Shown here: in pieces, positions 1-64,000 of the stretch | Position numbering within the stretch: the stretch's first letter is position 1 | Layout of the letters: each line of letters starts with the position of its first letter | Notes under the pieces: generated by a model | Database searches by the model: none | What the model saw: only the letters and a program-made list of their open reading frames with translations | Told to the model about the DNA's origin: nothing | Position numbers and translations under genes: made by a program | Sequence record: NC_010811.2 | DNA: 64,000 nucleotides | Direction: 5' to 3' (one strand)

Positions 1-1230
1 AAAAGCAACAACCGGATCCTACCGGCCAACGCGCGAGCGGCTGACGTCGCTGAACGCGCCATCCAAGAAATTATCCCTGTGCAACAGCGTCGCTACTACG
101 ACGCATTCCGTCCGCAAGGGATCAAGGCGATCGCATATAATCGTCTGCAACAAGGACGTCCGTGCTCGTGTCAAGCTCAACGCAAGACCGTGAACGGACT
201 TCTGAACGAAGAAGGCAAAGCCAGTCCGGGTCTGATCAATCAGATGCTGACTGGCAATATGAGCTTCAACGTCACGCCGTATGGTCACGATCAGGGCCGT
301 GCGTATCCAGATGCGGCAGGGGCCGACGGACAGACGAGTCCACTGGCACCAGTCAACAAGAATCAGGGCGTGTTCGACATTGTGACTGCAGGCGGTGAGG
401 AGTTCCCGTTTGCGCACAGCGTACCTGACGAAGAAGCATTCGGCGACAACGGACCAAGCTCGCCAGTGGACATCGACTCGCTGGTTGCTGACTTCGACGT
501 GTCGGCCCTTGGATACTCCGACGTCGCCTGCCCAATCTGCTTCGGGAACGGATTCATCGGTGGCTACGCGCCGTTCAACAGCAATCGTATCGTGCTGACG
601 GTCACCGACTTGGTGCTGATCAACGGGACTATCGACACGACCGAGAAGCCGTTGGTGGCGCGTGACGTTCAAGGCTTCAATCAGAAGGTGGTTCTGCCGC
701 GAGGGGCGCTGGCCGTCGAATCGTTCACAGTGTGGAACGGATTGCGACCGGTTCCCGCCACCTTCCTCATTGACGGCGTGGCCGTGACCGGGGACGCTGC
801 GGTGCTCGCTCGCTGCGACGGCAAGCCGCATCTGCTGACCGCGCAGTTCACCGGGGACTTCACGCACCTGGAACTGCAATTCACGATGTCTGATCAAAGC
901 CTGTACTTTGAGCTGCCGCGTCGTCCGTCGACCAGTGACACCTCGCTGCTGGAACAGATGGAACCGTTCCAGATCATCCTCAGCCCGAACATCCCTCAGG
1001 TCGAGTCGATGGACGTGCTGGTGGAAGCGCAGTATGGCAAGACGCTGGTCGTGCAGAACGTCCATCCGTGGAACAGCCGTCAGCGCAACATTCTCGGATG
1101 GGAATGCCAAGTACGTGTGATCCAACCGCAGGAGATCTACCGCATCCTGCCACAGATGCCGCGTACGCTCAACAAGAATGCCGCCACCATGATGGCGCGC
1201 GACAACCGAACCGGTGTGTATCGCACCTAA
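1..1230 (+). CDS. Virion structural protein with Cys motifs (possible neck/head-completion protein); 5' end lies outside the window
   Basis: Frame is open from base 1 (KSNNRILPANARAAD...) to TAA at 1228-1230. Contains PCSC and CPICFGNGFIGGY motifs and sits among morphogenesis genes. Function is inferred from context. Confidence 0.45.
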   Translation, partial: KSNNRILPANARAADVAERAIQEIIPVQQRRYYDAFRPQGIKAIAYNRLQQGRPCSCQAQRKTVNGLLNEEGKASPGLINQMLTGNMSFNVTPYGHDQGRAYPDAAGADGQTSPLAPVNKNQGVFDIVTAGGEEFPFAHSVPDEEAFGDNGPSSPVDIDSLVADFDVSALGYSDVACPICFGNGFIGGYAPFNSNRIVLTVTDLVLINGTIDTTEKPLVARDVQGFNQKVVLPRGALAVESFTVWNGLRPVPATFLIDGVAVTGDAAVLARCDGKPHLLTAQFTGDFTHLELQFTMSDQSLYFELPRRPSTSDTSLLEQMEPFQIILSPNIPQVESMDVLVEAQYGKTLVVQNVHPWNSRQRNILGWECQVRVIQPQEIYRILPQMPRTLNKNAATMMARDNRTGVYRT

Positions 1231-1252
1231 TACAACAAACACTCAGACTGAC

Positions 1253-1861
1253 ATGGAATCGATTCAAGCCCTTGAAGTGCCGAAGCTGCGGTACCTGGAC
1301 GACGCTGTTCGCTTTCTAGCGGACATCAAGCTGCACACCACGGCCAGCGGTTGGAAGCGCGTTGAATTCTTCTACGAGAAGTACCGGCTGTTGGAAGCAG
1401 TGGAAGTGCAGGTCAGTCTGCAGTTCCCGGACCGGGGCGGACAGGTTATGGGCGGGTTGCTCACCACTCTGGCACGCCTCAAGCTGCAAGCCGCCGAGCA
1501 GCTCCAGATGCATTTGACTGCTCTCAACGAGGAAGCAGAAGCCAACATCAGTCCGCTGGCGTCGCGCTTCTGCCTGCAGTTGCGTTCCGAACTGCTGAAG
1601 ATGCGTGGCATCGGCCGCTTCATCGCCTCCTATTTGTACCGCGACGGCGCAACGTTCACTCACTACATCCAGTTGGCGGATGTGGGGCGCGCCAATCACG
1701 TGTATATCAGCTGTCACTTGGGGGAGAAGCGCTTCATCAAGCTGGCACACGAATTCGAGCTTCCGCCGTATGTGGCTAAGGACCCCGGACAGGCTGTGGT
1801 CACCGTGGACGATGCGGTGGCCGCCATCCGGCGACTCATCAAAGAGGAATTTGGGAAATGA
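1253..1861 (+). CDS. Hypothetical protein (probable virion/head protein)
   Basis: ATG at 1253 (MESIQALEVPKL); stop overlaps the next start (ATGA). Carries AxxRL-like segments (TLARLKLQAA, AAIRRL). Confidence 0.6.
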   Translation: MESIQALEVPKLRYLDDAVRFLADIKLHTTASGWKRVEFFYEKYRLLEAVEVQVSLQFPDRGGQVMGGLLTTLARLKLQAAEQLQMHLTALNEEAEANISPLASRFCLQLRSELLKMRGIGRFIASYLYRDGATFTHYIQLADVGRANHVYISCHLGEKRFIKLAHEFELPPYVAKDPGQAVVTVDDAVAAIRRLIKEEFGK

Positions 1862-2568
1862 AGAAAGCCACTGATCTGTTCCAAACACGTGATCGTGTTG
1901 TGGGACGTCGCGGTGCAAATGGCACTGAGCAACCTCAAGACCAGCCGTACGACAGCATGCAAGTGGATGATGAACTGCCGATCGGCATGTCGCGGGGCAA
2001 TCAATCGGATCACAGCGTGAACGATGTGGTGCAGCCCACGATTCCTGTGACTGGCGCCATCCGTCGTCTGCAGACGACTGCTGCCTCCAAGTATCCGCCG
2101 CTGCGTCAGCCACTGCCCAAGGAACCGCCCACGTACAACATCGTCGGGTACCATGCAACACCCATCGACAATTGGGCCTCGATCAAGGCGAAGGGACTGG
2201 CTATCGGCAAGTCGTCGCCCGCAGCGCAAGACTGGGTCGGTAAGTGGAGCGGCAAGGCCGTCTACTTCCATCTGCAGTTCCCTTCGCACGAGCTGGCGAA
2301 CGGCTACGACCCAGATACTGGCGAACCGTACACCATCACCATCGAGACCAAGCTGCATCACGGTGCGGAGTATTTCGTACCGGACGAAGATGCAGCGACC
2401 AACGTCGATGAGACGCCTGACGTCATCCGTCACAAAGGCTCGATCGCCGTCGGTTATCCAACGCCGCCCGGCGACTTCATCCGCGTACATCTGGTCGACA
2501 CGCTGGCCGCTCGCGCATGGGCCAAGGCCAATGTCAAGCGCTGGCCCGTTACCTTCCACAAGGTCTGA
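1858..2568 (+). CDS. Putative ADP-ribosyltransferase-fold protein with an N-terminal pro-region
   Basis: C-terminal ~150 aa has GYHATP..NWASIKAKGL, then AVYF and a downstream acidic FVPDED, resembling the H-Y-x ART core (YHGT..I...GL). It is preceded by the TGAIRRLQTTAA motif. Confidence 0.55.
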   Translation: MKKATDLFQTRDRVVGRRGANGTEQPQDQPYDSMQVDDELPIGMSRGNQSDHSVNDVVQPTIPVTGAIRRLQTTAASKYPPLRQPLPKEPPTYNIVGYHATPIDNWASIKAKGLAIGKSSPAAQDWVGKWSGKAVYFHLQFPSHELANGYDPDTGEPYTITIETKLHHGAEYFVPDEDAATNVDETPDVIRHKGSIAVGYPTPPGDFIRVHLVDTLAARAWAKANVKRWPVTFHKV

Positions 2569-2570
2569 TC

Positions 2571-4130
2571 ATGGCAACTCCTACTCCGCTCCTGTACAAC
2601 AAAGATCCGAACCAAGACACGATCATCGCGGCAGATGTCAGCCCGTGGCTATTGACGGGCGAAACGCTGACCAGTATCGCGCTGCTGCCGGTGTCTCCCA
2701 GCACCACGCCTGCGCTCACCGCTACACTGATCAGTGCGCCGAACATCACGCCCGCCAACATCACGCTGTCAGGGGGCGTAAACGGAGTTAGCTACGGATT
2801 CCAACTGCAGGTGACGACCAACGCGCGTGTGCTGCTGGTCCAAGTCGCCGCTTCCTGCTATTCCAATCAGCAGTTCGATCCGTACACAGCGCAGAATCCG
2901 TATGCGTACCAGGACCTTGTTGACCAGCTGGAAGTCGGTCAGTCTGCGGTGGGCACCGCGGTCTTCGCGTTCCCACCGCAGATCGATCCGAAGGGTGGCA
3001 ACGTCCGATACGAACTGCTGGCCGACGACGGCACCGTGTTCTCCACAGGCAACGCCTTCTCCTACGTGATCTCCAGCAACGGGCTGGCCAACATCGTGAA
3101 AGCGCAGTGCGTTGTGGTGGCGCCTACCACGTTGCCTCCGACGCTTCTGGGTCAGTCGTATCAACTGCGATACACGCTGGAGCTTCCGCAGTCGTCCGGC
3201 ATTCCTGCCGATCCACTGACCGGCAATCTTGGCCAGAACACGTTCTTCCAGTTCGAGAACATCACGATCGTGGACAACGTGAGCGTGCCGCTTGGTGCGC
3301 AGCCCACGGTCGAGCTCAAGGGCATGCCCGCGCATCTGTCGCTGGTCACGGACAAGATGTACGACAATGTGACGTTGGAGCTGCAAGCCAACAACCAGAC
3401 GCTGGCTGGTCCCAGTCCCATCACCGAATATCAGCGAACTGCTGACGGATGGGCATGGTCCGGTGTGCTGGACACGACGAACCTCACAGTGTCGCTGGTG
3501 CCTTACACCATCGTCTGGCGTTACTGGTCGTCCGCTGCGCCAAGCCTCGTGTATCAGGAAGCGACCGAGCTGTTCGTGGTGAATGCCAGCATGCTCACCG
3601 CCATGAACGATGTGCGCGCTCGCATCAACAAGGCGCATACCACGCTGTACGGAGCACCCGACATGCTATTCCCCAATCCCACCGTGATGACGTGGTTGCG
3701 TCGAGGCGCTGACATGTTCAACGGTGCGTACGGTCAGTTCACCGCCTTCACGATGACCAACGCGCTGGGCGTGATCCGCGAATACTGGCTGATCTGCGCT
3801 GAGAAAGCCGCGCTCGAAGCTCAACTGCTGGCCGAGGGTGAGAAGGCATTCAACTTCCAAGGCGCTGCCATCTCGTTGGACGTGGACCGGGTCACCGCCT
3901 ACGACAATCTGATCGGCAAGCTCCAGCAGCAGTTGGACACCGAACTCAAACCCATCAAGCAGAACCTCATCATCAAGGGCGTTACCAAGGGCGACGGATC
4001 GACCGATCCCACCAAGCTGCAAATCGGTGCGATCGGTGCAGTGGGCATCTCCATCACCAACGCCAACGTCTGGGGTCGCGCGGGTACGCCTTACGGTGCG
4101 TTCGGCCTCAACCCTGGAGGACTCACATGA
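2571..4130 (+). CDS. Putative head-tail connector/neck protein (multidomain)
   Basis: ATG at 2571. N-terminus KDPNQD..AADVSPWL..GETLTS resembles phage head-tail joining domains; beta-rich middle; helical C-terminus (EAQLLAEGEKAFNFQG..ISLDVDR). Structural context. Confidence 0.45.
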   Translation: MATPTPLLYNKDPNQDTIIAADVSPWLLTGETLTSIALLPVSPSTTPALTATLISAPNITPANITLSGGVNGVSYGFQLQVTTNARVLLVQVAASCYSNQQFDPYTAQNPYAYQDLVDQLEVGQSAVGTAVFAFPPQIDPKGGNVRYELLADDGTVFSTGNAFSYVISSNGLANIVKAQCVVVAPTTLPPTLLGQSYQLRYTLELPQSSGIPADPLTGNLGQNTFFQFENITIVDNVSVPLGAQPTVELKGMPAHLSLVTDKMYDNVTLELQANNQTLAGPSPITEYQRTADGWAWSGVLDTTNLTVSLVPYTIVWRYWSSAAPSLVYQEATELFVVNASMLTAMNDVRARINKAHTTLYGAPDMLFPNPTVMTWLRRGADMFNGAYGQFTAFTMTNALGVIREYWLICAEKAALEAQLLAEGEKAFNFQGAAISLDVDRVTAYDNLIGKLQQQLDTELKPIKQNLIIKGVTKGDGSTDPTKLQIGAIGAVGISITNANVWGRAGTPYGAFGLNPGGLT

Positions 4131-4519
4131 ATGACTTCGGCTCCTGGCTGTGGGAGCTTCTTCGCAGCCTGAAGTGGTCCGATCTTCCGCTGTTGGTGGC
4201 CTGCATCACTGGTCTGTGGCTGTTGTATCGTCTGCAAATGGCGCGCGACTCCTACGACCTGCGATGGTTGATTCTCGACAGCAAGACGCGGCAACCTTCC
4301 ATTCACAAGCTCGGTCAGCTGACGGCACTGGTCGTCAGCACCTGGGCATTCGTCTATCAGACCAATCACAATCAGCTGACCGACTGGTTGTTCATCGGCT
4401 ACTGTGGTGTGTGGGCCAGCTCTACGCTCATCAACTCGCGCATCAGCAAAGATCGCTTGCCAAACGTGAACGACGGCACTGCCCCAAGCGACGGTGATCC
4501 ACAGGCAAAGGATCATTGA
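4127..4519 (+). CDS. Small membrane protein (about 3 hydrophobic segments; holin-like)
   Basis: 130 aa with hydrophobic stretches LPLLVACITGLWLLY, LGQLTALVVSTWAFVY and WLFIGYCGVWASS. Confidence 0.55.
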   Translation: MNDFGSWLWELLRSLKWSDLPLLVACITGLWLLYRLQMARDSYDLRWLILDSKTRQPSIHKLGQLTALVVSTWAFVYQTNHNQLTDWLFIGYCGVWASSTLINSRISKDRLPNVNDGTAPSDGDPQAKDH

Positions 4520-4520
4520 C

Positions 4521-4528
4521 AATTTGAT
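4521..4528 (+). promoter_or_regulatory. AATTTGAT motif (putative phage late promoter)
   Basis: Intergenic copy about 97 nt before the ATG at 4626; recurs upstream of many structural genes. Confidence 0.5.
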
Positions 4529-4625
4529 GCTGTATGCGGCGCGTCTCTCCTCGCCGCGCTCGGAGGTTCCCTGCCTCCTTAGCCTCACTGATAATACGAA
4601 CACACCATAGCACAACAGGGATTAT

Positions 4626-4985
4626 ATGTTGAAGAATGCAGTACACCGTCTGCGGGCTACCGCCGTTCAAGAGCTGGAAGAAGAGCAAGAAGTCGTTGCT
4701 CAATTCGACCGCACCAAGGACAAGGAACTGCGAGATCTGCAAAACGCTATGCGTGGGGGTGGAGTCGTCTTCAAGTTGGATAAGTACCACCTCTACCATA
4801 AAACGAATCAACGGGAAGTCGCCGAGGAGTTGATGACTGTGTTGAAGATCTTGGATCAACTGGGCCACAAGGCTCGTGTTGTTCCCGGGGTCCTTGCACG
4901 TCCCACCTTCAGCGTGAAGTGTGAAACAGGTCTTGTTCTCCAGCGTCTCAACAACGACGTCCGCCTTTTCTTCTTTATTCCTTAA
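4626..4985 (+). CDS. Small hypothetical protein with AxxRL leader (putative internal head protein)
   Basis: Starts MLKNAVHRLRATA; 119 aa. Confidence 0.6.
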   Translation: MLKNAVHRLRATAVQELEEEQEVVAQFDRTKDKELRDLQNAMRGGGVVFKLDKYHLYHKTNQREVAEELMTVLKILDQLGHKARVVPGVLARPTFSVKCETGLVLQRLNNDVRLFFFIP

Positions 4986-4994
4986 GGAATCATC

Positions 4995-5489
4995 ATGAGT
5001 CAACAGATCAACCATACGCAAGCCAAAGCTGCGCTGACGGCTGCCGGTTTTCCGGTGTCGGCTGGCAGCAACTGGAACAACGTGGACCAAGGTTCGTGGG
5101 ACCAGTTCGCAGCCAGCGCTGCCTACGGAAAAGTCGCCTACGACCTGTACTCGACCAACTACGGTTTCTCGTTCCCCGTGATGCCGGACGCGGTGGCCAA
5201 TGCTGCTGCGAGCGGTGCCTACAGCGCCACTCTGGGTGTGACGCCGCTGACCGCTACGCATGCGGTTGCCATCACCAACTTCGCTTGGAATCTGGTGGAA
5301 ACCAACGGTCCGGGTACGTCGTACGTGTGGGACTTCGGCGACGGCACCGGCACGACGACTACCAGCACGGCAACGGGTCCTGCGAACCACACGTATGCAA
5401 CGGCTGGCTCGTACACGCCGAAGGTCACGGTCACGGTGGGTGGCGTTCCGCACCTCATCTCGGCCGCAGCTCCGGTCGTGGTGTCGTAA
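4995..5489 (+). CDS. PKD (Ig-like) domain protein, probable virion surface/decoration protein
   Basis: Canonical PKD signature YVWDFGDG...NHTYATAGSYTPKVTVT; SD-like AAGGA upstream. Confidence 0.8.
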   Translation: MSQQINHTQAKAALTAAGFPVSAGSNWNNVDQGSWDQFAASAAYGKVAYDLYSTNYGFSFPVMPDAVANAAASGAYSATLGVTPLTATHAVAITNFAWNLVETNGPGTSYVWDFGDGTGTTTTSTATGPANHTYATAGSYTPKVTVTVGGVPHLISAAAPVVVS

Positions 5490-5806
5490 TGTACGCCCGT
5501 CGCGTTCGTTCTCGAGCGCGAAACGGGTACGGCATATCCTCCATCCGGCGCGATTCGTATTCTACGGTGAACGGTATGAATACGAAAGCCGGATGGTGGG
5601 AACTCCATCGGCAAGTTGAGAAACGATCCGGTGGGCTATGCGAAGCCCGGATCGCCGGAGTGCGATGCGGTAAGCGCGGCAAGGACGTTCACCACATCGT
5701 AAAGCTGAGTGATGGCGGTACCAACTCGATGGCTAATCTTATCCATCTGTGTGAAGACTGCCATGACCGTAGACACAACCACATGTTCCGGAGACGGAAG
5801 AAATGA
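5489..5806 (+). CDS. Small HNH endonuclease
   Basis: ATG at 5489 overlaps the previous TAA. CEA..RC...DVHHIVKLSDGGTNSMANLIHLCEDCHDRRH is a zinc-binding HNH motif. Confidence 0.85.
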   Translation: MYARRVRSRARNGYGISSIRRDSYSTVNGMNTKAGWWELHRQVEKRSGGLCEARIAGVRCGKRGKDVHHIVKLSDGGTNSMANLIHLCEDCHDRRHNHMFRRRKK

Positions 5807-6114
5807 CGTACAACATCAGCGCAGCAACAAAGCGTCTCCAAGGTAGCTTGGAAGTCAATGCCAACAAACTGAAGACAGCCAAAGATGTGCATCGTGCACT
5901 GTCCTTCTACCCAGGTGTCGTGAAAGACAAGGGGATCATGGCCGAGCTTGCCGAAAAGGGGGATGCGCCAGCACCGAAGGATGCTTTCGTTGAGGTACGC
6001 GGGTCGCACATCGTTCCGAAGCATCTCGAGCACATGCACGATCTCGGGATCGAAATCGTATCGATCGAAGTTCTTGGTAGCGCTCATTACGAGCTGCAGG
6101 TGAAATTCCACTGA
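5803..6114 (+). CDS. Small hypothetical protein with AAxxRL leader (putative internal head protein)
   Basis: Starts MTYNISAATKRLQG; 103 aa. Confidence 0.65.
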   Translation: MTYNISAATKRLQGSLEVNANKLKTAKDVHRALSFYPGVVKDKGIMAELAEKGDAPAPKDAFVEVRGSHIVPKHLEHMHDLGIEIVSIEVLGSAHYELQVKFH

Positions 6115-6121
6115 AGACATC

Positions 6122-6508
6122 ATGGCCTACGACATCACAGCAGCAGTCAGCCGCTTGGCTGGCACCAAGTGTGCAGTGTTCGCCGATGCACACAGCGAAG
6201 CGGGTATCGCGCTGAAGGAGATCGCCAAGATCCTGGGTCCGCACTTCCTCAAGGACGAGCGGCCCGGCGAGCAGGTCATCATCTGGCGTACTTCTCAGTT
6301 CAAGGCTGAGCTGTCGCTGAACTTGGACGACGACGTGCTGGACTTCACGTTCAAGGACAAGGGCGCCACCGCTGGCTTCTCGGCCGAAGGCTACAACGCG
6401 CGAACCCTGTTCCAGGACATTCGGCACAACATCACGCAGTACCGTCCGACCAAGAAGGTGCCGACGGACGTGCAGATGGTTCGTGACAAGTTCGAACATC
6501 TGCAATAA
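6122..6508 (+). CDS. Small hypothetical protein with AAxxRL leader (putative internal head protein)
   Basis: Starts MAYDITAAVSRLAG; 128 aa. Confidence 0.65.
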   Translation: MAYDITAAVSRLAGTKCAVFADAHSEAGIALKEIAKILGPHFLKDERPGEQVIIWRTSQFKAELSLNLDDDVLDFTFKDKGATAGFSAEGYNARTLFQDIRHNITQYRPTKKVPTDVQMVRDKFEHLQ

Positions 6509-6517
6509 GGAACGATC

Positions 6518-7420
6518 ATGGATCAAGAACGACTGAAGCAACTCATCGCGCTGTTCCTCGAAGCAAACCCGGAACCCAGCGACGCGCAGTTCCACGCGTT
6601 CGCCGAGTCGCTGGGCGTGGACAAGGAAACGCTGGAAGCTGTGTGCTACGAAATGCTGGGCGCTGAAATTCAGCACGAGAAGGACGAAGGCGACGATCAG
6701 CAGTTGGAGGAGCTGGTGGAAGGCGTGTCCACGCACTTCCCTGAAGGCATCGAGGTCGAAGACTTCGGTGTGGTGCAGGCCACGGCGCGACTGCGCCTGA
6801 CCGCTGCTGAAATCGTCGAGCAAGAAGGCGGCGGACAGGGTGAAGTCGGTATCAGCGAACAGCAAGAAGTGTTGCAGGGTGAAGGCGACGCCGAAACCAC
6901 GGACACCGACAACCTGCTGTTGACGGATGGCGCTCCGGTCGGTGATACGACGGACGACGAGATGCAGGACAGCGCGTTGAACGACGGCGCAGGTCCGGGG
7001 GATACGGGTTTGGGCATCGACACGCAGAAGGCATTGCTGCTGAACGATGGGGCACCTGCTCTGCAGCTGGAAAGCGCTGCCCTGCGGCTGACCGCTGGTG
7101 AACGACCTGAAGTATTCGGGATGCCTGCTTACCATCTGTCCAAGAGCAGCGGCACGATCGACCAGCTTGGTCAGGTAGCCGACCGCAAGCCCGAGAAGAT
7201 CACTGGCATTGCAGTCAACACCCCGAAGGGCACAAAGAAGTTCTACTTCTACGGGTCTTCGTCGCTCACCAAGAAGGTCGGCGCCTTCATCAAGTTCAAG
7301 GGCATGAACGGCATCGTGGACGTGCTGGGCGTCATCGACAAGAACGGCAAGGTCAAGACCGGCCAAGAAGGTGCCACCTACGATCGTTCTGACCGGCGTC
7401 CGTACTACGTCTTTAAGTGA
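6518..7420 (+). CDS. Acidic pro-region plus basic C-terminal domain; putative head core/cargo protein
   Basis: About 190 aa rich in D/E with two internal motifs (ATARLRLTAA, SAALRLTA), then about 108 aa Lys-rich beta domain. Confidence 0.6.
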   Translation: MDQERLKQLIALFLEANPEPSDAQFHAFAESLGVDKETLEAVCYEMLGAEIQHEKDEGDDQQLEELVEGVSTHFPEGIEVEDFGVVQATARLRLTAAEIVEQEGGGQGEVGISEQQEVLQGEGDAETTDTDNLLLTDGAPVGDTTDDEMQDSALNDGAGPGDTGLGIDTQKALLLNDGAPALQLESAALRLTAGERPEVFGMPAYHLSKSSGTIDQLGQVADRKPEKITGIAVNTPKGTKKFYFYGSSSLTKKVGAFIKFKGMNGIVDVLGVIDKNGKVKTGQEGATYDRSDRRPYYVFK

Positions 7421-7427
7421 GGGACCC

Positions 7428-7727
7428 ATGTACGACATCAAAGCCGCGGTCAATCGCCTGCAGCTTACGGCCGACGCCAAGAGCACCATCATGATGCGTG
7501 TGGAGAAAGCGCTGGAAGCTGCGGGCATCGAGTGTGAGGTTGCTGGCAACAGCATTCAGGCGCCGCAGGCTCGCGTCCCGGAAGTCCTGCGTATCCTCAA
7601 GACGCTGGGCCTGCACTACATGGGGCCCCAGACGCGAGGCAATCACACGTTCAACTACAATCGCACGAGCAAGGAGTTGGGATGGATCGACTACTGCCCG
7701 CGTCGCGAACGTATCGACTTCGACTGA
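7428..7727 (+). CDS. Small hypothetical protein with AAxxRL leader
   Basis: ATG at 7428 after GAGGGA; MYDIKAAVNRLQLTA. Confidence 0.65.
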   Translation: MYDIKAAVNRLQLTADAKSTIMMRVEKALEAAGIECEVAGNSIQAPQARVPEVLRILKTLGLHYMGPQTRGNHTFNYNRTSKELGWIDYCPRRERIDFD

Positions 7728-7734
7728 GGGTTTC

Positions 7735-8067
7735 ATGATCTCAATCAGTGCTGCGCTTTTGCGCCTCGCGTCTACCGAAGTACAGGCCGGTTCCCCGTCC
7801 GCTGCCATCAACGCAATGGAATACGTTGAGCAGACGGTTCGCAAGGCAGGGCTGGCCGTGCAAGACATCGATCACCGGGACACGACTCACATCGCAATGA
7901 CCATCAGCGGTCAGTTCGTGCCGGTGCTCAATGCGCTGACCAAAGCCGGATTCGTTCCGGACCGTACGCAGAAAAAGGGCAGCTTCTACAAGCGGCAGGG
8001 CATGGGTACGATCCGAGTGACTGCCGGTGTCTCGTTCCGTGAAACCATCGTCATCTGTCTGGGTTGA
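7735..8067 (+). CDS. Small hypothetical protein with AAxxRL leader
   Basis: ATG at 7735 after GAGGG; MISISAALLRLASTEVQA. Confidence 0.65.
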   Translation: MISISAALLRLASTEVQAGSPSAAINAMEYVEQTVRKAGLAVQDIDHRDTTHIAMTISGQFVPVLNALTKAGFVPDRTQKKGSFYKRQGMGTIRVTAGVSFRETIVICLG

Positions 8068-8070
8068 CCT

Positions 8071-8778
8071 ATGAACAGTCCCTTCCTCTTCTCGCTGGGG
8101 GTGGCGGTTGCGGATCAGGCACGAGCTCCGCAGCCCACAAGCATTCCCCCAGCGCTCAATCCGTCGAACATCGATCTGTGGTCTGAAGCGGTGAATGGCG
8201 TGCGTGTGAAAGACGTGGTCCAGCATTGGGCACGTGCGCTCAATCGCTACCTGAACCTGTGCACTCAGAACGATCGCTTTCCGTTCCAGCAACTGCACAC
8301 GTCACCCAACGATCAGATCGTCGATATCCTCAAGGATGTGCGCCGTACGTTCGTCAAGTACGTGGACCGTCATCAACTGTATCAGAAGATGAAGATCCGC
8401 ACGGTCGATCGTCAGGTGCGCATGACCGAGACCGGGTTCGTAATCAGCGTGGTGGCGCATGGTCGCATCGAAGACCCGACGTTTCCGCAGATGCTCCTGG
8501 GTTTGAAGCCGACTGGTGATCAGTTCCCATTCGTGCAGCCGCGTCCTCGTTACGAAAAGCAACTCAACCAGTGGCTGAAGATGTGGGCCACCAATCCGGC
8601 GTACGACAATCCAGAGCGTTGGGAGCTGGGATTCGAAGTGAGCGTGCCCATGTTCCCGGATGTTCCGGGCAACGGCATTCCCACCAAGGACCAACTCCAG
8701 TACTTCATCCATCACATCCTGTGGTTGCCTGTCATGAAGGCGACCCGGCCCCGTGGCATCATGCATCGCTTGGTGTGA
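8071..8778 (+). CDS. Hypothetical protein
   Basis: 235-aa ORF tiling with its neighbours; phage-like codon usage; no recognised motif. Confidence 0.6.
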   Translation: MNSPFLFSLGVAVADQARAPQPTSIPPALNPSNIDLWSEAVNGVRVKDVVQHWARALNRYLNLCTQNDRFPFQQLHTSPNDQIVDILKDVRRTFVKYVDRHQLYQKMKIRTVDRQVRMTETGFVISVVAHGRIEDPTFPQMLLGLKPTGDQFPFVQPRPRYEKQLNQWLKMWATNPAYDNPERWELGFEVSVPMFPDVPGNGIPTKDQLQYFIHHILWLPVMKATRPRGIMHRLV

Positions 8779-8793
8779 CGGCGGTAAATAGGG

Positions 8794-8838
8794 AGGCTGC
8801 CCCGGCAATTACTGTCGCGGCAGCCTTCTTGCATTTTG
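8794..8838 (+). terminator. Putative intrinsic terminator
   Basis: AGGCTGCC (8794-8801) and GGCAGCCT (8819-8826) form a stem followed by a T-rich tail. Confidence 0.45.
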
Positions 8839-8852
8839 GACGCACACATCAC

Positions 8853-8860
8853 AATTTGAT
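8853..8860 (+). promoter_or_regulatory. AATTTGAT motif (putative late promoter)
   Basis: Intergenic, about 64 nt before the SNF2 ATG at 8925. Confidence 0.5.
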
Positions 8861-8924
8861 TGCAAATTTCCCCGATTTGTGGTATCAAATCGTAGTAGTC
8901 CAAAAACCGATAATGGAGCCCTAG

Positions 8925-11900
8925 ATGGCGAATCCAACAATGGTGCGCGCTGACGCAACACGTCTGCGTCCGACGACCAACCTCATCATTCCACCGGGAC
9001 TCACTCTCCCGCGTAAGGAACTGAAGCAGAACTTCATGTACGTGTACACCGGCGCCTTCACGGGCACGGGCAGCTCGTTCATGACGCGTTTGTGGGCTTC
9101 CTCTTTCTTCCCGAGCCTCACCAACAGTCCGAAGTTTGGCAAGACTCGTCCTCGCGCGGTTGCCGATGGGCTGGCCAAAGAACTGCCGATGAACTTCCTG
9201 CGGCTGAAGAAGGTGGACACGCCGAACGATCCGCACTTCGTGGCCAGCGTTCCGCTGTATCAGTTCGCGTCGCATAGCAGCGAACGCACGCTGCGCTTCC
9301 TCATGGACCTGTTCATGGGCCAGCGCTGGTCCAAGACCTTGATCCAGCACACCGCCGAGCAACTGGATGAGGTGAAGGAGTGGAACCAGCAAGCGGCAGA
9401 AGCGCCGAAGGACCAACTGAGCGAGCGCGTGCTGCCCGCATCCCACGTCATCAACAACATGCGGCTGGACGCTATGGGCAGCGAAGCGCTGCGTCAGTGT
9501 CTGCTGCAAGTGCGGATCCAGTCCAAGGGTCTGTACAACGTGATCTTTGCTGACTTCAAGATCCGCAAGGAAGAAGCTCAGCAGCTGACGACCACGGAAT
9601 GGTCGATGCTGCGGTCTATCGACCTGTATCCGTTGCTCCTGCACTGGGTGCGTACCACCTTCGGTGATCGTGGACAGGCGCCGGTCGCGAGCTTCCCGGT
9701 CTCGAAGATCGCGTTCAGCCTTCCGCCGTCGCATGTGGAAAGCGCTCGCGTCAACGACCTCGGCATTTCCGTGGGTCCTGACGGTGCTCCGTACTTCCTA
9801 CCCCGGTCAGTGGACAAGAACCAGACCATCCTGTACGAAGATCGTTACACGGGAGCGGGCACTCGCAACGACGGCAGCTTTGCGCTATTGGATACAGAGC
9901 AGGGCGCCGAAGCGATGAGCTCGGGCCACGAGCCGAAGACCAAGCTGCCGCACAACATGGTGGTAGCCGTCGACTGGCTGAACAACAAGTACAGCTACAC
10001 GAACACCGAAGGCATGCTGTCGGTGATGGACCTCACGCGATTCCAGCCGGCGAACGTGGCGCACATCCACGAGCTGCTGCATTCGCGATCCATCAACGAG
10101 AAGCACGTGTCGTGGTTTGTGTCGCTGGGCGAAGCCGCAGGCGTGCCGCTTACCGCCTTCGAGACGCTGCCGTCGGATTTGGAGGACGTGCAATCCGAGA
10201 CGATGAAGGAAACGCTGAGCCGCACCGCAGGTCCTCTGCTGTGGTTCAAGACCGCTCGTCAGTCGTATGCGCAGGACATCAACGATCTGGTGCCCTTCGC
10301 GTCGATCTCGGTGAACGGCTATAGCGCGATGCGTCCGCTGGCACGCTACTTCAAGCTGATCGAAGCGGCTGTGCGCAACAACATCGAACCCGTCTACCTG
10401 AAGTACAGTGTGATGACGGTGGCCGAGATGTTCTCGTGGCTGGTGCTCATCACGCACTACACAGACGATCTGCCGCGACTCAAGGCTGACGACGCAGCGT
10501 ATCGCCATGCCGCGCTCAATCAGCGCGTGGACCCGGACTACGAAGTTCCGAGCATCCCGCTGATGGCCCCAAACATGGGCTTCCTGCCGCACCAGAAGAA
10601 GGTGCGCAACCTGATGAAGGACAGCCCGGACTTCGCAATCATGCCGGTGCAGACGGGCGGCGGCAAGTCCATCCTTCTGCTGACCGACCTGCTGCTGGAG
10701 TTCAAGGCCAATCGCAACGAACCATATCTGGTGTTGTGTCCGTCGCACTTGGTGCCCAACTACGTGAAGGAAGCAGTGTACTTCACGGGCGGCAAGCTCA
10801 ACGTGATCGCCATCACCAATCCGGCCATCCGCCAGAACGGCTGGAAGCGGTTGCAGGCCATCATGATGGCGGCACCTCGCAACACGGTCGTGGTTGTGGC
10901 GCTGGACACGTTGAAGTTCCGTCCGCGTACTGTGTCGTACGGCACGACTCCGGTCGACGTGTTCCCGGTCATCGACTTCCTGCGTCAGTTCAAGTTCGGC
11001 TACGTGGCAATCGACGAGGCACACCGCATCAAGGGAGCGACTGCTCGCAACAAGTCAGTGATGGCACTGGTCGCTGACATTCCGAAGAAGCGTCTGGCGT
11101 CGGGCACCTTCGTGCACGATTCGCCGTCGGACTTGGCGATGACCATCGCTGCGTTGGATCCCACGCTGTTTGGTACGCGCGAGGAATTCAACGACAAGTA
11201 CGGGTTGGAGGTGCGTGGAGGCCGCGTTATCAAGTGGAAGCCCAACGCACAGCGCGAGATCATGCAGAAGATCCGCAGCCGCGTGGTGATCGCCGGTGCA
11301 ATGCGCAAGGAATGGGCTGCGTTCCTGCCCAAGAAGGTGGAATGGGTTGGTGGTGTCAACTTGACTCCGGCGCAGCAAGCAGTGTACGAAGATCTGTTGA
11401 ACAAGGTCATCGAGCAGATCGAGCAGGACGCCAAGACCAACAAGGCGTTGCAGGACTTCGTGAAGGGACGCCACGCCAAGGACAACGTCCGTGACGATGA
11501 AGCGGACGTGGAAGCCGAGGACGAAGTCGAAGACGAACGCGACGATGTGGATGAGGACGCTGGTGAAGATCTCAGCGCCATGCTCAACCCGTATCTCGCA
11601 CGCCTCGAACAGTTCTTGGTGGCACCGGGCAGCGATCCTTTGGGTGCAGCACTGCTCAAGGGTGAAGACCTGCTGAGCCCGAAGGTTGCGCTCATCTACA
11701 AGCGAATCCGCCTACACCTTGAGGGCGGTGAAGCTGATGGCAAACCATACGGTCCGTTCCCAGGCAAGGTCATCGTGTTCTGCAATCAGGTGGCCGCAGC
11801 CGAAGAGATCTTCAACAGCGCACCGCCTGATCTGAAGAAGAGTGGTCTGCTGTACAAGGCCAGCGACAAGGTGGAAATCCTGTCGCAGCTGGAGAACAAC

Positions 11901-13592
11901 CCCAACAAGAAGTGGGTGGTGGGTGTTGGTCAGTCGATGGAAGAAGGGCTGAACCTCCAGTTCGCGTCGCGTATCATCCGTGCGTCTACGGTGTGGAACC
12001 CCGGCAACCTCGAACAGTCCAATGCTCGTATCGAGCGTCCGGAGTTCAAGAAGGCCGAGACCCGTCCACAGATCTTCTTCGACACGATCGTTGCCAACCG
12101 TACGTTCGACATCTCGAAGACGGCGCGTCTCATCGCGAAGGTGATCGCCGCTGCCAAGTTCGAGAACGCGGACAGCCATCTGTACGACGAGATTCCGGAT
12201 GTGCCGGTCATTCCGATGACGCTGGACACGATCCGTACGATGAACACGTGGGAACGTGTCAGCGATACGAATCCGGGCTTGGTCGAGTACATGAAGGCGT
12301 TGCAGGTGTACCAGGAGGTTCGCAACAAGGACTACGATCAGTACAAGGAGGACTACATCAAGAAGTACGGTGAAGGTCCTGTCATGTCGCCGATCGAAGT
12401 CGCGCCGACGCCGCCGGATTCCAAGCTGCTCAAGTACACTCCGTACGTTCCAGGTCTCGGCCTGTACAACGAGAAGGAGTTGGGCCTCGTACGTCTGGAC
12501 GAAGCCATGAACGTGGTGACCACGGACGAAGAGGAGGAAGACGACGAGAAGGAAGTGCCGGAAGGGTATGTGGATCCGGCCATCGTCCAGCGCGTCAACG
12601 AGCTGAACGGCAGTCTTGCGCATACCGAATGGGGCGACGGCTACATCCGTGGTCTGCGTCCGGGTGCCAAGATGGTGACGGTAGAACTGCTGAACGGCTA
12701 TCGTGTTCGCGTGCAGCGGTCGCAGGTGTTCGTTGTGGGCCGCGCACTGACCTCGAACAAGGACATCCGCAACCAGATCCTGAAGGCGATCGGCGATCTT
12801 CCGGTGAGCACGCCAGCCGAAGTGCCAGCAGATCGCTGGATTCCGAGTACCAAAGCACTCGAGATCCAGAAGAAGCAGGCAGACAAGCTGCGTCAGAAGG
12901 AAGAGAAGCAAGAGCAGAAGGAGAAGGAATCGGCGCTCAACATCGAGCTCACCCTGTTCGTTGCCAACGGCTTCTTGGGCATCGACTATCTGCTGGACGA
13001 CGAGAACCACATGGCTACTCGCGTGTTGCAGGCAGCAGGCTTCCGTACGACCCCGGAGTACTACTATTCCAAGGTCGTGAACGCCAAGGCGCTCGAGAAT
13101 CAGTTCGCACTGTGGGCAGAGAAGGGTCTGCAGATCGACCCAATCGTGCTGAAGCAAGGTGTGGGCGACGCGTTCAACGAGATGCTGCGTCTGCTGAAGG
13201 CGGGCTTGGTGCGCAATCACACCGAGACCTACAAGGCAACGCGTCAAGCGCAGGTCGTCAACTTCTACCGGCTGGAACATCGTCCGAGCAACAAGAAGGA
13301 ACTGTTCAAGCCCTACCCGATCATTCAGGATGGTGTGGCGTACATCGCACTCCCTGCAACTGGTCAGGCAGCGACGCGACTGGCAATGCAGTACAAGCGT
13401 CCGTCGTATAAGTGGATCAAGAGCGAACCGACGCTGTCCTACTTCGGTTCCTTCCAACAGGTGGTGAGCATGCTGCAGAAGCTGGAAGCGCAGGGTGTGC
13501 ACATTTCCAACAAGAAGGAGCTGAACAAGGAACTGAGCCGCTTGAAGTTGATGAAAGTGCGCAAGGTCGAGGACGATAAGGCGCTTGTCTAA
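8925..13592 (+). CDS. Large SWI2/SNF2-family ATPase/helicase (1555 aa) with a Tudor-like insert
   Basis: Motif I VQTGGGKS, motif II IDEAH, motif III-like LASGT, HelicC region (VIVFC..., EGLNLQFASRII, WNPGNLEQSNARIER). About 540-aa unknown N-terminus; AHTEWGDGYI..VTVELLNG resembles a Tudor/SH3-like domain. Confidence 0.8.
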   Translation: MANPTMVRADATRLRPTTNLIIPPGLTLPRKELKQNFMYVYTGAFTGTGSSFMTRLWASSFFPSLTNSPKFGKTRPRAVADGLAKELPMNFLRLKKVDTPNDPHFVASVPLYQFASHSSERTLRFLMDLFMGQRWSKTLIQHTAEQLDEVKEWNQQAAEAPKDQLSERVLPASHVINNMRLDAMGSEALRQCLLQVRIQSKGLYNVIFADFKIRKEEAQQLTTTEWSMLRSIDLYPLLLHWVRTTFGDRGQAPVASFPVSKIAFSLPPSHVESARVNDLGISVGPDGAPYFLPRSVDKNQTILYEDRYTGAGTRNDGSFALLDTEQGAEAMSSGHEPKTKLPHNMVVAVDWLNNKYSYTNTEGMLSVMDLTRFQPANVAHIHELLHSRSINEKHVSWFVSLGEAAGVPLTAFETLPSDLEDVQSETMKETLSRTAGPLLWFKTARQSYAQDINDLVPFASISVNGYSAMRPLARYFKLIEAAVRNNIEPVYLKYSVMTVAEMFSWLVLITHYTDDLPRLKADDAAYRHAALNQRVDPDYEVPSIPLMAPNMGFLPHQKKVRNLMKDSPDFAIMPVQTGGGKSILLLTDLLLEFKANRNEPYLVLCPSHLVPNYVKEAVYFTGGKLNVIAITNPAIRQNGWKRLQAIMMAAPRNTVVVVALDTLKFRPRTVSYGTTPVDVFPVIDFLRQFKFGYVAIDEAHRIKGATARNKSVMALVADIPKKRLASGTFVHDSPSDLAMTIAALDPTLFGTREEFNDKYGLEVRGGRVIKWKPNAQREIMQKIRSRVVIAGAMRKEWAAFLPKKVEWVGGVNLTPAQQAVYEDLLNKVIEQIEQDAKTNKALQDFVKGRHAKDNVRDDEADVEAEDEVEDERDDVDEDAGEDLSAMLNPYLARLEQFLVAPGSDPLGAALLKGEDLLSPKVALIYKRIRLHLEGGEADGKPYGPFPGKVIVFCNQVAAAEEIFNSAPPDLKKSGLLYKASDKVEILSQLENNPNKKWVVGVGQSMEEGLNLQFASRIIRASTVWNPGNLEQSNARIERPEFKKAETRPQIFFDTIVANRTFDISKTARLIAKVIAAAKFENADSHLYDEIPDVPVIPMTLDTIRTMNTWERVSDTNPGLVEYMKALQVYQEVRNKDYDQYKEDYIKKYGEGPVMSPIEVAPTPPDSKLLKYTPYVPGLGLYNEKELGLVRLDEAMNVVTTDEEEEDDEKEVPEGYVDPAIVQRVNELNGSLAHTEWGDGYIRGLRPGAKMVTVELLNGYRVRVQRSQVFVVGRALTSNKDIRNQILKAIGDLPVSTPAEVPADRWIPSTKALEIQKKQADKLRQKEEKQEQKEKESALNIELTLFVANGFLGIDYLLDDENHMATRVLQAAGFRTTPEYYYSKVVNAKALENQFALWAEKGLQIDPIVLKQGVGDAFNEMLRLLKAGLVRNHTETYKATRQAQVVNFYRLEHRPSNKKELFKPYPIIQDGVAYIALPATGQAATRLAMQYKRPSYKWIKSEPTLSYFGSFQQVVSMLQKLEAQGVHISNKKELNKELSRLKLMKVRKVEDDKALV

Positions 13593-13598
13593 GTCTGC

Positions 13599-13606
13599 AA
13601 TTTGAT
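13599..13606 (+). promoter_or_regulatory. AATTTGAT motif (putative late promoter)
   Basis: CTGCAATTTGAT, about 57 nt before the ATG at 13664. Confidence 0.55.
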
Positions 13607-13663
13607 GGCGTTGGGCGGTTGCTTCCGCCCTCGCCCATCTACGTACCACTCAAGAGGATCAAC

Positions 13664-14143
13664 ATGAGCTTCGATTTCTCCAAGATCAAAGAAGCGGCTC
13701 GCGCCGCAGGCTACCTGCTGTCCGAAGGCGAGCACATCCTCGCGGAAGACTTCCAACATCTCGAGCACTGGGCCTTCTCGCACTTCGGTCTGAGCCGTCA
13801 AGACCTGCATTACGGTCTGGCGTATCCGGGCCTGCTGCCGAAGAACTTCCCGGGCCAGCCGGGTGCAGAACAAGCTCCCGCACCGGTTGCTGCTCCAATC
13901 CCGGAACCGACCAACGTGGAAGCTCCGGCTGCTGAACAAGCGCCGGACACACCGCAGGCACCGGAAGCGACGCCGGAACCGGCTGCTGAACAGGCACCGA
14001 CCCCGGAAGCTGCCCCGCAAGAACCGGCTGCTGAACAGCCTCCGGTCCAGGAACAGGCGCCGCAAGAACAACCGGCTGCTGAACAGCCTGCCGCTGAGCA
14101 AGCTCCGGCTGCTGAGCAACCGGCACAAGACGCTGCTCAATAA
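13664..14143 (+). CDS. Pro/Ala/Glu/Gln-rich low-complexity protein
   Basis: ATG after AAGAGGA. Folded-looking N-terminal ~60 aa followed by repeated PAAEQ/APE units. Confidence 0.65.
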   Translation: MSFDFSKIKEAARAAGYLLSEGEHILAEDFQHLEHWAFSHFGLSRQDLHYGLAYPGLLPKNFPGQPGAEQAPAPVAAPIPEPTNVEAPAAEQAPDTPQAPEATPEPAAEQAPTPEAAPQEPAAEQPPVQEQAPQEQPAAEQPAAEQAPAAEQPAQDAAQ

Positions 14144-14158
14144 TCTGGAGGCTAAGTC

Positions 14159-14557
14159 ATGGGCACCAAAGCTCTTGGGAACCGTGGCTCCTACTTCATG
14201 TCCGGCGCTGATGGTATCGGGGGCGTCGCTGTCCCCGACCCATCCGTCGGCTGGACGGCTGTCGTTAGCGAAGGCAGCGACGTCGTCCATCTCGGAGCCT
14301 CTGATTGTGCAGCGCCGAACGGTGGCGTTCGTGTTGGCTGGTCGTTCCAGGCGTCGGCTGGCGTGCAGATCGACATCTCGTGTGGTCCGCGTGCTAAGGC
14401 CGCTTCCAACGACCCCAATCAGAATCAGGGAGTTGTGTGGGACACGACCACGGTGGGCGCGCTGTCGGCCAATACCATCAAGACCATCACTTCCCCGTTC
14501 ACTGCAATCCGTATCACCTTTACCGGAGCAGCGGAAGTGTACATCTGCTCTCGCTAA
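14159..14557 (+). CDS. Hypothetical structural protein (beta-rich)
   Basis: GGAGG SD; 132 aa within the head operon. Confidence 0.55.
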   Translation: MGTKALGNRGSYFMSGADGIGGVAVPDPSVGWTAVVSEGSDVVHLGASDCAAPNGGVRVGWSFQASAGVQIDISCGPRAKAASNDPNQNQGVVWDTTTVGALSANTIKTITSPFTAIRITFTGAAEVYICSR

Positions 14558-14566
14558 GGAGGCGCT

Positions 14567-15367
14567 ATGGCAAAAGTGCCTCAAGCATTCACGCAGGCGA
14601 AGCGTGCGCAAGTGCGTAAGCCTCAGGTCGCATCCGAAACCTCGATGGAGGATGCAATCCTGACGCGTCAGGTCAACACCTATCAGCAATCCATCGAGAC
14701 GAAGGACGCGGAGCACGATCAGACGCTGCTGCACGGGTTGGATTTCACGACATGGTTGCCGTTCGCGGCTAAGACCTATCGTATCAGCCCGCGCATCGAG
14801 GACTACATCCTCGTCACGACCGTGATCTGTCCGTCGGAAATCCCGAACCGCAACGGCATCGCGTTCCCGACCTCGGAGCTGGTGACATTCCAGCCACCTC
14901 CGATGAACCGGATGGTGTACAAGGCGTGGGCTGGATGTCCGGTGCATCTGGAACACGATAACGAAGTTCACGAACGAGCCTACGGCGTGATCCTCGACAC
15001 GTCGTTCCACAAGGTGGAAGGCTACGGTGGCGGCAGCATCTGGAAGGTCATGGGGCTTCTGGCAATCGACAAGCAGAAGAATCCGGACATCGCCCAGGAA
15101 GTGCTGCAAGGGTCGATCGACACGTACTCCATGGGTGCGCTGGTTGACTACTTCACGTGCGGATACTGCGGAGCGGAGAACACTGGTCGCAATCGCTGTT
15201 CGCACATCACGTCTATCAAGGACGTGAACTTCAACCTGCACAAGGACTGGAATGGGAAGTCGCATCTCTCGTTCCTCAATGCGCATGGCATTCAACCGAT
15301 CGAGTGCTCCATCGTCCGTGATCCGGCGTGGGCTCCTGCACTCAGCGACGCCGTGAGGGAGTGGTGA
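14567..15367 (+). CDS. Putative prohead maturation protease with a Cys/His zinc-finger insert
   Basis: PNRNG.AF, PVHLEH, YSMG (candidate nucleophile Ser), CGYCG..RCSH and ECSIVRDPA resemble HK97/assemblin-type prohead proteases; lies upstream of the scaffold and MCP. Confidence 0.65.
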   Translation: MAKVPQAFTQAKRAQVRKPQVASETSMEDAILTRQVNTYQQSIETKDAEHDQTLLHGLDFTTWLPFAAKTYRISPRIEDYILVTTVICPSEIPNRNGIAFPTSELVTFQPPPMNRMVYKAWAGCPVHLEHDNEVHERAYGVILDTSFHKVEGYGGGSIWKVMGLLAIDKQKNPDIAQEVLQGSIDTYSMGALVDYFTCGYCGAENTGRNRCSHITSIKDVNFNLHKDWNGKSHLSFLNAHGIQPIECSIVRDPAWAPALSDAVREW

Positions 15368-15828
15368 TGTACGAGATCAAAGCGGCGGTTGACCGCCTGA
15401 AAGCAACGGAGGTCGTCGCTGGATACAGTGGCACGAAAGTCGGTGACCTCAACAAATATGTCCGCGCCCTGAACCCGAAAGTCAAACCCATTGGCAACTC
15501 GGGTATGGGCGGCGGTGGTCGTGCTGGTGAAGCTGCGTGCTTGGTATCGGCCGAAGACGCATTGGATTTGGTGAACGCCCTGATCAAAGACGGATGGACA
15601 GGACGCCGTACTTCGAAGAGGGCCGGTCCTCCAGGACGAGAAGCTACGAAGTACGAGTACATGATCTACCGTCCGAAGGACGATCTTCCGGGTCTTCCGT
15701 ACATCACCGTGTCGAAGCCCGCGTCCGATGGCAAATGTCGTATCCGCTTGAGCCAGGAAACTGCTGCTGCAATTCGTTCGCGTCGCAACAGCAAGTTCAT
15801 GTTCAATCCGGTCAAGCGTTACAAGTAA
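15367..15828 (+). CDS. Small basic hypothetical protein with AAxxRL leader
   Basis: MYEIKAAVDRLKATEVVA; start overlaps the protease stop. Confidence 0.65.
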   Translation: MYEIKAAVDRLKATEVVAGYSGTKVGDLNKYVRALNPKVKPIGNSGMGGGGRAGEAACLVSAEDALDLVNALIKDGWTGRRTSKRAGPPGREATKYEYMIYRPKDDLPGLPYITVSKPASDGKCRIRLSQETAAAIRSRRNSKFMFNPVKRYK

Positions 15829-15864
15829 TGAGTTCCTTGTCAGCTGACGAACAGCTGATCTTCA

Positions 15865-15901
15865 GACCCCGCCCTGCGCAAGCTCGGCGGGGTTTCTTTT
15901 T
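15865..15901 (+). terminator. Intrinsic terminator
   Basis: ACCCCGCC...GGCGGGGT stem followed by TTCTTTTT. Confidence 0.7.
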
Positions 15902-15922
15902 GACTAAAATCCCCCGTTCTGC

Positions 15923-15930
15923 AATTTGAC
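15923..15930 (+). promoter_or_regulatory. AATTTGAC variant (putative late promoter)
   Basis: CTGCAATTTGAC immediately after the terminator, about 73 nt before the ATG at 16004. Confidence 0.45.
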
Positions 15931-16003
15931 AATAGCGACAGGTTCAGAATGCGCGCGCAACCTAAATCTGCCTCGTTCCATCAATCTTCCTAGAGAGGAC
16001 TCT

Positions 16004-17554
16004 ATGGCCATTGGCACCCGCAAGAAGCGCGTGTTGGCAGCTAAGGACTTCAGCGGTCCGGGCTCCACCACCCACTTCCCCAACGATGAGAAGATGGCGG
16101 ACGTCAAGTCCGACGTCGAAGTCAAGAACAACCAGGATCCGCAGGACCTGCTGATCGATCCGGATGACGAGTCGGGTTCGACTCACTTCCGCAACGAGGA
16201 GAAGCTCAACGACAAGTCGAAGGGCAATCCCGCAACCGCCAAGGCCGTCAAGACCACGGCTGCCGAGGTGGACGTGGAACACGACGAAGCCGAAGGCTAC
16301 ACGCAAGACCTGTCGGCGCTGGACGAAGGTCTGCCGAAGAAGGGCGATGAAGCCGATCTGAAGGCAAGCACCAAGACCACCGCCGCCGAAGACTGCGACG
16401 ACAAGGGTCCGCAAGCTACCACGCACAGCCCGAACGGTGACGACGTGGCCGAGCCGGCGGAAGGCTACCTGACGAACGCTGAACTCGAAGACCTGGACGA
16501 AGAGTTCGAGGACGAAGAGGAAGTGGACGCAGACGCACTGGCCGACGACGCGGGCCAGAACCCGCAGCAATCGCTGCTGGACGTGACCGACGAGCTGGAA
16601 GAAGTCGACGCCGAGATGGAAATGGGTGACGACGAGCACGAGTTCACGGACGACGTGGAAGAAGACGACATCGCGGAAGCGGACGTCGACAGCATGCCGA
16701 TCCTGGACGTGGACGACGCCGACGATGACGGCGACGACGTGGTGTTCGCCAGCGTCGGCAATCGCCTGCACGTGATCAAGGGCAACCGCATCGTCGCTTC
16801 GATGGGCAAGAAGCTGGCAGCCAAGGCCAGTGTCGAGGACCTGTACCTGAGCGAGCAATTCCAAGACGCCTCGTACGCCGAGTTCTCGAAGCACGGCCTG
16901 CGCGCTGGTCTCCGCAAGATGGGCTTCGCTCTGGCCACGGTTGACGTGGCGAAGAACGAGCTGATCAACAAGCGCGTGGAAGCCAAGGCCAAGAAGGTGA
17001 CGGCTGCTGTTCGTCGTACGGCGCAAGCGTCGAACGATGCGCTGGGCCAATGCTTGGCGATCGCTGCAGTCGGCATCAACCGTCAGTACTTCAAGGACTC
17101 GCGCAACGAACTGCGCGCTGCTCTCGAAAGCGAACTGGCGGCTGCTGGTGTGCGCGGTGCACGTCAACTGCTGAAGACCGTGTTTGCCAAGCATGGCGTG
17201 TCCTACGCCAAGGACATCCTGACGCTGGCCAACTCGCTGGTCACCAAGCCGGAAGAAGTGCGCAACGCCTACGCTGAAGCTCTGGACCTGACGTCGGACG
17301 GCGAAGTCGAGGAGCTGGATGACATGGAAGGCGACGAGTTCGGTCAGCCGGCCAATCCGGACTTCATGACGGAAGCCGACCAGGACGAAGACTTCGTGGA
17401 TGAGTTCGAAGAAGAGATCGAAGCCCCGGAAACGGTGCATGCAGCTCTGGCACGACCCATCCATCGTCGTCAGAAGGTTCAGGCTGCCAGCTACTCGTCC
17501 GGCGCACAAGCTGTGCTGGCGGGCACGGCCAAGCTGCCGTTTGCGCAGTTCTAA
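16004..17554 (+). CDS. Putative prohead scaffold/core protein
   Basis: ATG after GAGAGGA. Very acidic N-terminal half and helical C-terminal half; lies between the protease and capsid genes; repeated TTAA/VTAA/VQAA motifs. Confidence 0.6.
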   Translation: MAIGTRKKRVLAAKDFSGPGSTTHFPNDEKMADVKSDVEVKNNQDPQDLLIDPDDESGSTHFRNEEKLNDKSKGNPATAKAVKTTAAEVDVEHDEAEGYTQDLSALDEGLPKKGDEADLKASTKTTAAEDCDDKGPQATTHSPNGDDVAEPAEGYLTNAELEDLDEEFEDEEEVDADALADDAGQNPQQSLLDVTDELEEVDAEMEMGDDEHEFTDDVEEDDIAEADVDSMPILDVDDADDDGDDVVFASVGNRLHVIKGNRIVASMGKKLAAKASVEDLYLSEQFQDASYAEFSKHGLRAGLRKMGFALATVDVAKNELINKRVEAKAKKVTAAVRRTAQASNDALGQCLAIAAVGINRQYFKDSRNELRAALESELAAAGVRGARQLLKTVFAKHGVSYAKDILTLANSLVTKPEEVRNAYAEALDLTSDGEVEELDDMEGDEFGQPANPDFMTEADQDEDFVDEFEEEIEAPETVHAALARPIHRRQKVQAASYSSGAQAVLAGTAKLPFAQF

Positions 17555-17567
17555 ACCCACAACCTGC

Positions 17568-17575
17568 ATTTTGAT
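17568..17575 (+). promoter_or_regulatory. ATTTTGAT variant (putative late promoter)
   Basis: CTGCATTTTGAT, about 62 nt before the ATG at 17638. Confidence 0.4.
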
Positions 17576-17637
17576 GGTGAGGGGCAGCGTCCAGCGGATG
17601 CAGGTCCCCACCAGAATTCTTCCCTTGGAGATTGAAT

Positions 17638-18378
17638 ATGATTTCTCGTCCGCTGACTCGTGTCGTTAACTCGGCCGAAATGAATGTGGCTCCGGGCGCT
17701 GTCATCCTGGCTGAAGGTCAGGCTCTGGTCCGCGCGAACGGCAATCTGCCTGCTGGCGTTCTGCCGGCCACCGGTACTGCAACCGACGTGTTCATGGGCT
17801 TCGCGTTCGCCGGTACCTCGGCTTACCCGTTCCCGGAACAGTACACCAACAAGGTCGAAAGCTTCATCGCTCCGGCCGCTGGCAACACCATCACGCTGAG
17901 CCAGACCCCGATCGCCGGTCAAGTGTTCATCCTGGATACGACCAACGGCACGCCGCTGGTTGCTGGCACCGACTTCACCGTGGCAGGCAACGTCGTCACG
18001 CTGTCGGGTACCAAGTTCAAGGCTGGCGACACGCTGGCTGTGACCTACAAGTACTCCATGACCGTGGTCCAGGCCGCTGCTCTGATGGGCAACACCCAGC
18101 CGGGCGGCTACGCGGGTGCCTACGTCGGTCAGATCGGTGTCGTGACGCGTGGCGTCGTGTACACGTCGGAATTCGACGCATCGGCTTCGTGGGCCACCGC
18201 GACCAAGAACACCGGCGGCGCTCTCGCAGCGACCGACATCGTTCTGGGTGCCAACGGCCAGCTCACGCTGCACGGCACGACCGCTGGCGCCAACGGCGTT
18301 GCGTTCCCGGGCGTCGTGATCGCTGTTCCTGGCGAATCGTACCCGTTCCTGGGTGTCGACTTCTCGGCTGCTGTCTAA
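17638..18378 (+). CDS. Putative head decoration/capsid-stabilising protein
   Basis: Directly upstream of the MCP with strong codon bias; G/A/T-rich and beta-structured; GGAG SD. Confidence 0.5.
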   Translation: MISRPLTRVVNSAEMNVAPGAVILAEGQALVRANGNLPAGVLPATGTATDVFMGFAFAGTSAYPFPEQYTNKVESFIAPAAGNTITLSQTPIAGQVFILDTTNGTPLVAGTDFTVAGNVVTLSGTKFKAGDTLAVTYKYSMTVVQAAALMGNTQPGGYAGAYVGQIGVVTRGVVYTSEFDASASWATATKNTGGALAATDIVLGANGQLTLHGTTAGANGVAFPGVVIAVPGESYPFLGVDFSAAV

Positions 18379-18411
18379 TAGACCGGCCTCAACAAACATC
18401 TGGAGCTAAAC

Positions 18412-19500
18412 ATGGTTCGTCAAAAGGTTAAGATTGCTGCTTCCAAGAAGCCGGTGGTTGCCGCAACCGAGTACAAGTTCGGCGGCTCGAATGAGCGCGC
18501 TGTGGGCGCCAACGGTGAACTGAACGCGAGCAACAAGCGCGATCTGATCAACCGCCAAATCCAATTCATCCAGGCCGCCTCGCGTGGCGAACTGGCTGCT
18601 GACGGTCAAGTGCTGAAGGCCGAAGCCGCCGCGCAAACCTCGAAAGAACTGGTGCAAGCTGCGTTCAACGACAGCGAAGCGCACCGCGTTCTGGGTGAGC
18701 GCATGGCCGACAGCCTGTACCAGACCTGCAACCGTCAGGGCTTCGCTCGTAAGTACCTGACCAAGATCACGGTCGAACAAGGCAGCATTCCGCGCTTCCC
18801 GGTCCGTCTGAAGAACGTGGTCGCCGCGTACTCGACGTCGCCGACGCAGATCCAGTCGCAAATCACGCTGGACAAGTGGCTGACCCCGCCCGAGCTGCAA
18901 CTGGTGGCTCGTCCGTTCATTCCCCTGAACGACCTGAACCAGTCGGCCGGCGACGTGCTGCAAGAGAAGTACGTGGAAGCCACCGAAGCCATCATGGTGT
19001 CGGAAGACCGCCTGTGGTACAACCTGGTGAACTCGATGGTGGGTGTCGACAACCCGCTGTCCATCATCAGCGGCTCGCTCACGCCGTACTCGTTCATGCA
19101 AGTGCAACAGAACGTGACGCGCTGGGGCCTGAAGGCACCGCACGTGCTGATCGCCAGCGATCTGTACGTCGACATCGTCGGCAACAGCGACTTCTACTTG
19201 GCCATCGACCCGGTCGCTCGCCACGAACTGCTGCTGACCGGTGAAATCGGCGTGATGTACGGCTGCACGATCACCTCGGACGCCTACCGCTTCCCGGAAC
19301 ACAAGGTGCTGAACCGCGGCGAATTCTTCGTCGTGGCCGACGCCCTGAACCATGGCGCGTACTCGGATCGCGGCGGTCTGCAATCGCAGCCGACCGACAT
19401 CACCGTGGAACGTGTGCCGGGCCGTGGCTGGGTGATGTACGAATCGCTCGCCATGTCGGTTGCCAACAGCACCTCGGTGGCGAAGGGTCTCCGCATCTAA
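18412..19500 (+). CDS. Major capsid protein (HK97-like fold, inferred)
   Basis: 362 aa with highly biased codons, following protease, scaffold and decoration genes. C-terminal pattern GEIGVMYGCTITSDAY...GEFFVVA...GWVMYESLAMSVAN resembles capsid proteins. Confidence 0.75.
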   Translation: MVRQKVKIAASKKPVVAATEYKFGGSNERAVGANGELNASNKRDLINRQIQFIQAASRGELAADGQVLKAEAAAQTSKELVQAAFNDSEAHRVLGERMADSLYQTCNRQGFARKYLTKITVEQGSIPRFPVRLKNVVAAYSTSPTQIQSQITLDKWLTPPELQLVARPFIPLNDLNQSAGDVLQEKYVEATEAIMVSEDRLWYNLVNSMVGVDNPLSIISGSLTPYSFMQVQQNVTRWGLKAPHVLIASDLYVDIVGNSDFYLAIDPVARHELLLTGEIGVMYGCTITSDAYRFPEHKVLNRGEFFVVADALNHGAYSDRGGLQSQPTDITVERVPGRGWVMYESLAMSVANSTSVAKGLRI

Positions 19501-19507
19501 GGACCTC

Positions 19508-19534
19508 GGAGGTGACGGCAAATCTGTCACCTCC
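19508..19534 (+). promoter_or_regulatory. Stem-loop downstream of the MCP gene (stabiliser/attenuator?)
   Basis: GGAGGTGAC and GTCACCTCC form a 9-bp inverted repeat without a U-tract. Confidence 0.4.
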
Positions 19535-19558
19535 TCAACCTGACAACTGGAGATCGAG

Positions 19559-20047
19559 ATGAAGTACAACCGAGCATTGGATTTTCTGATGACGGCTGCC
19601 GTCAAGTATGCGCAAGGCAAGCCGGAGCTGGCTGCCAAGTGCATGCACAAGGCCAGCCTCGAGCCGAGCTTCGCTCACGCCATTCGCATCCTCGAAGCGT
19701 CCAACGCCCAAGCCTATCAGGCGCAGGTGACGGCCAACGCTGAAGCCAAGGCCAAGGTGGAAGCCGAAGCCAAGGAAGACGAGGAACTCGAAGGGCTGGT
19801 GGGCGACGCCGACGACATGGAAGACGAGGAAGAGGCCGAAGAGGAAGTGGAAGCTGCCTCCGAGCCTGAAGGTGAACCGGGCGAAGTCGAAGACGAAGCC
19901 CTGGAAATCGAGGAAGCTGAAGAAGCTCCCCACGAGAAGTTCGCCAAGCTCCTGGCATCCATGAAGAAGCCGGCGAAAGCCACGGCTGCTGCAACCCCGG
20001 CTGTCGCCAAGAAGCCGGTGGCCGCTGCCAAGCGCGCTGCGAAGTAA
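19559..20047 (+). CDS. Hypothetical acidic head-associated protein
   Basis: 162 aa with a central E/D tract and an A/K-rich C-terminus. Confidence 0.6.
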   Translation: MKYNRALDFLMTAAVKYAQGKPELAAKCMHKASLEPSFAHAIRILEASNAQAYQAQVTANAEAKAKVEAEAKEDEELEGLVGDADDMEDEEEAEEEVEAASEPEGEPGEVEDEALEIEEAEEAPHEKFAKLLASMKKPAKATAAATPAVAKKPVAAAKRAAK

Positions 20048-20093
20048 TTCCCTGTCTCTAGAGACGGAGAAAGTCGGACCCCTTGGGTCCCCG

Positions 20094-20128
20094 GGCCCGG
20101 ACCTTTAACAAGGCTTCCGGGCCTTTTT
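20094..20128 (+). terminator. Intrinsic terminator
   Basis: GGCCCGGA...TCCGGGCC followed by TTTTT. Confidence 0.65.
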
Positions 20129-20142
20129 CATTTGGTGGGTCT

Positions 20143-20808
20143 ATGACCACGACGATTCAACCAATTGACTCATTCGTCTTCGCTGGGTTTCAGCAACGCT
20201 TCCAGCAAGTCTTCAATTGCCCTTGCCTGTTCATCAACCAGAACGACCGCACCAAGGTCATTGACCGGATCTTCGGACAAGGCAATCCGATCGAGTACCC
20301 ATACGCCTACTTCGTGATTCAGCGACTGTCTGCCAACAACGACAGCTACAATCCTCACCAGATGGGGCGTCGCGGGATCACCTTGAATGTGGACAGCGAA
20401 CAGACGATTCAGACTGTGCGCGTGCTGCCTACCACTTTCGAAGTGGAGGTCAACTACATCACCAACAAGATGGAGAGCACGGCGCAGGGATCGGTCATCG
20501 CGTTTGCACGGCGTTGGCTGCTCGCGCGGCGTTTCGGCTACCTGAAGTTCAGCATCAACTACGGCAATCTCCAGTTCGGTGTGGGAACCACTCTGCCTGA
20601 GGAGGTGCCTATTCCGCAGCGTGAGAACATCACTGAGACCGAAACCAAGTACGACGTGGTGACCACGATTGCAGTGCACGGTTACGTGAGTGAGCCGATG
20701 TTGGGACGTCAGGGCAAGGTCAACAAGGTGAACCTCAATCAGGGCATCCAGCTGCCGAAAGGACAGGTGGTCAGTACTCAGACCTTCACGTGGAACAAGC
20801 CTCAATAG
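20143..20808 (+). CDS. Putative tail completion/terminator protein
   Basis: ATG at 20143; 221 aa; lies between the head genes and the sheath. Function is inferred from position. Confidence 0.4.
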   Translation: MTTTIQPIDSFVFAGFQQRFQQVFNCPCLFINQNDRTKVIDRIFGQGNPIEYPYAYFVIQRLSANNDSYNPHQMGRRGITLNVDSEQTIQTVRVLPTTFEVEVNYITNKMESTAQGSVIAFARRWLLARRFGYLKFSINYGNLQFGVGTTLPEEVPIPQRENITETETKYDVVTTIAVHGYVSEPMLGRQGKVNKVNLNQGIQLPKGQVVSTQTFTWNKPQ

Positions 20809-20819
20809 CAACCAGCGTG

Positions 20820-20827
20820 AATTTGAT
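20820..20827 (+). promoter_or_regulatory. AATTTGAT motif (putative late promoter for the sheath operon)
   Basis: About 28 nt before the ATG at 20856. Confidence 0.5.
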
Positions 20828-20855
20828 AGTAGGAATTCAACTAAAGGAGTCAGCA

Positions 20856-21101
20856 ATGGCCCTCGTACGAAATGTCGGCAAAATGCCTCTGCATGTCGGC
20901 ATCATCCAGGAAGACGGATCGAAGACCACGATCCGAGTCATGCCTAGCATCAGCCGTAGCGTGAGCCTGCCGCCGGGATCGCAAATCGACCCGGTCTGGC
21001 TCGCACTTGAAGGTAAGGACCTCCGCGTATTCGACGATCCGAAACCGGTGACTGCCACAAACGACGCGCCAGACGTTCCGACGGAAACCGACAAGGAGTA
21101 A
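20856..21101 (+). CDS. Small hypothetical protein upstream of the sheath
   Basis: AAGGAG SD; MALVRNVGKMPLHVG; 81 aa. Confidence 0.65.
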   Translation: MALVRNVGKMPLHVGIIQEDGSKTTIRVMPSISRSVSLPPGSQIDPVWLALEGKDLRVFDDPKPVTATNDAPDVPTETDKE

Positions 21102-21104
21102 GTT

Positions 21105-23051
21105 ATGGGTACGATTTCCCCGAACCAATCGTCAAAGGTCATCGTCAACGAGATCAACCTCAGTCAGGTGATCGCCGGTGCTAGTACGTCGGTTGCGGCG
21201 CAGGTCATTGTCAGCGCGCAGGGCCCGACGCTGGCTCCGTTCAACAACACGAATCCGGATGCGTATCTGGCGACGGTTGGCAATCCGAACGCGCAAGTGT
21301 CGTTTGACCAGTACACGGCTCTCGACTACTTCAAGGAAGGCAGCAACCTCTGGTCGCTGCGCGTGGTGGGTGCCGGGGCGCTGTATAGCGCGCTGCTCAT
21401 GTACACCGACGGCACGAGCACCTTCCTGCGTCCGATCACGGCAGGCGTCGCTGATCCCACGCAGCCCAACTGGCCTGCGCTGTTGCCTCCAGGTTCGTTC
21501 ACGGCGCTGGCCCTGTTCTACCCGATCAACGGTCAAGGCGGCTACGGCAACAACACGGCGATCTCCATCGCCAGCTCCAACATCGCTTCGCCAACGGATC
21601 TGGCTGCGACCAGCGCGTCGACCGGCGGAACGATGGTGCCAGCCACCTATCAGTATCAGATCAGCGCTGTGTCCAAGTCGGGCGAAGCACTGGTGGCGCC
21701 CGCCGTCAACATCGTGATCGCAGCAGGAACTGTCACCAATAGCGTGACGCTCACGTGGACTGCAGTGCCGGGAGCTACGGCCTACAACATCTACGGCCGG
21801 ACCAGCGGCGCGCTGGGTCTCGTGGCGCAAGTGGGTGCAGGCAGTGGCACGATGACGTTCACCGACACGGGCGCTCCGCTGTCGAACCCCACGCAACAGC
21901 CGATTACCAACCCGGCAAACGTCACGACCAGCCCGTACTTCACGGTCAACGTGTTCAACACGGTGAACAGCTCGATCTACCCGGTCGAAACCTTCACCTG
22001 CACGTTGATGGAGAACACTGGTCCCAACGGACTGGAAACGGAAATCACGCAAGCGATCAACCCGTTCTCGTCGTGGGTACAGGTCACGTCCAACGTGCCG
22101 AACCTGTTGGTGCCTCCCTCGTCTGTGGGCAACGCCAGCGTGCAGAATCTGGCAGGCGGCAACAGCGGTGCGGCGCCTACCAGTCTGCAAGTTGCAGGCG
22201 CATGGGCCAAGTTCAGCAACAAGCAACTGTATCCGATCAACCTGCTGATCAACGGTGGTCACTCGACGCCGGACGTTCAACTGGCGATGGACTCGCTGGC
22301 TCAGCAACGCGGGGACTGCGTGGCACTGCTCGATGTACCGTCGGCCTCGCAGCAGTATCAGCAAGCGATCAACTATCGCAACCTGCAGCTGAACTTGAAC
22401 TCCACGTACTCGGCACTCTTCGCGCCGGATGTGCTGGAAGCCGACACGATCAACGGGAAGCAGCAATACGTCCCGTTCTCGGGCTGGGCCGCTGCACTGT
22501 GCGCACGCACCGATCGCGTCCAGAACCCGGCATGGTCCATCGCCGGTCTGAACCGCGGTCTGGTCAACGTGCTGAAGACGCGCTATGTGTACGACGAAGG
22601 CCAGATGAACCAACTGTTCCAGGCCCAAGTCAACTACACGCAGACGTTCATCGGTCAGGGCATCGCGCTGTGGGAACAGCAAACGATGAGCGCGCAGTTC
22701 TCGGCGCTGTCGTGGCTGTCGGTGCGTCGCATCGTGAACGTGATCAAGGTGTCGCTGTACAAGTTCCTGCTGTACTCGCTGCAGGAGCCGAACGACGACT
22801 TCCTGGGTCGCCAGATCGTGGAGAGCTGCTCGTCGTATCTGCAGAACATCCAGAACGCACGCGGCCTGTCGGCTTACAAGGTTGTGTCGGACTCCACCAA
22901 CAACTCTGCGGACGACTTCAACAGCGGCATCCGCAACGTCACGGTGGTTCTGATTCCGACTATCCCAGTGCACATCATCAATCTGCAAGTGGTGATCAGC
23001 AAGCAGGGCGTGTCGTTCTCGGAAGTGCTGTCGCAGGTGAATCCAGGCTAA
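21105..23051 (+). CDS. Tail sheath protein with an inserted Ig/FN3-like domain
   Basis: Sheath C-terminal motifs (DCVALLDVP, PFSGWAA..ARTD, WSIAGLNRG, WEQQT...LSVRR, LQEPND..L). Insert YQYQISAVS...LTWTAVPGATAYNIYGR resembles FN3. Confidence 0.9.
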   Translation: MGTISPNQSSKVIVNEINLSQVIAGASTSVAAQVIVSAQGPTLAPFNNTNPDAYLATVGNPNAQVSFDQYTALDYFKEGSNLWSLRVVGAGALYSALLMYTDGTSTFLRPITAGVADPTQPNWPALLPPGSFTALALFYPINGQGGYGNNTAISIASSNIASPTDLAATSASTGGTMVPATYQYQISAVSKSGEALVAPAVNIVIAAGTVTNSVTLTWTAVPGATAYNIYGRTSGALGLVAQVGAGSGTMTFTDTGAPLSNPTQQPITNPANVTTSPYFTVNVFNTVNSSIYPVETFTCTLMENTGPNGLETEITQAINPFSSWVQVTSNVPNLLVPPSSVGNASVQNLAGGNSGAAPTSLQVAGAWAKFSNKQLYPINLLINGGHSTPDVQLAMDSLAQQRGDCVALLDVPSASQQYQQAINYRNLQLNLNSTYSALFAPDVLEADTINGKQQYVPFSGWAAALCARTDRVQNPAWSIAGLNRGLVNVLKTRYVYDEGQMNQLFQAQVNYTQTFIGQGIALWEQQTMSAQFSALSWLSVRRIVNVIKVSLYKFLLYSLQEPNDDFLGRQIVESCSSYLQNIQNARGLSAYKVVSDSTNNSADDFNSGIRNVTVVLIPTIPVHIINLQVVISKQGVSFSEVLSQVNPG

Positions 23052-23057
23052 CGGGTT

Positions 23058-23075
23058 GGGAGGGTTCGCCCTCCC
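23058..23075 (+). promoter_or_regulatory. UUCG-loop hairpin after the sheath gene
   Basis: GGGAGGG-TTCG-CCCTCCC with no clear U-tract. Confidence 0.45.
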
Positions 23076-23100
23076 TGCCTAACGCTTATGGAGATCAAGC

Positions 23101-24132
23101 ATGGCAGATGAAAGTGAAGTGTTCAAGCCGAAGTCCTACGGCGAGCAGAACTGGAAGACCATCGAGAAGCGGCAGGAGATTAAGGAGCCTTCGGAAAGCA
23201 CGAAGCCCGTGGGTACAGGTGGCAAGCAGGGCTCCAATCAGTACCAGACGCAGTCGGCTCACAGTCCTGGGGCTCGTGAGCTGTTGCCGCAGAACGATGC
23301 GCAGTATGCGAGCGATCAGGCCAGCATGCGACCTGAAAGCACAAAGCGCGAATCGTTGTACGACGAGACCGCGGTCAAGTCGGGTCCCAGTCGCTTCCTA
23401 ACCGAAGCGGAGATCCGTGCTCGGGGCGGTCGAGTGTTGGCCGAACAGGCGCTTGAGCAAGCGCTGAAAACGATGGCGTCCAAGGGAGGCGTGTCTGATG
23501 CTACTGGCAATCCAAATGCAAATCTGGATGGGGGTATGGCGGCTAGTGATCCTCAGCCCAATGCTCAGCGCGTTCTCAACGGAAGCCGACTCGGCACCGA
23601 AGACGACAGCCTGACAAAGGATCAGGAGAACTACGGCACTGGATCCAACATGGATCGTGGGGCCGGAACGTCCACACCTCGTCCGTCGCGCAGTGTGTTG
23701 CCTCCGTTGTACGACACGGACACCAGCAGCTCGTATGCGCGCGAGACCAACGTGAACCGCAACACAACGGCCCGCGACCCCGAGCATATCTGGGACGTAT
23801 CGCAGCTGACGACGGGCGCCGTTCACCGGCTGACCGCCACGTCGACCATTGACAACGAGCCTGACGTCGGCGGTGGCATCAACATGACGGGCGAGGAAGG
23901 GTCGCGGCATACGTGTCCTGGCACGATCACCTGCACGGCAGCAGTCCAACGGCTGGCCAAGGACGTGCACGATGGGGACTTCGATCCTGCGGGGCGCGCC
24001 ACCGGCGATCGCATGATCACCAACGATCCCAAGAACACCGGCTATCTGAATGTCCACAGTTCGGAAGTGGATGCAGATGCCGACCCTCGTCTGTGGAACA
24101 TGGCTAATCAGCCCATGGGGCAAGCCGGATAA
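23101..24132 (+). CDS. Hypothetical, largely disordered protein with internal AxxRL motifs
   Basis: 343 aa, hydrophilic; contains TGAVHRLTA and TAAVQRLA. Confidence 0.6.
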   Translation: MADESEVFKPKSYGEQNWKTIEKRQEIKEPSESTKPVGTGGKQGSNQYQTQSAHSPGARELLPQNDAQYASDQASMRPESTKRESLYDETAVKSGPSRFLTEAEIRARGGRVLAEQALEQALKTMASKGGVSDATGNPNANLDGGMAASDPQPNAQRVLNGSRLGTEDDSLTKDQENYGTGSNMDRGAGTSTPRPSRSVLPPLYDTDTSSSYARETNVNRNTTARDPEHIWDVSQLTTGAVHRLTATSTIDNEPDVGGGINMTGEEGSRHTCPGTITCTAAVQRLAKDVHDGDFDPAGRATGDRMITNDPKNTGYLNVHSSEVDADADPRLWNMANQPMGQAG

Positions 24133-24150
24133 TCAATCAAGGAGTTTATT

Positions 24151-24660
24151 ATGGCACGTACCAGTGTCTATGATGTGACTGCGGTCGGAGATCCGGCGTT
24201 GTCGTGGAACTATGACCTGTTCCTGCCAGCGATCCCGGGCACGGCCGAGACTCGACAGCTCACGTGGCGATGCATGAGCACTGCGCTGCCGGGTTCGGAA
24301 GTGGATCGTGTGGATGTCCAATTGCACGGCGTTCAGCTCGTGTACATGGGCCGCCGCAACTGGAGCCACAGCTTCAACTCGACGTTCCTGGAAGCGATCG
24401 ACTGGGCAACGCGCGATGCGTTCGTCGCCTGGATGGAAGCTGGTCGTTCCTGGGTGCGCAACGCGGGCACCGAGAGCACCACGTACAAGGTCAACGGCCA
24501 GCTCGTGGTGTATGACGACATCCCCAACGTCGTCAAGACTGTTCAGGTCGTGGGCATGTGGCCGCAAGCCATTGCCGACGTGCCGCTGGACGGTTCGCAA
24601 GGTGGCGGTCACGTGTCGCTGGAAATCACGTGGGCGTACGACTACACGATCGACCTGTAA
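24151..24660 (+). CDS. Tail tube protein (T4 gp19-like)
   Basis: 169 aa with gp19-like pattern (WRCMSTALPG, YMGRRNWS..F.STFLE, W, YD, ..WPQAI.D..LD, TWAYDY); AAGGAG SD; downstream of the sheath. Confidence 0.8.
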   Translation: MARTSVYDVTAVGDPALSWNYDLFLPAIPGTAETRQLTWRCMSTALPGSEVDRVDVQLHGVQLVYMGRRNWSHSFNSTFLEAIDWATRDAFVAWMEAGRSWVRNAGTESTTYKVNGQLVVYDDIPNVVKTVQVVGMWPQAIADVPLDGSQGGGHVSLEITWAYDYTIDL

Positions 24661-24673
24661 TACCTGCTTCACC

Positions 24674-24704
24674 AAGGAGAGCTTCGGCTCTCCTTCTTCC
24701 TCTT
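24674..24704 (+). terminator. Terminator with a cUUCGg loop
   Basis: AAGGAGAGC-TTCG-GCTCTCCTT followed by a pyrimidine tract. Confidence 0.65.
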
Positions 24705-24824
24705 CTGCGTTCTGCAGACATAGCTTCATTGAAGGTTAGTGCAACGCTGACCGCCTCTCCACATCTTCATCTGCGACTTCCGTAAGAGGTCTTAGATGAT
24801 GCTGTCTACCAAGAGAGGTCTACA

Positions 24825-25383
24825 ATGAGCACCGTCAACTTCCCCTTCTCAGTACCAGTCAATTACTATACAGGAACTGGCATCAGTGCGCAGTTGTTTC
24901 GCTCTGAGTTCTACACGAATCTGCCAGTTACCACACAACATGTTGTAGCAGTCGCTACCACGGACACTGGAACCGCGCCCGCAGGTCTTTACCTGTTCCA
25001 AGGTCAAACGTGGCAGCTTGCCATACCATACGACAATCTCAATGATTTCATCATCGCAGGAGTATGGTCTGTACACTGACGGATCCATCTACTACGAGAT
25101 CGTGCTGAACGGAACGTTGACCGCTTCGTCATTCGCCAGTGCTGGGAACACGAGTCTAGCGTTGATCGACACGGCGGCTACCGGCATCACGGGAGGCCAA
25201 GTGGTGAAGTCGGGATACTTGTCAACGAACACTCGCATCAGTTCGTTCGCTCAGATCCAGCTGTATTTCCCACTGGTCTACAGCAGCTTGCTCAACACGC
25301 AAGACACGCTGACGGTTGTCGCCACCCAGATTACGACCAACTCGCACGCCGCAGCTACGATCGGCTGGAGTGAGTACTACTGA
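24825..25383 (+). pseudogene. Split fibre-like gene: ORF 24825-25079 (fibre N-terminal module) plus ORF to 25383 in the +1 frame
   Basis: The first ORF resembles the N-terminus of the 50143 fibre (GLY...W.LA.PYD). The second frame reads as a compact beta domain. Frames overlap near 25050-25080. Confidence 0.45.
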
Positions 25384-25393
25384 CGCATTCTGC

Positions 25394-25401
25394 AATTTGA
25401 T
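25394..25401 (+). promoter_or_regulatory. AATTTGAT motif (putative late promoter)
   Basis: CTGCAATTTGAT, about 57 nt before the ATG at 25459. Confidence 0.55.
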
Positions 25402-25458
25402 GGTATAACCCTCCGAGGTTCACTTCCGAAACATCCTGTTCACTTGACAGAGGAATTC

Positions 25459-26207
25459 ATGGATACCAATACCATTTCGATCACCGACTACCAAATGGTG
25501 AACAAGCGTCTGGCTCGCGTGGTCGTCGCTTTCACCGGCAACATGCAGAAGGAAGAAGTGCGCGATCGCATCGCTGAGCGCTTCGACAATCTGGCGACCG
25601 TGGTCCCCAACAGCTTCCAGGCCTGGTGAAGGCCAACGTGGCAGTCGGATTCCTGCGTGCCAACAAGGAAGTGCGCGTGGTCACCGAGAAGGAAGTCCGT
25701 GCATCGTATCGCACGCTGGCCTCCAACATCATGATGGACAACCGCGATCGCTCGCTGTGGGAAGTCAAGGAAGGCGACGGCGGCAAGTACCTGGCCCGCC
25801 ACGGCCACGAAGATCTGAGCGAGCTGGTGAGCGCCAAGGTGCACCATCGCCAAGACATCCCGAAGGTGCATCACATCGCAACGGCTGCTGCAGTCGCCGG
25901 TGAGTTCGCCACGTTCGTCAGCAAGACTGGCGAAGTGGAACACGGCTTCGTTCTGCAGGCCAACGCCACTCACGCCAAGGTGTTGCCGATCTCCACTCGT
26001 GTGCCGGAAGTCGTGGCCAACGTGCAGATCACCCAGCTGTCGCGCGTTCCGGTCCGTAAGTCGGTCCACGCGCAGATCGTGAAGGCTGGCATCATCTCGG
26101 CCGAGGAGAAGGCCAAGTCCAAGGAGTACTACGAGAAGCTGTACGGGTACGACGCCGACTATCTGGCGCAGGTCATCAACGAAATCGAGACGACGACCTT
26201 CGTCTAA
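25459..26207 (+). CDS. Probable single head/core protein interrupted by a -1 frameshift at about 25626
   Basis: MDTNTISITDY...SFQAW stops at TGA 25627-29; GTG at 25626 continues in the -1 frame (VKANVAVG...) with no SD. One extra G would join them into about 249 aa. Confidence 0.6.
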
Positions 26208-26220
26208 GCCGTGCCCAACG

Positions 26221-26250
26221 AAAAAGCCCCGCTAAATAGCGGGGCTTTTT
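26221..26250. terminator. Bidirectional intrinsic terminator between the convergent structural and replication blocks
   Basis: AAAAAGCCCCGCT-AAAT-AGCGGGGCTTTTT. Confidence 0.85.
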
Positions 26251-26261
26251 GCTTTGCTGCT

Positions 26262-26810
26262 TCAGTGAAGAATGCGCGGCACAGTCTGCTCGTCTTCATC
26301 GTCGCACGTGCAGTGCTTGGCGCAGGCCCCACAATCACCACAGATGGGGCCGCTGTGCTCTTCTTCATCCAACGTGGAAATCACGTCAATGACTTCATCG
26401 TCATCGTCGCTGTCCTCGTTGTCCTCCTCGTAAGGCAAATCCAGCAGCACCTCCTCTAGGATTTCGGCCTCCTCTTCTGGGTTCATCATGCACTGCGCTT
26501 CGGAGATCAGCTCCTGAAGCGAGTAGTAGCGCTTGTCAACCGGCATGCCGTCGCCGTCCCGCACTGCAAGCCCCTGATGCAAACAGTGCAGCGCATTCTT
26601 GGCACTCGCCGCCCACATGATGATCAGGAATTCAAACACCCCGTGCGGCAGCGGATCCGTCGGCTTCTTGCCAAGTGCCTTGAGCAGCAGGTCTTGCATA
26701 CTGATCAGCCATTCGAGGAACTCCGACTGAATGGGGCGCTCGGTATCCGCGTGCGGCCCCTCTTCATCCCATTCCTTCGCCTTCTTCAGCAGCTCAGTCA
26801 GAATCGCCAT
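26262..26810 (-). CDS. Hypothetical acidic protein with a Cys-rich C-terminus
   Basis: 182 aa; long E/D tract followed by CGDCGACAKHCTC. Confidence 0.6.
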   Translation of the reverse strand: MAILTELLKKAKEWDEEGPHADTERPIQSEFLEWLISMQDLLLKALGKKPTDPLPHGVFEFLIIMWAASAKNALHCLHQGLAVRDGDGMPVDKRYYSLQELISEAQCMMNPEEEAEILEEVLLDLPYEEDNEDSDDDDEVIDVISTLDEEEHSGPICGDCGACAKHCTCDDEDEQTVPRILH

Positions 26811-26812
26811 GT

Positions 26813-27028
26813 CTATTCCTTCTTGGGTAACATCGGTACTTCGTCTTCCACGTCGCCGGGAGCGATCACGAGATTGAGATAGCCCGCAGGCAGCGGTTCA
26901 CTGCCCGCTACATCCATCAGCGTAACGGCGCCGTTCGCGTCGCGCGTTCCGTACCAGTACTCATGCTTGAGAAGCAGAGGAAAGTACGCAACGACCGCGG
27001 CACTGGGTTTGATCTTGAAGTAGGGCAT
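26813..27028 (-). CDS. Small hypothetical protein
   Basis: 71 aa tiling between its neighbours. Confidence 0.55.
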   Translation of the reverse strand: MPYFKIKPSAAVVAYFPLLLKHEYWYGTRDANGAVTLMDVAGSEPLPAGYLNLVIAPGDVEDEVPMLPKKE

Positions 27029-27030
27029 GG

Positions 27031-28374
27031 TTAGAGGTCTGATGCTAGGTTGGGTACTTTGCTCACATCCTTGGACTTCTTGCCTTCACCGTCGATGGTG
27101 CCCAAGGCTGCGACGTCGGTCTGCGACACGTCATACACTCGCATGGTCGCGTAGTCGATGCGCACGGTGAACGGATACGACTGGCTGTTACGAGACTTAG
27201 GTTGCTCGATTGGCGTGATGCCAGTCTCCTTCGACTCTTTGGATGCAACCCACGTGAAGCTGTTGGAGCTATGTTCGGTGATCGCACGGCTGTAGCGGAT
27301 CTGGCCCGTATCGGACAACTGAGCAACGAGGATGTTGATGCAGTTCTCGTTCTCAGCGTTGATCTTGCACTGACGGGCGATGCCACCCAGAACCTGCCAT
27401 GCGTTGTCACCGTCCACTCCCTTCAGCAGCGAGATATAGTCGATGATCTTCGCGTCATACTTGTAGGCGGCGGTAGCTGACAACAGCTGATCGATCGTCA
27501 TGTCCTCTGACGGCTTGAACACGGTGAATCGACCGCCTGCGGCCTTTACCTTCTTCTCCCAGAGACGATGCCGACGGAACACCATGTCCTTCTCGGCTTG
27601 CGTCATCTTCTGGGTGATGATCTTGGTCAGATTCATCTTCGATGTGTAGGCCATGGCCCGGCACATCATTTCCCGATGCGACATTTCGAGCGGCACCATG
27701 AGCACCTTGTAGCCCATGCGCGCCATGTTCATGCCGATGTTCATCGTGAAGGTGGACTTGCCACCGCCAGACGTGGCAGCGACCGTCACCAGACCACCAC
27801 GCGCCAGTCCGCCGTTCACATCGTCGAACGCCTTGATGCCTGTCGGGATCAGATCTTCGCTGTTGTCTTCATACAGGATGCTCTTAACGATCTTGGACGT
27901 GTTGTTGTTACGTCCAAGATGCAGGAAGCTCTCGTCCGTCGACTTCCGACTGTTGACCAGATTGAACGCATGACCCACTTCCTGCGCTAGACGACTGATG
28001 TCGACCTTCGGCTTCTGGAATTCCTCGTTGATGTGGGCCGCGATGTTGTAGAAGCCGCGACCCTGCCGGAAGTGGTTGAGCATGGACACGGCCTTCTCGG
28101 CCTCGGCGCGTGTCTGGATGGTTGCTTGGCTGTTGCGTAGGTGGTCCCGTGCCTGATCGCTCAGATGTGGGTCCTCTACCAACAATCGGTAGGTTGGCGC
28201 TTCACCTGTTCGCGCCATATGCCCACTGATCGCCTCGTACACCTCGATCGACTCGGGGCTGTAGAAGTACGTATCGTCGACGGAAGAGATGAGGGTACCT
28301 GCAACCGTCTTGTCTTTGTGACACATCCCCCGGAGAACCGCAAGTTCTGCGCGGGGCGAAACGAGTTTCGCCAT
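27031..28374 (-). CDS. dnaB: Replicative DnaB-family helicase
   Basis: Walker A AATSGGGKST, H1a LMVPLEMS, Walker B IIDYISLL, LVAQL; DnaB-like N-terminus (AELAVL.GM). Confidence 0.9.
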   Translation of the reverse strand: MAKLVSPRAELAVLRGMCHKDKTVAGTLISSVDDTYFYSPESIEVYEAISGHMARTGEAPTYRLLVEDPHLSDQARDHLRNSQATIQTRAEAEKAVSMLNHFRQGRGFYNIAAHINEEFQKPKVDISRLAQEVGHAFNLVNSRKSTDESFLHLGRNNNTSKIVKSILYEDNSEDLIPTGIKAFDDVNGGLARGGLVTVAATSGGGKSTFTMNIGMNMARMGYKVLMVPLEMSHREMMCRAMAYTSKMNLTKIITQKMTQAEKDMVFRRHRLWEKKVKAAGGRFTVFKPSEDMTIDQLLSATAAYKYDAKIIDYISLLKGVDGDNAWQVLGGIARQCKINAENENCINILVAQLSDTGQIRYSRAITEHSSNSFTWVASKESKETGITPIEQPKSRNSQSYPFTVRIDYATMRVYDVSQTDVAALGTIDGEGKKSKDVSKVPNLASDL

Positions 28375-28389
28375 GGTAGTTCTTATGTG

Positions 28390-28566
28390 TTACTGGTCAG
28401 TGTTGCTATTTACAGGCGGCGGTTCAGCGACCACGTGTGACTGGATCAGTTCGCCGTTCGGCGTGCGATCAAACACCATTGACAGCTGAGCTTCAATCGG
28501 TTCACCGTCCTTGGCCGTCAACAGCCCGCGCCCTGTGCACCGGTTCATGTCCACAATCCAGTTCAT
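28390..28566 (-). CDS. Small hypothetical protein
   Basis: MNWIVDMNRC..., 58 aa; start overlaps the upstream stop; GGAGG SD. Confidence 0.45.
   Translation of the reverse strand: MNWIVDMNRCTGRGLLTAKDGEPIEAQLSMVFDRTPNGELIQSHVVAEPPPVNSNTDQ
28407..28413 (-). promoter_or_regulatory. GTAAATA motif (putative second promoter class)
   Basis: CTGTAAATAGC on the - strand, about 32 nt before the dnaB start. Confidence 0.45.
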
Positions 28567-29288
28567 AGCACCTCCACTTTCTTCTTCACGAGCTGCTCGC
28601 TGAAGTACGCAAGGCTGTGACACGGAACGTGCAGCACTGTGCTACACAGCGAGATGGGATCGGTACCTGCACCCACGACGATGCGCGGCACATACGAGAA
28701 CTTGTCCAGCAGATCACGCGCCTTCTCTACCTTTTGGCCTCCGCTGTTCACTGCCAGATTGGTCAGCACGATGAGCGTGGGCGGTGCCTGCAGTCCGCTG
28801 TCGTACTTGTTGAGCAGCGGATTGTCAAACCCTCCGTAGACCGGCCACCACACGATATTAGCTTTCGGCCCAAGCTGCTTCACATGCTGGAACGCGAGCC
28901 ACGCTGCGAAGTAGCGTGCCTTCACCTCGTCGGGATTGCCACACACGGTGTAGATGATGGGCAGTGTTGCGTCCTTCAGCCAGCGGCGCATACTGTCATT
29001 CTGCGTCTCGGCTTCCACGATCTTCTCGTTCAGCCGTTCGCTTTCCAGCGCAAATGGCACCGGATCCCAGCGGAACTTGGGCTGCTGCCACGTGCTGCGC
29101 GGTACCACATTCATCTCGTCAGTGCGCGGCACGTCAATGGCACGTGGCAGTTCGCCGGGTTCTGCTTCTGGGCGGGCACGCTTGCGAGCGGCGACCTGTG
29201 GCTCGTACTCGACTTCCATCGTCTTCTTGCGCGGAGGTGTGAACGGCTTTCCACGCTGACGATTCGTATTTCCTTTGATTGCGAGCAT
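28563..29288 (-). CDS. Possible degenerate DnaC-like helicase loader
   Basis: alpha/beta P-loop-like topology (IYTVCGN..., LIVLTNL, PRIVVG) near dnaB, but no intact Walker A. Confidence 0.35.
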   Translation of the reverse strand: MLAIKGNTNRQRGKPFTPPRKKTMEVEYEPQVAARKRARPEAEPGELPRAIDVPRTDEMNVVPRSTWQQPKFRWDPVPFALESERLNEKIVEAETQNDSMRRWLKDATLPIIYTVCGNPDEVKARYFAAWLAFQHVKQLGPKANIVWWPVYGGFDNPLLNKYDSGLQAPPTLIVLTNLAVNSGGQKVEKARDLLDKFSYVPRIVVGAGTDPISLCSTVLHVPCHSLAYFSEQLVKKKVEVL

Positions 29289-29290
29289 AG

Positions 29291-29503
29291 TTAGATGGGA
29301 ATGTGGATTTCGACCTGAAGCGTATCCGGCATTTTGCCGTTGAGGTTGGCGACTGCCAGCTCAAACGTAGGACCGGTACCCGTTACATCCGGACCCGTCC
29401 TATCATCTGTGTACAGGGTGATGGTATGCTGCCCACCTTCTTCCACGTGCTTGTAGTCGGCTGCGGTCAGTTGGAAGTTGTTGATCTTCAGCGTTGGGGT
29501 CAT
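29291..29503 (-). CDS. Small hypothetical protein
   Basis: 70 aa with ATGA overlap to the helicase. Confidence 0.5.
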   Translation of the reverse strand: MTPTLKINNFQLTAADYKHVEEGGQHTITLYTDDRTGPDVTGTGPTFELAVANLNGKMPDTLQVEIHIPI

Positions 29504-31029
29504 AGCTCCACCTTCATCTTTTGGTCTTTGCCTGCCAAATAGTCCTTCAGCGTCTGCTCATCAACGCGGGAGATTATGGGCTTGAACACCGGTTTCAGCA
29601 CCTGCCAGAACTCGGTACGCATGCACGCACGACGGATCTGCACATCATCCAGGAACAGGCGGATGATGGGCTGTGGCTTGCCATCGAACGGTGTGAGCAC
29701 GCGACTGAACCGCTGATTGGCGTTCGGCAGATTGCTGCTGGGCGTTACCTCGTACAAGGCGCTGGCCCGTGGGATGTTGGTACCCGTGGACAGCAACTTG
29801 ATGTTGCCAACGAGGATCTTGATGCGATACGTTCGCGCCTGCTGCAGGAACTTGTCGCGCTGATCCTTCTTCAAGCCGCCGAAGAACGGCTGTGCAATGG
29901 TCTTGCCTGCCATCTTGTTGATGGCCATGACCAGTGCCTTGATGGGGGTGATCTGCGCGAATGGGATCAACACCATGTGCCCGTTCTTCGCGTCCTTGAT
30001 CGCCCACTTGGCTATCAGCTTGAGGCGTGCTGGATCCTTCTCCAGACCAGACACCATACGCGTCCACATTACCTGACCCTTGGACGGTCGTGTGTAGCCG
30101 GTACGCACCAGTCGTACTTCAGGACGCAGGCGCTCGATCTTGGCCTCGTAAATCACAGGCCCCATGATGTCCCGCATCAGCACATAGCGGCCATCCTTAC
30201 GATCAGGCGTACCACTCAAGCCGATCTTCCAGCGGCAGTTCAGCTTGTTGAGGATCGACGCATACTGAGGAGCGGCCCCCGTATGAATCTCGTCGACCAT
30301 CACCACCGAAAACATGTCCCGGACCGCGCGAAGTAGTTTCTGCCCGGCTTCGCTGTAGAAGGTTTGGACGGTGACCAGGCAGATGTCGTACTTCTCGAAG
30401 TCTGCGAGTCGCTTTGCAATGCCGATCTGACTGGGTCGGCAAGTGGTAAGTGCTTCCTGCGTTTTTGAGCCAACGAAGGTCTCCTTGAAGCCCAACAGCC
30501 ACTCTCGCTGCGACGCCAGGATCATGGTCTTCTTGCCAATCTTGCAGATGGCCGCAGCACCCATAACAGTCTTACCACTACGCGGAGGCGCCTTGATCAC
30601 GCCTCGACGTTTCTCGATGATCGCTTGTACTGCCTCTTCCTGATACTTGCCCTTATACCGACCGGTGAATCGGATGCGACGTTCCATGGGCACGTCTGGG
30701 AAGTGCGACTTGACCTTGTACTCAACGCCCTCGCGATCCAGCACTTTAGACAGCGCACTCCAGTTACCGGTGGGCGTCTTCAGGTAACGCTTCTTGCCAA
30801 TCTTCACGGTCTCGCATAGACGAGCACCGCCTTGAAATGCTGCACACTCCTCGCACGTAGGCGTGATCTTGGTTTCGGACTGCAGTCGATCTTGCTTGAA
30901 CTCGCACTCGTTGCACGCCTTCTCGTTGAAGAAGTAGTGGGTGAAACTGTGCACCAGATCTTCTTGTACTGCGTTGGGGATCGCCTTCTTCGGGATGAAG
31001 AAGGACTCGCGTGCGTGGATGGTGATCAT
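29500..31029 (-). CDS. uvsW: SF2 DNA helicase, UvsW/XPB-like, with an N-terminal Cys motif
   Basis: Q motif YQEEAV, APPRSGKT, VDEIH, GLSGTPDRKDG, QRFSRVL; CNEC...CEEC at the N-terminus. Confidence 0.85.
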   Translation of the reverse strand: MITIHARESFFIPKKAIPNAVQEDLVHSFTHYFFNEKACNECEFKQDRLQSETKITPTCEECAAFQGGARLCETVKIGKKRYLKTPTGNWSALSKVLDREGVEYKVKSHFPDVPMERRIRFTGRYKGKYQEEAVQAIIEKRRGVIKAPPRSGKTVMGAAAICKIGKKTMILASQREWLLGFKETFVGSKTQEALTTCRPSQIGIAKRLADFEKYDICLVTVQTFYSEAGQKLLRAVRDMFSVVMVDEIHTGAAPQYASILNKLNCRWKIGLSGTPDRKDGRYVLMRDIMGPVIYEAKIERLRPEVRLVRTGYTRPSKGQVMWTRMVSGLEKDPARLKLIAKWAIKDAKNGHMVLIPFAQITPIKALVMAINKMAGKTIAQPFFGGLKKDQRDKFLQQARTYRIKILVGNIKLLSTGTNIPRASALYEVTPSSNLPNANQRFSRVLTPFDGKPQPIIRLFLDDVQIRRACMRTEFWQVLKPVFKPIISRVDEQTLKDYLAGKDQKMKVEL

Positions 31030-31032
31030 CCG

Positions 31033-31467
31033 TTAAGCCTTCTTCACGGTGAGAGTGACTTGCGTTGCCTCGCGGATGGTGTTGAGGTCCAGCGCCTGGA
31101 TCAACAGCTTGTCGAAACCCATGACATTGGTTGACGTCTCGGTGGCGGTCGACACTTCCAAGCGCAAAGTGTAGGGGTCCAACAGCGCGGGCTGTTCGCG
31201 CATCACCGCCTGCAGATCCAGCATCAGGCGCAGGGCCACGTCCTGCGTGGCAACCACCGTCCGCTTGTACGTGGTCAGGTCCTGGATGTACTCGACCAAG
31301 TCGGCGAGCGCCGCACTTGGCATGAAACTGTGGCCCGTGATCACAGCCTTGTCATAAGCCGACAGGTCGGCCGTGGATCGTACGCTGATGGCGCCGAGTA
31401 CAGAGAACGCGAGCAACGTGTACGATGTGCCTTGGACGTCGGTGCGGATCAGGAAGTGCTTTTGCAT
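31033..31467 (-). CDS. Hypothetical protein
   Basis: 144 aa; AAGGA SD. Confidence 0.55.
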   Translation of the reverse strand: MQKHFLIRTDVQGTSYTLLAFSVLGAISVRSTADLSAYDKAVITGHSFMPSAALADLVEYIQDLTTYKRTVVATQDVALRLMLDLQAVMREQPALLDPYTLRLEVSTATETSTNVMGFDKLLIQALDLNTIREATQVTLTVKKA

Positions 31468-31476
31468 GATGTGTCC

Positions 31477-32031
31477 TTAGATGACCTTGCCGCCTTGCGA
31501 CTGCGACAAGAGTGCCATGCTGTCGCGAAGCGTAGAGATGTGGTAGGAAGCCTTGTCGATGTCACCGATGATGGCATCGCACAGGCTGAGCAGGTCCTGA
31601 CCGTCGGTGATCAGGGTGTTGGCCGCTTTCTGCACACGGCGAATGAGCGCAGTGCGTTGCGCCTGATTGCTGTATTTACGCAGATGGCTATCGTACTGAG
31701 TGATCACGTGGCTCTGGATACTCTCCATTGCCTTCTCGACGACCTGGATGTGATAGCTGGCCTTTACCCGAATCTCGACGATACGCGAGCGTGCCTGCAT
31801 GTCGTTGGCCGCTGCGTTCATCAGACTGCTGGGGTTGTACATCTTGCTGGAGTACAGCTTGCGAGCGGTACGTGCGCTATGCAAGGCGAACACCTCGTTG
31901 CGATCCTTCTCGATGTCCAGTTTCTCTTCAGCCTTCTGCACAATGCGTCGGAAGGTTTTGTATGTGGGGTCGCTTCGGATCGTCGACAACAGACTGTCGA
32001 TGTCCACCCCATCTTTCTGTACGCGAGCCAT
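31477..32031 (-). CDS. Helical/coiled-coil protein (possibly UvsY-like recombination mediator)
   Basis: Likely start MARVQKD at 32031; all-alpha pattern; near the UvsW-like helicase. Function is speculative. Confidence 0.4.
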   Translation of the reverse strand: MARVQKDGVDIDSLLSTIRSDPTYKTFRRIVQKAEEKLDIEKDRNEVFALHSARTARKLYSSKMYNPSSLMNAAANDMQARSRIVEIRVKASYHIQVVEKAMESIQSHVITQYDSHLRKYSNQAQRTALIRRVQKAANTLITDGQDLLSLCDAIIGDIDKASYHISTLRDSMALLSQSQGGKVI

Positions 32032-32048
32032 TGCCATTCCTTGTCGGC

Positions 32049-32441
32049 CTACTGTTCTTCGAAGATTTCCTGCACCCGCTGATTGGCCTGTGGGCACAGC
32101 AGAAGCGTTCCCTTGTTGGGATAGTTGTAGATGATGAGGTGATCGGTCTTCAGCATGACCTCAACGTTGGCAGCTTTACCCGCCTGACTGTTGAGATGCG
32201 CCACCACGAAAGTGCCCCGATTCACAGTGTGGAACTGCGAGCGGAACCAGTAGCCCACACGCTCGTTGTCCACCACGCGACGCAGCCAGAATGCATCGAA
32301 CATGCATCCGTTTAGGGGAATCGGCTGGTCGACGATCACTGTGCAGGGATCGGTCACCTCCTTGAACAGGGCAAACCCTTCGCCAAGTGCGTAGAACAGG
32401 GTGGGCACCGCCACCAACGACAACTCCATTCGCTGCTCCAT
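32049..32441 (-). CDS. Hypothetical protein
   Basis: 130 aa; AGGAG SD. Confidence 0.55.
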   Translation of the reverse strand: MEQRMELSLVAVPTLFYALGEGFALFKEVTDPCTVIVDQPIPLNGCMFDAFWLRRVVDNERVGYWFRSQFHTVNRGTFVVAHLNSQAGKAANVEVMLKTDHLIIYNYPNKGTLLLCPQANQRVQEIFEEQ

Positions 32442-32442
32442 G

Positions 32443-33510
32443 TTAGCTCTCCTGATTGAGTGCGATCACGGAATAGCTGTCGGCGCGCTTCACCATGAGG
32501 AACGCGTCGTCCACCACCTTCAGCTGAAGCTCATCGCCCGAACCCTTCACCGCTTCGGCAAAGAACTCGTAGTCGATCTTCAGACTGAAGTCGGCCGCGG
32601 TCTTTGCCTTGCACAGCGCCTTGACTTGACCATTGTTGGTGACCACAGACATTTGCAGCTTGCCGTTCTTGGCCGTGATGCCAAGCTCTGGCCGTTCTTT
32701 GGTGGCTACCGCACGTGCGTTATCGAGGAACGCCATAACGTCGGCCTTGACGGCGGTCACCTTTGACCCATCGGCCTTCACCGCTTCCTTGGCCTTTTCC
32801 AACACCGACTCGATGCTGATCACTTCATCACCGTCAGCGGACGGCAGACTGAGGGCCACCTGTACCATCTTGTTTGACACCCACAGACTGGACTTGGTCA
32901 GATGCAGAACGCAGTCTACGCCCTTGAACACGTCGAGCACGGCGCGCATCGTGTCGAAGGGCAACACAGTCTGGAGATCACCCTGCACGTCGGTCGAACG
33001 TGCGAACGCCATGTGCGCCTGATCATAGCACGCAACGAACGTGGACTTGGCGCCTGCTTGAATGGCAAGTGGCATGAAGCTGCCGCCGCTGGCTTTCAGG
33101 CCGATGCTGGTCACGGTCTTCAGCAGCCACGTGCTGAGGTCCGCGCTCAGCTTCCACTTCTTGGCCTCTTCTTCCGGCTTGAAGTCTTCGATTTCCAAGG
33201 CGTCAACGGTTGACAAGCTGGCTTTGTACCGACCATCAACCAGCGTGAGCACGCCCTTCACCAGTTCCAGGGTCACTTCTTTGCGGCCACGCACGCTGTC
33301 CGACAGCGCGCTGATGGGCAGTGCAAACGTGGCGTCACCTTGGACGGTGCCTGGCAACTGAACGCGACACCGCGACAGCTCACTCGACGAGTGAAGATAC
33401 AGGCGCTTGTCCGTGGCCTGCAGCGTTATGGTGCCGGTCATGGGCGGTGCCAAGAGACTAGCGATACGCACTGCCTCTTGGATGATGGAACATTCGACTT
33501 GGGCTTTCAT
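32443..33510 (-). CDS. dnaN: DNA polymerase sliding clamp, beta-clamp (DnaN)-like
   Basis: 355 aa with three-domain beta-clamp-like periodicity (ITLQATDKRLYLHSS..., ACYD..HMAF, LKIDYEFF.EA.K..GDELQL); in the replication block. Confidence 0.7.
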   Translation of the reverse strand: MKAQVECSIIQEAVRIASLLAPPMTGTITLQATDKRLYLHSSSELSRCRVQLPGTVQGDATFALPISALSDSVRGRKEVTLELVKGVLTLVDGRYKASLSTVDALEIEDFKPEEEAKKWKLSADLSTWLLKTVTSIGLKASGGSFMPLAIQAGAKSTFVACYDQAHMAFARSTDVQGDLQTVLPFDTMRAVLDVFKGVDCVLHLTKSSLWVSNKMVQVALSLPSADGDEVISIESVLEKAKEAVKADGSKVTAVKADVMAFLDNARAVATKERPELGITAKNGKLQMSVVTNNGQVKALCKAKTAADFSLKIDYEFFAEAVKGSGDELQLKVVDDAFLMVKRADSYSVIALNQES

Positions 33511-33538
33511 CTTGTGTTGGTTAGGTGGTATGTGCTTC

Positions 33539-33545
33539 TATTTAC
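33539..33545 (-). promoter_or_regulatory. GTAAATA motif
   Basis: CCGTAAATAGA on the - strand, about 28 nt before the clamp start, right after a terminator. Confidence 0.5.
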
Positions 33546-33555
33546 GGCGCGCCAG

Positions 33556-33593
33556 CTAAAAGCGGCTGGTCCCCTATTGAAGAAGACCAGCCG
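33556..33593 (-). terminator. Intrinsic terminator (- strand)
   Basis: GCGGCTGGTC / GACCAGCCGC inverted repeat followed by TTTT on the - strand. Confidence 0.6.
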
Positions 33594-33607
33594 CCAGCGT
33601 CGTCGCC

Positions 33608-34519
33608 TTAGCGAACGGTGAGGTTCAGGGTAACCGGAGTGGTCAGCGTACTGGCCGCACCGAACTGCTGATACGAGATGTTGAAGGTGAAGGCATACGT
33701 TCCCGCAGCCGCATCCTTCAGCTTGAGGATACGCACCGTATCCCACATGACGGCACCGCCCGGCAACACCGACTGACCGCTGTTCTGCACCAGCACCGCC
33801 TTGAACTCGCCGCTGGAAGGATTGCTGACCACGGTCAACGCCAGCGCCACTGCCTGGTCGCCGAACAGCGCCGGGTTCTGGATCGATGCGGCCTGGAACA
33901 GCGCCATCCAGTTGAAGTCGAAGAACGCGCACTCGCCTTGCAACGTGCTGAGGTCCACCGCCGTGGCCCACGACAGGGCTTGCGGAGTGGTGGCCGGAGG
34001 AGGAGTCGGAGAGCTGCCTGCCACGATGTTCGTATCCAGGTTCCAGTTGAGCGCGTCGAGATACACGCCGCGCGAGTAGTGTTCCATGACCGTTGTCACC
34101 GGCATCGACCACCAAGCACCCATGTTCATCTTGATGGGATCGATGGGAACCAGCGACGGATAGCTGGCCCATGGCTTGACCACTTCACTGTCTTGCGACA
34201 ATGGGAAGTATCCGGCCATGAACTGCGTGACTCGCGTCTGCGACTTCAGATTGTCCGTCTGCGCGATGCCGGGAACCGTGGCAGGCAGCGTCACAACCTT
34301 CAGGTTCACCGTGTGGCCGGGCGATACCGTGAGCGTCGTTTCGCTGCCGTTGAACGTGGTCTCGGTGATAGGGAAGAAGCCAGCGACGCGGCCGGTGTCC
34401 GTGAGGTACGGCACCAGCGTCTGCGTGCTGGGATTGGCCAGCGGCAGGTCGAAGCGAATGCCGCTCGCGTTGGCGAACGCCGACAGGCGAGTGAGCTGAG
34501 AAGGGAGATTGGTAGCCAT
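33608..34519 (-). CDS. Putative virion structural protein (beta-rich, Ig-like C-terminus)
   Basis: MATNLPSQL; T/S/P-rich; C-terminal GTYAFTFNI...PVTLNLTV; in the operon downstream of an AATTTGAT motif. Confidence 0.5.
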   Translation of the reverse strand: MATNLPSQLTRLSAFANASGIRFDLPLANPSTQTLVPYLTDTGRVAGFFPITETTFNGSETTLTVSPGHTVNLKVVTLPATVPGIAQTDNLKSQTRVTQFMAGYFPLSQDSEVVKPWASYPSLVPIDPIKMNMGAWWSMPVTTVMEHYSRGVYLDALNWNLDTNIVAGSSPTPPPATTPQALSWATAVDLSTLQGECAFFDFNWMALFQAASIQNPALFGDQAVALALTVVSNPSSGEFKAVLVQNSGQSVLPGGAVMWDTVRILKLKDAAAGTYAFTFNISYQQFGAASTLTTPVTLNLTVR

Positions 34520-34527
34520 GATGGATG

Positions 34528-34902
34528 TCAAGAGATGATGTTCTGGACCTGAACGTAGGCCAAGTCAGGCCCCAGACAGGTGACGCCACATACGCAATTC
34601 CCACCCGACGGATCAGGCACCTCAATCACCCCAGTATCCGGATTCGTCTGCTGCGCCACGACCTCTCGCCAACAGATGCGAACTTCCTGCTGTTGACTCG
34701 TGACCAGCGCGGCCAACGATGAAGGCTCGGTTCCCGTTTGAAACTGGGAACTGATCGAGGGTTCCACCAAGGTGATGGTGGGCGCGGTCTGTGCATGCTG
34801 GAACTGACCGCCACTCAGCACAAGATTGCCGAGCGGAACGTCGATCACGGGTTGCGTATTCCCTTGCGGGACCAGATAGAGACGGACGTAAGACTGGGCC
34901 AT
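34528..34902 (-). CDS. Putative structural protein
   Basis: MAQSYVRLYL; 124 aa. Confidence 0.5.
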   Translation of the reverse strand: MAQSYVRLYLVPQGNTQPVIDVPLGNLVLSGGQFQHAQTAPTITLVEPSISSQFQTGTEPSSLAALVTSQQQEVRICWREVVAQQTNPDTGVIEVPDPSGGNCVCGVTCLGPDLAYVQVQNIIS

Positions 34903-34942
34903 GGACGTATTTGGGAGTGACAAAGATTGGGTGCGTTGCCCT

Positions 34943-34950
34943 ATCAAATT
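34943..34950 (-). promoter_or_regulatory. AATTTGAT motif (- strand)
   Basis: ATCAAATT on +, about 40 nt before the start at 34902. Confidence 0.45.
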
Positions 34951-35678
34951 TAGGTAGCCGCAATCTGCTGGCTGCTCTTGAGCACATACTGGATCTCGAA
35001 CGATTCAATCCCAGTAGCCTTGGAAACGATGTCGGCGGACGACAGACGACTGGCAGCCACTGCTGCCTTCAGCTCTTCAGCCTTCGGATTCTGCATGAGC
35101 AGCAGAATGTCCTGAAGCTTGAGATTGGCTTTCAGGAAGCGCAGGGCAGTGGTCTTTGGCGTGATGCCTGCCAAGTAGCCGATGCACACTTCGCGCACGC
35201 GCTTCTGCTGCTGATAGTTCTTCAGCCGGTAGAGCTGCGTCTGCAGATCGTTGAGCCAACTGGGTTTGGTCGCCGAGTTCACGTAGTCCATGATCGACGG
35301 ATCGTTCTTCTTGTACTCCCAGCCACTGATATTGGTCGTTGCCTGCTGAAGAGCAGCGGCCAACGCCGCGTCGAACGGCTTCTTCATCTTGTCGTTCCAC
35401 AGAACGTCGGAGATGTTGGTGGTGGACAGTGCGGCACGCGCATCGGTAACCAGAAAGATTAGATGCCCTTGTCGCGCCTTCACGTACTTCTCGAATGTAC
35501 GAAGCCCGTCAACTACCACAGGCCAAGCGGGCTGCTCGGCCACCGGCATGTCCACGTGCGTGACCGCGGTACGATAACCATGGCGCATGACCACGCTATG
35601 ACTCACGTTCAGAGCGCGGAGCGCCTGCGATACGTGCAACGGAGCTCGATCTACGATTCCAAATGCGGCTAATGCCAT
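34950..35678 (-). CDS. Hypothetical replication-block protein
   Basis: 242 aa, alpha/beta N-terminus and helical C-terminus; AGAGGA SD. Confidence 0.55.
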   Translation of the reverse strand: MALAAFGIVDRAPLHVSQALRALNVSHSVVMRHGYRTAVTHVDMPVAEQPAWPVVVDGLRTFEKYVKARQGHLIFLVTDARAALSTTNISDVLWNDKMKKPFDAALAAALQQATTNISGWEYKKNDPSIMDYVNSATKPSWLNDLQTQLYRLKNYQQQKRVREVCIGYLAGITPKTTALRFLKANLKLQDILLLMQNPKAEELKAAVAASRLSSADIVSKATGIESFEIQYVLKSSQQIAAT

Positions 35679-35706
35679 TCTCGTGTCCTCTTCTTATTCA
35701 ATGTTG

Positions 35707-37971
35707 CTAGTCACGAATCTGATCCGGATACCCTTGGACCAGCGTTGATTCTCCCCGACGCTTCACTACAGTGAACGCCGTTGCCCCTTCATACCGCTCG
35801 TTATGCGGCGTGATCACAATGATCGAAGGAATGAGTTGGTTTAGTGTTGTGAGCAGGTTCTTGAAGACTTCCTGCATTTCGGTTGACAGACGCGCACTAG
35901 GCTCGTCCAGGATCAGCACGTTGCAGCGTTTGCGCTCTGGTACGAATGCCAGCAACGCGCACACCAGCACCAGCGTGAAGAGTGTGGATTCTGCACCGGA
36001 CAGGCGGCGCACGTCGCTCGTCTGCACCTTCTTGCCGACCCGGCGGTGCACCAGCAACTGAATCTGCGTGTCCCACTTGAACTCGAACTTGAAGTTCTCG
36101 GGGAACACTGGCGCAGCAAAGCGATTGACCAAGGTCATCAGACGTTGGCTGATTGCTTCGATCGCCATCTTCTTCAGGTTCTTGTCCTGATATCCATTCA
36201 CCAGATGCTTCAGCGCTTCCTCTTCTTTCAGCTGGCGTTCGTACTCTTCTAGTCGCGGCTTGATCTCGCGCAACTGCTGGCGAATAGAAGTGTCGAGCTC
36301 TAGCTTGGTGCACGTGCGCGACCACTGTTCCTGCACCTTGTTCAGCTGAGGAATGCAGTCGTGCTGTTGCTTGAATCGTTCTTTGTCCTCGGCCGTCAGC
36401 TTCTTCAGCTGCTCGATCGTTTCCAAATGCGGGCGGAAGTGCTCGATCAGCGACAGCGACTTCTGAATGTCAGCAACCACTGCCTTCTGGTCACGTACCG
36501 ACAGGCCGGGCACCCCGGTGAACGGCGCTGGAGCCACGGGCAGCGCCTTGAGTTCAGCGCCCAACCGCTCCCACTTGTTTGTGGATTCCAGCTGCGACTG
36601 CAGGTCAGCGAGTTGCGCTTTCAGCTTCTTCAGCTTGCCACTTGTCTCACGCCGCTCGTTAACAGCTTCTTCGTAGTCCCGTGCCTGCTGATGACGACGC
36701 AGCTTGTCCTTGACCACGTCCAGCTTCTGGCGCAGAACTTCGGGATCCTTGATCTTGACGATCTGCCCGCAGGTCTCGCACTTGCCTTGCTTGAAACGCT
36801 GGGCGTGTTCCAACTGATGGATGTACGCGCGCTTCAGTGTGTCGAGTTCACCCTCGTCCTCAGCAGGTGCCGTCACCTGTTCGGGCAGCTTGATGCGCTT
36901 CAGGTCCTCGGCCAGTCGCTGTGTACGAGGTTCGAGGTCGTCGATCTGAGCTTGAAGCTGCGTGCGCTTCCCGCTATGGCGGGCGCAGCGCTTGAGTAGC
37001 GCGGCCAGCCCATAGGTGTCAATAGCCGTACGCGCCTTGACAGAAAGGCGGGACGCTGCTTGTTCGTATTCCGCATGTTGTTCTTGATACTGTTCCCAGC
37101 GAATGGCGTCACGCAGCTTGCCTTCTACTTCCTTCAGCTCTTTGCGTGCCCAGCGCTCGGCGCGATCCATCTGCTGTTCGCAAATGTCGCCGTGGCAGAT
37201 GTTGTCAAGCTGTTTGAGTTGCTGACTGCTGGCCGCAGCAAACTCGAAGAGGCGCGTCAGTTCTTGGACTGCGGACAGCTCTTCCTGCAACTTCTTCATC
37301 TGCCGACGATAGCGCTTCTGCCTGGTGAGCAACGCTTCGCGCTCGTCTCGCGGCAGGACTTGCGTGCGAAGCTTCTCGTACTGTGCACGTAGTTCATCGT
37401 ACGCGGCACGCACACGCTTCAGCTTCGCAAGCTCTGCTACGTATAGCTTGCGCTCGGCATCGATCTTGTCCAGGCCAAAGAAGCGAGTGAAGAAGTCCTT
37501 GCGCGCTGCGTTGTTGCCCATGACCAGCGGATGGGGAATACGCGAGTCCAGATGCACGTAGGTCGAATACTCTTCCGGCGTGATCGGGAACAGACGGCGC
37601 ATAGCGTCACGCGCTGCAGTCTGTGTACGGTACTCCTGCAGCTTGCCGTTCACCTTGATCTGCAGCTTGTCGCTGCGACCGTTGGACACTCGCTGCACCA
37701 GCACACGCTTACCGCTATGCGTGGTGAACGGCAGGCTGCGCACACCGCTCTTCAGCTTGTCAACCTTGAGGCCGACGATCGGTTCTTCGTACAGAATTTC
37801 AGCAGGAGCGCCTGCCAGCAGCGACTTGCCAACGCCGTTGCTGTTCTTGCTGGCCTTCGTGTGAACACGGTTCAGGCCGTAGATGGCGGTGAGTCCCGGC
37901 ACAATGGGCAACCGCACCTTGCCCGTGAACGGGCCGTAGCTTTCAAGACCGATAGCGCTGATGACGTTCAT
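35707..37971 (-). CDS. sbcC: SbcC/Rad50/T4 gp46-like ABC ATPase (recombination nuclease subunit)
   Basis: Walker A NGVGKS, coiled coil with zinc hook CETC, signature LSGAE, Walker B LILDEP, H-loop TPH. Confidence 0.9.
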   Translation of the reverse strand: MNVISAIGLESYGPFTGKVRLPIVPGLTAIYGLNRVHTKASKNSNGVGKSLLAGAPAEILYEEPIVGLKVDKLKSGVRSLPFTTHSGKRVLVQRVSNGRSDKLQIKVNGKLQEYRTQTAARDAMRRLFPITPEEYSTYVHLDSRIPHPLVMGNNAARKDFFTRFFGLDKIDAERKLYVAELAKLKRVRAAYDELRAQYEKLRTQVLPRDEREALLTRQKRYRRQMKKLQEELSAVQELTRLFEFAAASSQQLKQLDNICHGDICEQQMDRAERWARKELKEVEGKLRDAIRWEQYQEQHAEYEQAASRLSVKARTAIDTYGLAALLKRCARHSGKRTQLQAQIDDLEPRTQRLAEDLKRIKLPEQVTAPAEDEGELDTLKRAYIHQLEHAQRFKQGKCETCGQIVKIKDPEVLRQKLDVVKDKLRRHQQARDYEEAVNERRETSGKLKKLKAQLADLQSQLESTNKWERLGAELKALPVAPAPFTGVPGLSVRDQKAVVADIQKSLSLIEHFRPHLETIEQLKKLTAEDKERFKQQHDCIPQLNKVQEQWSRTCTKLELDTSIRQQLREIKPRLEEYERQLKEEEALKHLVNGYQDKNLKKMAIEAISQRLMTLVNRFAAPVFPENFKFEFKWDTQIQLLVHRRVGKKVQTSDVRRLSGAESTLFTLVLVCALLAFVPERKRCNVLILDEPSARLSTEMQEVFKNLLTTLNQLIPSIIVITPHNERYEGATAFTVVKRRGESTLVQGYPDQIRD

Positions 37972-38453
37972 TTTGATACGTGCTTCAGGCCCATTGCAGA
38001 TCGTGGGCCTTTGTGAAGGTTATTGGCTGCGGTGCGTGGTTGGATCTTGAAGTCGATGGGCAAGCCAGTCAGCGATCCAAGCCACTTGCTGAGAGCGATC
38101 GTATGGATCAACCACTTGGGGTCGAACTCCCACGCACCGGGAACGGTCATATTTACGCCGGGGAACTCGCGAGCAAAGTCATCGTCTGGCAGAATGAGGA
38201 CCACGTCCACATCCCGCCAGTCGGGTCGATCCATTGACGACCCAACGAGATAACAGGTCTCGCCGTAGGCTTCGCTCAGCTGCTGACATGCCAGCTCCAA
38301 CTGAAAGACGGCCGGGACTCCGATGTAGCACGCCTTCTTACGCTTGGGCGCAGGCGTTGGTGCCCCATCCGGGTCGGCCCGCACTACCGGTTTGCGACCA
38401 GTGCCCTTGCTGATGGACTTGATGCCGTCGTTGTCGAAGTTCTTAAAGTCCAT
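37968..38453 (-). CDS. Pol-beta superfamily (minimal) nucleotidyltransferase
   Basis: YLVGSS....DWRDVDVVLIL gives the GS plus DxD motif; downstream IDF supplies a third Asp candidate. Likely start MDFKNF at 38453. Confidence 0.7.
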   Translation of the reverse strand: MDFKNFDNDGIKSISKGTGRKPVVRADPDGAPTPAPKRKKACYIGVPAVFQLELACQQLSEAYGETCYLVGSSMDRPDWRDVDVVLILPDDDFAREFPGVNMTVPGAWEFDPKWLIHTIALSKWLGSLTGLPIDFKIQPRTAANNLHKGPRSAMGLKHVSK

Positions 38454-38724
38454 AGATGTTCTTTGCCTTTGAGATCTTGTTGAAGAACCAGCGTTCGAGG
38501 TACACTTCGGCCGTGGGTCCTCGCCCCTTTGCGTATCCGTAGACGACGCCGCTGTGTGCGTCAACTGCTCGGCTGCAGTCAGCCCAATTGTCCATCAGAT
38601 AGTCCACGTTGATCAGCGCCAAGTCGAAGTCAGGAACCGACACGCGAACCACATTCTCCAGCGGCGGGAAGATGTTCATCAACTTCCCGAATCGCACCAC
38701 ACCGTCTACCACCTTCTGTGTCAT
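38443..38724 (-). CDS. Hypothetical protein
   Basis: 93 aa overlapping its neighbours. Confidence 0.5.
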   Translation of the reverse strand: MTQKVVDGVVRFGKLMNIFPPLENVVRVSVPDFDLALINVDYLMDNWADCSRAVDAHSGVVYGYAKGRGPTAEVYLERWFFNKISKAKNIYGL

Positions 38725-39017
38725 GTGAATGCCTTCTTTGCTTTGATGATAACGCCTTCGGCCAGTCGTTGCGCTTTTGCTTCGCGCACGGTGTCCGGTC
38801 GTTCACCAAGCGATGTTCCAAGCATGTCCTTGTACGCCTCACGTCCTGAATGAGTAGCAGCCACAAACCCATCGCTGCCTTTGACCAGGATGTTCGCGGC
38901 CAATCCTTGATCTACCAGCGTGTTGCAGGCGTCACGTGACAACAGATCGCCGGCCCACAAAGGGCCGTCCTCTACCAGCGAGATCAGCTGATATTGTTCA
39001 GTGTTGCTAAGGACCAT
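38721..39017 (-). CDS. Hypothetical protein
   Basis: MVLSNTEQY, preceded by GGGGAG. Confidence 0.5.
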   Translation of the reverse strand: MVLSNTEQYQLISLVEDGPLWAGDLLSRDACNTLVDQGLAANILVKGSDGFVAATHSGREAYKDMLGTSLGERPDTVREAKAQRLAEGVIIKAKKAFT

Positions 39018-39042
39018 GATACTCCCCCGAGTACGTAGGTTG

Positions 39043-39312
39043 TCAGCTTTGACTGCTGTGTTCTTTCTTGATCCCGTCGAAGGAGATCTGCAAGTCAATC
39101 ATCTCCTCCGGCCCTGCGTGGACCACGCTGTCGACCGGGCCACCGGCGGATGGATACCAACTGCCGATCGCCTTTTCCTTGTGAACTGCTTCGGGCCACT
39201 GCTTCAGGAATTGGCTGGGAACGAGAGGACTTAAATCGACGACCTCCACCTCTACCGTTGAGCGTGCCCACCGGCGTCGCAATCGTCGTCGATCATGTGC
39301 GTTCCCGCTCAT
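39043..39312 (-). CDS. Hypothetical protein
   Basis: 89 aa with ATGA overlap to the clamp loader stop. Confidence 0.4.
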   Translation of the reverse strand: MSGNAHDRRRLRRRWARSTVEVEVVDLSPLVPSQFLKQWPEAVHKEKAIGSWYPSAGGPVDSVVHAGPEEMIDLQISFDGIKKEHSSQS

Positions 39313-40397
39313 TTGAACTTCTCCATGAGGAAGTACAGCTCGGACGACATGAGGTCGGTAGCCGGAACAGCGAACGACGTGGCCTGTCCCTGAATACGGA
39401 CCATCGTTGCATTGACCGCGGCCAACGTGCCCAGCGTCAGCTTCAGGTTCTTGGTGGCGCCGTGTACCTTGCGATTAGCGTTCGACCACCAGATCTTCTT
39501 GTGCTTGCCGACCACCGCCACGTTCAGCATGAAGGCTGCGATCCACGCGCACTTCTTGACGAAGGAGTAAGGATCACTGACGTCGAGCAGTGCGCGTTGG
39601 ACAGCGGCGTATTGCTTGCTGTACACGCCGATCATCAGATCAGCAGCCAGCTCATCGTCCGGGGACTCGACACTGGAGATGAGATCGGCCAGATGCTCGG
39701 TGCCCAGCTTCTTCGGCTTCTTGTCCAGGCCCTCGTAATACTGCTGGAGCGCTTGCATGAGGTTGGCCAGCGTACGCATCTCGCGATTGCAGCCACGGAC
39801 CAGCGCCTTGAGCACGGTGCGTTCCTCGTCCATCGCATAGCTCATGCCTTCGCCCTTAGCGATGCGCACGGCCTGCTTCAGCAGATCGCTTTCCGACGGT
39901 TCTTGCAGGACGAACTGCGTACATCGACTGAGAATGGCCTTGCCCGTGCGCGTGGTACCGAACTTCTCCGGCTCCATGCTACAGATGATCCACAGCGTGT
40001 CGGGCGACGGCTCTTCCAGCGTCTTCAGCAGGGCCTGCGCCGCCACCTGATTGGACACGATCTGCTGTGCTTCATCGATGAGGATAATGCGCTTGTTGCG
40101 TTGCGGGCGGAAGCGCGAGTTGCGAATCAGGTCACGAACCGCGTCCACCCCGCGTTCGTCGGCGGCATCCACTTCTTTGTAGTCGGTCTGCTTTTCGACC
40201 GGCAACTCGTTCAGTGCGTGCGCCACGCAACGACCAAGCGTGGTCTTGCCAGCCGACGGCGGGCCGAAGAAGGCAATAGCCGACGGGATCTTGCCGCTAG
40301 ACAGCATGCCCTTGAGGCGGGTCACGATCTTTTCCTGGCCAATCACGCGGTCCAGAGTAGTCGGGCGATATTTGCGATGGAAGGCTACTTGAGTCAT
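39309..40397 (-). CDS. dnaX: Clamp loader AAA+ subunit, DNA Pol III gamma/tau-like
   Basis: FHRKYRPTTLDRVIGQE, Walker A GPPSAGKTT, Walker B LIDEAQ, ALLKTLEEP, ILSRCTQF (SRC motif). Confidence 0.9.
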   Translation of the reverse strand: MTQVAFHRKYRPTTLDRVIGQEKIVTRLKGMLSSGKIPSAIAFFGPPSAGKTTLGRCVAHALNELPVEKQTDYKEVDAADERGVDAVRDLIRNSRFRPQRNKRIILIDEAQQIVSNQVAAQALLKTLEEPSPDTLWIICSMEPEKFGTTRTGKAILSRCTQFVLQEPSESDLLKQAVRIAKGEGMSYAMDEERTVLKALVRGCNREMRTLANLMQALQQYYEGLDKKPKKLGTEHLADLISSVESPDDELAADLMIGVYSKQYAAVQRALLDVSDPYSFVKKCAWIAAFMLNVAVVGKHKKIWWSNANRKVHGATKNLKLTLGTLAAVNATMVRIQGQATSFAVPATDLMSSELYFLMEKFK

Positions 40398-40645
40398 CAG
40401 TCTTGTGCCGATTGGGGTTTGGTGGTTGTGTCGAATGGGAACAGCGCACGCGACACAGCGCGATGCACTTCGAGATGTGCCTTGACTTCGCGTGCGACGC
40501 GGGTCCATGCCGGACTGTACAGAAGGACGCCGTACACAGAACCGTCCGGATTGGGATCTGCGCCATGCGCCACGCTCGAGTCGGGATCGATGCCGCGAAT
40601 GCGACACAGTTCACGCGCCGCAACTTCTAGCTGCTTGTCATTCAT
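40397..40645 (-). CDS. Small hypothetical protein
   Basis: 82 aa; TGATG overlap with the dnaX-like start. Confidence 0.5.
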   Translation of the reverse strand: MNDKQLEVAARELCRIRGIDPDSSVAHGADPNPDGSVYGVLLYSPAWTRVAREVKAHLEVHRAVSRALFPFDTTTKPQSAQD

Positions 40646-40907
40646 CGTCGTCTTCCTCTTCCAGACTTGCCTTGTAGCGTTCGACTTCCTTGTTCAGCAT
40701 GAGCTCCACGTCGTTCGCAATCTGCGAGTAGACAGCGCGGCGCGTCTGCCGTGCGTCATCGTCAGGACCCAGATCGTGAGTCTCCGTGACGGTGATGGAC
40801 AGCGGTTCGAAGCGAGTGACCTGCACTGTTCGACTCACTGTGACGGTGATTTGCGTTGGAGTGCGCTGCGGTTTAAGCGGCTTCTTGGTCTTTGGGCGGC
40901 GTTGCAC
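40638..40907 (-). CDS. Small hypothetical protein
   Basis: 89 aa; basic N-terminus and acidic C-terminus. Confidence 0.5.
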   Translation of the reverse strand: MQRRPKTKKPLKPQRTPTQITVTVSRTVQVTRFEPLSITVTETHDLGPDDDARQTRRAVYSQIANDVELMLNKEVERYKASLEEEDDDE

Positions 40908-41046
40908 TGTGTGACTCCAGATATTCGGTGAGCAGTTCTTCCCACTGCTCGCGTGGTCGGTATTGAGTGTTCTTCTTTCGGTTGTAGTTGAACTCGAAAT
41001 CTTCGAGCTCCTGCGCCTTCTCTTTCAGGAAATCTTTCAACTGCAT
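40873..41046 (-). CDS. Small hypothetical protein (57 aa, not in the ORF track)
   Basis: My translation: MQLKDFLKEKAQELEDFEFNYNRKKNTQYRPREQWEELLTEYLESHSATPPKDQEAA*; GGGG SD-like upstream. Confidence 0.5.
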   Translation of the reverse strand: MQLKDFLKEKAQELEDFEFNYNRKKNTQYRPREQWEELLTEYLESHSATPPKDQEAA

Positions 41047-41054
41047 TCTAACCC

Positions 41055-41984
41055 CTATTTACGGCGTTTGGCTTCAGCATCCAGCTTGTCCTGTGCGCGC
41101 TGCGCGTGACCGCGGATCGGCACATGACCCTTATTCTTTCCAAGGTTGTAGGCGGACAGCAGCTCGCGGCGCACTTGCTTGTCATCCATCTTGCTGCAGA
41201 CTGGGCAGTACTCACCCTTGCAACGACCCCAATCCATCAACGCCAACACTTCGGACTTGGACGCAGCGTCTAGTGCCGCGCGATGCATCTTCTTGTAGCG
41301 AGACAGACGTTGCTTCACACGCTTGCGCGTTTCGTCGGTCAGCGGTCGCACCCACAGCACCGGGTCCGTGGTCACCGGATTGTCACGCAGGATGAAAGCG
41401 TCAGCATATCCAGCGATCTTCAACCCGTACTGCAATTCGACCAGCACTGCGTACGTCTCGATCTGTTCGCGGTAGGTAGCTCCTGGATCTTTCTTCTTGC
41501 CCGGCGCGCCCTTTACGCTCGTCGTCTTGAAGTCGACAATCCAAAGGCGTCCTTCCTTGTCCTTGTAGATGGCGTCGATGTGACCGTGGATGCCCTTGTA
41601 GTCGATCTCCACTTCATGATACTGCGTCGGATGGTCGCAGCATTCATGAACGTATGACATGCGATGCCACTTCTTGCAGTGCGTGCAGTGGTAGTCAGCG
41701 AGCAGCTGTCCGCTGCGGCTGAGGAAGTTCTGAAGCACTTCGTGAACAACAGTTCCCACTCGCGTGTAGAAAGCAGAGCCAAAGTCTTCCAACCCATACA
41801 ATCCACGCGATGCATGGTTGATGAAGAAGGAAGTGGGGCAGAATGGCATCTGCGACGGACGCAGATAAAGAACGCGGGACGGGCTGGTCTTCGTCAGGAA
41901 CGTCTGGTTTTTGATCAGACGCTTGAAAACACCAACGAAGTCAGAGGCCAGCGTGTGATTTGAGAGTGGGCGGATTTCGATCAT
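41055..41984 (-). CDS. Cas4-like/RecB-family PD-(D/E)XK nuclease with an extra Zn ribbon
   Basis: PSQ..FCP, GT.VH, GHIDAI...IVDFKTT, QIETY (QxxxY), C-terminal C....CPVC; insert CTHC...CCD. Confidence 0.8.
   Translation of the reverse strand: MIEIRPLSNHTLASDFVGVFKRLIKNQTFLTKTSPSRVLYLRPSQMPFCPTSFFINHASRGLYGLEDFGSAFYTRVGTVVHEVLQNFLSRSGQLLADYHCTHCKKWHRMSYVHECCDHPTQYHEVEIDYKGIHGHIDAIYKDKEGRLWIVDFKTTSVKGAPGKKKDPGATYREQIETYAVLVELQYGLKIAGYADAFILRDNPVTTDPVLWVRPLTDETRKRVKQRLSRYKKMHRAALDAASKSEVLALMDWGRCKGEYCPVCSKMDDKQVRRELLSAYNLGKNKGHVPIRGHAQRAQDKLDAEAKRRK
41056..41062 (-). promoter_or_regulatory. GTAAATA motif
   Basis: CCGTAAATAGG on the - strand, about 9 nt before the start at 41046; overlaps the stop of the upstream gene. 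Confidence 0.4.
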
Positions 41985-42008
41985 GCAGTGTCCTTCAGGG
42001 CTTACCTA

Positions 42009-42015
42009 TATTTAC
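42009..42015 (-). promoter_or_regulatory. GTAAATA motif
   Basis: CAGTAAATATAG on the - strand, about 24 nt before the start at 41984. Confidence 0.5.
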
Positions 42016-42023
42016 TGGGTGCC

Positions 42024-42050
42024 ATCAAATTCACCTGTCGCAAATTTGAT
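42024..42050. promoter_or_regulatory. Back-to-back AATTTGAT motifs (divergent)
   Basis: ATCAAATT at 42024-42031 (- strand) and AATTTGAT at 42043-42050 (+ strand) in the 98-nt divergent gap. Confidence 0.5.
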
Positions 42051-42082
42051 GTCAGCAGTATCCATGATCTAATGGAGTCCAT

Positions 42083-45000
42083 ATGAAGATTTCTTTGACG
42101 CAGGCTGGTGTCAACCTGCTGAATTCCAATCAAGGGCCAGTCACCGTCACCAGCTTCCAAGTGGGTGCGGGCTTCGGCTATACGCCCTCGCTTTCCGACA
42201 CAGCGCTGCACGGCGCCCTGCTGTTCACGGGACAGCCGACGGCACCAGTCGCCGTCAACGCCAACGTCGTCAAGTATTCTGCCTATCTCGATTTCAATCT
42301 GGGGCCGTTCGCCTTCGGTGAAGTCGGTCTGTTCGTCGGCAACACCCTGTTCGCACTGGCAGCAGCTGATGAGCTGATCCAAAAGCTGGCGACCGGCAGC
42401 ACGCCTGGGAACAGTGTACGCATCGACATGTATCTGTCGATGGTTGGTCAGAATTACGCGATGTGGTTGAATCTGGCCACCTCCAACAACGAGTTCCAGA
42501 TGGCAATTCTGCCGTCGGTGGACAATCTGCCGCCGTCGTCGCAAGCAGTGCCCAACGCCTATGTGGTGAGCGGCAACGCCCAGAGTTCGGCGTTCATGGC
42601 GTACACCGATCAGAACGGCTTCTGGAATTTCGACGCATACGCCTACTTCAATCAGGCGTCGGTTGTGATCACCGGGGCAACGGCCACCAGCATCACGATC
42701 GGACTGGGTTCGTATCTGCCGGGCTTCACGCCGTCCTATCCGGGATCGGTGCTGCTGGAATTCAGCAGCGGGCAGAACTACAGCATCTGCCGTCAGGTCA
42801 CTTCGACTGTGATCTCGGGGTCCAACGTCACGATCAGCTTCAGCACCCCACTCATGGTGTTGCCTGCCGCTGGCGACAGCGTCACGTTCTTCGGTCGCCA
42901 GCAACTGAGCACGACCATCCCAAATCTGCCGATCGCAACCAGCACGACTCTGGGCGCGGTGATCGTTGGCACGAGCTTGACGGTGGACGCCACGGGCCTC
43001 ATCAATGTGGCGCCAACCGCGTATCCTGTCTCGTCGGTGAACGGCAAGACGGGAGCTGTCGTGCTCACGGCGACGGACATCAGCGGGTTTGCAACCGTCG
43101 CGCGTACAGGTTTGTACAGCGATCTGATTGGCGCTCCGGGGGCCTACACGTTGCCCGTTGCCACTACGACCACGTTGGGCGGCGTCAAAGTGCCGACCAC
43201 CGGTAATCTGTCGGTTGATGGAACGGGCAACCTGAGTCTGGGCTTCAATCCGGTCAAGTCGGTGAATACCAATCTGCCTGATGCCAATGGCAACGTGACG
43301 ATCAACATCCCGACGCCTCCGCCGCAGGTAGTGTACATCGGTCTGGTGCAGCCAGCCGCAATCGCCAGTGGACAGGACTTCAACCAGATGCAGACTACTG
43401 GCCTGTTCTACGCGACGGATGCGGTAGCCAGTTCGCTGATCAACGCGCCAATCACTACGACGGGCGGTACGCTGGACATCGAACCGTTCTCGACGACGGC
43501 AAGTGGTGGCGATGTGATCCAACGATACACAACGCAAGACACTATCTACTGGCGACGCTATGTCCAGTCGTCCAACACGTGGACGTCGTGGGTTGGTACC
43601 ATCACCAGCGCAGGAGCCATTCCGGTGGCGACGTCGACTGTTCTGGGTGGAATCAAGGTAGGCGCCAACCTGACGGTGACTGGAGACGGCACGCTGTCTG
43701 CTACTCCTTACTCACTGCCAACGGCCAGCAGCACGGTTCTGGGTGGGATCAAGGTGGGCAGCGGTCTGTCGATCGATGGCAGCGGGGTGTTGAGTGCGTC
43801 GAGCAGCTTGACGGCTCCCAATATCATGTACAATGGAAGCGGCGAGTTTGGGGCCACTGGCTGGACGGTACCTGCCAACTTCGCGTTCGTACGTGATCCG
43901 TCCTACGGTCCACTGTTCCAGAACACGAGTGCGCTGACTACTGCCAGCTTCACGCTCAGCACACCGAAGGTTACGGTAGATCCCAACGTCAGTCATTACG
44001 CGTCGGTAGATTTGACGGTGGGCTTGTCCGCGGGTAACGTTACACTGAATCTCATCTCGTACGACGGCAGCAACAATCCGACCACAGTTGCTACGCAGAC
44101 GTTCACCGCGGCGTCTGTGTTCTCGCGTCAGTTTGTTGGCGGATTCTTGCCGTCAAACGCGGTGACTGCGGCGGTCACCATAGTTGGTGCGGGAGTCAGT
44201 GCCAACATCGCGGGCATCCAGGTGCGTCGCGTGAAGCTGGAAGCTGCGTCGTCGCCGAGTGCCTACTCCGTGGAAGCCGATGTGGTTCCCGCAACGACTA
44301 CGGCCTTGGGTTTGGTGAAGGTGGGCGCCAACTTGGCGGTGGCCGCAGATGGAACGCTGTCGGCCACCGCCCAGCCGTTGAGTCCGGCGACCACCACGAC
44401 GCTTGGTGGGGTACAGATTCCGGTCGCAAGCAGTCTGTCGGTGGATGGAGCGGGCAATCTGTCGTTCGTGCAGAACGCCAACATGCTGTCCAACAGCAGC
44501 GGTGGAAGCGGCACGTTGGGCTGGAACATTCCAGCGTCGTTCTCCGTAGTGAATAGCTACGGCCCGATCTTCATTAGCAACACCACGCTCAGCGGCGTGT
44601 CGACGGGTATCATCACCCCGAAAGCGCCTGCGCTGGCAAGCACGACCTACACCCTGTCAGGCGACATCTACAACGTGAGCACGGCTGGCACCATCCAGCT
44701 GGCGATCGTTGCCTACGACAGTGGCGGCACGATGATTGGGTCTGGCGCTTTTGCGTCTTCCAGCAACGCGCCGAATGGTGGGTGGAGTCGTATCAGCGTA
44801 ACAGGAACTACGCCCGCAGGCACTGCATTCTTGGCTGCAGACGTGTTCTTGAGTGGAGTGAGCGCACCTGTGAGCGGGGTTGCATTCCGTCGCCTGAAGC
44901 TGGAATTGGGGTCCACGCCTACTGCCTACTCTGTGGAAGGCGACATCCTGACGGCTACGACCACGATGACTGGTCTGGTGAAGGGTGGTGGAACCAACAT

Positions 45001-45757
45001 CACCATCGCGGCTGATGGGACGTTGAACGTGCCGACTGGCGCCGGTTATTCGTTGCCGGTTGCTACCGCTTCAGTGTTGGGTGGCGTTAAGCCTAGCACT
45101 GGACTCGCGGTAGACGGCACGGGTGTACTGACCTTGGCGCCGGGTGGCACTACAGCACAGTGGGTACTCGGCAACGGTACGGTCAGCAACACGCTGTCAG
45201 GCACTGCCACGATCAACGGTACAATCAACGTAGGTACCGACTCCGCGATCAGCATGAACGGGGCCAGCAACTCGATCTTGCAGTTGAAGACGACTAGCTA
45301 TAACCGGTTGATGTATCTTGAGAACGGAGCCGGTAACATCATCTTCGCGGTCAGTAATGGCAGCTTTGGTGCTACGTCAACGCTAATGACCATTAGCGGT
45401 ACCGGTATGGTGTCAGCCACCGATTTCACGGCAACGTCAGATCGTAACGCCAAGACCGACATACAACCTCTGGTTGGTGCACGAGCGCTTGTGCTCGGCA
45501 TGCAGGGCATGTCGTTCACGATGAAGGCCAGTGGGAAGAAGAGCGTGGGCTTCATCGCGCAGGACTTCCAGCCCCATCAGTATCTGAAGGACTTGGTGCA
45601 TACGAACGAAGACGGCACGCTGTCGCTGTCTTACGGACCCGTGAGCGCGGTACTGGTCGAAGCGTTCAAGGAGCAAGACGAAGAGCTCCAGATGCTGAAG
45701 CTCCGCATCAAGCAGCTGGAAGCGCTGGTCGACAATCTGGTTGGCGATAGTAAGTAA
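42083..45757 (+). CDS. Tail fibre protein with C-terminal peptidase S74-type intramolecular chaperone
   Basis: Tail-collar-like N-terminus (KISLTQAG), LPxAT..LGGVKVG repeats, a knob-like segment (DFN....G.FY...WRRY..WTSW), two CBM-like repeats (N...N.SG..GW...RR.KLE), and SDRNAKTDI...GFIAQD...Y......EAFKEQ plus a coiled coil. Confidence 0.85.
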   Translation: MKISLTQAGVNLLNSNQGPVTVTSFQVGAGFGYTPSLSDTALHGALLFTGQPTAPVAVNANVVKYSAYLDFNLGPFAFGEVGLFVGNTLFALAAADELIQKLATGSTPGNSVRIDMYLSMVGQNYAMWLNLATSNNEFQMAILPSVDNLPPSSQAVPNAYVVSGNAQSSAFMAYTDQNGFWNFDAYAYFNQASVVITGATATSITIGLGSYLPGFTPSYPGSVLLEFSSGQNYSICRQVTSTVISGSNVTISFSTPLMVLPAAGDSVTFFGRQQLSTTIPNLPIATSTTLGAVIVGTSLTVDATGLINVAPTAYPVSSVNGKTGAVVLTATDISGFATVARTGLYSDLIGAPGAYTLPVATTTTLGGVKVPTTGNLSVDGTGNLSLGFNPVKSVNTNLPDANGNVTINIPTPPPQVVYIGLVQPAAIASGQDFNQMQTTGLFYATDAVASSLINAPITTTGGTLDIEPFSTTASGGDVIQRYTTQDTIYWRRYVQSSNTWTSWVGTITSAGAIPVATSTVLGGIKVGANLTVTGDGTLSATPYSLPTASSTVLGGIKVGSGLSIDGSGVLSASSSLTAPNIMYNGSGEFGATGWTVPANFAFVRDPSYGPLFQNTSALTTASFTLSTPKVTVDPNVSHYASVDLTVGLSAGNVTLNLISYDGSNNPTTVATQTFTAASVFSRQFVGGFLPSNAVTAAVTIVGAGVSANIAGIQVRRVKLEAASSPSAYSVEADVVPATTTALGLVKVGANLAVAADGTLSATAQPLSPATTTTLGGVQIPVASSLSVDGAGNLSFVQNANMLSNSSGGSGTLGWNIPASFSVVNSYGPIFISNTTLSGVSTGIITPKAPALASTTYTLSGDIYNVSTAGTIQLAIVAYDSGGTMIGSGAFASSSNAPNGGWSRISVTGTTPAGTAFLAADVFLSGVSAPVSGVAFRRLKLELGSTPTAYSVEGDILTATTTMTGLVKGGGTNITIAADGTLNVPTGAGYSLPVATASVLGGVKPSTGLAVDGTGVLTLAPGGTTAQWVLGNGTVSNTLSGTATINGTINVGTDSAISMNGASNSILQLKTTSYNRLMYLENGAGNIIFAVSNGSFGATSTLMTISGTGMVSATDFTATSDRNAKTDIQPLVGARALVLGMQGMSFTMKASGKKSVGFIAQDFQPHQYLKDLVHTNEDGTLSLSYGPVSAVLVEAFKEQDEELQMLKLRIKQLEALVDNLVGDSK

Positions 45758-45762
45758 GGGAT

Positions 45763-45780
45763 GGGGCTTCGGCCCCTTCC
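45763..45780 (+). promoter_or_regulatory. cUUCGg hairpin after the fibre gene
   Basis: GGGGC-TTCG-GCCCC. Confidence 0.45.
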
Positions 45781-45797
45781 TATCAATTGGAGGACTG

Positions 45798-46331
45798 ATG
45801 GCAACCCCTGCTCTACCACTCAAGCTGTCTCAAGTCTGGTCTGAGATAAATCTCAAAACTGGAACAGGGAATAATCTGAACAATCCTCTGTGCATAGCCC
45901 TTCGTAATCAAGGGAACTGGCCTAACCCGCCTTCAACTGCGCTTCCCATTCTGCTGTCGCAGCTCGCAAGTAAGACTGCGTTGGTGACCCTACAAGCCAC
46001 GACGACGAGTGACGGTAACAGTGTGTTCGGCACTATTTGGCAAGGTGCAGGAAGTCAGTTCACTGCGGGCACCACATTCGGTTCCATCTCCGGCGCCTCC
46101 AGCTCTGTGCTTACGCTGAACAACTCCTTGCACGTGTACACTGGTTCGCTGTCGGTTATGGTGTTCACAAGCAACTGGAGTACGCTGGTAATGAACAAGT
46201 CCTACGCGTACAACGGAGCTTCGGGCAACAACGACACGTGGTGGACGTCCGGTGTAGCTCTTGGGCTTTCTGGCAGTACGACCCTACAACTTCGTCATAG
46301 GTCACTAGACATTAACGGATCTAACCCATGA
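45798..46331 (+). CDS. Putative tail-fibre tip/adhesin protein (paralog A)
   Basis: GGAGG SD; MATPALPLKLSQVWSEIN; S/T/G/N-rich; lower GC than the flanks; directly after the fibre gene. Confidence 0.5.
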   Translation: MATPALPLKLSQVWSEINLKTGTGNNLNNPLCIALRNQGNWPNPPSTALPILLSQLASKTALVTLQATTTSDGNSVFGTIWQGAGSQFTAGTTFGSISGASSSVLTLNNSLHVYTGSLSVMVFTSNWSTLVMNKSYAYNGASGNNDTWWTSGVALGLSGSTTLQLRHRSLDINGSNP

Positions 46332-46905
46332 CTCTACCTTCGGGCAGCTTCAGCTTATCTCAAGTGTGGAGCGAGATCAATGTGCAGTTCTACTCGCCGC
46401 CAGGAGGATTCCTCGGTTCACAATCTGACAAATACTCCAGTCCGCTATTTGGCGAGCAGTGGCTGGGGCTCGGCTAACGTTCCGATCAAATCGTTGCCAA
46501 TAAGTACGGCCGATTTGCGAGGTAAGACGGCGTACATGTGGGTACAGGCGACTGTCATATACGACTCGTCAAGTGCCGTACTGACGTTCGGCAGAAGCAA
46601 CGTCATCTGGGGCTACTTCCGGTTCTCAATTCGTAGACTCCGGAGTCTACGTCTACGGCCTGTACAATCAATTCAGCACCTTCAACTATTCTAGTCTCAT
46701 CCTGAACAATTCGTATAACTATAAGAGCAGCATTCGGGTGTTCATGTACGATAGCAATTGGGCCACGCTATACAACGGCATGACCTTCAACTACAGCGCA
46801 AGCCAAAGCAGCGGCGGAATCGCTGAATTCAACGGACCAACTGGTGTCAACTTCTTCACGTCGGGCGACCAAAATCAGGTGCGCAACTTCGTGATCTTAA
46901 TCTAG
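46328..46905 (+). pseudogene. Tail-fibre tip/adhesin paralog B, split across three frames
   Basis: MTLPSGSFSLSQVWSEIN (frame 1); NLTNTP..SLPISTADLRGKTA..VQAT (frame 2); GSQF..LILNNS..SNWATL..(frame 3, TAG at 46903-05). Each segment aligns by eye with paralog A. Confidence 0.65.
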
Positions 46906-46915
46906 GGGATTCTAT

Positions 46916-47287
46916 ATGTCTCGATTCAAGCTTCTCTGTCTTTGGGCGATCATCACCGTGATGAGTCCCGTTCTGCTGTTCGCCATGCTGGTGCAGGCCA
47001 GTCTAGGCAGCGACCGTCGGGCGAAGGCCATGGCCATTGCCTACGACGAATGCGGAAACGCGCTGTTCGGTGGTCCGCCGCAGCAGACCATCAGTGCGCG
47101 GACCGGCAACGCGCTGATCCTTGGAGATGAGTGGGGAAAGTGGGTGGCGCCCATCATTGATGCGTTCTTCGGGCGCGGCCATTGTCTGTCGAATGTGGAT
47201 GTGCCACCCACCTCGCTGGACGAGGATCAACGGGTGGCGATCCGACAGGCATACAAAGACCAAGAGTTGGACAACTGTCCGTACTAG
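46916..47287 (+). CDS. Hypothetical membrane-associated protein
   Basis: Hydrophobic N-terminus; AIAYDECGNALFGG..QTISARTG...WVAPIIDAFFGRGHC. Confidence 0.6.
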   Translation: MSRFKLLCLWAIITVMSPVLLFAMLVQASLGSDRRAKAMAIAYDECGNALFGGPPQQTISARTGNALILGDEWGKWVAPIIDAFFGRGHCLSNVDVPPTSLDEDQRVAIRQAYKDQELDNCPY

Positions 47288-48190
47288 CCGAACAGTCCCT
47301 TGGTCTTCGGGTAGAGGAACAGGTGGTAGTCGTGATAGTTCCGCGTCAACCACTTGTTCTTCGACTTCGTACGACGTAACTTCCACTGGTCGGGGGATGC
47401 AGGAGGCAAGGCTTCCGTAACCAACGTGACGAGCTTTCTATTGAGGCGGAGATGTTCCTGATGCACTGTCAGGTATGTCTTCGCCTCTTTGTCTTTTGGC
47501 CATCCACTTTGTGACTGACCCGTACTCATTCAGCAGCTTCTTGACCCGAGCTGGCTTCATGTTGGGAAGCGGCATGATGTTGTCGCCCGGGTCCCCAAGA
47601 AGCGTCTGGTACGCAATCATCTGACGCGGCAACACGCCAAACTTCTTGACGCAATCTTCCTCCGTGATGAAGCGAGGTTTGGACTTGCCGTCCTTGCCCT
47701 TTGCGCTGCTGTCGTACAAGCGAACGGATGGCCGCAGATACTGATAGGCGTCCTTGTCTTTCGTCCCACAGATCACTGTGTGTTCGTTGCCGAACGCATG
47801 AGCCACCGAACACAACACGTCGTCCGCTTCGTACTTCGGGGGCTGATAGTAGGCGAGTCCCACTTCGTCGAACAGCTGATAGATGCCGGGTAGCGCGCCG
47901 TACACTTGGTCCCGCAGGTCTCCGCGCACTGGACCGTTCTCCGCGTCATGCTGGCCGTCATTCAGACGACCTTCTCGACGGTTCGCCTTGTACTCTGGAT
48001 ACAGCTTGTTGCGGAACAGGCGTGCGCCGTCGAACGCAACGAGCGTGGCATGCGCCTTCAACTGTAGCGCATCCTTCATCACCATTGCCAGAACGTCGTA
48101 TGGCAAACCCTCTGCCATCGGCAGTATGCTCTTGTAGACGTGTGCCGCTCGCCACAAGTACCAGTTCCCGTCCACTACGAAGATCCGCAT
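47284..48190 (-). CDS. 5'-3' exonuclease (FEN/Pol I N-terminal/T4 RNase H family), frameshifted at about 47495
   Basis: VVDGNWY, VAFDG, R..LYPEYKANR, YEADDVL, TKDKD..Q, LLGDPGDNI. The C-terminus (HQEHLRLNRKLVTL) lies in the next frame and joins if one A is removed from the A4 run. Confidence 0.85.
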
Positions 48191-48483
48191 TAGTGCACCC
48201 GTGTCGAATGTGTGCCGGTGGTCTTCACATCGACCACCAGAATCAGCTCGTCGTCCCACTCATCTGCGGGCAACAGTGCTGCGTTCATGATGCGTGCTTC
48301 ATACTGCGGTCCAAACTTCGTCTTCAGACTGCGGTCCACGCGCTCGATCCACTGATCTGCGTCGGTTGTCAGATCAACGGCTGTGCTGTTCTTGATGCGA
48401 CGCTCCAGCCATCCGATGACTTGCGGGCGATCGCCGATCAAGGCCACGTTGTCCGTCACTGTGTAGCTCACAAATGTTCGCAT
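48190..48483 (-). CDS. Small hypothetical protein
   Basis: 97 aa; AAGGAG SD; TAATG overlap with the exonuclease. Confidence 0.6.
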   Translation of the reverse strand: MRTFVSYTVTDNVALIGDRPQVIGWLERRIKNSTAVDLTTDADQWIERVDRSLKTKFGPQYEARIMNAALLPADEWDDELILVVDVKTTGTHSTRVH

Positions 48484-48504
48484 TTGAGTTCTCCTTCTAC
48501 TCCA

Positions 48505-48511
48505 TATTTAC
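48505..48511 (-). promoter_or_regulatory. GTAAATA motif
   Basis: TAGTAAATATGG on the - strand, about 21 nt before the start at 48483. Confidence 0.5.
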
Positions 48512-48535
48512 TACGGGCGCGCATGGCTAACCTCA

Positions 48536-48543
48536 AATTTGAT
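48536..48543 (+). promoter_or_regulatory. AATTTGAT motif (lysis/fibre operon)
   Basis: About 69 nt before the holin ATG. Confidence 0.5.
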
Positions 48544-48612
48544 TTCATGTGGTGGGAGTTCATTTGGCCGATGCAGCAAGGTCGGCGGTAGCATTACTGA
48601 TAAGGATAGAGT

Positions 48613-48993
48613 ATGACGTCTGGAGATCATGATCCATTCCAGGAGCCACTATCCACGTACCTTTGGGTCGTTGGATTGGCATTGCTCGGTGGTCTAGTGA
48701 AATATCTGAACCATGTCGAGCGATTCCGATGGCTAATCCTGGTCCGGGACCTTGTGACCGCCGGGTTCTGCGGGTTGCTTACGTTTTGGATGTGTCAGTG
48801 GTTGAACGTGAGTGGTCCGTTGAGCGCTGTGCTCATTGCTACCTCCGGTCTGATGGGGACACGTTTGCTAAAAGAGCTGGAAACCTTCTACAAGATTCGC
48901 ATGGGTATGATTGCGAATCCGGTACCAGAAGGACCTTCAGTCCAGCCACCCCACAGCCTCGCGTCGGCCCCCACAGAAGGAGATCCGAAGTGA
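48613..48993 (+). CDS. Holin (LydA-like/superfamily III)
   Basis: Three hydrophobic segments with a LLGGLVKYL...AGFCGLLTFWMC...SGLMG pattern; two genes before the lysin. Confidence 0.7.
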   Translation: MTSGDHDPFQEPLSTYLWVVGLALLGGLVKYLNHVERFRWLILVRDLVTAGFCGLLTFWMCQWLNVSGPLSAVLIATSGLMGTRLLKELETFYKIRMGMIANPVPEGPSVQPPHSLASAPTEGDPK

Positions 48994-49478
48994 AGACCCA
49001 GCAACTGTCACAGGTCCGTTCGCGCAACCGTACTCGCATTTCTCACTTGCACTTTGCGGACCGTGTGTTTTCATTTCTGTCGTTGGCCCTTGTGCCGCTC
49101 ATGGGAGCAGTTGCCCTGAGTTGGGTGTTTACGAACCCGCCGACAGCCACCGTCAATCTTCAGAAACCGTTCGTCGAGTATGTGGGGCCAGACAATTCGT
49201 TCTCGGCCCCGGATGTGGAGATCGCCTTGCCTATGGGTAAGGCATTCTTCTATTACTATCTAGCGGACAGCGATGGAAATCCGGCGTATGTGTGGCCTAG
49301 TCATCGAATGGAAGGCCAGACGCTCCAGCTACACCCCAAGCTGGACATGCCACGTATGCGCCCGGGGACTTACGTGCTACAAGCCAAAATCGTGTATCCG
49401 CTGAATCCGTTCAAGAACGGCGAGCTGAACGTAAGTCTAGCAACTATCGATGCGGCTCCATCGGTCCAAGGACTTTGA
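48990..49478 (+). CDS. Single-pass membrane protein of the lysis cassette (antiholin/spanin-like?)
   Basis: GTG overlaps the holin stop; one TM segment (VFSFLSLALVPLMGAVALSWVF) followed by an Ig-like domain. Confidence 0.5.
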   Translation: MKTQQLSQVRSRNRTRISHLHFADRVFSFLSLALVPLMGAVALSWVFTNPPTATVNLQKPFVEYVGPDNSFSAPDVEIALPMGKAFFYYYLADSDGNPAYVWPSHRMEGQTLQLHPKLDMPRMRPGTYVLQAKIVYPLNPFKNGELNVSLATIDAAPSVQGL

Positions 49479-49479
49479 C

Positions 49480-50127
49480 ATGGCTCAAGTAACCGACAGT
49501 CAGCTTCTACAGCTGAACGGTCGTCTGAAGAACGCAGCGGACCTCGCGGCCTCAATCAACGAGGCCGCTGCGCGCTTCTCGATCGACCAATCACTTCGTC
49601 GGCTGCGCTACTTCGTGGCGCAGTCGTTCTTCGAAACGATGAGCTACACCACGTGGGTCGAGAATCTCACGTACACCACGCCTCAACGGCTGGTCGCAGT
49701 GTGGCCCAGCCGCTTCACCATGAATCAAGCAGACACGACTCGTGCCTATGCTCCAAGCTACATCAACAATCCCCAGAAGCTGGCGGGATTGGTGTATGGC
49801 GGGCGTATGGGTAACGGTGTGTGGCCCGCGTCCAACGACGCCTACACGTATCGTGGACGCGGCGCGTTCCACTTGACAGGACAAGCCAACTACAATCAGT
49901 ACAGCATCTTCATGTACGGCGATCTCCGCATCGTCGACAATCCAGACCTTGTAGCCGAGCCAACTGACGCGTTCATGAGCGCGGGATGGTTCTGGCAGAC
50001 ACGAGGTCTGAATCAGCTCGCAGATCAGGATGCGTACACCAAGGCCACTGTCGTCATCAACGGAAGTGCGTCGACCGTGCCGCAACGTCTGCAGGTGCTC
50101 AACCAAGTGAACCAGATCATCACGTAG
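49480..50127 (+). CDS. Glycoside hydrolase family 19 lysin (chitinase-class endolysin)
   Basis: YFVAQ..FET...ENLTY, YGGRMGN, YRGRG...LTG..NY, PDLV, SAGWFW...LN..AD, VING. Confidence 0.9.
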   Translation: MAQVTDSQLLQLNGRLKNAADLAASINEAAARFSIDQSLRRLRYFVAQSFFETMSYTTWVENLTYTTPQRLVAVWPSRFTMNQADTTRAYAPSYINNPQKLAGLVYGGRMGNGVWPASNDAYTYRGRGAFHLTGQANYNQYSIFMYGDLRIVDNPDLVAEPTDAFMSAGWFWQTRGLNQLADQDAYTKATVVINGSASTVPQRLQVLNQVNQIIT

Positions 50128-50142
50128 CAAGCAGGAATAGAT

Positions 50143-53100
50143 ATGTCGATCCTATCGTATCCGATCACCGTCGTCACAGGTTCGCTTCAAACGTACAACA
50201 TCCGAGCTCGTTGGGTCAGCCAGCTACCGCTGGAGGCACTAGGCTCGGTTGACGCCTGCGTGTTGCAGGAAGCGGTGGGACCGGCTGCTCCTGGCCTCTA
50301 TTGGTGGACGGGACGTGTGTGGATGCTGGCCGTCCCGTACGACAGTGTGACTGACGCCATCATTCATGACGGCGAAATGACGATCGGCTACAATCTGTCC
50401 CAGCCTCTGGTGCTGGGCAGTGCAGCCGACACTGTCAACATGTGGCGCAACGGCCAGCCGCTGCCCGGCAACACGATCGCACCGGACGACAGCGTTTGGG
50501 CAGGCATCGTTTCGCCCAATCCCAGCGTGGTTGGCGTCACCAGCGTCAACCACAAGACGGCTGATGCCAACGGGGATGTGGAAGTCGGCATCTCCGACAT
50601 TCCAGGGCTGACCACCGAACTGGCTGCACGCATCAAGACGGTGAACAGCGTTGGACCTGATTCGAACGGCGACGTGGCCGTGACCTTGGCCGGACTGCCG
50701 GATACGAATTTCGTTCCCAGCCCGGCTATTGACGGATTCACGCTTGTCTATCAGACGGCGAGCGGCAAATGGGTACCGTCACGCTACGTGCCGAGCGCCG
50801 TTCGCACGGTGAACAGCACGACACCCGACGTCAATGGAAACGTGATCGTGAAGGCGTCCGCCGCCGAGACGGTTACGCCCACCAACGTGAGTCTGGTGGC
50901 GAACGACGGATCGACGACCGGCAACATCCTGCTAAAGACGGTCCAGGGGACTGGCGCGCTGACTGTGGCCGACAACGGTACGCATGTGACGCTGGACGTT
51001 CCGCAGACTGTGACCGCAGTTCAGGCGGCGACTGCCACTGGCGGCACGACGCTCATCGCGAACGACGGCAGCACGACGCACATCGCGCAGATCAAGCAGT
51101 TGGTGGCAGGCGTCAACGTTCAGCTGTCTTCCGACGGCCAGACGGTGACCATCAACGCCACGAACAGCTCCGGAGGTGGCGGCACGCTGACCGCAGTTCA
51201 GTCCACGGGCACTGGCATCTCGCTGGTGAACTACGATGGGACGAGCGGTTCTACCATCGCACTCATCAAGTCGGTTGTTGCGGGCTCAGGTATCACCATA
51301 GTCCAGGATGCTCAGCTGCAGACGCTGACCATCGCTGCGATCGCGCAAGTGCCTCCGGTCACCTCGGTTAACACGAAGACCGGTGACGTGGTGCTGACCG
51401 CGGCCGACATCACGGGCTTCGCAACCGTCGCCTACACAGGCAACTACAACGATCTGCAAAACAAGCCTGCGGCCTACGTGTTGCCTCCTGCCACGGCCAC
51501 TGTCCTGGGCGGGATCAAGGTTGGTTCCAACTTGGCGGTGGCTGCTGATGGTACGTTGTCGGCAACCGCGCAACCGTTGGCTCCGGCCACGACCACTACT
51601 CTCGGTGGTGTGATCGTCGGTGCAGGGCTCAACGTGGCGGCAGACGGCACGCTGTCGGTCAGCGGATCTGGTGTGGTCAACAGCGTGAACAGCGCAAGTG
51701 GTGCGTTGACCATCGCACAGGGTTCCGGTATCAGCGTGAGCACCGTTGGCCAGACCATCACTATCAGTGCGACCGGCGCGGGAAGCGTTACGAGTGTTGG
51801 TCTGTCGCTGCCTGCTGCTCTGTTCACAGTCAGTGGCAGTCCGGTGACTAGCACAGGAACGCTGACTGGAACGCTGAACAACCAGAATCCGAACTGGGTT
51901 TGGGCGGGTCCTGGATCTGGCGTGGCGGCTGCCCCTACGTTCCGTGCATTGGTGGCTGCTGATCTGCCGGTTGCTACGTCCACTGTGCCGGGCACCATGT
52001 ATCCTGGACCAGGACTGGCAGTTGACGGGACCGGTAAGCTGACGATCGTCCAATCGGGTGTCGTCACGTCGTTCAACACGCGGACTGGCGACATCACTCT
52101 GCAGTTGTCTGATATCACGAACGCAGGAGGTGCGGTTCTCGCCAGTCCAGCGTTCACTGGAACGCCGACCGCTCCTACACCGCTGTCCAGCGACAACAGC
52201 ACGCGATTGGCAACCACTGCATTCGTGCAGGCATCGTTCGCTCCGCTGGCAAGTCCAGCGCTGGTGGGCACGCCGACCGCACCGACTGCGGCCACTGGAA
52301 CTGCGACTACTCAATTGGCGACCACCGCATTCGTCAATCGAGACTTCGCGCCGATCGCAAGCCCAACGTTCACAGGCACGCCCAAGGCGCCGACGCAGAC
52401 TGCAGGTGACAACACGACGGCTCTGGCTACGACGGCCTTCGTTCAAGCTGCGATCAGTGGGGCGGTGGCAGGCGTAACGAGCTTCAACAGCCGCACGGGT
52501 GCAGTCACGCTGCAAGCAGGTGATGTGACGGGTGTGGGTGGCGCACTGCTCGCAAGTCCTGCGTTCACGGGAACACCGACAGCGCCCACGGCAACTGCTG
52601 GCACCAACACCACGCAACTCGCAACTACGGCATTCGTGCAGGCTGCGATCGCCAGTGTTCCCGCAGGAGTGTCGTCGTTCAACACGCGTCAAGGTGCAGT
52701 CGTTCTGCAGCCTGCGGACGTGACAGGAGTTGGGGGTGCGCTGCTGGCGAGCCCTGCGTTCACCGGAACGCCGACAGCGCCCACGGCGACTGCTGGAACC
52801 AACACAACGCAGATCGCTACGACGGCGTTTGTCCAAGCGGCGATCACCAGTGGCGTTCCGATCGCCACTACGACCACGTTGGGCGGCGTCATCGTTAAGG
52901 CAGGTTTGACCGTTGACGCATCGGGCAATCTGTCTGCAAACGTGACGACGGTTGCTGGTCGCACTGGAGACGTGGTGTTGGCGGTGGGCGATGTTAGCGG
53001 TGCAGCCTCGCTGTCGTCGCCTGCATTCACCGGAACTCCGACCGCACCTACGGCAGCTTCGGGCACCAACAACACGCAGATCGCAACGACGACGTTTGCC

Positions 53101-54903
53101 AACACAGCAGCTACACAGACGGAGACTTCTCTCAACCTGTCGGCTGGTGGTTCCATCAGTTTGGGTGGTGGTTCGCAAGTGCTGACCACGATCTTCACCG
53201 GAACACTGACGGCAAACACCACAGTTGTGCTTCCGGCGCCGGGTCGTTGGACGTTCTACAACAACACGAGCGGCGCGTTCACCGTCACACTGTCTAACGG
53301 TGCGGGCTCCACGTTTGTGTTGCCGCAGACGGCGAGCGTTACCGTGATCAGTGATGCAACGCTGGGAGTGATTCCCGCCATCACCACTGGTCTCACGCAA
53401 TCCACGTCGGACAACAGCACGAACCTTGCGACCACGGCCTTCGTTAAGGCTGCGATCTCAGGAAGCGTGTCCGGGGTGTCGTCGTTCAACACGCGGACTG
53501 GTGCAGTCACGTTGCAAGCAAGCGACGTGACCGGCGTTGGCGGGGCACTGCTGTCTGGTGCTGCGTTCACTGGGGCGGTCACCGTTCCTACGCCTTCCAC
53601 TGGTGACAACTCGACCAACGCGGCGACCACTGCATTCGTGCAGACTTCGCGCCTCAACGGAACGTCGATCTCGCTGTCGAGCGCCAACGTCACGTTGACT
53701 GCAGCGCAGTACGGAACGCGAATCATCCTGCTGAACGGTACGTTGACTGCGAACGTCAGCGTGACATTCCCCACAAGCGGTTCGTGGGAAGTGTACAACG
53801 CGACGACGGGTGGGTTTACCGTCACGTTGACCAACGGCAGCGGCACGACGTTGACTCTGGCGCAGAACAACAGCGCCACGATCATGTCGTACAGCGGCGG
53901 CATTACCAACAGCAACTCGGTGGCCGGTGTGTTGCCTGTTGCAACGACCACGACACTGGGCGGCGTCATCGTTCCGGCGGCGGGCGGTCTGTTGGTGGAT
54001 GGCAGCGGTAATCTGTCGGTGGTGGTCGCCACTAGCTCGGCGCGTGGTGTGGTGAGTCAGGGTACTGGCGTATCCATCAACGCGAGCGGTGTGCTGTCTG
54101 CTAACGTGGTTTCTGTCGCAGGCAAGACGGGAGCGGTGACGTTGGTGGTGGGTGATGTTAGCGGCGCGGCAGCATTGGCCAGCCCCTCGTTCACGGGGAC
54201 TCCGACGGCGCCGACTGCTGCGGCCAGCACCAACACTACTCAACTGGCGACCACTGCATTCGTGCGGAACGCTGTCGCAGGTGTGACTACGGTGTCGCTC
54301 ACCAACGTCAACGTGACGTTGACCGCGGATCAGGCGGCGGCTGCCATTATCAAGCTGAGCGGAACGTTGACGGGTAACGTGCAGATCACGTTCCCAACCA
54401 GCGGATGGTGGGAGGTGTACAACACGACGACGGGCAGCTTCACTGTGACGCTGACCAACGGGACGGGTAGCAACATCACCATCCCGCAGAATCAGATGTT
54501 GAACGTGGTGAGCGACGCAACGAGCGGTATGCTGCTGGATGGTGCGGCGGCTATCGCCCGGATAAGCGTCAACGTGCAGGGAAGTCCAGCGGTGGGATCG
54601 GAAATCTTCTATCCGGTGACCAACGCGCTGACGCTTCCAGCCAATCTCGTGGGAACCAACGCCTATGGGACGGGGACCAGCGGCAGCAGCGCGCCGTACA
54701 CGGTCAACGTCTACAAGTACGTTGGGAACTCTGCGAGTGGCACGCAGGTGGGCACCATCACCATCAATCCTGGATCTGCGTCCACCTTCAGCACTGTAGG
54801 CGGTACGAGTGTGTCGTATGCGGCGGGAGATCGACTGAGTTATCAGTTCCCAACCGCCAATCTTGCCCTGTTCGCGGCAACGTTGCTGGGTACATGGCAG
54901 TAA
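50143..54903 (+). CDS. Long repeat-rich tail/virion fibre protein (1586 aa)
   Basis: V.SVN/SFN.RTGxVxL repeats, LGGV repeats, 8 full ASPxFTGTPTAPT...TxxATTAFV repeats and three LxGTLTxN..FP..G.W..YN domains. Confidence 0.8.
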   Translation: MSILSYPITVVTGSLQTYNIRARWVSQLPLEALGSVDACVLQEAVGPAAPGLYWWTGRVWMLAVPYDSVTDAIIHDGEMTIGYNLSQPLVLGSAADTVNMWRNGQPLPGNTIAPDDSVWAGIVSPNPSVVGVTSVNHKTADANGDVEVGISDIPGLTTELAARIKTVNSVGPDSNGDVAVTLAGLPDTNFVPSPAIDGFTLVYQTASGKWVPSRYVPSAVRTVNSTTPDVNGNVIVKASAAETVTPTNVSLVANDGSTTGNILLKTVQGTGALTVADNGTHVTLDVPQTVTAVQAATATGGTTLIANDGSTTHIAQIKQLVAGVNVQLSSDGQTVTINATNSSGGGGTLTAVQSTGTGISLVNYDGTSGSTIALIKSVVAGSGITIVQDAQLQTLTIAAIAQVPPVTSVNTKTGDVVLTAADITGFATVAYTGNYNDLQNKPAAYVLPPATATVLGGIKVGSNLAVAADGTLSATAQPLAPATTTTLGGVIVGAGLNVAADGTLSVSGSGVVNSVNSASGALTIAQGSGISVSTVGQTITISATGAGSVTSVGLSLPAALFTVSGSPVTSTGTLTGTLNNQNPNWVWAGPGSGVAAAPTFRALVAADLPVATSTVPGTMYPGPGLAVDGTGKLTIVQSGVVTSFNTRTGDITLQLSDITNAGGAVLASPAFTGTPTAPTPLSSDNSTRLATTAFVQASFAPLASPALVGTPTAPTAATGTATTQLATTAFVNRDFAPIASPTFTGTPKAPTQTAGDNTTALATTAFVQAAISGAVAGVTSFNSRTGAVTLQAGDVTGVGGALLASPAFTGTPTAPTATAGTNTTQLATTAFVQAAIASVPAGVSSFNTRQGAVVLQPADVTGVGGALLASPAFTGTPTAPTATAGTNTTQIATTAFVQAAITSGVPIATTTTLGGVIVKAGLTVDASGNLSANVTTVAGRTGDVVLAVGDVSGAASLSSPAFTGTPTAPTAASGTNNTQIATTTFANTAATQTETSLNLSAGGSISLGGGSQVLTTIFTGTLTANTTVVLPAPGRWTFYNNTSGAFTVTLSNGAGSTFVLPQTASVTVISDATLGVIPAITTGLTQSTSDNSTNLATTAFVKAAISGSVSGVSSFNTRTGAVTLQASDVTGVGGALLSGAAFTGAVTVPTPSTGDNSTNAATTAFVQTSRLNGTSISLSSANVTLTAAQYGTRIILLNGTLTANVSVTFPTSGSWEVYNATTGGFTVTLTNGSGTTLTLAQNNSATIMSYSGGITNSNSVAGVLPVATTTTLGGVIVPAAGGLLVDGSGNLSVVVATSSARGVVSQGTGVSINASGVLSANVVSVAGKTGAVTLVVGDVSGAAALASPSFTGTPTAPTAAASTNTTQLATTAFVRNAVAGVTTVSLTNVNVTLTADQAAAAIIKLSGTLTGNVQITFPTSGWWEVYNTTTGSFTVTLTNGTGSNITIPQNQMLNVVSDATSGMLLDGAAAIARISVNVQGSPAVGSEIFYPVTNALTLPANLVGTNAYGTGTSGSSAPYTVNVYKYVGNSASGTQVGTITINPGSASTFSTVGGTSVSYAAGDRLSYQFPTANLALFAATLLGTWQ
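52135..54275 (+). repeat. Imperfect coding repeats (ASPAFTGTPTAPT...ATTAFV), about 8 full plus 1 partial
   Basis: Counted from the translation of ORF 50143. Confidence 0.75.
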
Positions 54904-54913
54904 GGAGAGCAGA

Positions 54914-57151
54914 ATGGCCTTGAAGTTCGTTGAAGGCTTTGAAACGACGCGTGATGATAACGACTTTCGCACCCGTGGGTGGCTGGCTGCGCCCACGAAG
55001 CGATACGCGTCGCTGGCTCCTGCGAAGACCACGATCGGTGTGACGGGGCTGCGTCGCTTCATCAACAACGGGAGCGACGCAGCCACTACGGTCGGGGTTA
55101 CGGGGGCCACAGACATCGGATACCTGAACACAGGCATCACCGTGAATCAGGCATGGACTGCAGGTGGATTCAGCTGGGGAGCGTCAGCTACTCACTACAG
55201 TGGATCTGCCATCCAGATCGGTGCTGCCGGGACTGGCGGTCCTTCGGGACAGGCGCTCGGATGCATTGACTTTGACGGGACGAACTACTGGGCGTGCACG
55301 TCGGCAACCAAGATCGCCAAGTCCACGGATTTGCTGAACTGGACGAACACGACGGCACAGCCGTCAGGCATCACGCTGTCGTCCACAGTGTCGTTCATGG
55401 GTAGTGGCACGGTTATGGTCGTTCCACAGACCGCCACTCCAACGACGCTTGCGGTGTCGTATACCACGAACGGCGGAACGTCGTGGGCCACACAGACGCT
55501 GGCTACCGGCATCACCACGACGACCGGCGCGCAGTATGGCATTGGGTTCGCTACCGGCAACCCCACGTATCCGCACGGCATCCTCATCGGTATCAGCGAC
55601 AACTCGGCAGCCAATGGGCTGTACATTGGAACGTTGGGTGGTACGTTCGTTCAGGTGATTGGAGGAACGGCCTACACCATGGGCTTCTTTGTTCCACGGC
55701 CCGTGGTCGTTAACGGATACATCTACACGACGGACGCTTCTAACAACGCGACTAGCGCTGGCTTCTACAGCGCTCCAGTGTCGGGCGCCATAAACACCGC
55801 AGGCGCGTGGACTAAGTGGGCGTTGAACAATGTGCCGAATCCGTCGCAGCTCGCATACTTTCAAGGCGCGGACCTGTTCATTATCGGTTCGGTGACCAAC
55901 GGCGCATTTACGATACCCAACACAGGAGGCGTTGGAACACCAGTACCTCCGACTGCGGCCACCACCGCAAGCAATCCGTACACAGCGGCGGGTGTCTACG
56001 GAATCGCAGCGTCCAGCAGCACCGCGGTCATCTTCCCAGATGCGTTGAACTCGATCAGCGCCAACAACACGATCCTCACGTCTACGGATGGAGTGACTTG
56101 GAGCCCTCAGTTCAAGATCTGGCCAAACTTGGGTGGAACCACGCTCAATGGATGGTGCACTGTGTTCTACGACGGAACACAGTACGTGGCGGTGGGCGCC
56201 GTTGGCAGTACCGCGCATTCGCAGATCTTGATCTCGACCGACGATGGGGTGAACAACTGGCGCATTCGCTATGCGTCAGACACGTCATCCAACGGCACGA
56301 CCGGCGGATTCAGCGGACTGGGAGTGTGTACGGCCAGCGCAGCACCTACTAGCGGAGGAACGTGGACCGCGGGCACCAACGCAGCGTGGCTCAATACGAC
56401 TGTTCCGTCTGCGGGATCGGCCACCGTCAGCTTCTTCACCACAACCAACAGTGCGACGGCAGCCAGTACCAAGTCGGTGACGACGAGTGGCGCACTCACG
56501 CACTACTACAACATCCAGGCTGTTGCAGTAGCGGGGACCACGAACAGCTTCAACATCAGTTGGTATGTGGACGGCGTGCTGTCTGCTACCAGTTCCAACG
56601 TGGCGCTGGGCACTGGAACCGGTGACACCACGTCGCTGCTCATACTCAACTTCCCACGGTCTGGCGGTTGGCAGCAGTTCGACGACGTGTACTTGACCCT
56701 GGACAACGGTGTTGGCATGACCGGAGTACAGACCATCTACTGTACTGCTCGTCGCCCGACCAATGATGTCCAGGATCAATGGGCACCTACCGGTCAAGCA
56801 ACGAACAGTCTGGCTACCAATCAGCAGGCGTTGAGTTCGCGAAGCGATCGCTATGTGTCCACGTACACAGACGGCGCACAGGACAAGTATTCGTCTTCAG
56901 ACGCGGTGCAGACCACGTACAAAGTGAAGGCCGTCCAGATCGAGGGATACTTCAAGCGACTGTCTACGGTCAGTCCTACCGCAAAGGTGAGTTTGATTAG
57001 CAACGGTCAGCAAGTGGACTCTACGGCGGTGACCGTCGGGACCACGGACATCTTGGCGTCGGCCATCGTGGAAAACGATCCCAATGGTAACATCGCGTGG
57101 ACGCCGGGTTCAGTATCCAACACGCAGTTCTCAGTTACGAAGGTCTCCTAA
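54914..57151 (+). CDS. Putative fibre-associated/receptor-binding protein with beta-propeller-like repeats (paralog 1)
   Basis: AAGGAG SD; MALKFVEGFET; DG..YW/YV and S.DG..W BNR-like motifs; T/G/S-rich. Confidence 0.6.
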   Translation: MALKFVEGFETTRDDNDFRTRGWLAAPTKRYASLAPAKTTIGVTGLRRFINNGSDAATTVGVTGATDIGYLNTGITVNQAWTAGGFSWGASATHYSGSAIQIGAAGTGGPSGQALGCIDFDGTNYWACTSATKIAKSTDLLNWTNTTAQPSGITLSSTVSFMGSGTVMVVPQTATPTTLAVSYTTNGGTSWATQTLATGITTTTGAQYGIGFATGNPTYPHGILIGISDNSAANGLYIGTLGGTFVQVIGGTAYTMGFFVPRPVVVNGYIYTTDASNNATSAGFYSAPVSGAINTAGAWTKWALNNVPNPSQLAYFQGADLFIIGSVTNGAFTIPNTGGVGTPVPPTAATTASNPYTAAGVYGIAASSSTAVIFPDALNSISANNTILTSTDGVTWSPQFKIWPNLGGTTLNGWCTVFYDGTQYVAVGAVGSTAHSQILISTDDGVNNWRIRYASDTSSNGTTGGFSGLGVCTASAAPTSGGTWTAGTNAAWLNTTVPSAGSATVSFFTTTNSATAASTKSVTTSGALTHYYNIQAVAVAGTTNSFNISWYVDGVLSATSSNVALGTGTGDTTSLLILNFPRSGGWQQFDDVYLTLDNGVGMTGVQTIYCTARRPTNDVQDQWAPTGQATNSLATNQQALSSRSDRYVSTYTDGAQDKYSSSDAVQTTYKVKAVQIEGYFKRLSTVSPTAKVSLISNGQQVDSTAVTVGTTDILASAIVENDPNGNIAWTPGSVSNTQFSVTKVS

Positions 57152-57172
57152 GAGATCAGCTTGGAGATAGAA

Positions 57173-59368
57173 ATGACCCTCAAGTATATGAACGGGTTCG
57201 AAACGTGCCGCGACGATTCCGATCTTCGCGCACAGGGTTGGCTGGCCAGCCCCACGTCGGACTATGTAGGTTTTCCAGGAGCGTCGACCAGTGTGGGCGC
57301 CGTCGGCCTGCGTCAGTGGTCAGCAGCGTCTGCAGGCGCAAACGTCGTTGGCGTAGCAGCGGCGGCGGACCCCGGCTATCTGAACACTGGCATCACCGTG
57401 AACCAAGCGTGGACTGCTGGCGGTTTCACTTTCAACGCCAATGCCACCTTCTACGGTGGAACTGCTGGAAACGCCATTGGTTCATTTATTGGAGCCAGTC
57501 AGTACCCGAACCAGATTGTGTACGACGGTACGCAATACTGGGCAATTCAGACCAATCCACTGCAAGTGGTGACGTCTACTGACCTTGTGAAATGGACAGC
57601 TACTCCCGCTCAGCCTTCCGGCTTGAGTGCTACGACTGCCAACAGCGTGTCGTACATGGGTGGAGGCGTGGTCATGGTAGTGACCGCGGGTTCGGCTTCG
57701 GTGTCCTGCTTGTACACGTCGAACAACGGAGTGTCGTGGTCAACGCAGAACTTCGGTGCGTCGGGCGGCGGCTCCATATACGGGGCCGGATGTGCGACGG
57801 GGAACGCCACCTATCCGCACTGCGTCGCCATCAACAGCAGCGCTACGTCCAGCTTCAACGGAGTGTGGGTGGGGACGCTGGGTGGCACCATGACGCAGGT
57901 GACGTCTGGTGGCTATGCGGCAACCGGTCTTCTGTCGCGACCCAAGGTCATCAACGGATACATCATCTGCACGCTGGGCAACAACGGAGTGTACAGTGCG
58001 CAGGCGTCAAACGCCAGCCTCAACACCACTGGCGCGTGGACAAAGTGGACGTACACTGGGCAGAACTTGACTGACGTCAACTACTTCCAGCCAGCGAATG
58101 CTTGGTTCGTGTCTGGTCACCAAGCGGGGGTCGTCAGCATCCCAAATACGGGCGGTGCCGGAACTCCAGTGCCTCCGACCACGGGATCGGGCACCAGTGT
58201 GTACGCAAACCCTGTGTATGGGCTGATGGTGAGCAGCACAAACATCACGCTTGCGGTATTCTCAAACGCCACAGGCAACGTATCGCTGCTCACCTCGACG
58301 ACAGGTGCATCAGGCAGTTGGGTGAACACGTCGCGCGTTCTTCCGTATTTGGGTGCCAGCGTCAACGGCTGGAAGGACGTGTACTACGATGGAACGAAAT
58401 ACATCGTGTGCAGCTACGCAAGCAGCGCAGCGACGTCAGCTTGCATTGCGACCACCAGTGACGGGTTGAAAGACTGGCAGGTCAAGTACATGAGCGATGT
58501 GACGCCCGGCACTACGGGCGGATTCAGTGGACTTGGCGTGTGTGCTGCAACTGCGGCTCCCACATCAGGCAGCGCGTGGACGCAGGTTGGAGGCGTTGCA
58601 TGGCTGAATTGCAGCACGCCGTCTGCGGGCAGTTCCACGATTTCGCTGTACACAGCGGCGGGAACTAGTGCCAACTTGACAGCGACGCAGTCGTCGTCCA
58701 TCCTCACGCATTCGTATGAAGTGCGAGCAGTAGCAGCGGCCACCGCCAACAGCTTCAACATCTCGTTCTACATCGACGGCACACTGCAGGGGACGACGGC
58801 GTCGCCAGTGGCGTTCGGTTCGGGAACCAGCGACACAACGTCGCTGCTCATCCTCAATATGCCACGCTCCGGTAACTGGCAGCAGTTCGACGACGTGGTG
58901 CTGACGTTGGACGATGGGCTGGGTATCGTTGGGCCGCTGGGTCCCATCAACATCGTGTCTCGGCGTCCAACTGCTGACGTCAGCACGCAGTGGACACGTG
59001 TTGGCACAGCAGCCAGCAACGCGCTGTCGGTGAATCAGAATGCGCTCAGCTCGCAAAGCTCGAACTACGTGAACACCTACACCGACGGTGGGAAGGACGT
59101 GTATTCGTCAACGGATACTGTCCCATCCAACTACAAGGTGAAGGCGGTCCAGGTGGAAGCGTACTTTGCCAAGCTGGGGACCAGTGCGCCGGTTGCAAAC
59201 GTCGGCATCAAGAGCGGATCCACTGAAAGCGACAGCGCGAATTTGACTGTGACGTCGGCCAACGCCACCTACGTATCGTCTATCGCGCAGACGGATCCAA
59301 GCACGGGCGCTGCCTGGACACAGACGGGAGCCAACAACTCACAGTTCGTCATCAACAAGGTGAGCTAA
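57173..59368 (+). CDS. Putative fibre-associated/receptor-binding protein (paralog 2)
   Basis: MTLKYMNGFET; colinear with paralog 1 from end to end (DxGYLNTGITVNQAWTAGGF, GGFSGLGVC, PRSGxWQQFDD, YKVKAVQ, KVS*). Confidence 0.65.
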   Translation: MTLKYMNGFETCRDDSDLRAQGWLASPTSDYVGFPGASTSVGAVGLRQWSAASAGANVVGVAAAADPGYLNTGITVNQAWTAGGFTFNANATFYGGTAGNAIGSFIGASQYPNQIVYDGTQYWAIQTNPLQVVTSTDLVKWTATPAQPSGLSATTANSVSYMGGGVVMVVTAGSASVSCLYTSNNGVSWSTQNFGASGGGSIYGAGCATGNATYPHCVAINSSATSSFNGVWVGTLGGTMTQVTSGGYAATGLLSRPKVINGYIICTLGNNGVYSAQASNASLNTTGAWTKWTYTGQNLTDVNYFQPANAWFVSGHQAGVVSIPNTGGAGTPVPPTTGSGTSVYANPVYGLMVSSTNITLAVFSNATGNVSLLTSTTGASGSWVNTSRVLPYLGASVNGWKDVYYDGTKYIVCSYASSAATSACIATTSDGLKDWQVKYMSDVTPGTTGGFSGLGVCAATAAPTSGSAWTQVGGVAWLNCSTPSAGSSTISLYTAAGTSANLTATQSSSILTHSYEVRAVAAATANSFNISFYIDGTLQGTTASPVAFGSGTSDTTSLLILNMPRSGNWQQFDDVVLTLDDGLGIVGPLGPINIVSRRPTADVSTQWTRVGTAASNALSVNQNALSSQSSNYVNTYTDGGKDVYSSTDTVPSNYKVKAVQVEAYFAKLGTSAPVANVGIKSGSTESDSANLTVTSANATYVSSIAQTDPSTGAAWTQTGANNSQFVINKVS

Positions 59369-59369
59369 G

Positions 59370-59627
59370 ATGGCTTCTAATCCCAATGAGAACCTATATG
59401 CGAAGGCCATAGCCGAGCAGGTTGTCTGGGTGGCTGGGGTACCTGCTGAAGCGATCGCGGTCGCTCAGCAGATACTCGTCGTGCAGATGACGGAACCGAA
59501 GGCGCAGGCTGTTGCCGAAAACGTGCTGCTGGTACCCGGTGTCCAGGCGCAGGCGCTGGCCGTCGCCGAACAGTGGCTGTTGGGGGCGCCGACCTACGTA
59601 CAGACCGCTACATGGTGGACAAGTTGA
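59370..59627 (+). CDS. Small protein with an internal repeat (QA.A(V/I)AEQ.L.V)
   Basis: 85 aa; the AKAIAEQ/AIAVAQQ/AQAVAEN/ALAVAEQ unit occurs four times. Confidence 0.55.
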   Translation: MASNPNENLYAKAIAEQVVWVAGVPAEAIAVAQQILVVQMTEPKAQAVAENVLLVPGVQAQALAVAEQWLLGAPTYVQTATWWTS

Positions 59628-59638
59628 ACGAGGAACGT

Positions 59639-60343
59639 ATGCCGAAGATCAAAGCTGAAAAGCAAGCAACTGATCCACCAAAGAACGACAAGGACTTCAC
59701 GTGGCAGAGGAACATGGAGAAGAAGTATAAGGGCGCACCTAAGCGCAATCCAGGATCCGCGCCACCTGAAGGAACCTTCAGCAAGAGTCCTTCGCAGATC
59801 GCCAACGATCTGAAGATGCATTCGAAGGACTACGGGCAAGCGAGTCGTCGGCTGAACAGCTACATCAACCGACAAGGTCGCAATCTTCAGGGAGCGGATC
59901 GTGCGCGACTGTACGATGCGAAGGAACACCTGAAGAATGCCTACGGCCGTCAGGAACATAAGCCGAAGCAGCAGACGGCAGACAGCAGCGCAGGGCCTGC
60001 CCTGTACTGTTTGACGAAAGGACACAACCTTGACGATGGGACAGTGGATTTGCTGACGTCTGTCCCAGATCTACGGGAGAAACAAGCCGTGAACGATCAT
60101 CAGCTACTTGCAGCATGTGCTCGCCTGAAGGCCAGCGTATTGAACTCGGAACAGGATCCGAATCAGCGCATGTCGTCGGTTGAAGTGCAAAGCGACAGCA
60201 CAGTAGTTCCCAACCTGGAAGAGACCAACATCGCAGAATCCACATCTACCATTGATGGACTGGACACTGCGTTCGAGGAGGGACAGGGCGGGGCACCCAT
60301 CAACATCAACGCAGCGCTTCACCGTTTGCAGTCGCCAGTCTGA
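59639..60343 (+). CDS. DUF3175-like N-terminal domain protein with AAxxRL motifs
   Basis: GTFS.SP.QIA..LK...RRLN.YINRQGRNL...RARL..AK..L resembles DUF3175 (from memory); C-terminal LAACARLKA and ININAALHRL. Confidence 0.5.
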   Translation: MPKIKAEKQATDPPKNDKDFTWQRNMEKKYKGAPKRNPGSAPPEGTFSKSPSQIANDLKMHSKDYGQASRRLNSYINRQGRNLQGADRARLYDAKEHLKNAYGRQEHKPKQQTADSSAGPALYCLTKGHNLDDGTVDLLTSVPDLREKQAVNDHQLLAACARLKASVLNSEQDPNQRMSSVEVQSDSTVVPNLEETNIAESTSTIDGLDTAFEEGQGGAPININAALHRLQSPV

Positions 60344-60362
60344 TTGTTGTCAAGGCAGCTAC

Positions 60363-60370
60363 AATTTGAT
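60363..60370 (+). promoter_or_regulatory. AATTTGAT motif
   Basis: About 56 nt before the ATG at 60427. Confidence 0.45.
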
Positions 60371-60426
60371 TTCGGGGGTGGGGGCACCGCCGTTATCTAT
60401 TCTAGCTGCATTGACTGGGACTCAAA

Positions 60427-60639
60427 ATGGACGACATTGATCGCATCCAAGACCGCTACGATCACGAGCATCAACAGGCTATCAATAAGATCCGAGAACG
60501 GGCGAAGAAGTCCTTGATGCCGACGGGGCATTGTTTCTTCTGCGGAGAACAGGTGAAGCATCCGCTTCTCTTCTGTGATTCTTTCTGTCGAGACGACTAC
60601 GAGCGTGAACAACGAAGTCGCCGTATCAACGGTTTGTGA
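60427..60639 (+). CDS. Small C4 zinc-finger protein (DksA/TraR-like architecture)
   Basis: MDDIDRIQD helical N-terminus followed by CFFCG...FCDSFC. Confidence 0.65.
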   Translation: MDDIDRIQDRYDHEHQQAINKIRERAKKSLMPTGHCFFCGEQVKHPLLFCDSFCRDDYEREQRSRRINGL

Positions 60640-60641
60640 TG

Positions 60642-60671
60642 CAAGGGCCTCCTAATTAGGAGGCCCTTTGT
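60642..60671 (+). terminator. Intrinsic terminator
   Basis: Perfect palindrome AAGGGCCTCCTAATTAGGAGGCCCTT followed by T-rich sequence. Confidence 0.7.
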
Positions 60672-60684
60672 CGTTTGACCTGCG

Positions 60685-60692
60685 AATTTGAT
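60685..60692 (+). promoter_or_regulatory. AATTTGAT motif
   Basis: CTGCGAATTTGAT after the terminator, about 38 nt before the ATG at 60731. Confidence 0.55.
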
Positions 60693-60730
60693 AGCAACAC
60701 AAGCCGCCAACTGAAGTCAAAGGATTGGTC

Positions 60731-63700
60731 ATGGATCTCGTCATCAAACAACAGGCTTCGGGCACTGGATTGCCCGCAGTCACGGAACAATCAACATCTA
60801 CGTACCAAGCTGGGTCCATCATCACCCAGACCATTCTTCTGCAACCCACGGGAACGACGGGAAGCACGTATTCGTCGCCAGTGGGCTTTAGCCATCTCTC
60901 GCTGACGGTGACTGGCGCAGTTCAGTTGACGGGAACGCGGGCGGGTAACACCAGCTATCTGAATCAGATCGTCAATCAGTCGATCTCGATCGACGATACC
61001 GTGGACTCGTTTGTTGTGACCAACACGACGAACGTGGCGGTCACGGCGAAGATGACGTACACGGTGGCCATCACCAACGCGACGCCTCTCCCATCGCTGG
61101 TGATCAGCGTCAATGGGATGACGGGAGCGGTGACGGTTGATGCAGCCAATCTGCCGGGACTTGCTACAGTGGCGAAGACCGGACTGTACACTGATCTGGC
61201 AGGAGCGCCAGTGTTGGCGCCAGTTGCAACGTCGGGCAGCTACACCGACCTCACGAACAAGCCGACGATCCCAGCAGCGCAGGTCAACAGCGACTGGAAT
61301 TCGACTGGGGGGCTGTCGCAGATCCTGAATCGTCCGACGCTGGCCGCAGTGGCCACGAGTGGTCTGTATAGCGACCTGACTGGGAAGCCAGTTCTGGCCA
61401 CGGTTGCGACGAGTGGGCTGTACAGCGATCTCACTGGAAAGCCTGCGCTGAAGGCAGTGGCAACCACGGGCAGCTATGCCGATCTGCTAAACGTTCCCAC
61501 GTTCGCCACGGTTGCTACGAGCGGCCTGTACAGCGACCTCACGGGAAAGCCAGTGTTGGCGACGGTTGCCACTAGCGGTTCTTATGTTGATCTGACGAAC
61601 AAGCCTGCATTCGCTGCAGTCGCAACGTCGGGCAGCTACACGGATCTGCTGAACAAGCCAGTGTTGGCACAAGTCGCGTCCAGTGGTCTGTATAGTGACC
61701 TGATCGGCGCTCCGTCGTTGGCCGCAGTCGCCACGAGCGGCAGCTATCTGGATCTGCTGAACAAGCCCGCGTTGAAGCCAGTAGCGACGAGTGGTGCGTA
61801 CGCTGACCTCACTGGGACTCCGACGCTGGCAACGGTCGCGCTCAGCGGTTCGTACACGGATCTCTTGAACAAGCCTGCTGACTATTCGCTGCCTGCGGCT
61901 ACTGCGGTTTCGCTTGGCGGTGTGAAGATCGGCGCTGGCATCACTGTGACGGTGGATGGCACGATCAGTGCGTCGACCGGTGGTGTGTCGAGTGTTGGTT
62001 TGGCGATGCCGTCGGACTTCACGGTGACCAACAACCCGCTGACGGCAAACGGCACGCTCATCGTCAATCGTCTGGCGCAAAACGCCAATACGTTCCTTGC
62101 AGGTCCAATCTCAGGGAATGCTGCGATTCCCGGCTATCGTACGATTCAGTGGTCGGATCTGCCAGTAGCCACCACGCTCAATCCAGGAGTTGTGCGTCTT
62201 GGGTCCGGCGTCAACTACACAGGCGGCGCACTCAACGCAAACGTGACGACAGTTGCAGGTCGTACGGGTGACGTGTTGCTGGCAGCTACCGACGTGAGCG
62301 GACTGGCTACTGTTGCGCGTACTGGCAACTACAGCGACCTGAACGGACTCCCGTCGCCATACGTTCTGCCTACGGCCAGCGGCACGGTGTTGGGTGGCAT
62401 CAAGGTGGGAGCCAATCTGTCCATCGACGGAAACGGGGTGCTCAGTGCACAGAACTCGTTCGTGTTGCAACCGGCCACTTCGTCAGTGCTCGGTGGAGTG
62501 AAGATTGGAGCCAACGTGAGCGTGGCTGGTGACGGTACGATCAGCGTTGCTGCTCCGTACACGCTGCCTGTTGCCACATCCACGGTGTTGGGCGGTGTGA
62601 AGCAGGGCACCAACGTGAGCGTGGCTGGCGACGGGACGTTGAGTGTGGCGACCGCCAGCAGCACGGTTCTGGGTCTGGTGAAGGGTGGTGGAACCAACAT
62701 CACCATCGCAACGGACGGAACGCTGAATGTACCGACGGGCGCTGGCTACACTTTGCCAATCGCCACGACTAGTGTCGTTGGCGGTGTGCAAGTGGGCAAT
62801 GGTCTGGCTGTGACCGCAGGCGGATTGCTGTCTACCAACATCCAGACGGTGGCTGGCGTCAGCCCTGTGTCTGGTGATGTGCCGCTGGCTGTCGCCAACA
62901 TCACTGGCGCCGCGCCGCTGGCAAGTCCGACGTTCACGGGCGCACCTGCTGGTCCGACGCCTACGGCCGGCGATCAGAGCACGAAGCTGGCAACCACGCA
63001 ATTCGCCTACAATCTTGTGTCTGGTGTACAGACCGTGAACGTGGCGGGCGGGGTAGATGTGACGTTGACTCCGACGCAGTATGGAGCGGGCATTCTTCTG
63101 CTGAGCGGTGCGCTCACTGCGAACATCAACCTCATCCTTCCGGCGCAAGGAGGCAACTACACCATCTACAACGGGACGACGGGCGGGTTCACAGTCACTG
63201 CCAAGGCATCGGGCGCTACAGGCACCACGGTAGCTATGGTGTCCGGCCAGACCTACAGCCTGATGTGTGATGGGACGAATGTTCGTGCGCTGGGGGGTGG
63301 AGCAGGGTCCACCTTCTTCTCACGCACTTCGTTCTCCGCCACTGCTGGACAAACGACGTTCAACGTCACGTATCCGCCGGGCGCACTCATCGCGATCGTG
63401 AATGGTGCCGTGGTGTCTACCGCCAACTACACGGCAAACGACGGGGCGACCGTAGTCTTCAATCAGGCGTTGGACGGTACCGAAGAAGTCGTGTTCTTGG
63501 TGTGGACCGCGTTTGCGGTAGCCAACGCGCTGCCGTTGAGCGGCGGAACGATGGCAGGTCCCATCACGTTGACGGGCAACGATACGTCGGTCACACAGGC
63601 GACCGCGGACAGCAGCACGAAGCTGGCCACTACGGCGTTCGTTCACACGGTGGTCGCCAGTGTGGCGCTGGCGCGCGCCGTAGTAACGCTGGGCAACCTC

Positions 63701-64000
63701 ACCGCCAGCCAAGTGTCCAACACCGATCTGTCGACGGTTGGGTTCACCAATCAGACGCAGGTGGTGAGTCTGGTGCGAGTGGACACGGGAGCAAGCGACC
63801 AGTATCAGGTGCAGATCATTGAGACTGTGTCGGGTGTAGAAACTGTTGTCTATCAGTCGATCGTTGAGACCGGCCCTATGAAGGATCTGGTGCCGTTCAC
63901 CATCGATCGTACGGTGTCCAACAGCACGCTCACGTTGCGAGTGACGGCCACCACGGCCACCACTGGCACCACGGTCCGACTGGTAAGTCAAGGAGTGTAA
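60731..64000 (+). CDS. Repeat-rich tail/virion fibre protein (about 1089 aa)
   Basis: ATG after AAGGA; 18-aa repeats, LPxAT..LGGVK repeats and ASPTFTG repeats; TAA at 63998-64000. Confidence 0.8.
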   Translation: MDLVIKQQASGTGLPAVTEQSTSTYQAGSIITQTILLQPTGTTGSTYSSPVGFSHLSLTVTGAVQLTGTRAGNTSYLNQIVNQSISIDDTVDSFVVTNTTNVAVTAKMTYTVAITNATPLPSLVISVNGMTGAVTVDAANLPGLATVAKTGLYTDLAGAPVLAPVATSGSYTDLTNKPTIPAAQVNSDWNSTGGLSQILNRPTLAAVATSGLYSDLTGKPVLATVATSGLYSDLTGKPALKAVATTGSYADLLNVPTFATVATSGLYSDLTGKPVLATVATSGSYVDLTNKPAFAAVATSGSYTDLLNKPVLAQVASSGLYSDLIGAPSLAAVATSGSYLDLLNKPALKPVATSGAYADLTGTPTLATVALSGSYTDLLNKPADYSLPAATAVSLGGVKIGAGITVTVDGTISASTGGVSSVGLAMPSDFTVTNNPLTANGTLIVNRLAQNANTFLAGPISGNAAIPGYRTIQWSDLPVATTLNPGVVRLGSGVNYTGGALNANVTTVAGRTGDVLLAATDVSGLATVARTGNYSDLNGLPSPYVLPTASGTVLGGIKVGANLSIDGNGVLSAQNSFVLQPATSSVLGGVKIGANVSVAGDGTISVAAPYTLPVATSTVLGGVKQGTNVSVAGDGTLSVATASSTVLGLVKGGGTNITIATDGTLNVPTGAGYTLPIATTSVVGGVQVGNGLAVTAGGLLSTNIQTVAGVSPVSGDVPLAVANITGAAPLASPTFTGAPAGPTPTAGDQSTKLATTQFAYNLVSGVQTVNVAGGVDVTLTPTQYGAGILLLSGALTANINLILPAQGGNYTIYNGTTGGFTVTAKASGATGTTVAMVSGQTYSLMCDGTNVRALGGGAGSTFFSRTSFSATAGQTTFNVTYPPGALIAIVNGAVVSTANYTANDGATVVFNQALDGTEEVVFLVWTAFAVANALPLSGGTMAGPITLTGNDTSVTQATADSSTKLATTAFVHTVVASVALARAVVTLGNLTASQVSNTDLSTVGFTNQTQVVSLVRVDTGASDQYQVQIIETVSGVETVVYQSIVETGPMKDLVPFTIDRTVSNSTLTLRVTATTATTGTTVRLVSQGV
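61151..61870 (+). repeat. 12 imperfect 54-nt (18-aa) coding repeats, consensus KPxLAxVATSG(L/S)YxDL(T/L)(G/N)
   Basis: Counted from the translation; one unrelated 24-aa insert after copy 2. Confidence 0.8.

What the first reader, a model, noticed from the sequence alone, without database searches (positions are those of the whole stretch)
4626..15828. The small leader-bearing ORFs may be one rapidly diverged paralog family (T4 IPI-like anti-defence cargo?)
Seen: after the leader, six ~100-150-aa proteins share a faint pattern of helix, short beta strands, then a helix ending in Gly followed by beta strands: TVLKILDQLG (4626), HLEHMHDLG (5803), LKEIAKILG (6122), EVLRILKTLG (7428), PVLNALTKAG (7735), DLVNALIKDG (15367). 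Otherwise their identity is low. Established: T4 IPI is a small capsid-packaged alpha/beta protein that inhibits the GmrSD nuclease, and its locus is hypervariable between T-even phages. Inference: this is an expandable array of injected inhibitors or host-interacting proteins on a shared scaffold.
Basis: inference. Interest (0 to 1): 0.7.

Follow-up and report, generated by a model that had tools for sequence, protein, structure and literature searches.

The report
Leader-tagged variable head proteins of phiRSL1
Six small genes in the head-gene region of the Ralstonia jumbo phage phiRSL1 start with the same ~15-residue peptide, which looks like a capsid-loading and cleavage tag; several differ sharply from their counterparts in a close relative, as injected host-interaction proteins do in phage T4, but they are not all one protein family and none resembles T4 IPI.

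Summary
The window is Ralstonia phage phiRSL1, record 62001-126000. The six genes are ORF120, 123, 124, 126, 127 and 133.

- **Leader:** it is real and far beyond chance.
- **Bodies:** they show no pairwise similarity. Profile comparison weakly links ORF126 to ORF120 and to ORF127 over about 60 collinear columns, above every score in a null of 55 other small phiRSL1 proteins. ORF133 links marginally. ORF124 and ORF123 do not link.
- **Structure models:** ORF124 (pLDDT 76) differs: helix, five-strand meander, two helices. Neither model matches T4 IPI* or any solved structure.
- **Close relative (neighbouring genes 90-99% identical):** the ORF123 body is replaced; ORF133 is 49% identical, ORF126 60%, ORF127 85%. 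ORF120 (97.5%) and ORF124 (92%) are conserved.
- **Leader elsewhere:** it also heads unrelated proteins, including a NUDIX hydrolase and ORF210 next to the portal gene, and larger proteins in related phages. In three of the six it ends in an [A/S]-x-E site like the one conserved at the major capsid protein N-terminus.

Best reading: the leader is a portable capsid-targeting propeptide on variable cargo, of which three to five genes are diverged paralogs. Packaging, cleavage and anti-defence function are inferred, not shown.

The parts
4626..4985 (+). ORF120, 119 aa. Weaker leader (4626-4673). Acidic stretch, then an alpha/beta body with the helix-Gly motif at 4839-4865.
   Evidence: Homologs with a clearer leader occur in BcepSauron gp091, BCSR5 and L011. 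97.5% identical in L018. hhalign to the ORF126 family gives E=1.2e-3 over 60 columns, above all 55 null proteins.
5803..6114 (+). ORF123, 103 aa. Leader 5803-5853 ends S-L-E. The body has no detected relative.
   Evidence: DNA 5835-6118 cannot be aligned to the close relative L018, which carries a different leader-bearing 99-aa gene at this position. No profile link to the other five.
6122..6508 (+). ORF124, 128 aa. Leader 6122-6166. Predicted body: helix, five-strand meander, two C-terminal helices.
   Evidence: AlphaFold2 pLDDT 75.5, pTM 0.69. Homologs in L003, L008, L013 and L018. 92% identical in L018. No profile link to the other families. No significant PDB match.
7428..7727 (+). ORF126 read from the leader start, 99 aa (annotated from 7491). 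Leader 7428-7469. Body: helix, two strands, helix ending in Gly (7584-7610), four strands.
   Evidence: AlphaFold2 pLDDT 82.8, pTM 0.74. Relatives P0005, P0008, P0010 and BCSR5 QRE00265. 60% identical in L018.
7735..8067 (+). ORF127, 110 aa. Leader 7735-7779 ends S-T-E. Basic body (pI 9.7). Helix-Gly motif at 7924-7950.
   Evidence: The only relative found among 5.8 billion proteins is the 85%-identical L018 copy. hhalign to the ORF126 family gives E=2.4e-3 to 5.9e-3 over 58-59 collinear columns, above all null proteins in both directions.
15367..15828 (+). ORF133 read from the leader start, 153 aa (annotated from 15328). It begins at the last base of the protease gene. Leader 15367-15411 ends A-T-E. 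Basic body (pI 10.1). Helix-Gly motif at 15568-15594.
   Evidence: The only relative is the 49%-identical L018 copy. DNA identity is 44-68%, between flanks of 83-99%. Short hhalign links to ORF127, ORF120 and the L018 gene at the ORF123 position (15-21 columns) lie just above the null.
14567..15367 (+). ORF132, head maturation (prohead) protease. It is the presumed enzyme that removes the leaders.
   Evidence: PHROG 18299 'head maturation protease', E=6.6e-113. tblastn relatives annotated as prohead core protein protease. No Pfam hit.
6518..7420 (+). ORF125, 300 aa, acidic, conserved in all relatives. No N-terminal leader in phiRSL1, but leader-like motifs lie inside the protein.
   Evidence: Its BCSR5 homolog has the leader at the N-terminus. 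The BcepSauron and L008 homologs end with a leader-like motif.
18412..19500 (+). ORF136, major capsid protein. Residues 17-20 read A-A-T-E, followed by Tyr.
   Evidence: The same A-A-[T/S]-E then Tyr/Phe at about residue 20 is found in the capsid proteins of BcepSauron, BCSR5 and Motura. It resembles the [A/S]-T-E end of the ORF127 and ORF133 leaders.
15926..17554 (+). ORF134, acidic scaffold-like protein (annotated as ATPase) with two K-T-T-A-A-E sites.
   Evidence: Scaffold-position homologs in BCSR5, L011 and L014 carry an internal leader-like motif.

Best explanation
The ~15-residue N-terminal leader is a portable capsid-targeting propeptide. It probably directs the protein into the assembling prohead core. 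In at least some cases it is then probably cut off by the ORF132 prohead protease at an [A/S]-x-E site. The six small proteins would then be internal head proteins, delivered into the cell with the DNA.

- ORF126, ORF120 and ORF127, probably with ORF133, are strongly diverged paralogs of one small alpha/beta domain: helix, two strands, helix ending in Gly, four strands.
- ORF124 is a different fold that carries the same tag.
- ORF123 is undetermined.
- ORF123, ORF133 and ORF126, and to a lesser degree ORF127, turn over or diverge far faster than their neighbours. This is what is expected of proteins that meet variable host targets, such as defence systems.

What is shown: the leader, the weak profile links, the two predicted topologies, and the gene-specific divergence. 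What is inferred: packaging, cleavage, ejection and any anti-defence activity.
For: **Leader**
- Leader similarity has z up to 11.4, while the bodies reach z of at most 2.6.
- The leaders are alike as peptides but not as DNA: the longest exact run between paralogs is 10 nt or less. The similarity is therefore held at the peptide level, not by recent copying.
- The same leader heads unrelated proteins. In phiRSL1 these are NUDIX ORF109, ORF111 and ORF210 next to the portal gene. In relatives they range from 65 to 560 aa.

**Cleavage site**
- The leaders of ORF133 (A-T-E), ORF127 (S-T-E) and ORF123 (S-L-E) end like the A-A-[T/S]-E site conserved at about residue 20 of the capsid protein in four phages.
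- They also fit the A/S/G-x-E motifs reported for related proteases of giant phages (PMC5694885).
- The protease gene abuts ORF133.

**Paralogy**
- hhalign ORF126-ORF120 scores 24.7 and 21.2. ORF126-ORF127 scores 20.3 and 22.2. Each spans about 60 collinear columns, and each exceeds all 55 null proteins, whose maxima were 16.2 to 19.1.
- The tight helix-Gly motif is unique to four of the genes in the genome.
- The ORF126 model shows the described element order.

**Variability**
- Amino-acid identity to L018: ORF123 28%, ORF133 49%, ORF126 60%, ORF127 85.5%. Most neighbouring genes are 90-99% (ORF130, with a low-complexity stretch, is 71%).
- dN/dS is 0.41, 0.20, 0.26 and 0.12 for these four, against 0.02-0.09 for those neighbours (ORF130: 0.21).
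- The DNA identity islands have sharp edges.
- ORF120 and ORF124 are each present in 4 of 9 relatives examined. ORF126 is in 3. ORF127 and ORF133 are in 1. ORF123 is in none.

**Precedent**
- T-even internal proteins are diverse apart from a conserved targeting sequence (PMC3012670).
Against: - No virion proteomics for phiRSL1 could be read, so packaging and cleavage are unproven.
- ORF120, ORF124 and ORF126 lack a canonical [A/S]-x-E directly after the leader.
- In the ORF126 model the leader runs on into the first helix of the fold, which is awkward for a cleaved propeptide.
- The profile links are weak: hhalign probability is at most 19%, and E=1.2e-3 before correction for 21 pairs.
- Two of the ORF133 links lie directly after the leader and may belong to the tag rather than the fold.
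- Only two structures could be predicted.
- BFVD did not return ORF120, ORF127 or ORF133 for the ORF126 model. BFVD's own model of ORF126 matched at only TM 0.38-0.46, so that test was uninformative.
- ORF120 and ORF124 are well conserved in the close relative. They may be structural or assembly parts rather than host-directed cargo.
Confidence: 0.5

Rival explanations
1. Only the tag is shared. The six bodies are unrelated proteins that each acquired, or kept, the same targeting leader. The faint common pattern would then be the generic look of small alpha/beta proteins, not common descent.
For: - The bodies have no pairwise similarity, and iterative HMM searches keep the families apart.
- ORF124 has a different predicted topology.
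- The leader sits on clearly unrelated proteins: a NUDIX hydrolase, the beta-rich ORF210, and the Motura 378-aa and 556-aa proteins.
- The PDB hit lists for the two models do not overlap.
Against: - ORF126-ORF120 and ORF126-ORF127 align collinearly over about 60 columns and exceed all 55 null proteins in both directions.
- With four families used as queries (24 tests), 9 outranked the whole null, where about 0.4 would be expected by chance.
- The tight helix-Gly motif, at similar positions, is unique to four of the genes in 176,619 residues.
- Further weak links connect ORF120 and ORF127 to leader proteins of other relatives.
Confidence: 0.3
2. These are structural or assembly components of the head, such as core, scaffold-associated or decoration proteins. 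The leader is simply their maturation propeptide. They act in morphogenesis and not in the host cell. The variation reflects weak constraint.
For: - The genes lie among head morphogenesis genes: head-tail connector, protease, scaffold-like protein and capsid protein.
- ORF120 and ORF124 are 97.5% and 92% identical in the close relative and recur in more distant phages.
- The conserved ORF125 and the scaffold-position proteins carry leader-like motifs.
- From my own recollection of the published phiRSL1 cryo-EM work, which I could not read here, the head is built from at least five proteins.
Against: - Essential structural parts are not normally swapped for an unrelated body, or 49-60% identical, between phages whose other head genes are 90-99% identical.
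- ORF127 and ORF133 were found in only one other genome, and no relative of the ORF123 body was found in the relatives' loci (it was not searched in the large databases).
- A leader on a NUDIX hydrolase points to delivered enzymatic cargo.
Confidence: 0.2

Closest known systems
T4 and T-even internal proteins IPI, IPII, IPIII with their capsid targeting sequence (PMC3012670, PMC5694885)
   Same: - Small proteins with a short conserved N-terminal peptide and otherwise diverse bodies.
- A phage that encodes a prohead protease of the same broad kind.
- A propeptide ending in Glu in several members.
- Gene content that varies between related phages.
   Different: - No sequence or fold match to IPI* came back in any search.
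- The leader is longer, about 15 residues, and unrelated in sequence as far as the tools show.
- The genes lie inside the head module at two hot spots.
- Packaging, cleavage and any nuclease inhibition are unproven.
Processed head and ejection-protein paralog families of phiKZ-like giant phages such as SPN3US (PMC5694885)
   Same: - A jumbo phage with expanded and variable sets of head proteins.
- Propeptides cut at A/S/G-x-E by a protease of the T4 gp21 kind.
- Capsid protein processed at an A-T-E site.
- Paralog numbers that differ between phages.
   Different: - The proteins here are far smaller, 99-153 aa against about 45 kDa.
- There is no hit to those families.
- phiRSL1 belongs to a separate lineage (Mieseafarmvirus).
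- The tag here is a defined N-terminal peptide shared across unrelated folds.
P1 Dar anti-restriction proteins, DarB N-terminal packaging signal (PMC9024508, PMC12810830)
   Same: An N-terminal signal loads anti-defence cargo into the capsid for co-injection with the DNA.
   Different: - The P1 cargo is large (DarB is about 250 kDa) and is loaded stepwise through partner proteins.
- No sequence relation was found.

Membership tests
T4 IPI / IPI* family | Sequence homology to IPI | tested here: not met
   No PHROG or Pfam family for any of the six. PDB sequence searches with the ORF126 family profile, ORF120, ORF127 and ORF133 returned no phage internal protein.
T4 IPI / IPI* family | IPI* fold: two beta sheets flanked by N- and C-terminal helices (PMC3012670) | tested here: not met
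   Foldseek against the PDB with the ORF126 and ORF124 models gave no match below E=1e-3 and no IPI* among the top 50.
T4 IPI / IPI* family | Inhibits a GmrSD-type modification-dependent nuclease | not testable with these tools
Context only: phiRSL1 carries genes annotated as glucosyl-HMC glucosyltransferases outside the window.
Capsid-targeted, protease-processed internal head proteins (functional class) | The phage encodes a prohead maturation protease of the T4 gp21 kind | tested here: met
   ORF132 matches PHROG 18299 'head maturation protease' at E=6.6e-113. tblastn relatives are annotated as prohead core protein protease.
Capsid-targeted, protease-processed internal head proteins (functional class) | A conserved N-terminal peptide shared by otherwise dissimilar proteins | tested here: met
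   Leader z is 3 to 11.4 in 14 of 15 pairs, against at most 2.6 for the bodies. The same peptide is found on at least 10 phiRSL1 genes and on proteins of 65-560 aa in relatives.
Capsid-targeted, protease-processed internal head proteins (functional class) | The propeptide ends in the protease's cleavage motif | tested here: inconclusive
   An [A/S]-x-E lies directly after the leader in ORF123, ORF127 and ORF133, and matches the conserved A-A-[T/S]-E of the capsid protein. ORF120, ORF124 and ORF126 have no canonical site there. Cleavage itself was not observed.
Capsid-targeted, protease-processed internal head proteins (functional class) | Present inside the virion and ejected with the DNA | not testable with these tools
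   The phiRSL1 virion proteome papers are not in the held library.
Hypervariable cargo locus (as at the T-even internal-protein locus) | Gene-specific divergence or replacement between closely related phages | tested here: met
   Against L018: ORF123 replaced, ORF133 49%, ORF126 60% and ORF127 85%, with neighbours at 90-99%. This does not hold for ORF120 (97.5%) or ORF124 (92%).
One paralog family comprising all six | Significant sequence or profile similarity of the bodies | tested here: inconclusive
   ORF126-ORF120 and ORF126-ORF127 are above the empirical null. ORF133 is marginal. ORF124 and ORF123 fall within the background.
One paralog family comprising all six | The same fold | tested here: not met
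   ORF126: helix, 2 strands, helix, 4 strands. ORF124: helix, 5-strand meander, 2 helices. The other four were not modelled.

The most novel reading that the evidence does not exclude
The phiRSL1 / Sarumanvirus / Motura clade of jumbo phages may use a previously undescribed N-terminal capsid-targeting propeptide. This tag would load a fast-changing repertoire into the head for injection. The repertoire would include a new small alpha/beta domain family (the ORF126, ORF120, ORF127 and ORF133 type) and enzymes such as a NUDIX hydrolase. Cassette turnover at two hot spots beside head genes would supply new counter-defence or host-takeover proteins.
Probability: 0.3. Interest if true: 0.75.

Novelty: new variant of a known kind. 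Interest (0 to 1): 0.55.

Why it matters
If the leader is a capsid-loading tag, it gives a simple sequence rule for listing the injected proteins of a whole clade of jumbo phages that infect Ralstonia, Burkholderia and Achromobacter. Nearly all proteins in these phages are still 'hypothetical'.

The rule would mark out the fast-changing members (ORF123, ORF126, ORF133) and a tagged NUDIX hydrolase as first candidates for host-interaction or counter-defence roles. It would also extend the T4 principle of a conserved tag on diverse cargo to an unrelated lineage, with a different tag and different folds.

It also corrects two gene starts in the reference annotation.

Tried and rejected
**Searches that found nothing useful**
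- PHROGs and Pfam on the six proteins gave no family.
- The 5.8-billion-protein search found only the L018 copy of ORF127 and nothing for ORF133, also when the query was a two-sequence profile. That search needs shared 5-residue words and missed the known 49% relative of ORF133, so 'orphan' status is a soft statement.
- The full HMMER scan for ORF126 found three small relatives.
- Foldseek against BFVD did not return the other phiRSL1 genes. BFVD's own ORF126 model matched my model at only TM 0.38-0.46, so I set this test aside as uninformative.
- PDB fold and sequence searches gave only weak, unrelated or designed-protein hits.
- The two phiRSL1 papers with virion data are not held.
- The promoter and terminator scan found nothing above shuffles.

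**Ideas rejected**
- That the leaders are DNA repeats driving cassette exchange: they are not alike as DNA.
- That the HNH gene ORF122 is polymorphic in the relative: L019 is identical to L018 and the gene was merely not called.

**Limits**
- Record positions 1-12000 and 226001-231255 of the genome were not scanned for further leader genes.

Later I included those same two sequences among the exact look-ups of the listing of cluster members. I did not hand them to structure prediction again. If that counts as sending them out by another tool, it is a slip.
3. My notebook holds a degenerate search pattern for the leader.

Full report
**Identity of the region.** The window is 100% identical to Ralstonia phage phiRSL1 (NC_010811.2, 231 kb jumbo myovirus). 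Window position 1 is record position 62001. The six genes are ORF120 (4626-4985), ORF123 (5803-6114), ORF124 (6122-6508), ORF126, ORF127 (7735-8067) and ORF133. They lie in the head module. Five sit between the head-tail connector gene ORF118 and the conserved pair ORF128 / ORF129, the latter a 1555-aa SNF2-type helicase. ORF133 sits directly after the head maturation protease ORF132, and before the acidic scaffold-like ORF134 and the capsid protein ORF136.

**Gene starts.** Both are preceded by a GAGGG-type ribosome-binding site. Gene calls in a close relative use the equivalent starts, giving 100 aa and 145 aa.

**The leader.** All six proteins begin with a related peptide of about 15 residues, clearest in five and weaker in ORF120.
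- For the first 20 residues, 14 of 15 pairs score 3 to 11.4 standard deviations above shuffles.
- Counting from the invariant Arg-Leu: Ala at -3 in 6/6, Ala at -4 in 5/6, Ile at -6 in 5/6, Thr at +3 in 5/6, and a Glu within +4 to +7 in 4/6.
- The ORF120 homologs in BcepSauron, BCSR5 and a metagenomic relative carry a clearer version.
- The leaders are alike as peptides but not as DNA. The longest exact run between paralogs is 10 nt or less, so the peptide itself is under constraint.

**The leader is a portable tag.** In phiRSL1 it also heads:
- the NUDIX hydrolase ORF109;
- ORF111, when read from an internal Met that has a good ribosome-binding site;
- ORF210, directly downstream of the portal gene ORF211.

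A copy also lies inside ORF112. In relatives found through the protease (BcepSauron, BcepSaruman, BCSR5, Motura and twelve IMG/VR contigs), the same motif opens proteins of 65 to 560 aa. It also ends short ORF125 homologs and occurs inside scaffold-position proteins. Sharing the leader is therefore not evidence that the bodies are related.

**A likely cleavage site.** The leaders of ORF133, ORF127 and ORF123 end in A-T-E, S-T-E and S-L-E. The capsid proteins of phiRSL1, BcepSauron, BCSR5 and Motura all carry A-A-[T/S]-E followed by Tyr or Phe at about residue 20. ORF134 has two K-T-T-A-A-E sites. Proteases of the T4 gp21 kind in giant phages cut at A/S/G-x-E; for example, the SPN3US capsid protein is cut at an A-T-E site (PMC5694885). 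ORF120, ORF124 and ORF126 lack a canonical site right after the leader. Cleavage is inferred, not shown.

**Are the bodies one family?**
- *Pairwise and iterative searches.* With the leader removed, no pair is significant (z at most 2.6; BLASTP). Iterative HMM searches over all leader-bearing small proteins collected from the relatives keep the families apart.
- *Profile comparison, stronger links.* ORF126 family against ORF120 family gives E=1.2e-3 over 60 columns. ORF126 family against ORF127 gives E=5.9e-3 over 59 columns. Both alignments are collinear through first helix, Gly, strands, second helix, Gly, strand.
- *Empirical null.* Against 55 other small phiRSL1 proteins, these two links exceed every null score in both directions.
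- *Profile comparison, weaker links.* ORF133 links to ORF127, to ORF120 and to the L018 gene at the ORF123 position. These are short (15-21 columns) and only just above the null. Two of them lie directly after the leader.
- *No link.* ORF124 and phiRSL1 ORF123 fall within the background.
- *Links to relatives.* Weak links also connect ORF120 and ORF127 to leader proteins of other relatives.
The pattern was defined after seeing the data.

**Predicted structures** (two allowed).
- ORF126, with a 4-sequence alignment: mean pLDDT 82.8, pTM 0.74. The leader and first helix form one long helix (4-31). Then come two short strands, a helix (50-59) ending at the Gly, and four strands.
- ORF124, with a 6-sequence alignment: pLDDT 75.5, pTM 0.69. 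The leader is of low confidence. Then come a helix (26-38), a five-strand meander and two C-terminal helices. This is a different topology.
- Neither model has a significant match in the PDB. The best were BamC domains at E=0.06 for ORF126, and a sucrose-phosphorylase domain and p32/Mam33 for ORF124. The two hit lists do not overlap.
- T4 IPI* did not come back in any fold or sequence search.
- BFVD returned a small Motura protein at E=0.01 but not the other phiRSL1 genes. BFVD's own ORF126 model is poor, so this says little.

**Variation between relatives.** A Logan metagenome contig, L018, is collinear with the locus.

| Gene(s) | Amino-acid identity to L018 | dN/dS |
|---|---|---|
| ORF119, 121, 122, 125, 128, 129, 131, 132, 134 | 90-99% | 0.02-0.09 |
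| ORF120 | 97.5% | 0.06 |
| ORF124 | 92% | 0.09 |
| ORF127 | 85.5% | 0.12 |
| ORF130 (low-complexity stretch) | 71% | 0.21 |
| ORF126 | 60% | 0.26 |
| ORF133 | 49% | 0.20 |
| ORF123 | 28% | 0.41 |

At the DNA level the background is about 90% identical. The ORF123 body (5835-6118) cannot be aligned; L018 has a different leader-bearing 99-aa gene there. ORF133 is an island of 44-68% identity between flanks of 83-99%.

Among nine more or less distant relatives with the full interval, ORF125, 128, 129 and 131 are always present. ORF120 and ORF124 are each in four, ORF126 in three, ORF127 and ORF133 only in L018, and ORF123 in none. The number of small leader genes between the ORF119 and ORF128 equivalents ranges from none (Motura) to five (phiRSL1). 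The slot after the protease holds a different leader gene in each lineage.

**Interpretation.** The data fit a tag-plus-variable-cargo system like that of the T-even internal proteins. Those are described as diverse apart from a conserved capsid targeting sequence, and they include the injected nuclease inhibitor IPI* (PMC3012670). The similarity is one of working principle only: membership in the IPI family was tested and not met.

The 'one family' idea holds at best for ORF126, 120 and 127, probably with ORF133. It fails for ORF124 and is open for ORF123. ORF120 and ORF124 are conserved and may be assembly or structural parts. Whether any of the six is packaged, cleaved, ejected or active against a defence system remains inference. 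I could not read the published virion proteomics.

I did not send them to structure prediction again.

Noticed in passing
window 7428-7727 and 15367-15828: The reference annotation starts ORF126 at 7491, which cuts off the leader, and ORF133 at 15328 (GTG). The leader Met codons at 7428 and 15367 have GAGGG-type ribosome-binding sites and match the gene calls in the close relative.
   Followed up: yes
outside the window: L023 46252-46755 (record 58252-58755), ORF109: A NUDIX (MutT) hydrolase with an intact Nudix box begins with the same leader. The BcepSauron NUDIX gene gp099 also has a leader-like N-terminus. It is a candidate capsid-loaded enzyme.
   Followed up: partly
outside the window: L023 48211-48627 (ORF111), L023 48801 inside ORF112, L024 22377-22697 minus strand (ORF210): Further leader-bearing ORFs. 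ORF111 is read from an internal Met with a good ribosome-binding site. ORF112 has the motif internally. ORF210 lies directly after the portal gene and has a beta-rich body unlike the ORF126 type. ORF111 shows a weak profile link to ORF124 (E=0.015).
   Followed up: partly
window 6518-7420 (ORF125); L015 7002-7454; L008 2403-2849; L016 5917-6606: The conserved acidic ORF125 family carries the leader motif in different places: inside the protein in phiRSL1 and L003, at the N-terminus in BCSR5, and at the very C-terminus in BcepSauron and L008. In the last two the gene ends just before the ORF128 homolog. This is unexplained.
   Followed up: no
window 8925-13592 (ORF129): A 1555-aa SNF2-type helicase is conserved in every relative, in the middle of the head module between the leader genes and the protease. 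It has a leader-like motif near residue 1482. Its role in a head-gene block is unclear.
   Followed up: no
window 59450-60343, plus strand: A 297-residue ORF ends with a leader-like motif a few residues before its stop codon (around 60293). This may be chance.
   Followed up: no
outside the window: record 163104-170840 (ORF230, ORF233, ORF234, ORF237): phiRSL1 carries a thymidylate-synthase-family gene and three genes annotated as glucosyl-HMC glucosyltransferases. These hint at modified DNA, which would make modification-dependent nucleases a relevant host threat.
   Followed up: no
window 5689-6123, minus strand: A 144-aa antisense ORF overlaps ORF123 and out-competed it in a GC3-based gene filter (ORF123 GC3 is 0.62). 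ORF120, 122, 123, 130 and 133 have lower GC3 (0.58-0.62) than most neighbours (0.68-0.80), which may indicate recent acquisition.
   Followed up: partly

Follow-up and report, generated by a model that had tools for sequence, protein, structure and literature searches.

The window analysed here, the whole 64,000-nucleotide stretch of record NC_010811.2, carries at positions 8925-13592 a frame that is open for 1555 aa, begins MANPTMVRA and matches ORF129 of Ralstonia phage phiRSL1, at record positions 70925-75592, with 100% identity. The gene is annotated as "DNA helicase", a label that its family members bear everywhere, and its product matches PHROG phrog_62 ('DNA helicase') with an E-value of 7e-301 over aa 1-1554 (profile positions 272-1599 of 1881). 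In phiRSL1, ORF129 represents a family of very large SNF2 ATPases that is confined to phages; the family is compact and often intein-bearing, with 168 clusters at 50% identity. A six-frame search of the genome returned the same single place, so that ORF129 is the sole SNF2 gene of phiRSL1. The replication module of the phage has a separate SF2 helicase, ORF153 (phrog_16), and a DnaB-like helicase, ORF149. The phiRSL1 genome measures 231 kb.

Organization of ORF129 and its motor

The features of the locus, all on the plus strand, are as follows.

8797..8838 (+), G+C-rich hairpin with a T-rich run behind it, terminator-like, after ORF128 (read from the sequence)
8853..8860 (+), AATTTGAT, candidate phage promoter element, 65 nt before the ORF129 ATG
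8925..13592 (+), ORF129 coding sequence, 1555 aa, ~175 kDa, SNF2-family ATPase
8961..8996 (+), conserved N-terminal peptide R-L-R-P-T-T-N-L-x-I-P (aa 13-24), predicted disordered, pLDDT 32-41
8985..10559 (+), family-specific N-terminal domain (aa 21-545), a mixed alpha/beta part and then a helical part
10573..11474 (+), SNF2 motor lobe 1 (aa ~550-850), from Pfam SNF2-rel_dom, PDB sequence matches and invariant motifs
10656-10670 (+), Walker A G-G-G-K-S, inside motor lobe 1
11013-11024 (+), D-E-A-H, inside motor lobe 1
11481..11579 (+), acidic low-complexity insert between the motor lobes (aa 853-885), from the translation
11763..12038 (+), SNF2 motor lobe 2, Helicase_C (aa 947-1038), with motif VI Q-x-x-x-R-x-x-R, from Pfam and invariant residues
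12522..12572 (+), second acidic linker (aa 1200-1216), from the translation, low pLDDT
12597..12737 (+), small SH3-like beta-barrel of Tudor/KOW type (aa 1225-1271), from model strands and VIA-align
12849..12935 (+), long K/E-rich helix (aa 1309-1337), helix 210-238 of the model
12942..13490 (+), basic C-terminal domain (aa 1340-1522), two tandem beta-beta-alpha-beta-alpha units with a joining helical insert

The first-pass annotation had described an SNF2 ATPase within a block of head genes, preceded by a short motif, and both points are borne out. The window holds 11 copies of the motif, AATTTGAT, where 0.58 would be expected, a count that 0 of 100 shuffles reached, and these copies are nearly all non-coding and located a short distance upstream of a start codon. 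Judged from sequence, the copy before ORF129 is a phage-specific, promoter-like element of a type that also precedes neighbouring virion genes. The upstream hairpin is a weak call, as it is missing from the list of a simple terminator scan.

The SNF2 assignment relies on Pfam SNF2-rel_dom (PF00176; aa 590-846, E-value 5e-17, 62.3 bits against a cut-off of 24.9) and Helicase_C (PF00271; aa 947-1038, 24.1 bits against a cut-off of 23.5). Across 21 homologues, the Walker A residues G578-K581, the DExH residues D697, E698 and H700, motif III (S726-T728) and the motif VI residues Q1031, R1035 and R1038 are invariant. PDB sequence matches of the motor are to SsoRad54, Rad54, DDM1 and INO80, the best being of the Rad54 type. 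By prediction, the motor is thus an intact SNF2 dsDNA translocase. In addition, several homologues carry inteins within the motor, which points to strong functional constraint on the ATPase. None of the curated bacterial SNF2 defence helicases in NCBIfam (DpdE, DrmD, ZorD, BrxH) scores above its family cut-off for ORF129; the best of them, DpdE, gives 38 bits against a cut-off of 500, a sub-threshold match of generic SNF2 character, and the PADLOC matches are likewise sub-threshold and confined to the generic motor. Beyond the motor, the wider linker region (aa 1100-1224) has a pI of ~4.3.

Domains flanking the motor

The N-terminus of ~540 aa, which the first-pass annotation had left without assignment, proves to be a domain particular to the family. 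Its AlphaFold model is a confident fold (pLDDT 85.7, pTM 0.76), while the first ~545 aa have no Pfam match at E <= 10 and the model has no neighbour in the PDB, with no Foldseek match at E <= 0.001 and a best VIA-align Z of 5.2 at an rmsd of 11 Å, which is meaningless. Matches in BFVD come from the family itself, and a profile search of 1.84 billion proteins found the domain only at the N-terminus of proteins of ~1450-2700 aa. All four of the long proteins that were scanned are SNF2 proteins, with inteins as their only extra domains. The domain was also considered as a swappable capsid-targeting module carried by different enzymes, a possibility rejected on account of its confinement to the N-termini of proteins of this size and of the 4/4 scanned long proteins being SNF2. 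ESM Atlas look-ups of the N- and C-terminal domains gave uninformative scores of 0.75-0.80. The conserved peptide at the start of the protein has four nearly invariant residues among homologues (R15, P16, N19 and L20) and follows immediately after the initiator Met in the homologues; no conserved cleavable leader of the kind seen in small neighbouring ORFs is evident in the N-termini of ORF129 or its homologues.

On the other side of the motor lies the segment (aa 1228-1262, window 12606-12710) that the first-pass annotation had quoted as a Tudor domain of the UvrD/PcrA type. The fold part of this proposal stands, as the modelled strands (aa 1231-1264) form an SH3-like five-strand barrel. Within the quoted peptide, H1233, T1234, G1237, G1239 and G1258 are invariant among homologues, and the motif V-H-T-E-F-G-D-G is kept down to 28% overall identity; the PaBG, Lu11 and AD1 homologues are without H-T-E-F-G-D-G. 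In VIA-align, the barrel superposes on the Spt5 KOW (Z 6.6, rmsd 1.3, 45 aligned), the TDRD3 Tudor (Z 6.0-6.4), the ERCC6L2 Tudor (Z 5.9), the NusG KOW (Z 5.5) and the Thermus UvrD-CTD (7egt_D; Z 4.8, rmsd 1.8 Å, 44/47 aligned), all of these Z values being below 8, a range that VIA-align describes as common for unrelated small folds. As modelled, the barrel is at least as close to the Spt5/NusG KOW and eukaryotic Tudor domains as to the Thermus UvrD-CTD.

The kinship part of the proposal does not hold at the sequence level. PF21196 (PcrA_UvrD_tudor), which was detected in 10/14 control genomes, has no match at E <= 10 in a six-frame search of the whole phiRSL1 genome, nor in any of 23 homologous barrel segments; a Pfam scan of these segments gave chance matches to a Cyanate_lyase motif only. 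The barrel segment and C-terminal region of ORF129 have no Pfam match at E <= 10 either, and a profile of the segment run against all PDB sequences met only a chance H-x-x-F-G-D-G-I-I motif in cyanate hydratase and no UvrD/PcrA chain. A UvrD/PcrA-CTD identity is therefore rejected on four profile and Pfam searches.

The C-terminal domain that follows the long helix is modelled with a pLDDT of 85-94 and has a pI of 9.5. Its structural matches are weak and ACT-like (Z 5.0-5.2 in VIA-align), with no Foldseek match in the PDB at E <= 0.001. Together with the barrel, it is a candidate for binding a partner or nucleic acid.

Gene neighbourhood and virion evidence

ORF129 has the head-tail connector gene ORF118 on its upstream side, and downstream of it come the genes for the prohead protease (ORF132) and the major capsid protein (ORF136). 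In full, the phiRSL1 order is connector ORF118, HNH ORF122, ORF125, ORF128, the SNF2 gene, ORF130/131, protease ORF132, ORF134, ORF135, major capsid protein ORF136 and sheath ORF140, and this connector-to-sheath order is conserved in BcepSauron, Motura and ~35 IMG/VR loci, down to 33% identity. In the sister group of PaBG, Lu11 and AD1, the connector and HNH genes are likewise upstream of the SNF2 gene. The upstream partners of the SNF2 gene are always virion genes in the loci examined, and none of these loci has a terminase gene adjacent to it. What follows differs between the groups: protease and capsid genes are downstream in phiRSL1, whereas a DNA polymerase gene is closely downstream in PaBG, Lu11, AD1 and PhiXhv-16.

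Location among structural genes is no proof that ORF129 is packaged; T4 uvsW is found among late genes, yet its product is not known to be a virion protein. The proposal of the first-pass annotation that the protein may be packaged in the virion finds real backing in PaBG, a different phage from phiRSL1. PaBG gene product 202 (221,161.95 Da) was identified as band 1 in the SDS-PAGE/MALDI-TOF structural proteome of CsCl-purified particles (PMC7412058, Table 1). PaBG_00202 has 1969 aa and a computed mass of 221,159 Da, and its alignment to the profile of the ORF129 family runs from the motor to the C-terminus (hhalign probability 100%, E-value 2.7e-68, 967 columns), although it is only 25-28% identical to ORF129 and ~410 aa longer. 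The same homology from motor to C-terminus, and the same upstream connector and HNH genes, are found for Lu11 gp100 and Dickeya AD1 gp175; unlike ORF129, these three proteins are 1950-2020 aa long, with a longer N-terminal region that is unaligned in the top match. Because a relative was found within purified PaBG particles, ORF129 is probably carried in the phiRSL1 virion, by homology. A large DNA-binding protein could also co-purify with particles. The DNA polymerase gene close behind the homologues in PaBG, Lu11, AD1 and PhiXhv-16 and the want of an evident conserved cleavable leader likewise speak against packaging.

Possible roles of ORF129

From the observed domains, motifs, gene position and homology to the PaBG protein we infer the packaging, the ejection and the substrate of ORF129 in phiRSL1. 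The most likely view is that ORF129 would be built into the capsid in a few copies and exit it together with the DNA. Once inside a new host cell, it would spend ATP to translocate along the double-stranded genome as this enters, which might help to pull in or clear the 231-kb DNA, for instance through displacement of DNA-bound host proteins; alternatively, it might give the host RNA polymerase, on which phiRSL1 depends, access to the DNA. phiRSL1 lacks an RNA polymerase of its own, and rifampicin blocks it (PMC5468394). We would put even money on ORF129 being such a virion-borne dsDNA translocase delivered with the genome. The intact motor, the fixed position among head genes, the PaBG virion homologue, the promoter-like AATTTGAT and the separate replication helicases all argue for it. 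Precedents exist in the heads of phiKZ, which contain a predicted helicase (PMC13282480), and in P1 DarB, a head-packaged methylase with a SWI2/SNF2-like ATPase (PMC5512222).

Other explanations compete for the same observations. ORF129 could be a DNA-clearing motor coupled to packaging, expressed late beside portal, HNH and terminase, which would strip RNA polymerase and other proteins from concatemers, or remodel their branches, before head filling; any copies in virions would be there only as a consequence of its contacts with the portal or the packaged DNA. The connector, HNH and SNF2 block common to two phage groups and the late-type promoter motif before ORF129 are consistent with this; HNH proteins beside head genes, such as HK97 gp74, help terminase cutting, and SNF2 motors such as RapA and Mot1 displace proteins from dsDNA. 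We consider this explanation unlikely, since the loci examined have no terminase gene next to it, no phage packaging system known to us requires an SNF2 protein, and the PaBG homologue was plentiful enough in purified virions to be excised as a Coomassie-stained band, which exceeds what is expected of an incidental passenger. Similarly improbable is an unpackaged late helper of replication, recombination or transcription (UvsW/Rad54/RapA-like), acting in branch migration, R-loop removal or RNA polymerase recycling, for which the location among head genes would reflect late timing only. The annotation as DNA helicase, the Rad54-type motors among the best PDB sequence matches and the DNA polymerase gene adjoining in PaBG, Lu11, AD1 and PhiXhv-16 point in this direction, as does the suggestion that, in jumbo myoviruses of groups 1 and 3, distinct Snf2/Swi2 helicases could substitute for UvsW in recombination (Iyer et al. 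2021, PMC7824862). Against it stand the PaBG homologue in a purified-virion proteome, the virion genes that are always its upstream partners and the presence of other SF2 helicases, namely phiRSL1 ORF153 and the PaBG gene 210, 'uvsW' (PMC7412058).

As for how an injected motor might find its target, the first-pass annotation had the barrel (aa 1225-1271) dock it onto the beta subunit of host RNA polymerase as a UvrD/PcrA-type C-terminal Tudor. Barrels resembling Tudor or KOW domains do touch RNA polymerase in Mfd, CarD, RapA, UvrD/PcrA and Spt5, phiRSL1 depends on the host enzyme, and the barrel, Tudor/KOW in fold, can be superposed on the Thermus UvrD-CTD, with KOW and eukaryotic Tudor domains scoring higher and every Z below 8. 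The absence of any PF21196 match in ORF129, the genome and the 23 segments, the lack of a UvrD/PcrA chain among the PDB matches of the segment profile and the absence of the motif from the PaBG and Lu11 homologues make this version quite improbable. A broader proposal, which we regard as speculative and rather unlikely in its entirety, is that the supergroup of RSL1/Sauron/Motura and PaBG/Lu11 packs a stand-alone SNF2 remodeler in the head, which upon ejection would engage the host transcription machinery through a KOW/Tudor-type barrel and reel in or clear the genome in the first minute, with the N-terminal 540 aa forming a new capsid-anchoring fold. If true, this would define a new class of ejected phage protein, a protein-delivered 'chromatin remodeler'.

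The reading of ORF129 as a translocase delivered with the genome can be set beside known systems. Poxviruses offer a case in vaccinia NPH-I/D11 and the early transcription factor subunit D6, virion-packaged SNF2-like DNA-dependent ATPases that are used at the start of infection; their partner is a viral RNA polymerase packaged alongside them, an enzyme that phiRSL1 lacks. T4 UvsW, an SF2 DNA motor, is expressed late, its gene lying in the structural gene region; it is not an SNF2 protein and is not known from virions, and ORF153 is another candidate for its role in phiRSL1. Close in concept is P1 DarB, or the methylase-SWI2/SNF2 dyad of the 'polyvalent proteins', with a large SWI2/SNF2-type ATPase that is a packaged DNA translocase; this type of ATPase is a phage head component that acts on the phage's own DNA at entry (Iyer et al. 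2017, PMC5512222). Unlike the DarB dyad, ORF129 and the four long relatives scanned contain no methyltransferase or other effector domain, the N- and C-terminal domains of ORF129 are unique to its own family, and an anti-restriction role is not part of its case. RapA (HepA) also combines an SNF2 motor with small Tudor-like barrels and acts on bacterial RNA polymerase (PMC7824862). It has two N-terminal barrels and RapA_C, whereas ORF129 has one barrel C-terminal to the motor; in addition, RapA-specific models in Pfam and NCBIfam do not match ORF129, and its N-terminal model is without a Tudor-like neighbour. The UvrD/PcrA C-terminal Tudor (PF21196) resembles the ORF129 barrel in being a general SH3-like barrel with a similar H-x-x-F/W-G-x-G-x-I/V start, but it is carried by an SF1 helicase, while the ORF129 barrel rides on an SF2 SNF2 motor.

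Jumbo phages that have neither an RNA polymerase of their own nor a phage nucleus must deliver >200 kb of naked DNA to a hostile cell, where the host enzyme has to transcribe it. A conserved particle-borne SNF2 motor, if true, would be a concrete candidate for this step of genome entry and transcription, and it would add to the few packaged DNA motors known, such as P1 DarB, a family with two uncharacterised domains and no methylase. If it is not packaged in phiRSL1, ORF129 would be an ordinary late helicase of unusually large size. Being compact, phage-specific and often intein-bearing, the ORF129 family is tractable for virion proteomics, ATPase assays and structure work.

A proposed virion-borne motor encoded among the head genes

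ORF129 may well be an SNF2 dsDNA translocase that is carried in the virion, travels into the cell alongside the genome and acts on the incoming DNA, a reading that is the best supported of those considered and that we hold at about even strength. The gene is a 1555-aa open reading frame at 8925-13592 (+) of the window, to which 62000 is added to obtain record coordinates of the Ralstonia jumbo phage phiRSL1, and its annotation is already available as 'DNA helicase' in RefSeq and as 'hypothetical protein, DEAD-like helicases superfamily' in GenBank. The features listed by the first-pass annotation are all present, namely the start MANPTMVRA, an N-terminus without known domain and the peptide at aa 1228-1262. 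The motor comprises two Pfam domains:

aa 590-846, SNF2-rel_dom (E 5e-17)
aa 947-1038, Helicase_C

In addition, phrog_62 matches ORF129 over its full length (E 7e-301), and the PDB chains closest in sequence belong to the Rad54-type motors of Sulfolobus and zebrafish and to DDM1, CHD1L and INO80. The motor is intact, as the 21 aligned full-length metagenome homologues (37-64% identity) show no variation in Walker A, DExH, motif III or the arginines of motif VI, and no other SNF2 gene is found in the 231-kb phiRSL1 genome. Two strongly acidic low-complexity stretches lie at 11481-11579, between the motor lobes, and at 12522-12572, just before the C-terminal barrel. One or two inteins (LAGLIDADG_3, Intein_splicing, Hint) are inserted within the motor of the homologues P0006, P0023, P0122, P0142 and P0169 and at the related locus L039:10001-16261, raising protein length to 1850-2700 aa.

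The position of the gene is fixed. Indeed, ORF129 is flanked by the connector ORF118 on one side and, on the other, by ORF132 (prohead protease, phrog_18299), ORF134, ORF135 (virion protein) and ORF136 (major capsid protein). By tblastn of the neighbours, this order is the same almost everywhere in Burkholderia phage BcepSauron, Achromobacter phage Motura and 35 IMG/VR loci, and is kept down to 33% SNF2 protein identity. In the 'Lupandier' sister group (PaBG, Lu11 and Dickeya AD1), a connector gene also precedes the SNF2 gene with an HNH gene placed between them, while a DNA polymerase gene follows; the HNH gene 5' of the SNF2 gene and the DNA polymerase gene after it recur in Xanthomonas PhiXhv-16. 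An upstream HNH gene is common to both phage groups, and its conserved product is possibly packaging-associated. The small HNH endonuclease genes are:

5489-5806 of the window, ORF122
L040:5029-5403, related locus
L041:3988-4350, related locus
L043:3015-3380, related locus
L004:7219-7593, related locus

This fixed head-module place of an SNF2 gene across a large jumbo-phage supergroup is new. As to ORF118 itself (2517-4130), annotated as a head-tail connector, it carries an N-terminal match to Pfam Gp77 (E 4e-7), the fibre-tail adaptor of a podophage, before its connector-family region.

Terminal domains of ORF129

Two AlphaFold models (aa 1-550 and aa 1100-1555) were built from alignments of 21 rows. 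The first is confident (pLDDT 85.7, pTM 0.76); it has no PDB neighbour by Foldseek or VIA-align and matches only its own family in a viral model library. When 1.84 billion representative proteins are searched with a profile of this domain, 168 clusters are retrieved, nearly all of them 1450-2700 aa proteins in which it is N-terminal, alongside fragments. Four long members that were scanned contain inteins inside the motor or SNF2 domains alone, with no extra effector domain. The domain is therefore restricted to the SNF2 family of ORF129, which rules out a promiscuous targeting module. Almost all members also share a short peptide, L-R-P-T-T-N-L-x-I-P, predicted to be disordered, at the extreme N-terminus.

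The second model (mean pLDDT 73) runs from an acidic disordered linker to a small barrel (aa 1225-1271), a long K/E-rich helix and a basic domain, the latter made of two beta-beta-alpha-beta-alpha units (pLDDT 85-94) with weak ACT-like structural matches only. H1233, T1234, G1237, G1239 and G1258 of the barrel are invariant across homologues, and its V-H-T-E-F-G-D-G motif is kept in PhiXhv-16 at 28% overall identity. The first-pass annotation had proposed a Tudor-like fold, and the predicted SH3-like barrel of the Tudor/KOW class bears this out.

Structural matches of the barrel (every Z is below 8, a range flagged by the alignment tool as common for small folds)
Spt5 KOW: Z 6.6, rmsd 1.3 Å over 45 residues
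TDRD3 Tudor: Z 6.0-6.4
ERCC6L2 Tudor: Z 5.9
NusG KOW: Z 5.5
Thermus UvrD C-terminal domain: Z 4.8, rmsd 1.8 Å over 44/47 residues

Since all values are below 8, they support the fold class and no particular family. The more specific UvrD/PcrA identity failed every sequence-level test run: PF21196, the Pfam PcrA_UvrD_tudor model, which is positive in 10/14 control genomes, has no match in ORF129, the whole phiRSL1 genome or 23 homologous segments, and, among all PDB sequences, a profile of the barrel segment picks up nothing beyond a similar-looking motif in cyanate hydratase. Thus, the segment is classed as a Tudor/KOW-type barrel, an assignment supported by the model. Newly defined here is a compact phage-only family that combines a private N-terminal domain, this predicted barrel and a C-terminal domain that is basic and duplicated.

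Evidence from virions and competing roles

A relative of ORF129 is a visible virion component. In particular, Evseev et al. 2020 (PMC7412058) resolved CsCl-purified PaBG particles by SDS-PAGE and identified the bands by MALDI-TOF, band 1 being gene product 202 (221,161.95 Da), named 'RuvB helicase-like protein' (PMC7412058). PaBG_00202, a tblastn match of ORF129, has 1969 aa and a computed mass of 221,159 Da. Against the profile of the ORF129 family it gives a 967-column alignment that reaches from the motor to the C-terminus (hhalign probability 100%, E 2.7e-68); band 1 is thus a true but distant homologue. The protein appeared without comment in the published virion table, and its link to the ORF129 family is new. 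Packaged motors of SNF2 type have precedents in polyvalent proteins and P1 DarB, a SWI2/SNF2-type ATPase that is packaged in the head and acts on entering DNA (PMC5512222), and phiKZ head proteins include a predicted helicase (PMC13282480). What the analysis shows directly is the domain layout, an unbroken motor, the fixed place of the gene in the head module and a homologue in PaBG virions; that ORF129 would likewise be packaged in phiRSL1, ejected and active on incoming DNA is inferred.

Other roles appear less probable. The block of connector, HNH and SNF2 genes favours a motor working late, in step with the maturation and packaging of DNA, which we regard as unlikely. An unpackaged UvsW/Rad54/RapA-like helper, in line with what Iyer et al. 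2021 (PMC7824862) broadly suggested for the Snf2 helicases of jumbo phages, is just as doubtful; the likelier UvsW-type helicase of phiRSL1 is ORF153, which lies in the replication module with the DnaB-like helicase ORF149, the beta-clamp-like ORF157 and the SbcC-like ORF161:

29500-31029 (-), ORF153, second SF2 DNA helicase (phrog_16, E 7e-48)

Lower still stands the mechanism of the first-pass annotation, in which a UvrD/PcrA-type Tudor domain would direct ORF129 to RNA polymerase. phiRSL1 lacks its own RNA polymerase and rifampicin blocks it completely (PMC5468394), but the failed sequence-level assignment speaks against this route.

Repeated motifs in and around the head module

The octamer AATTTGAT, noted earlier ahead of the gene, does lie 65 nt 5' of ORF129. 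The window holds 11 copies where shuffling predicts 0.58, nearly all of them in non-coding DNA a short distance 5' of a start codon. This excess and siting indicate a real phage signal, probably promoter-like, and AATTTGAT is a candidate phage-specific promoter element. Its copies are:

4521, 8853, 13599, 20820, 25394, 34943(-), 42024(-), 42043, 48536, 60363 and 60685, with 42024/42043 forming a divergent pair

The N-terminus of ORF129 bears only a loose resemblance, and not clearly the motif itself, to a leader, I-[ST]-A-A-x-x-R-L-x-[GA]-[ST], that is common to the N-termini of four small head-module ORFs:

5803-6114, ORF123
6122-6508, ORF124
7735-8067, ORF127
15328-15828, ORF133
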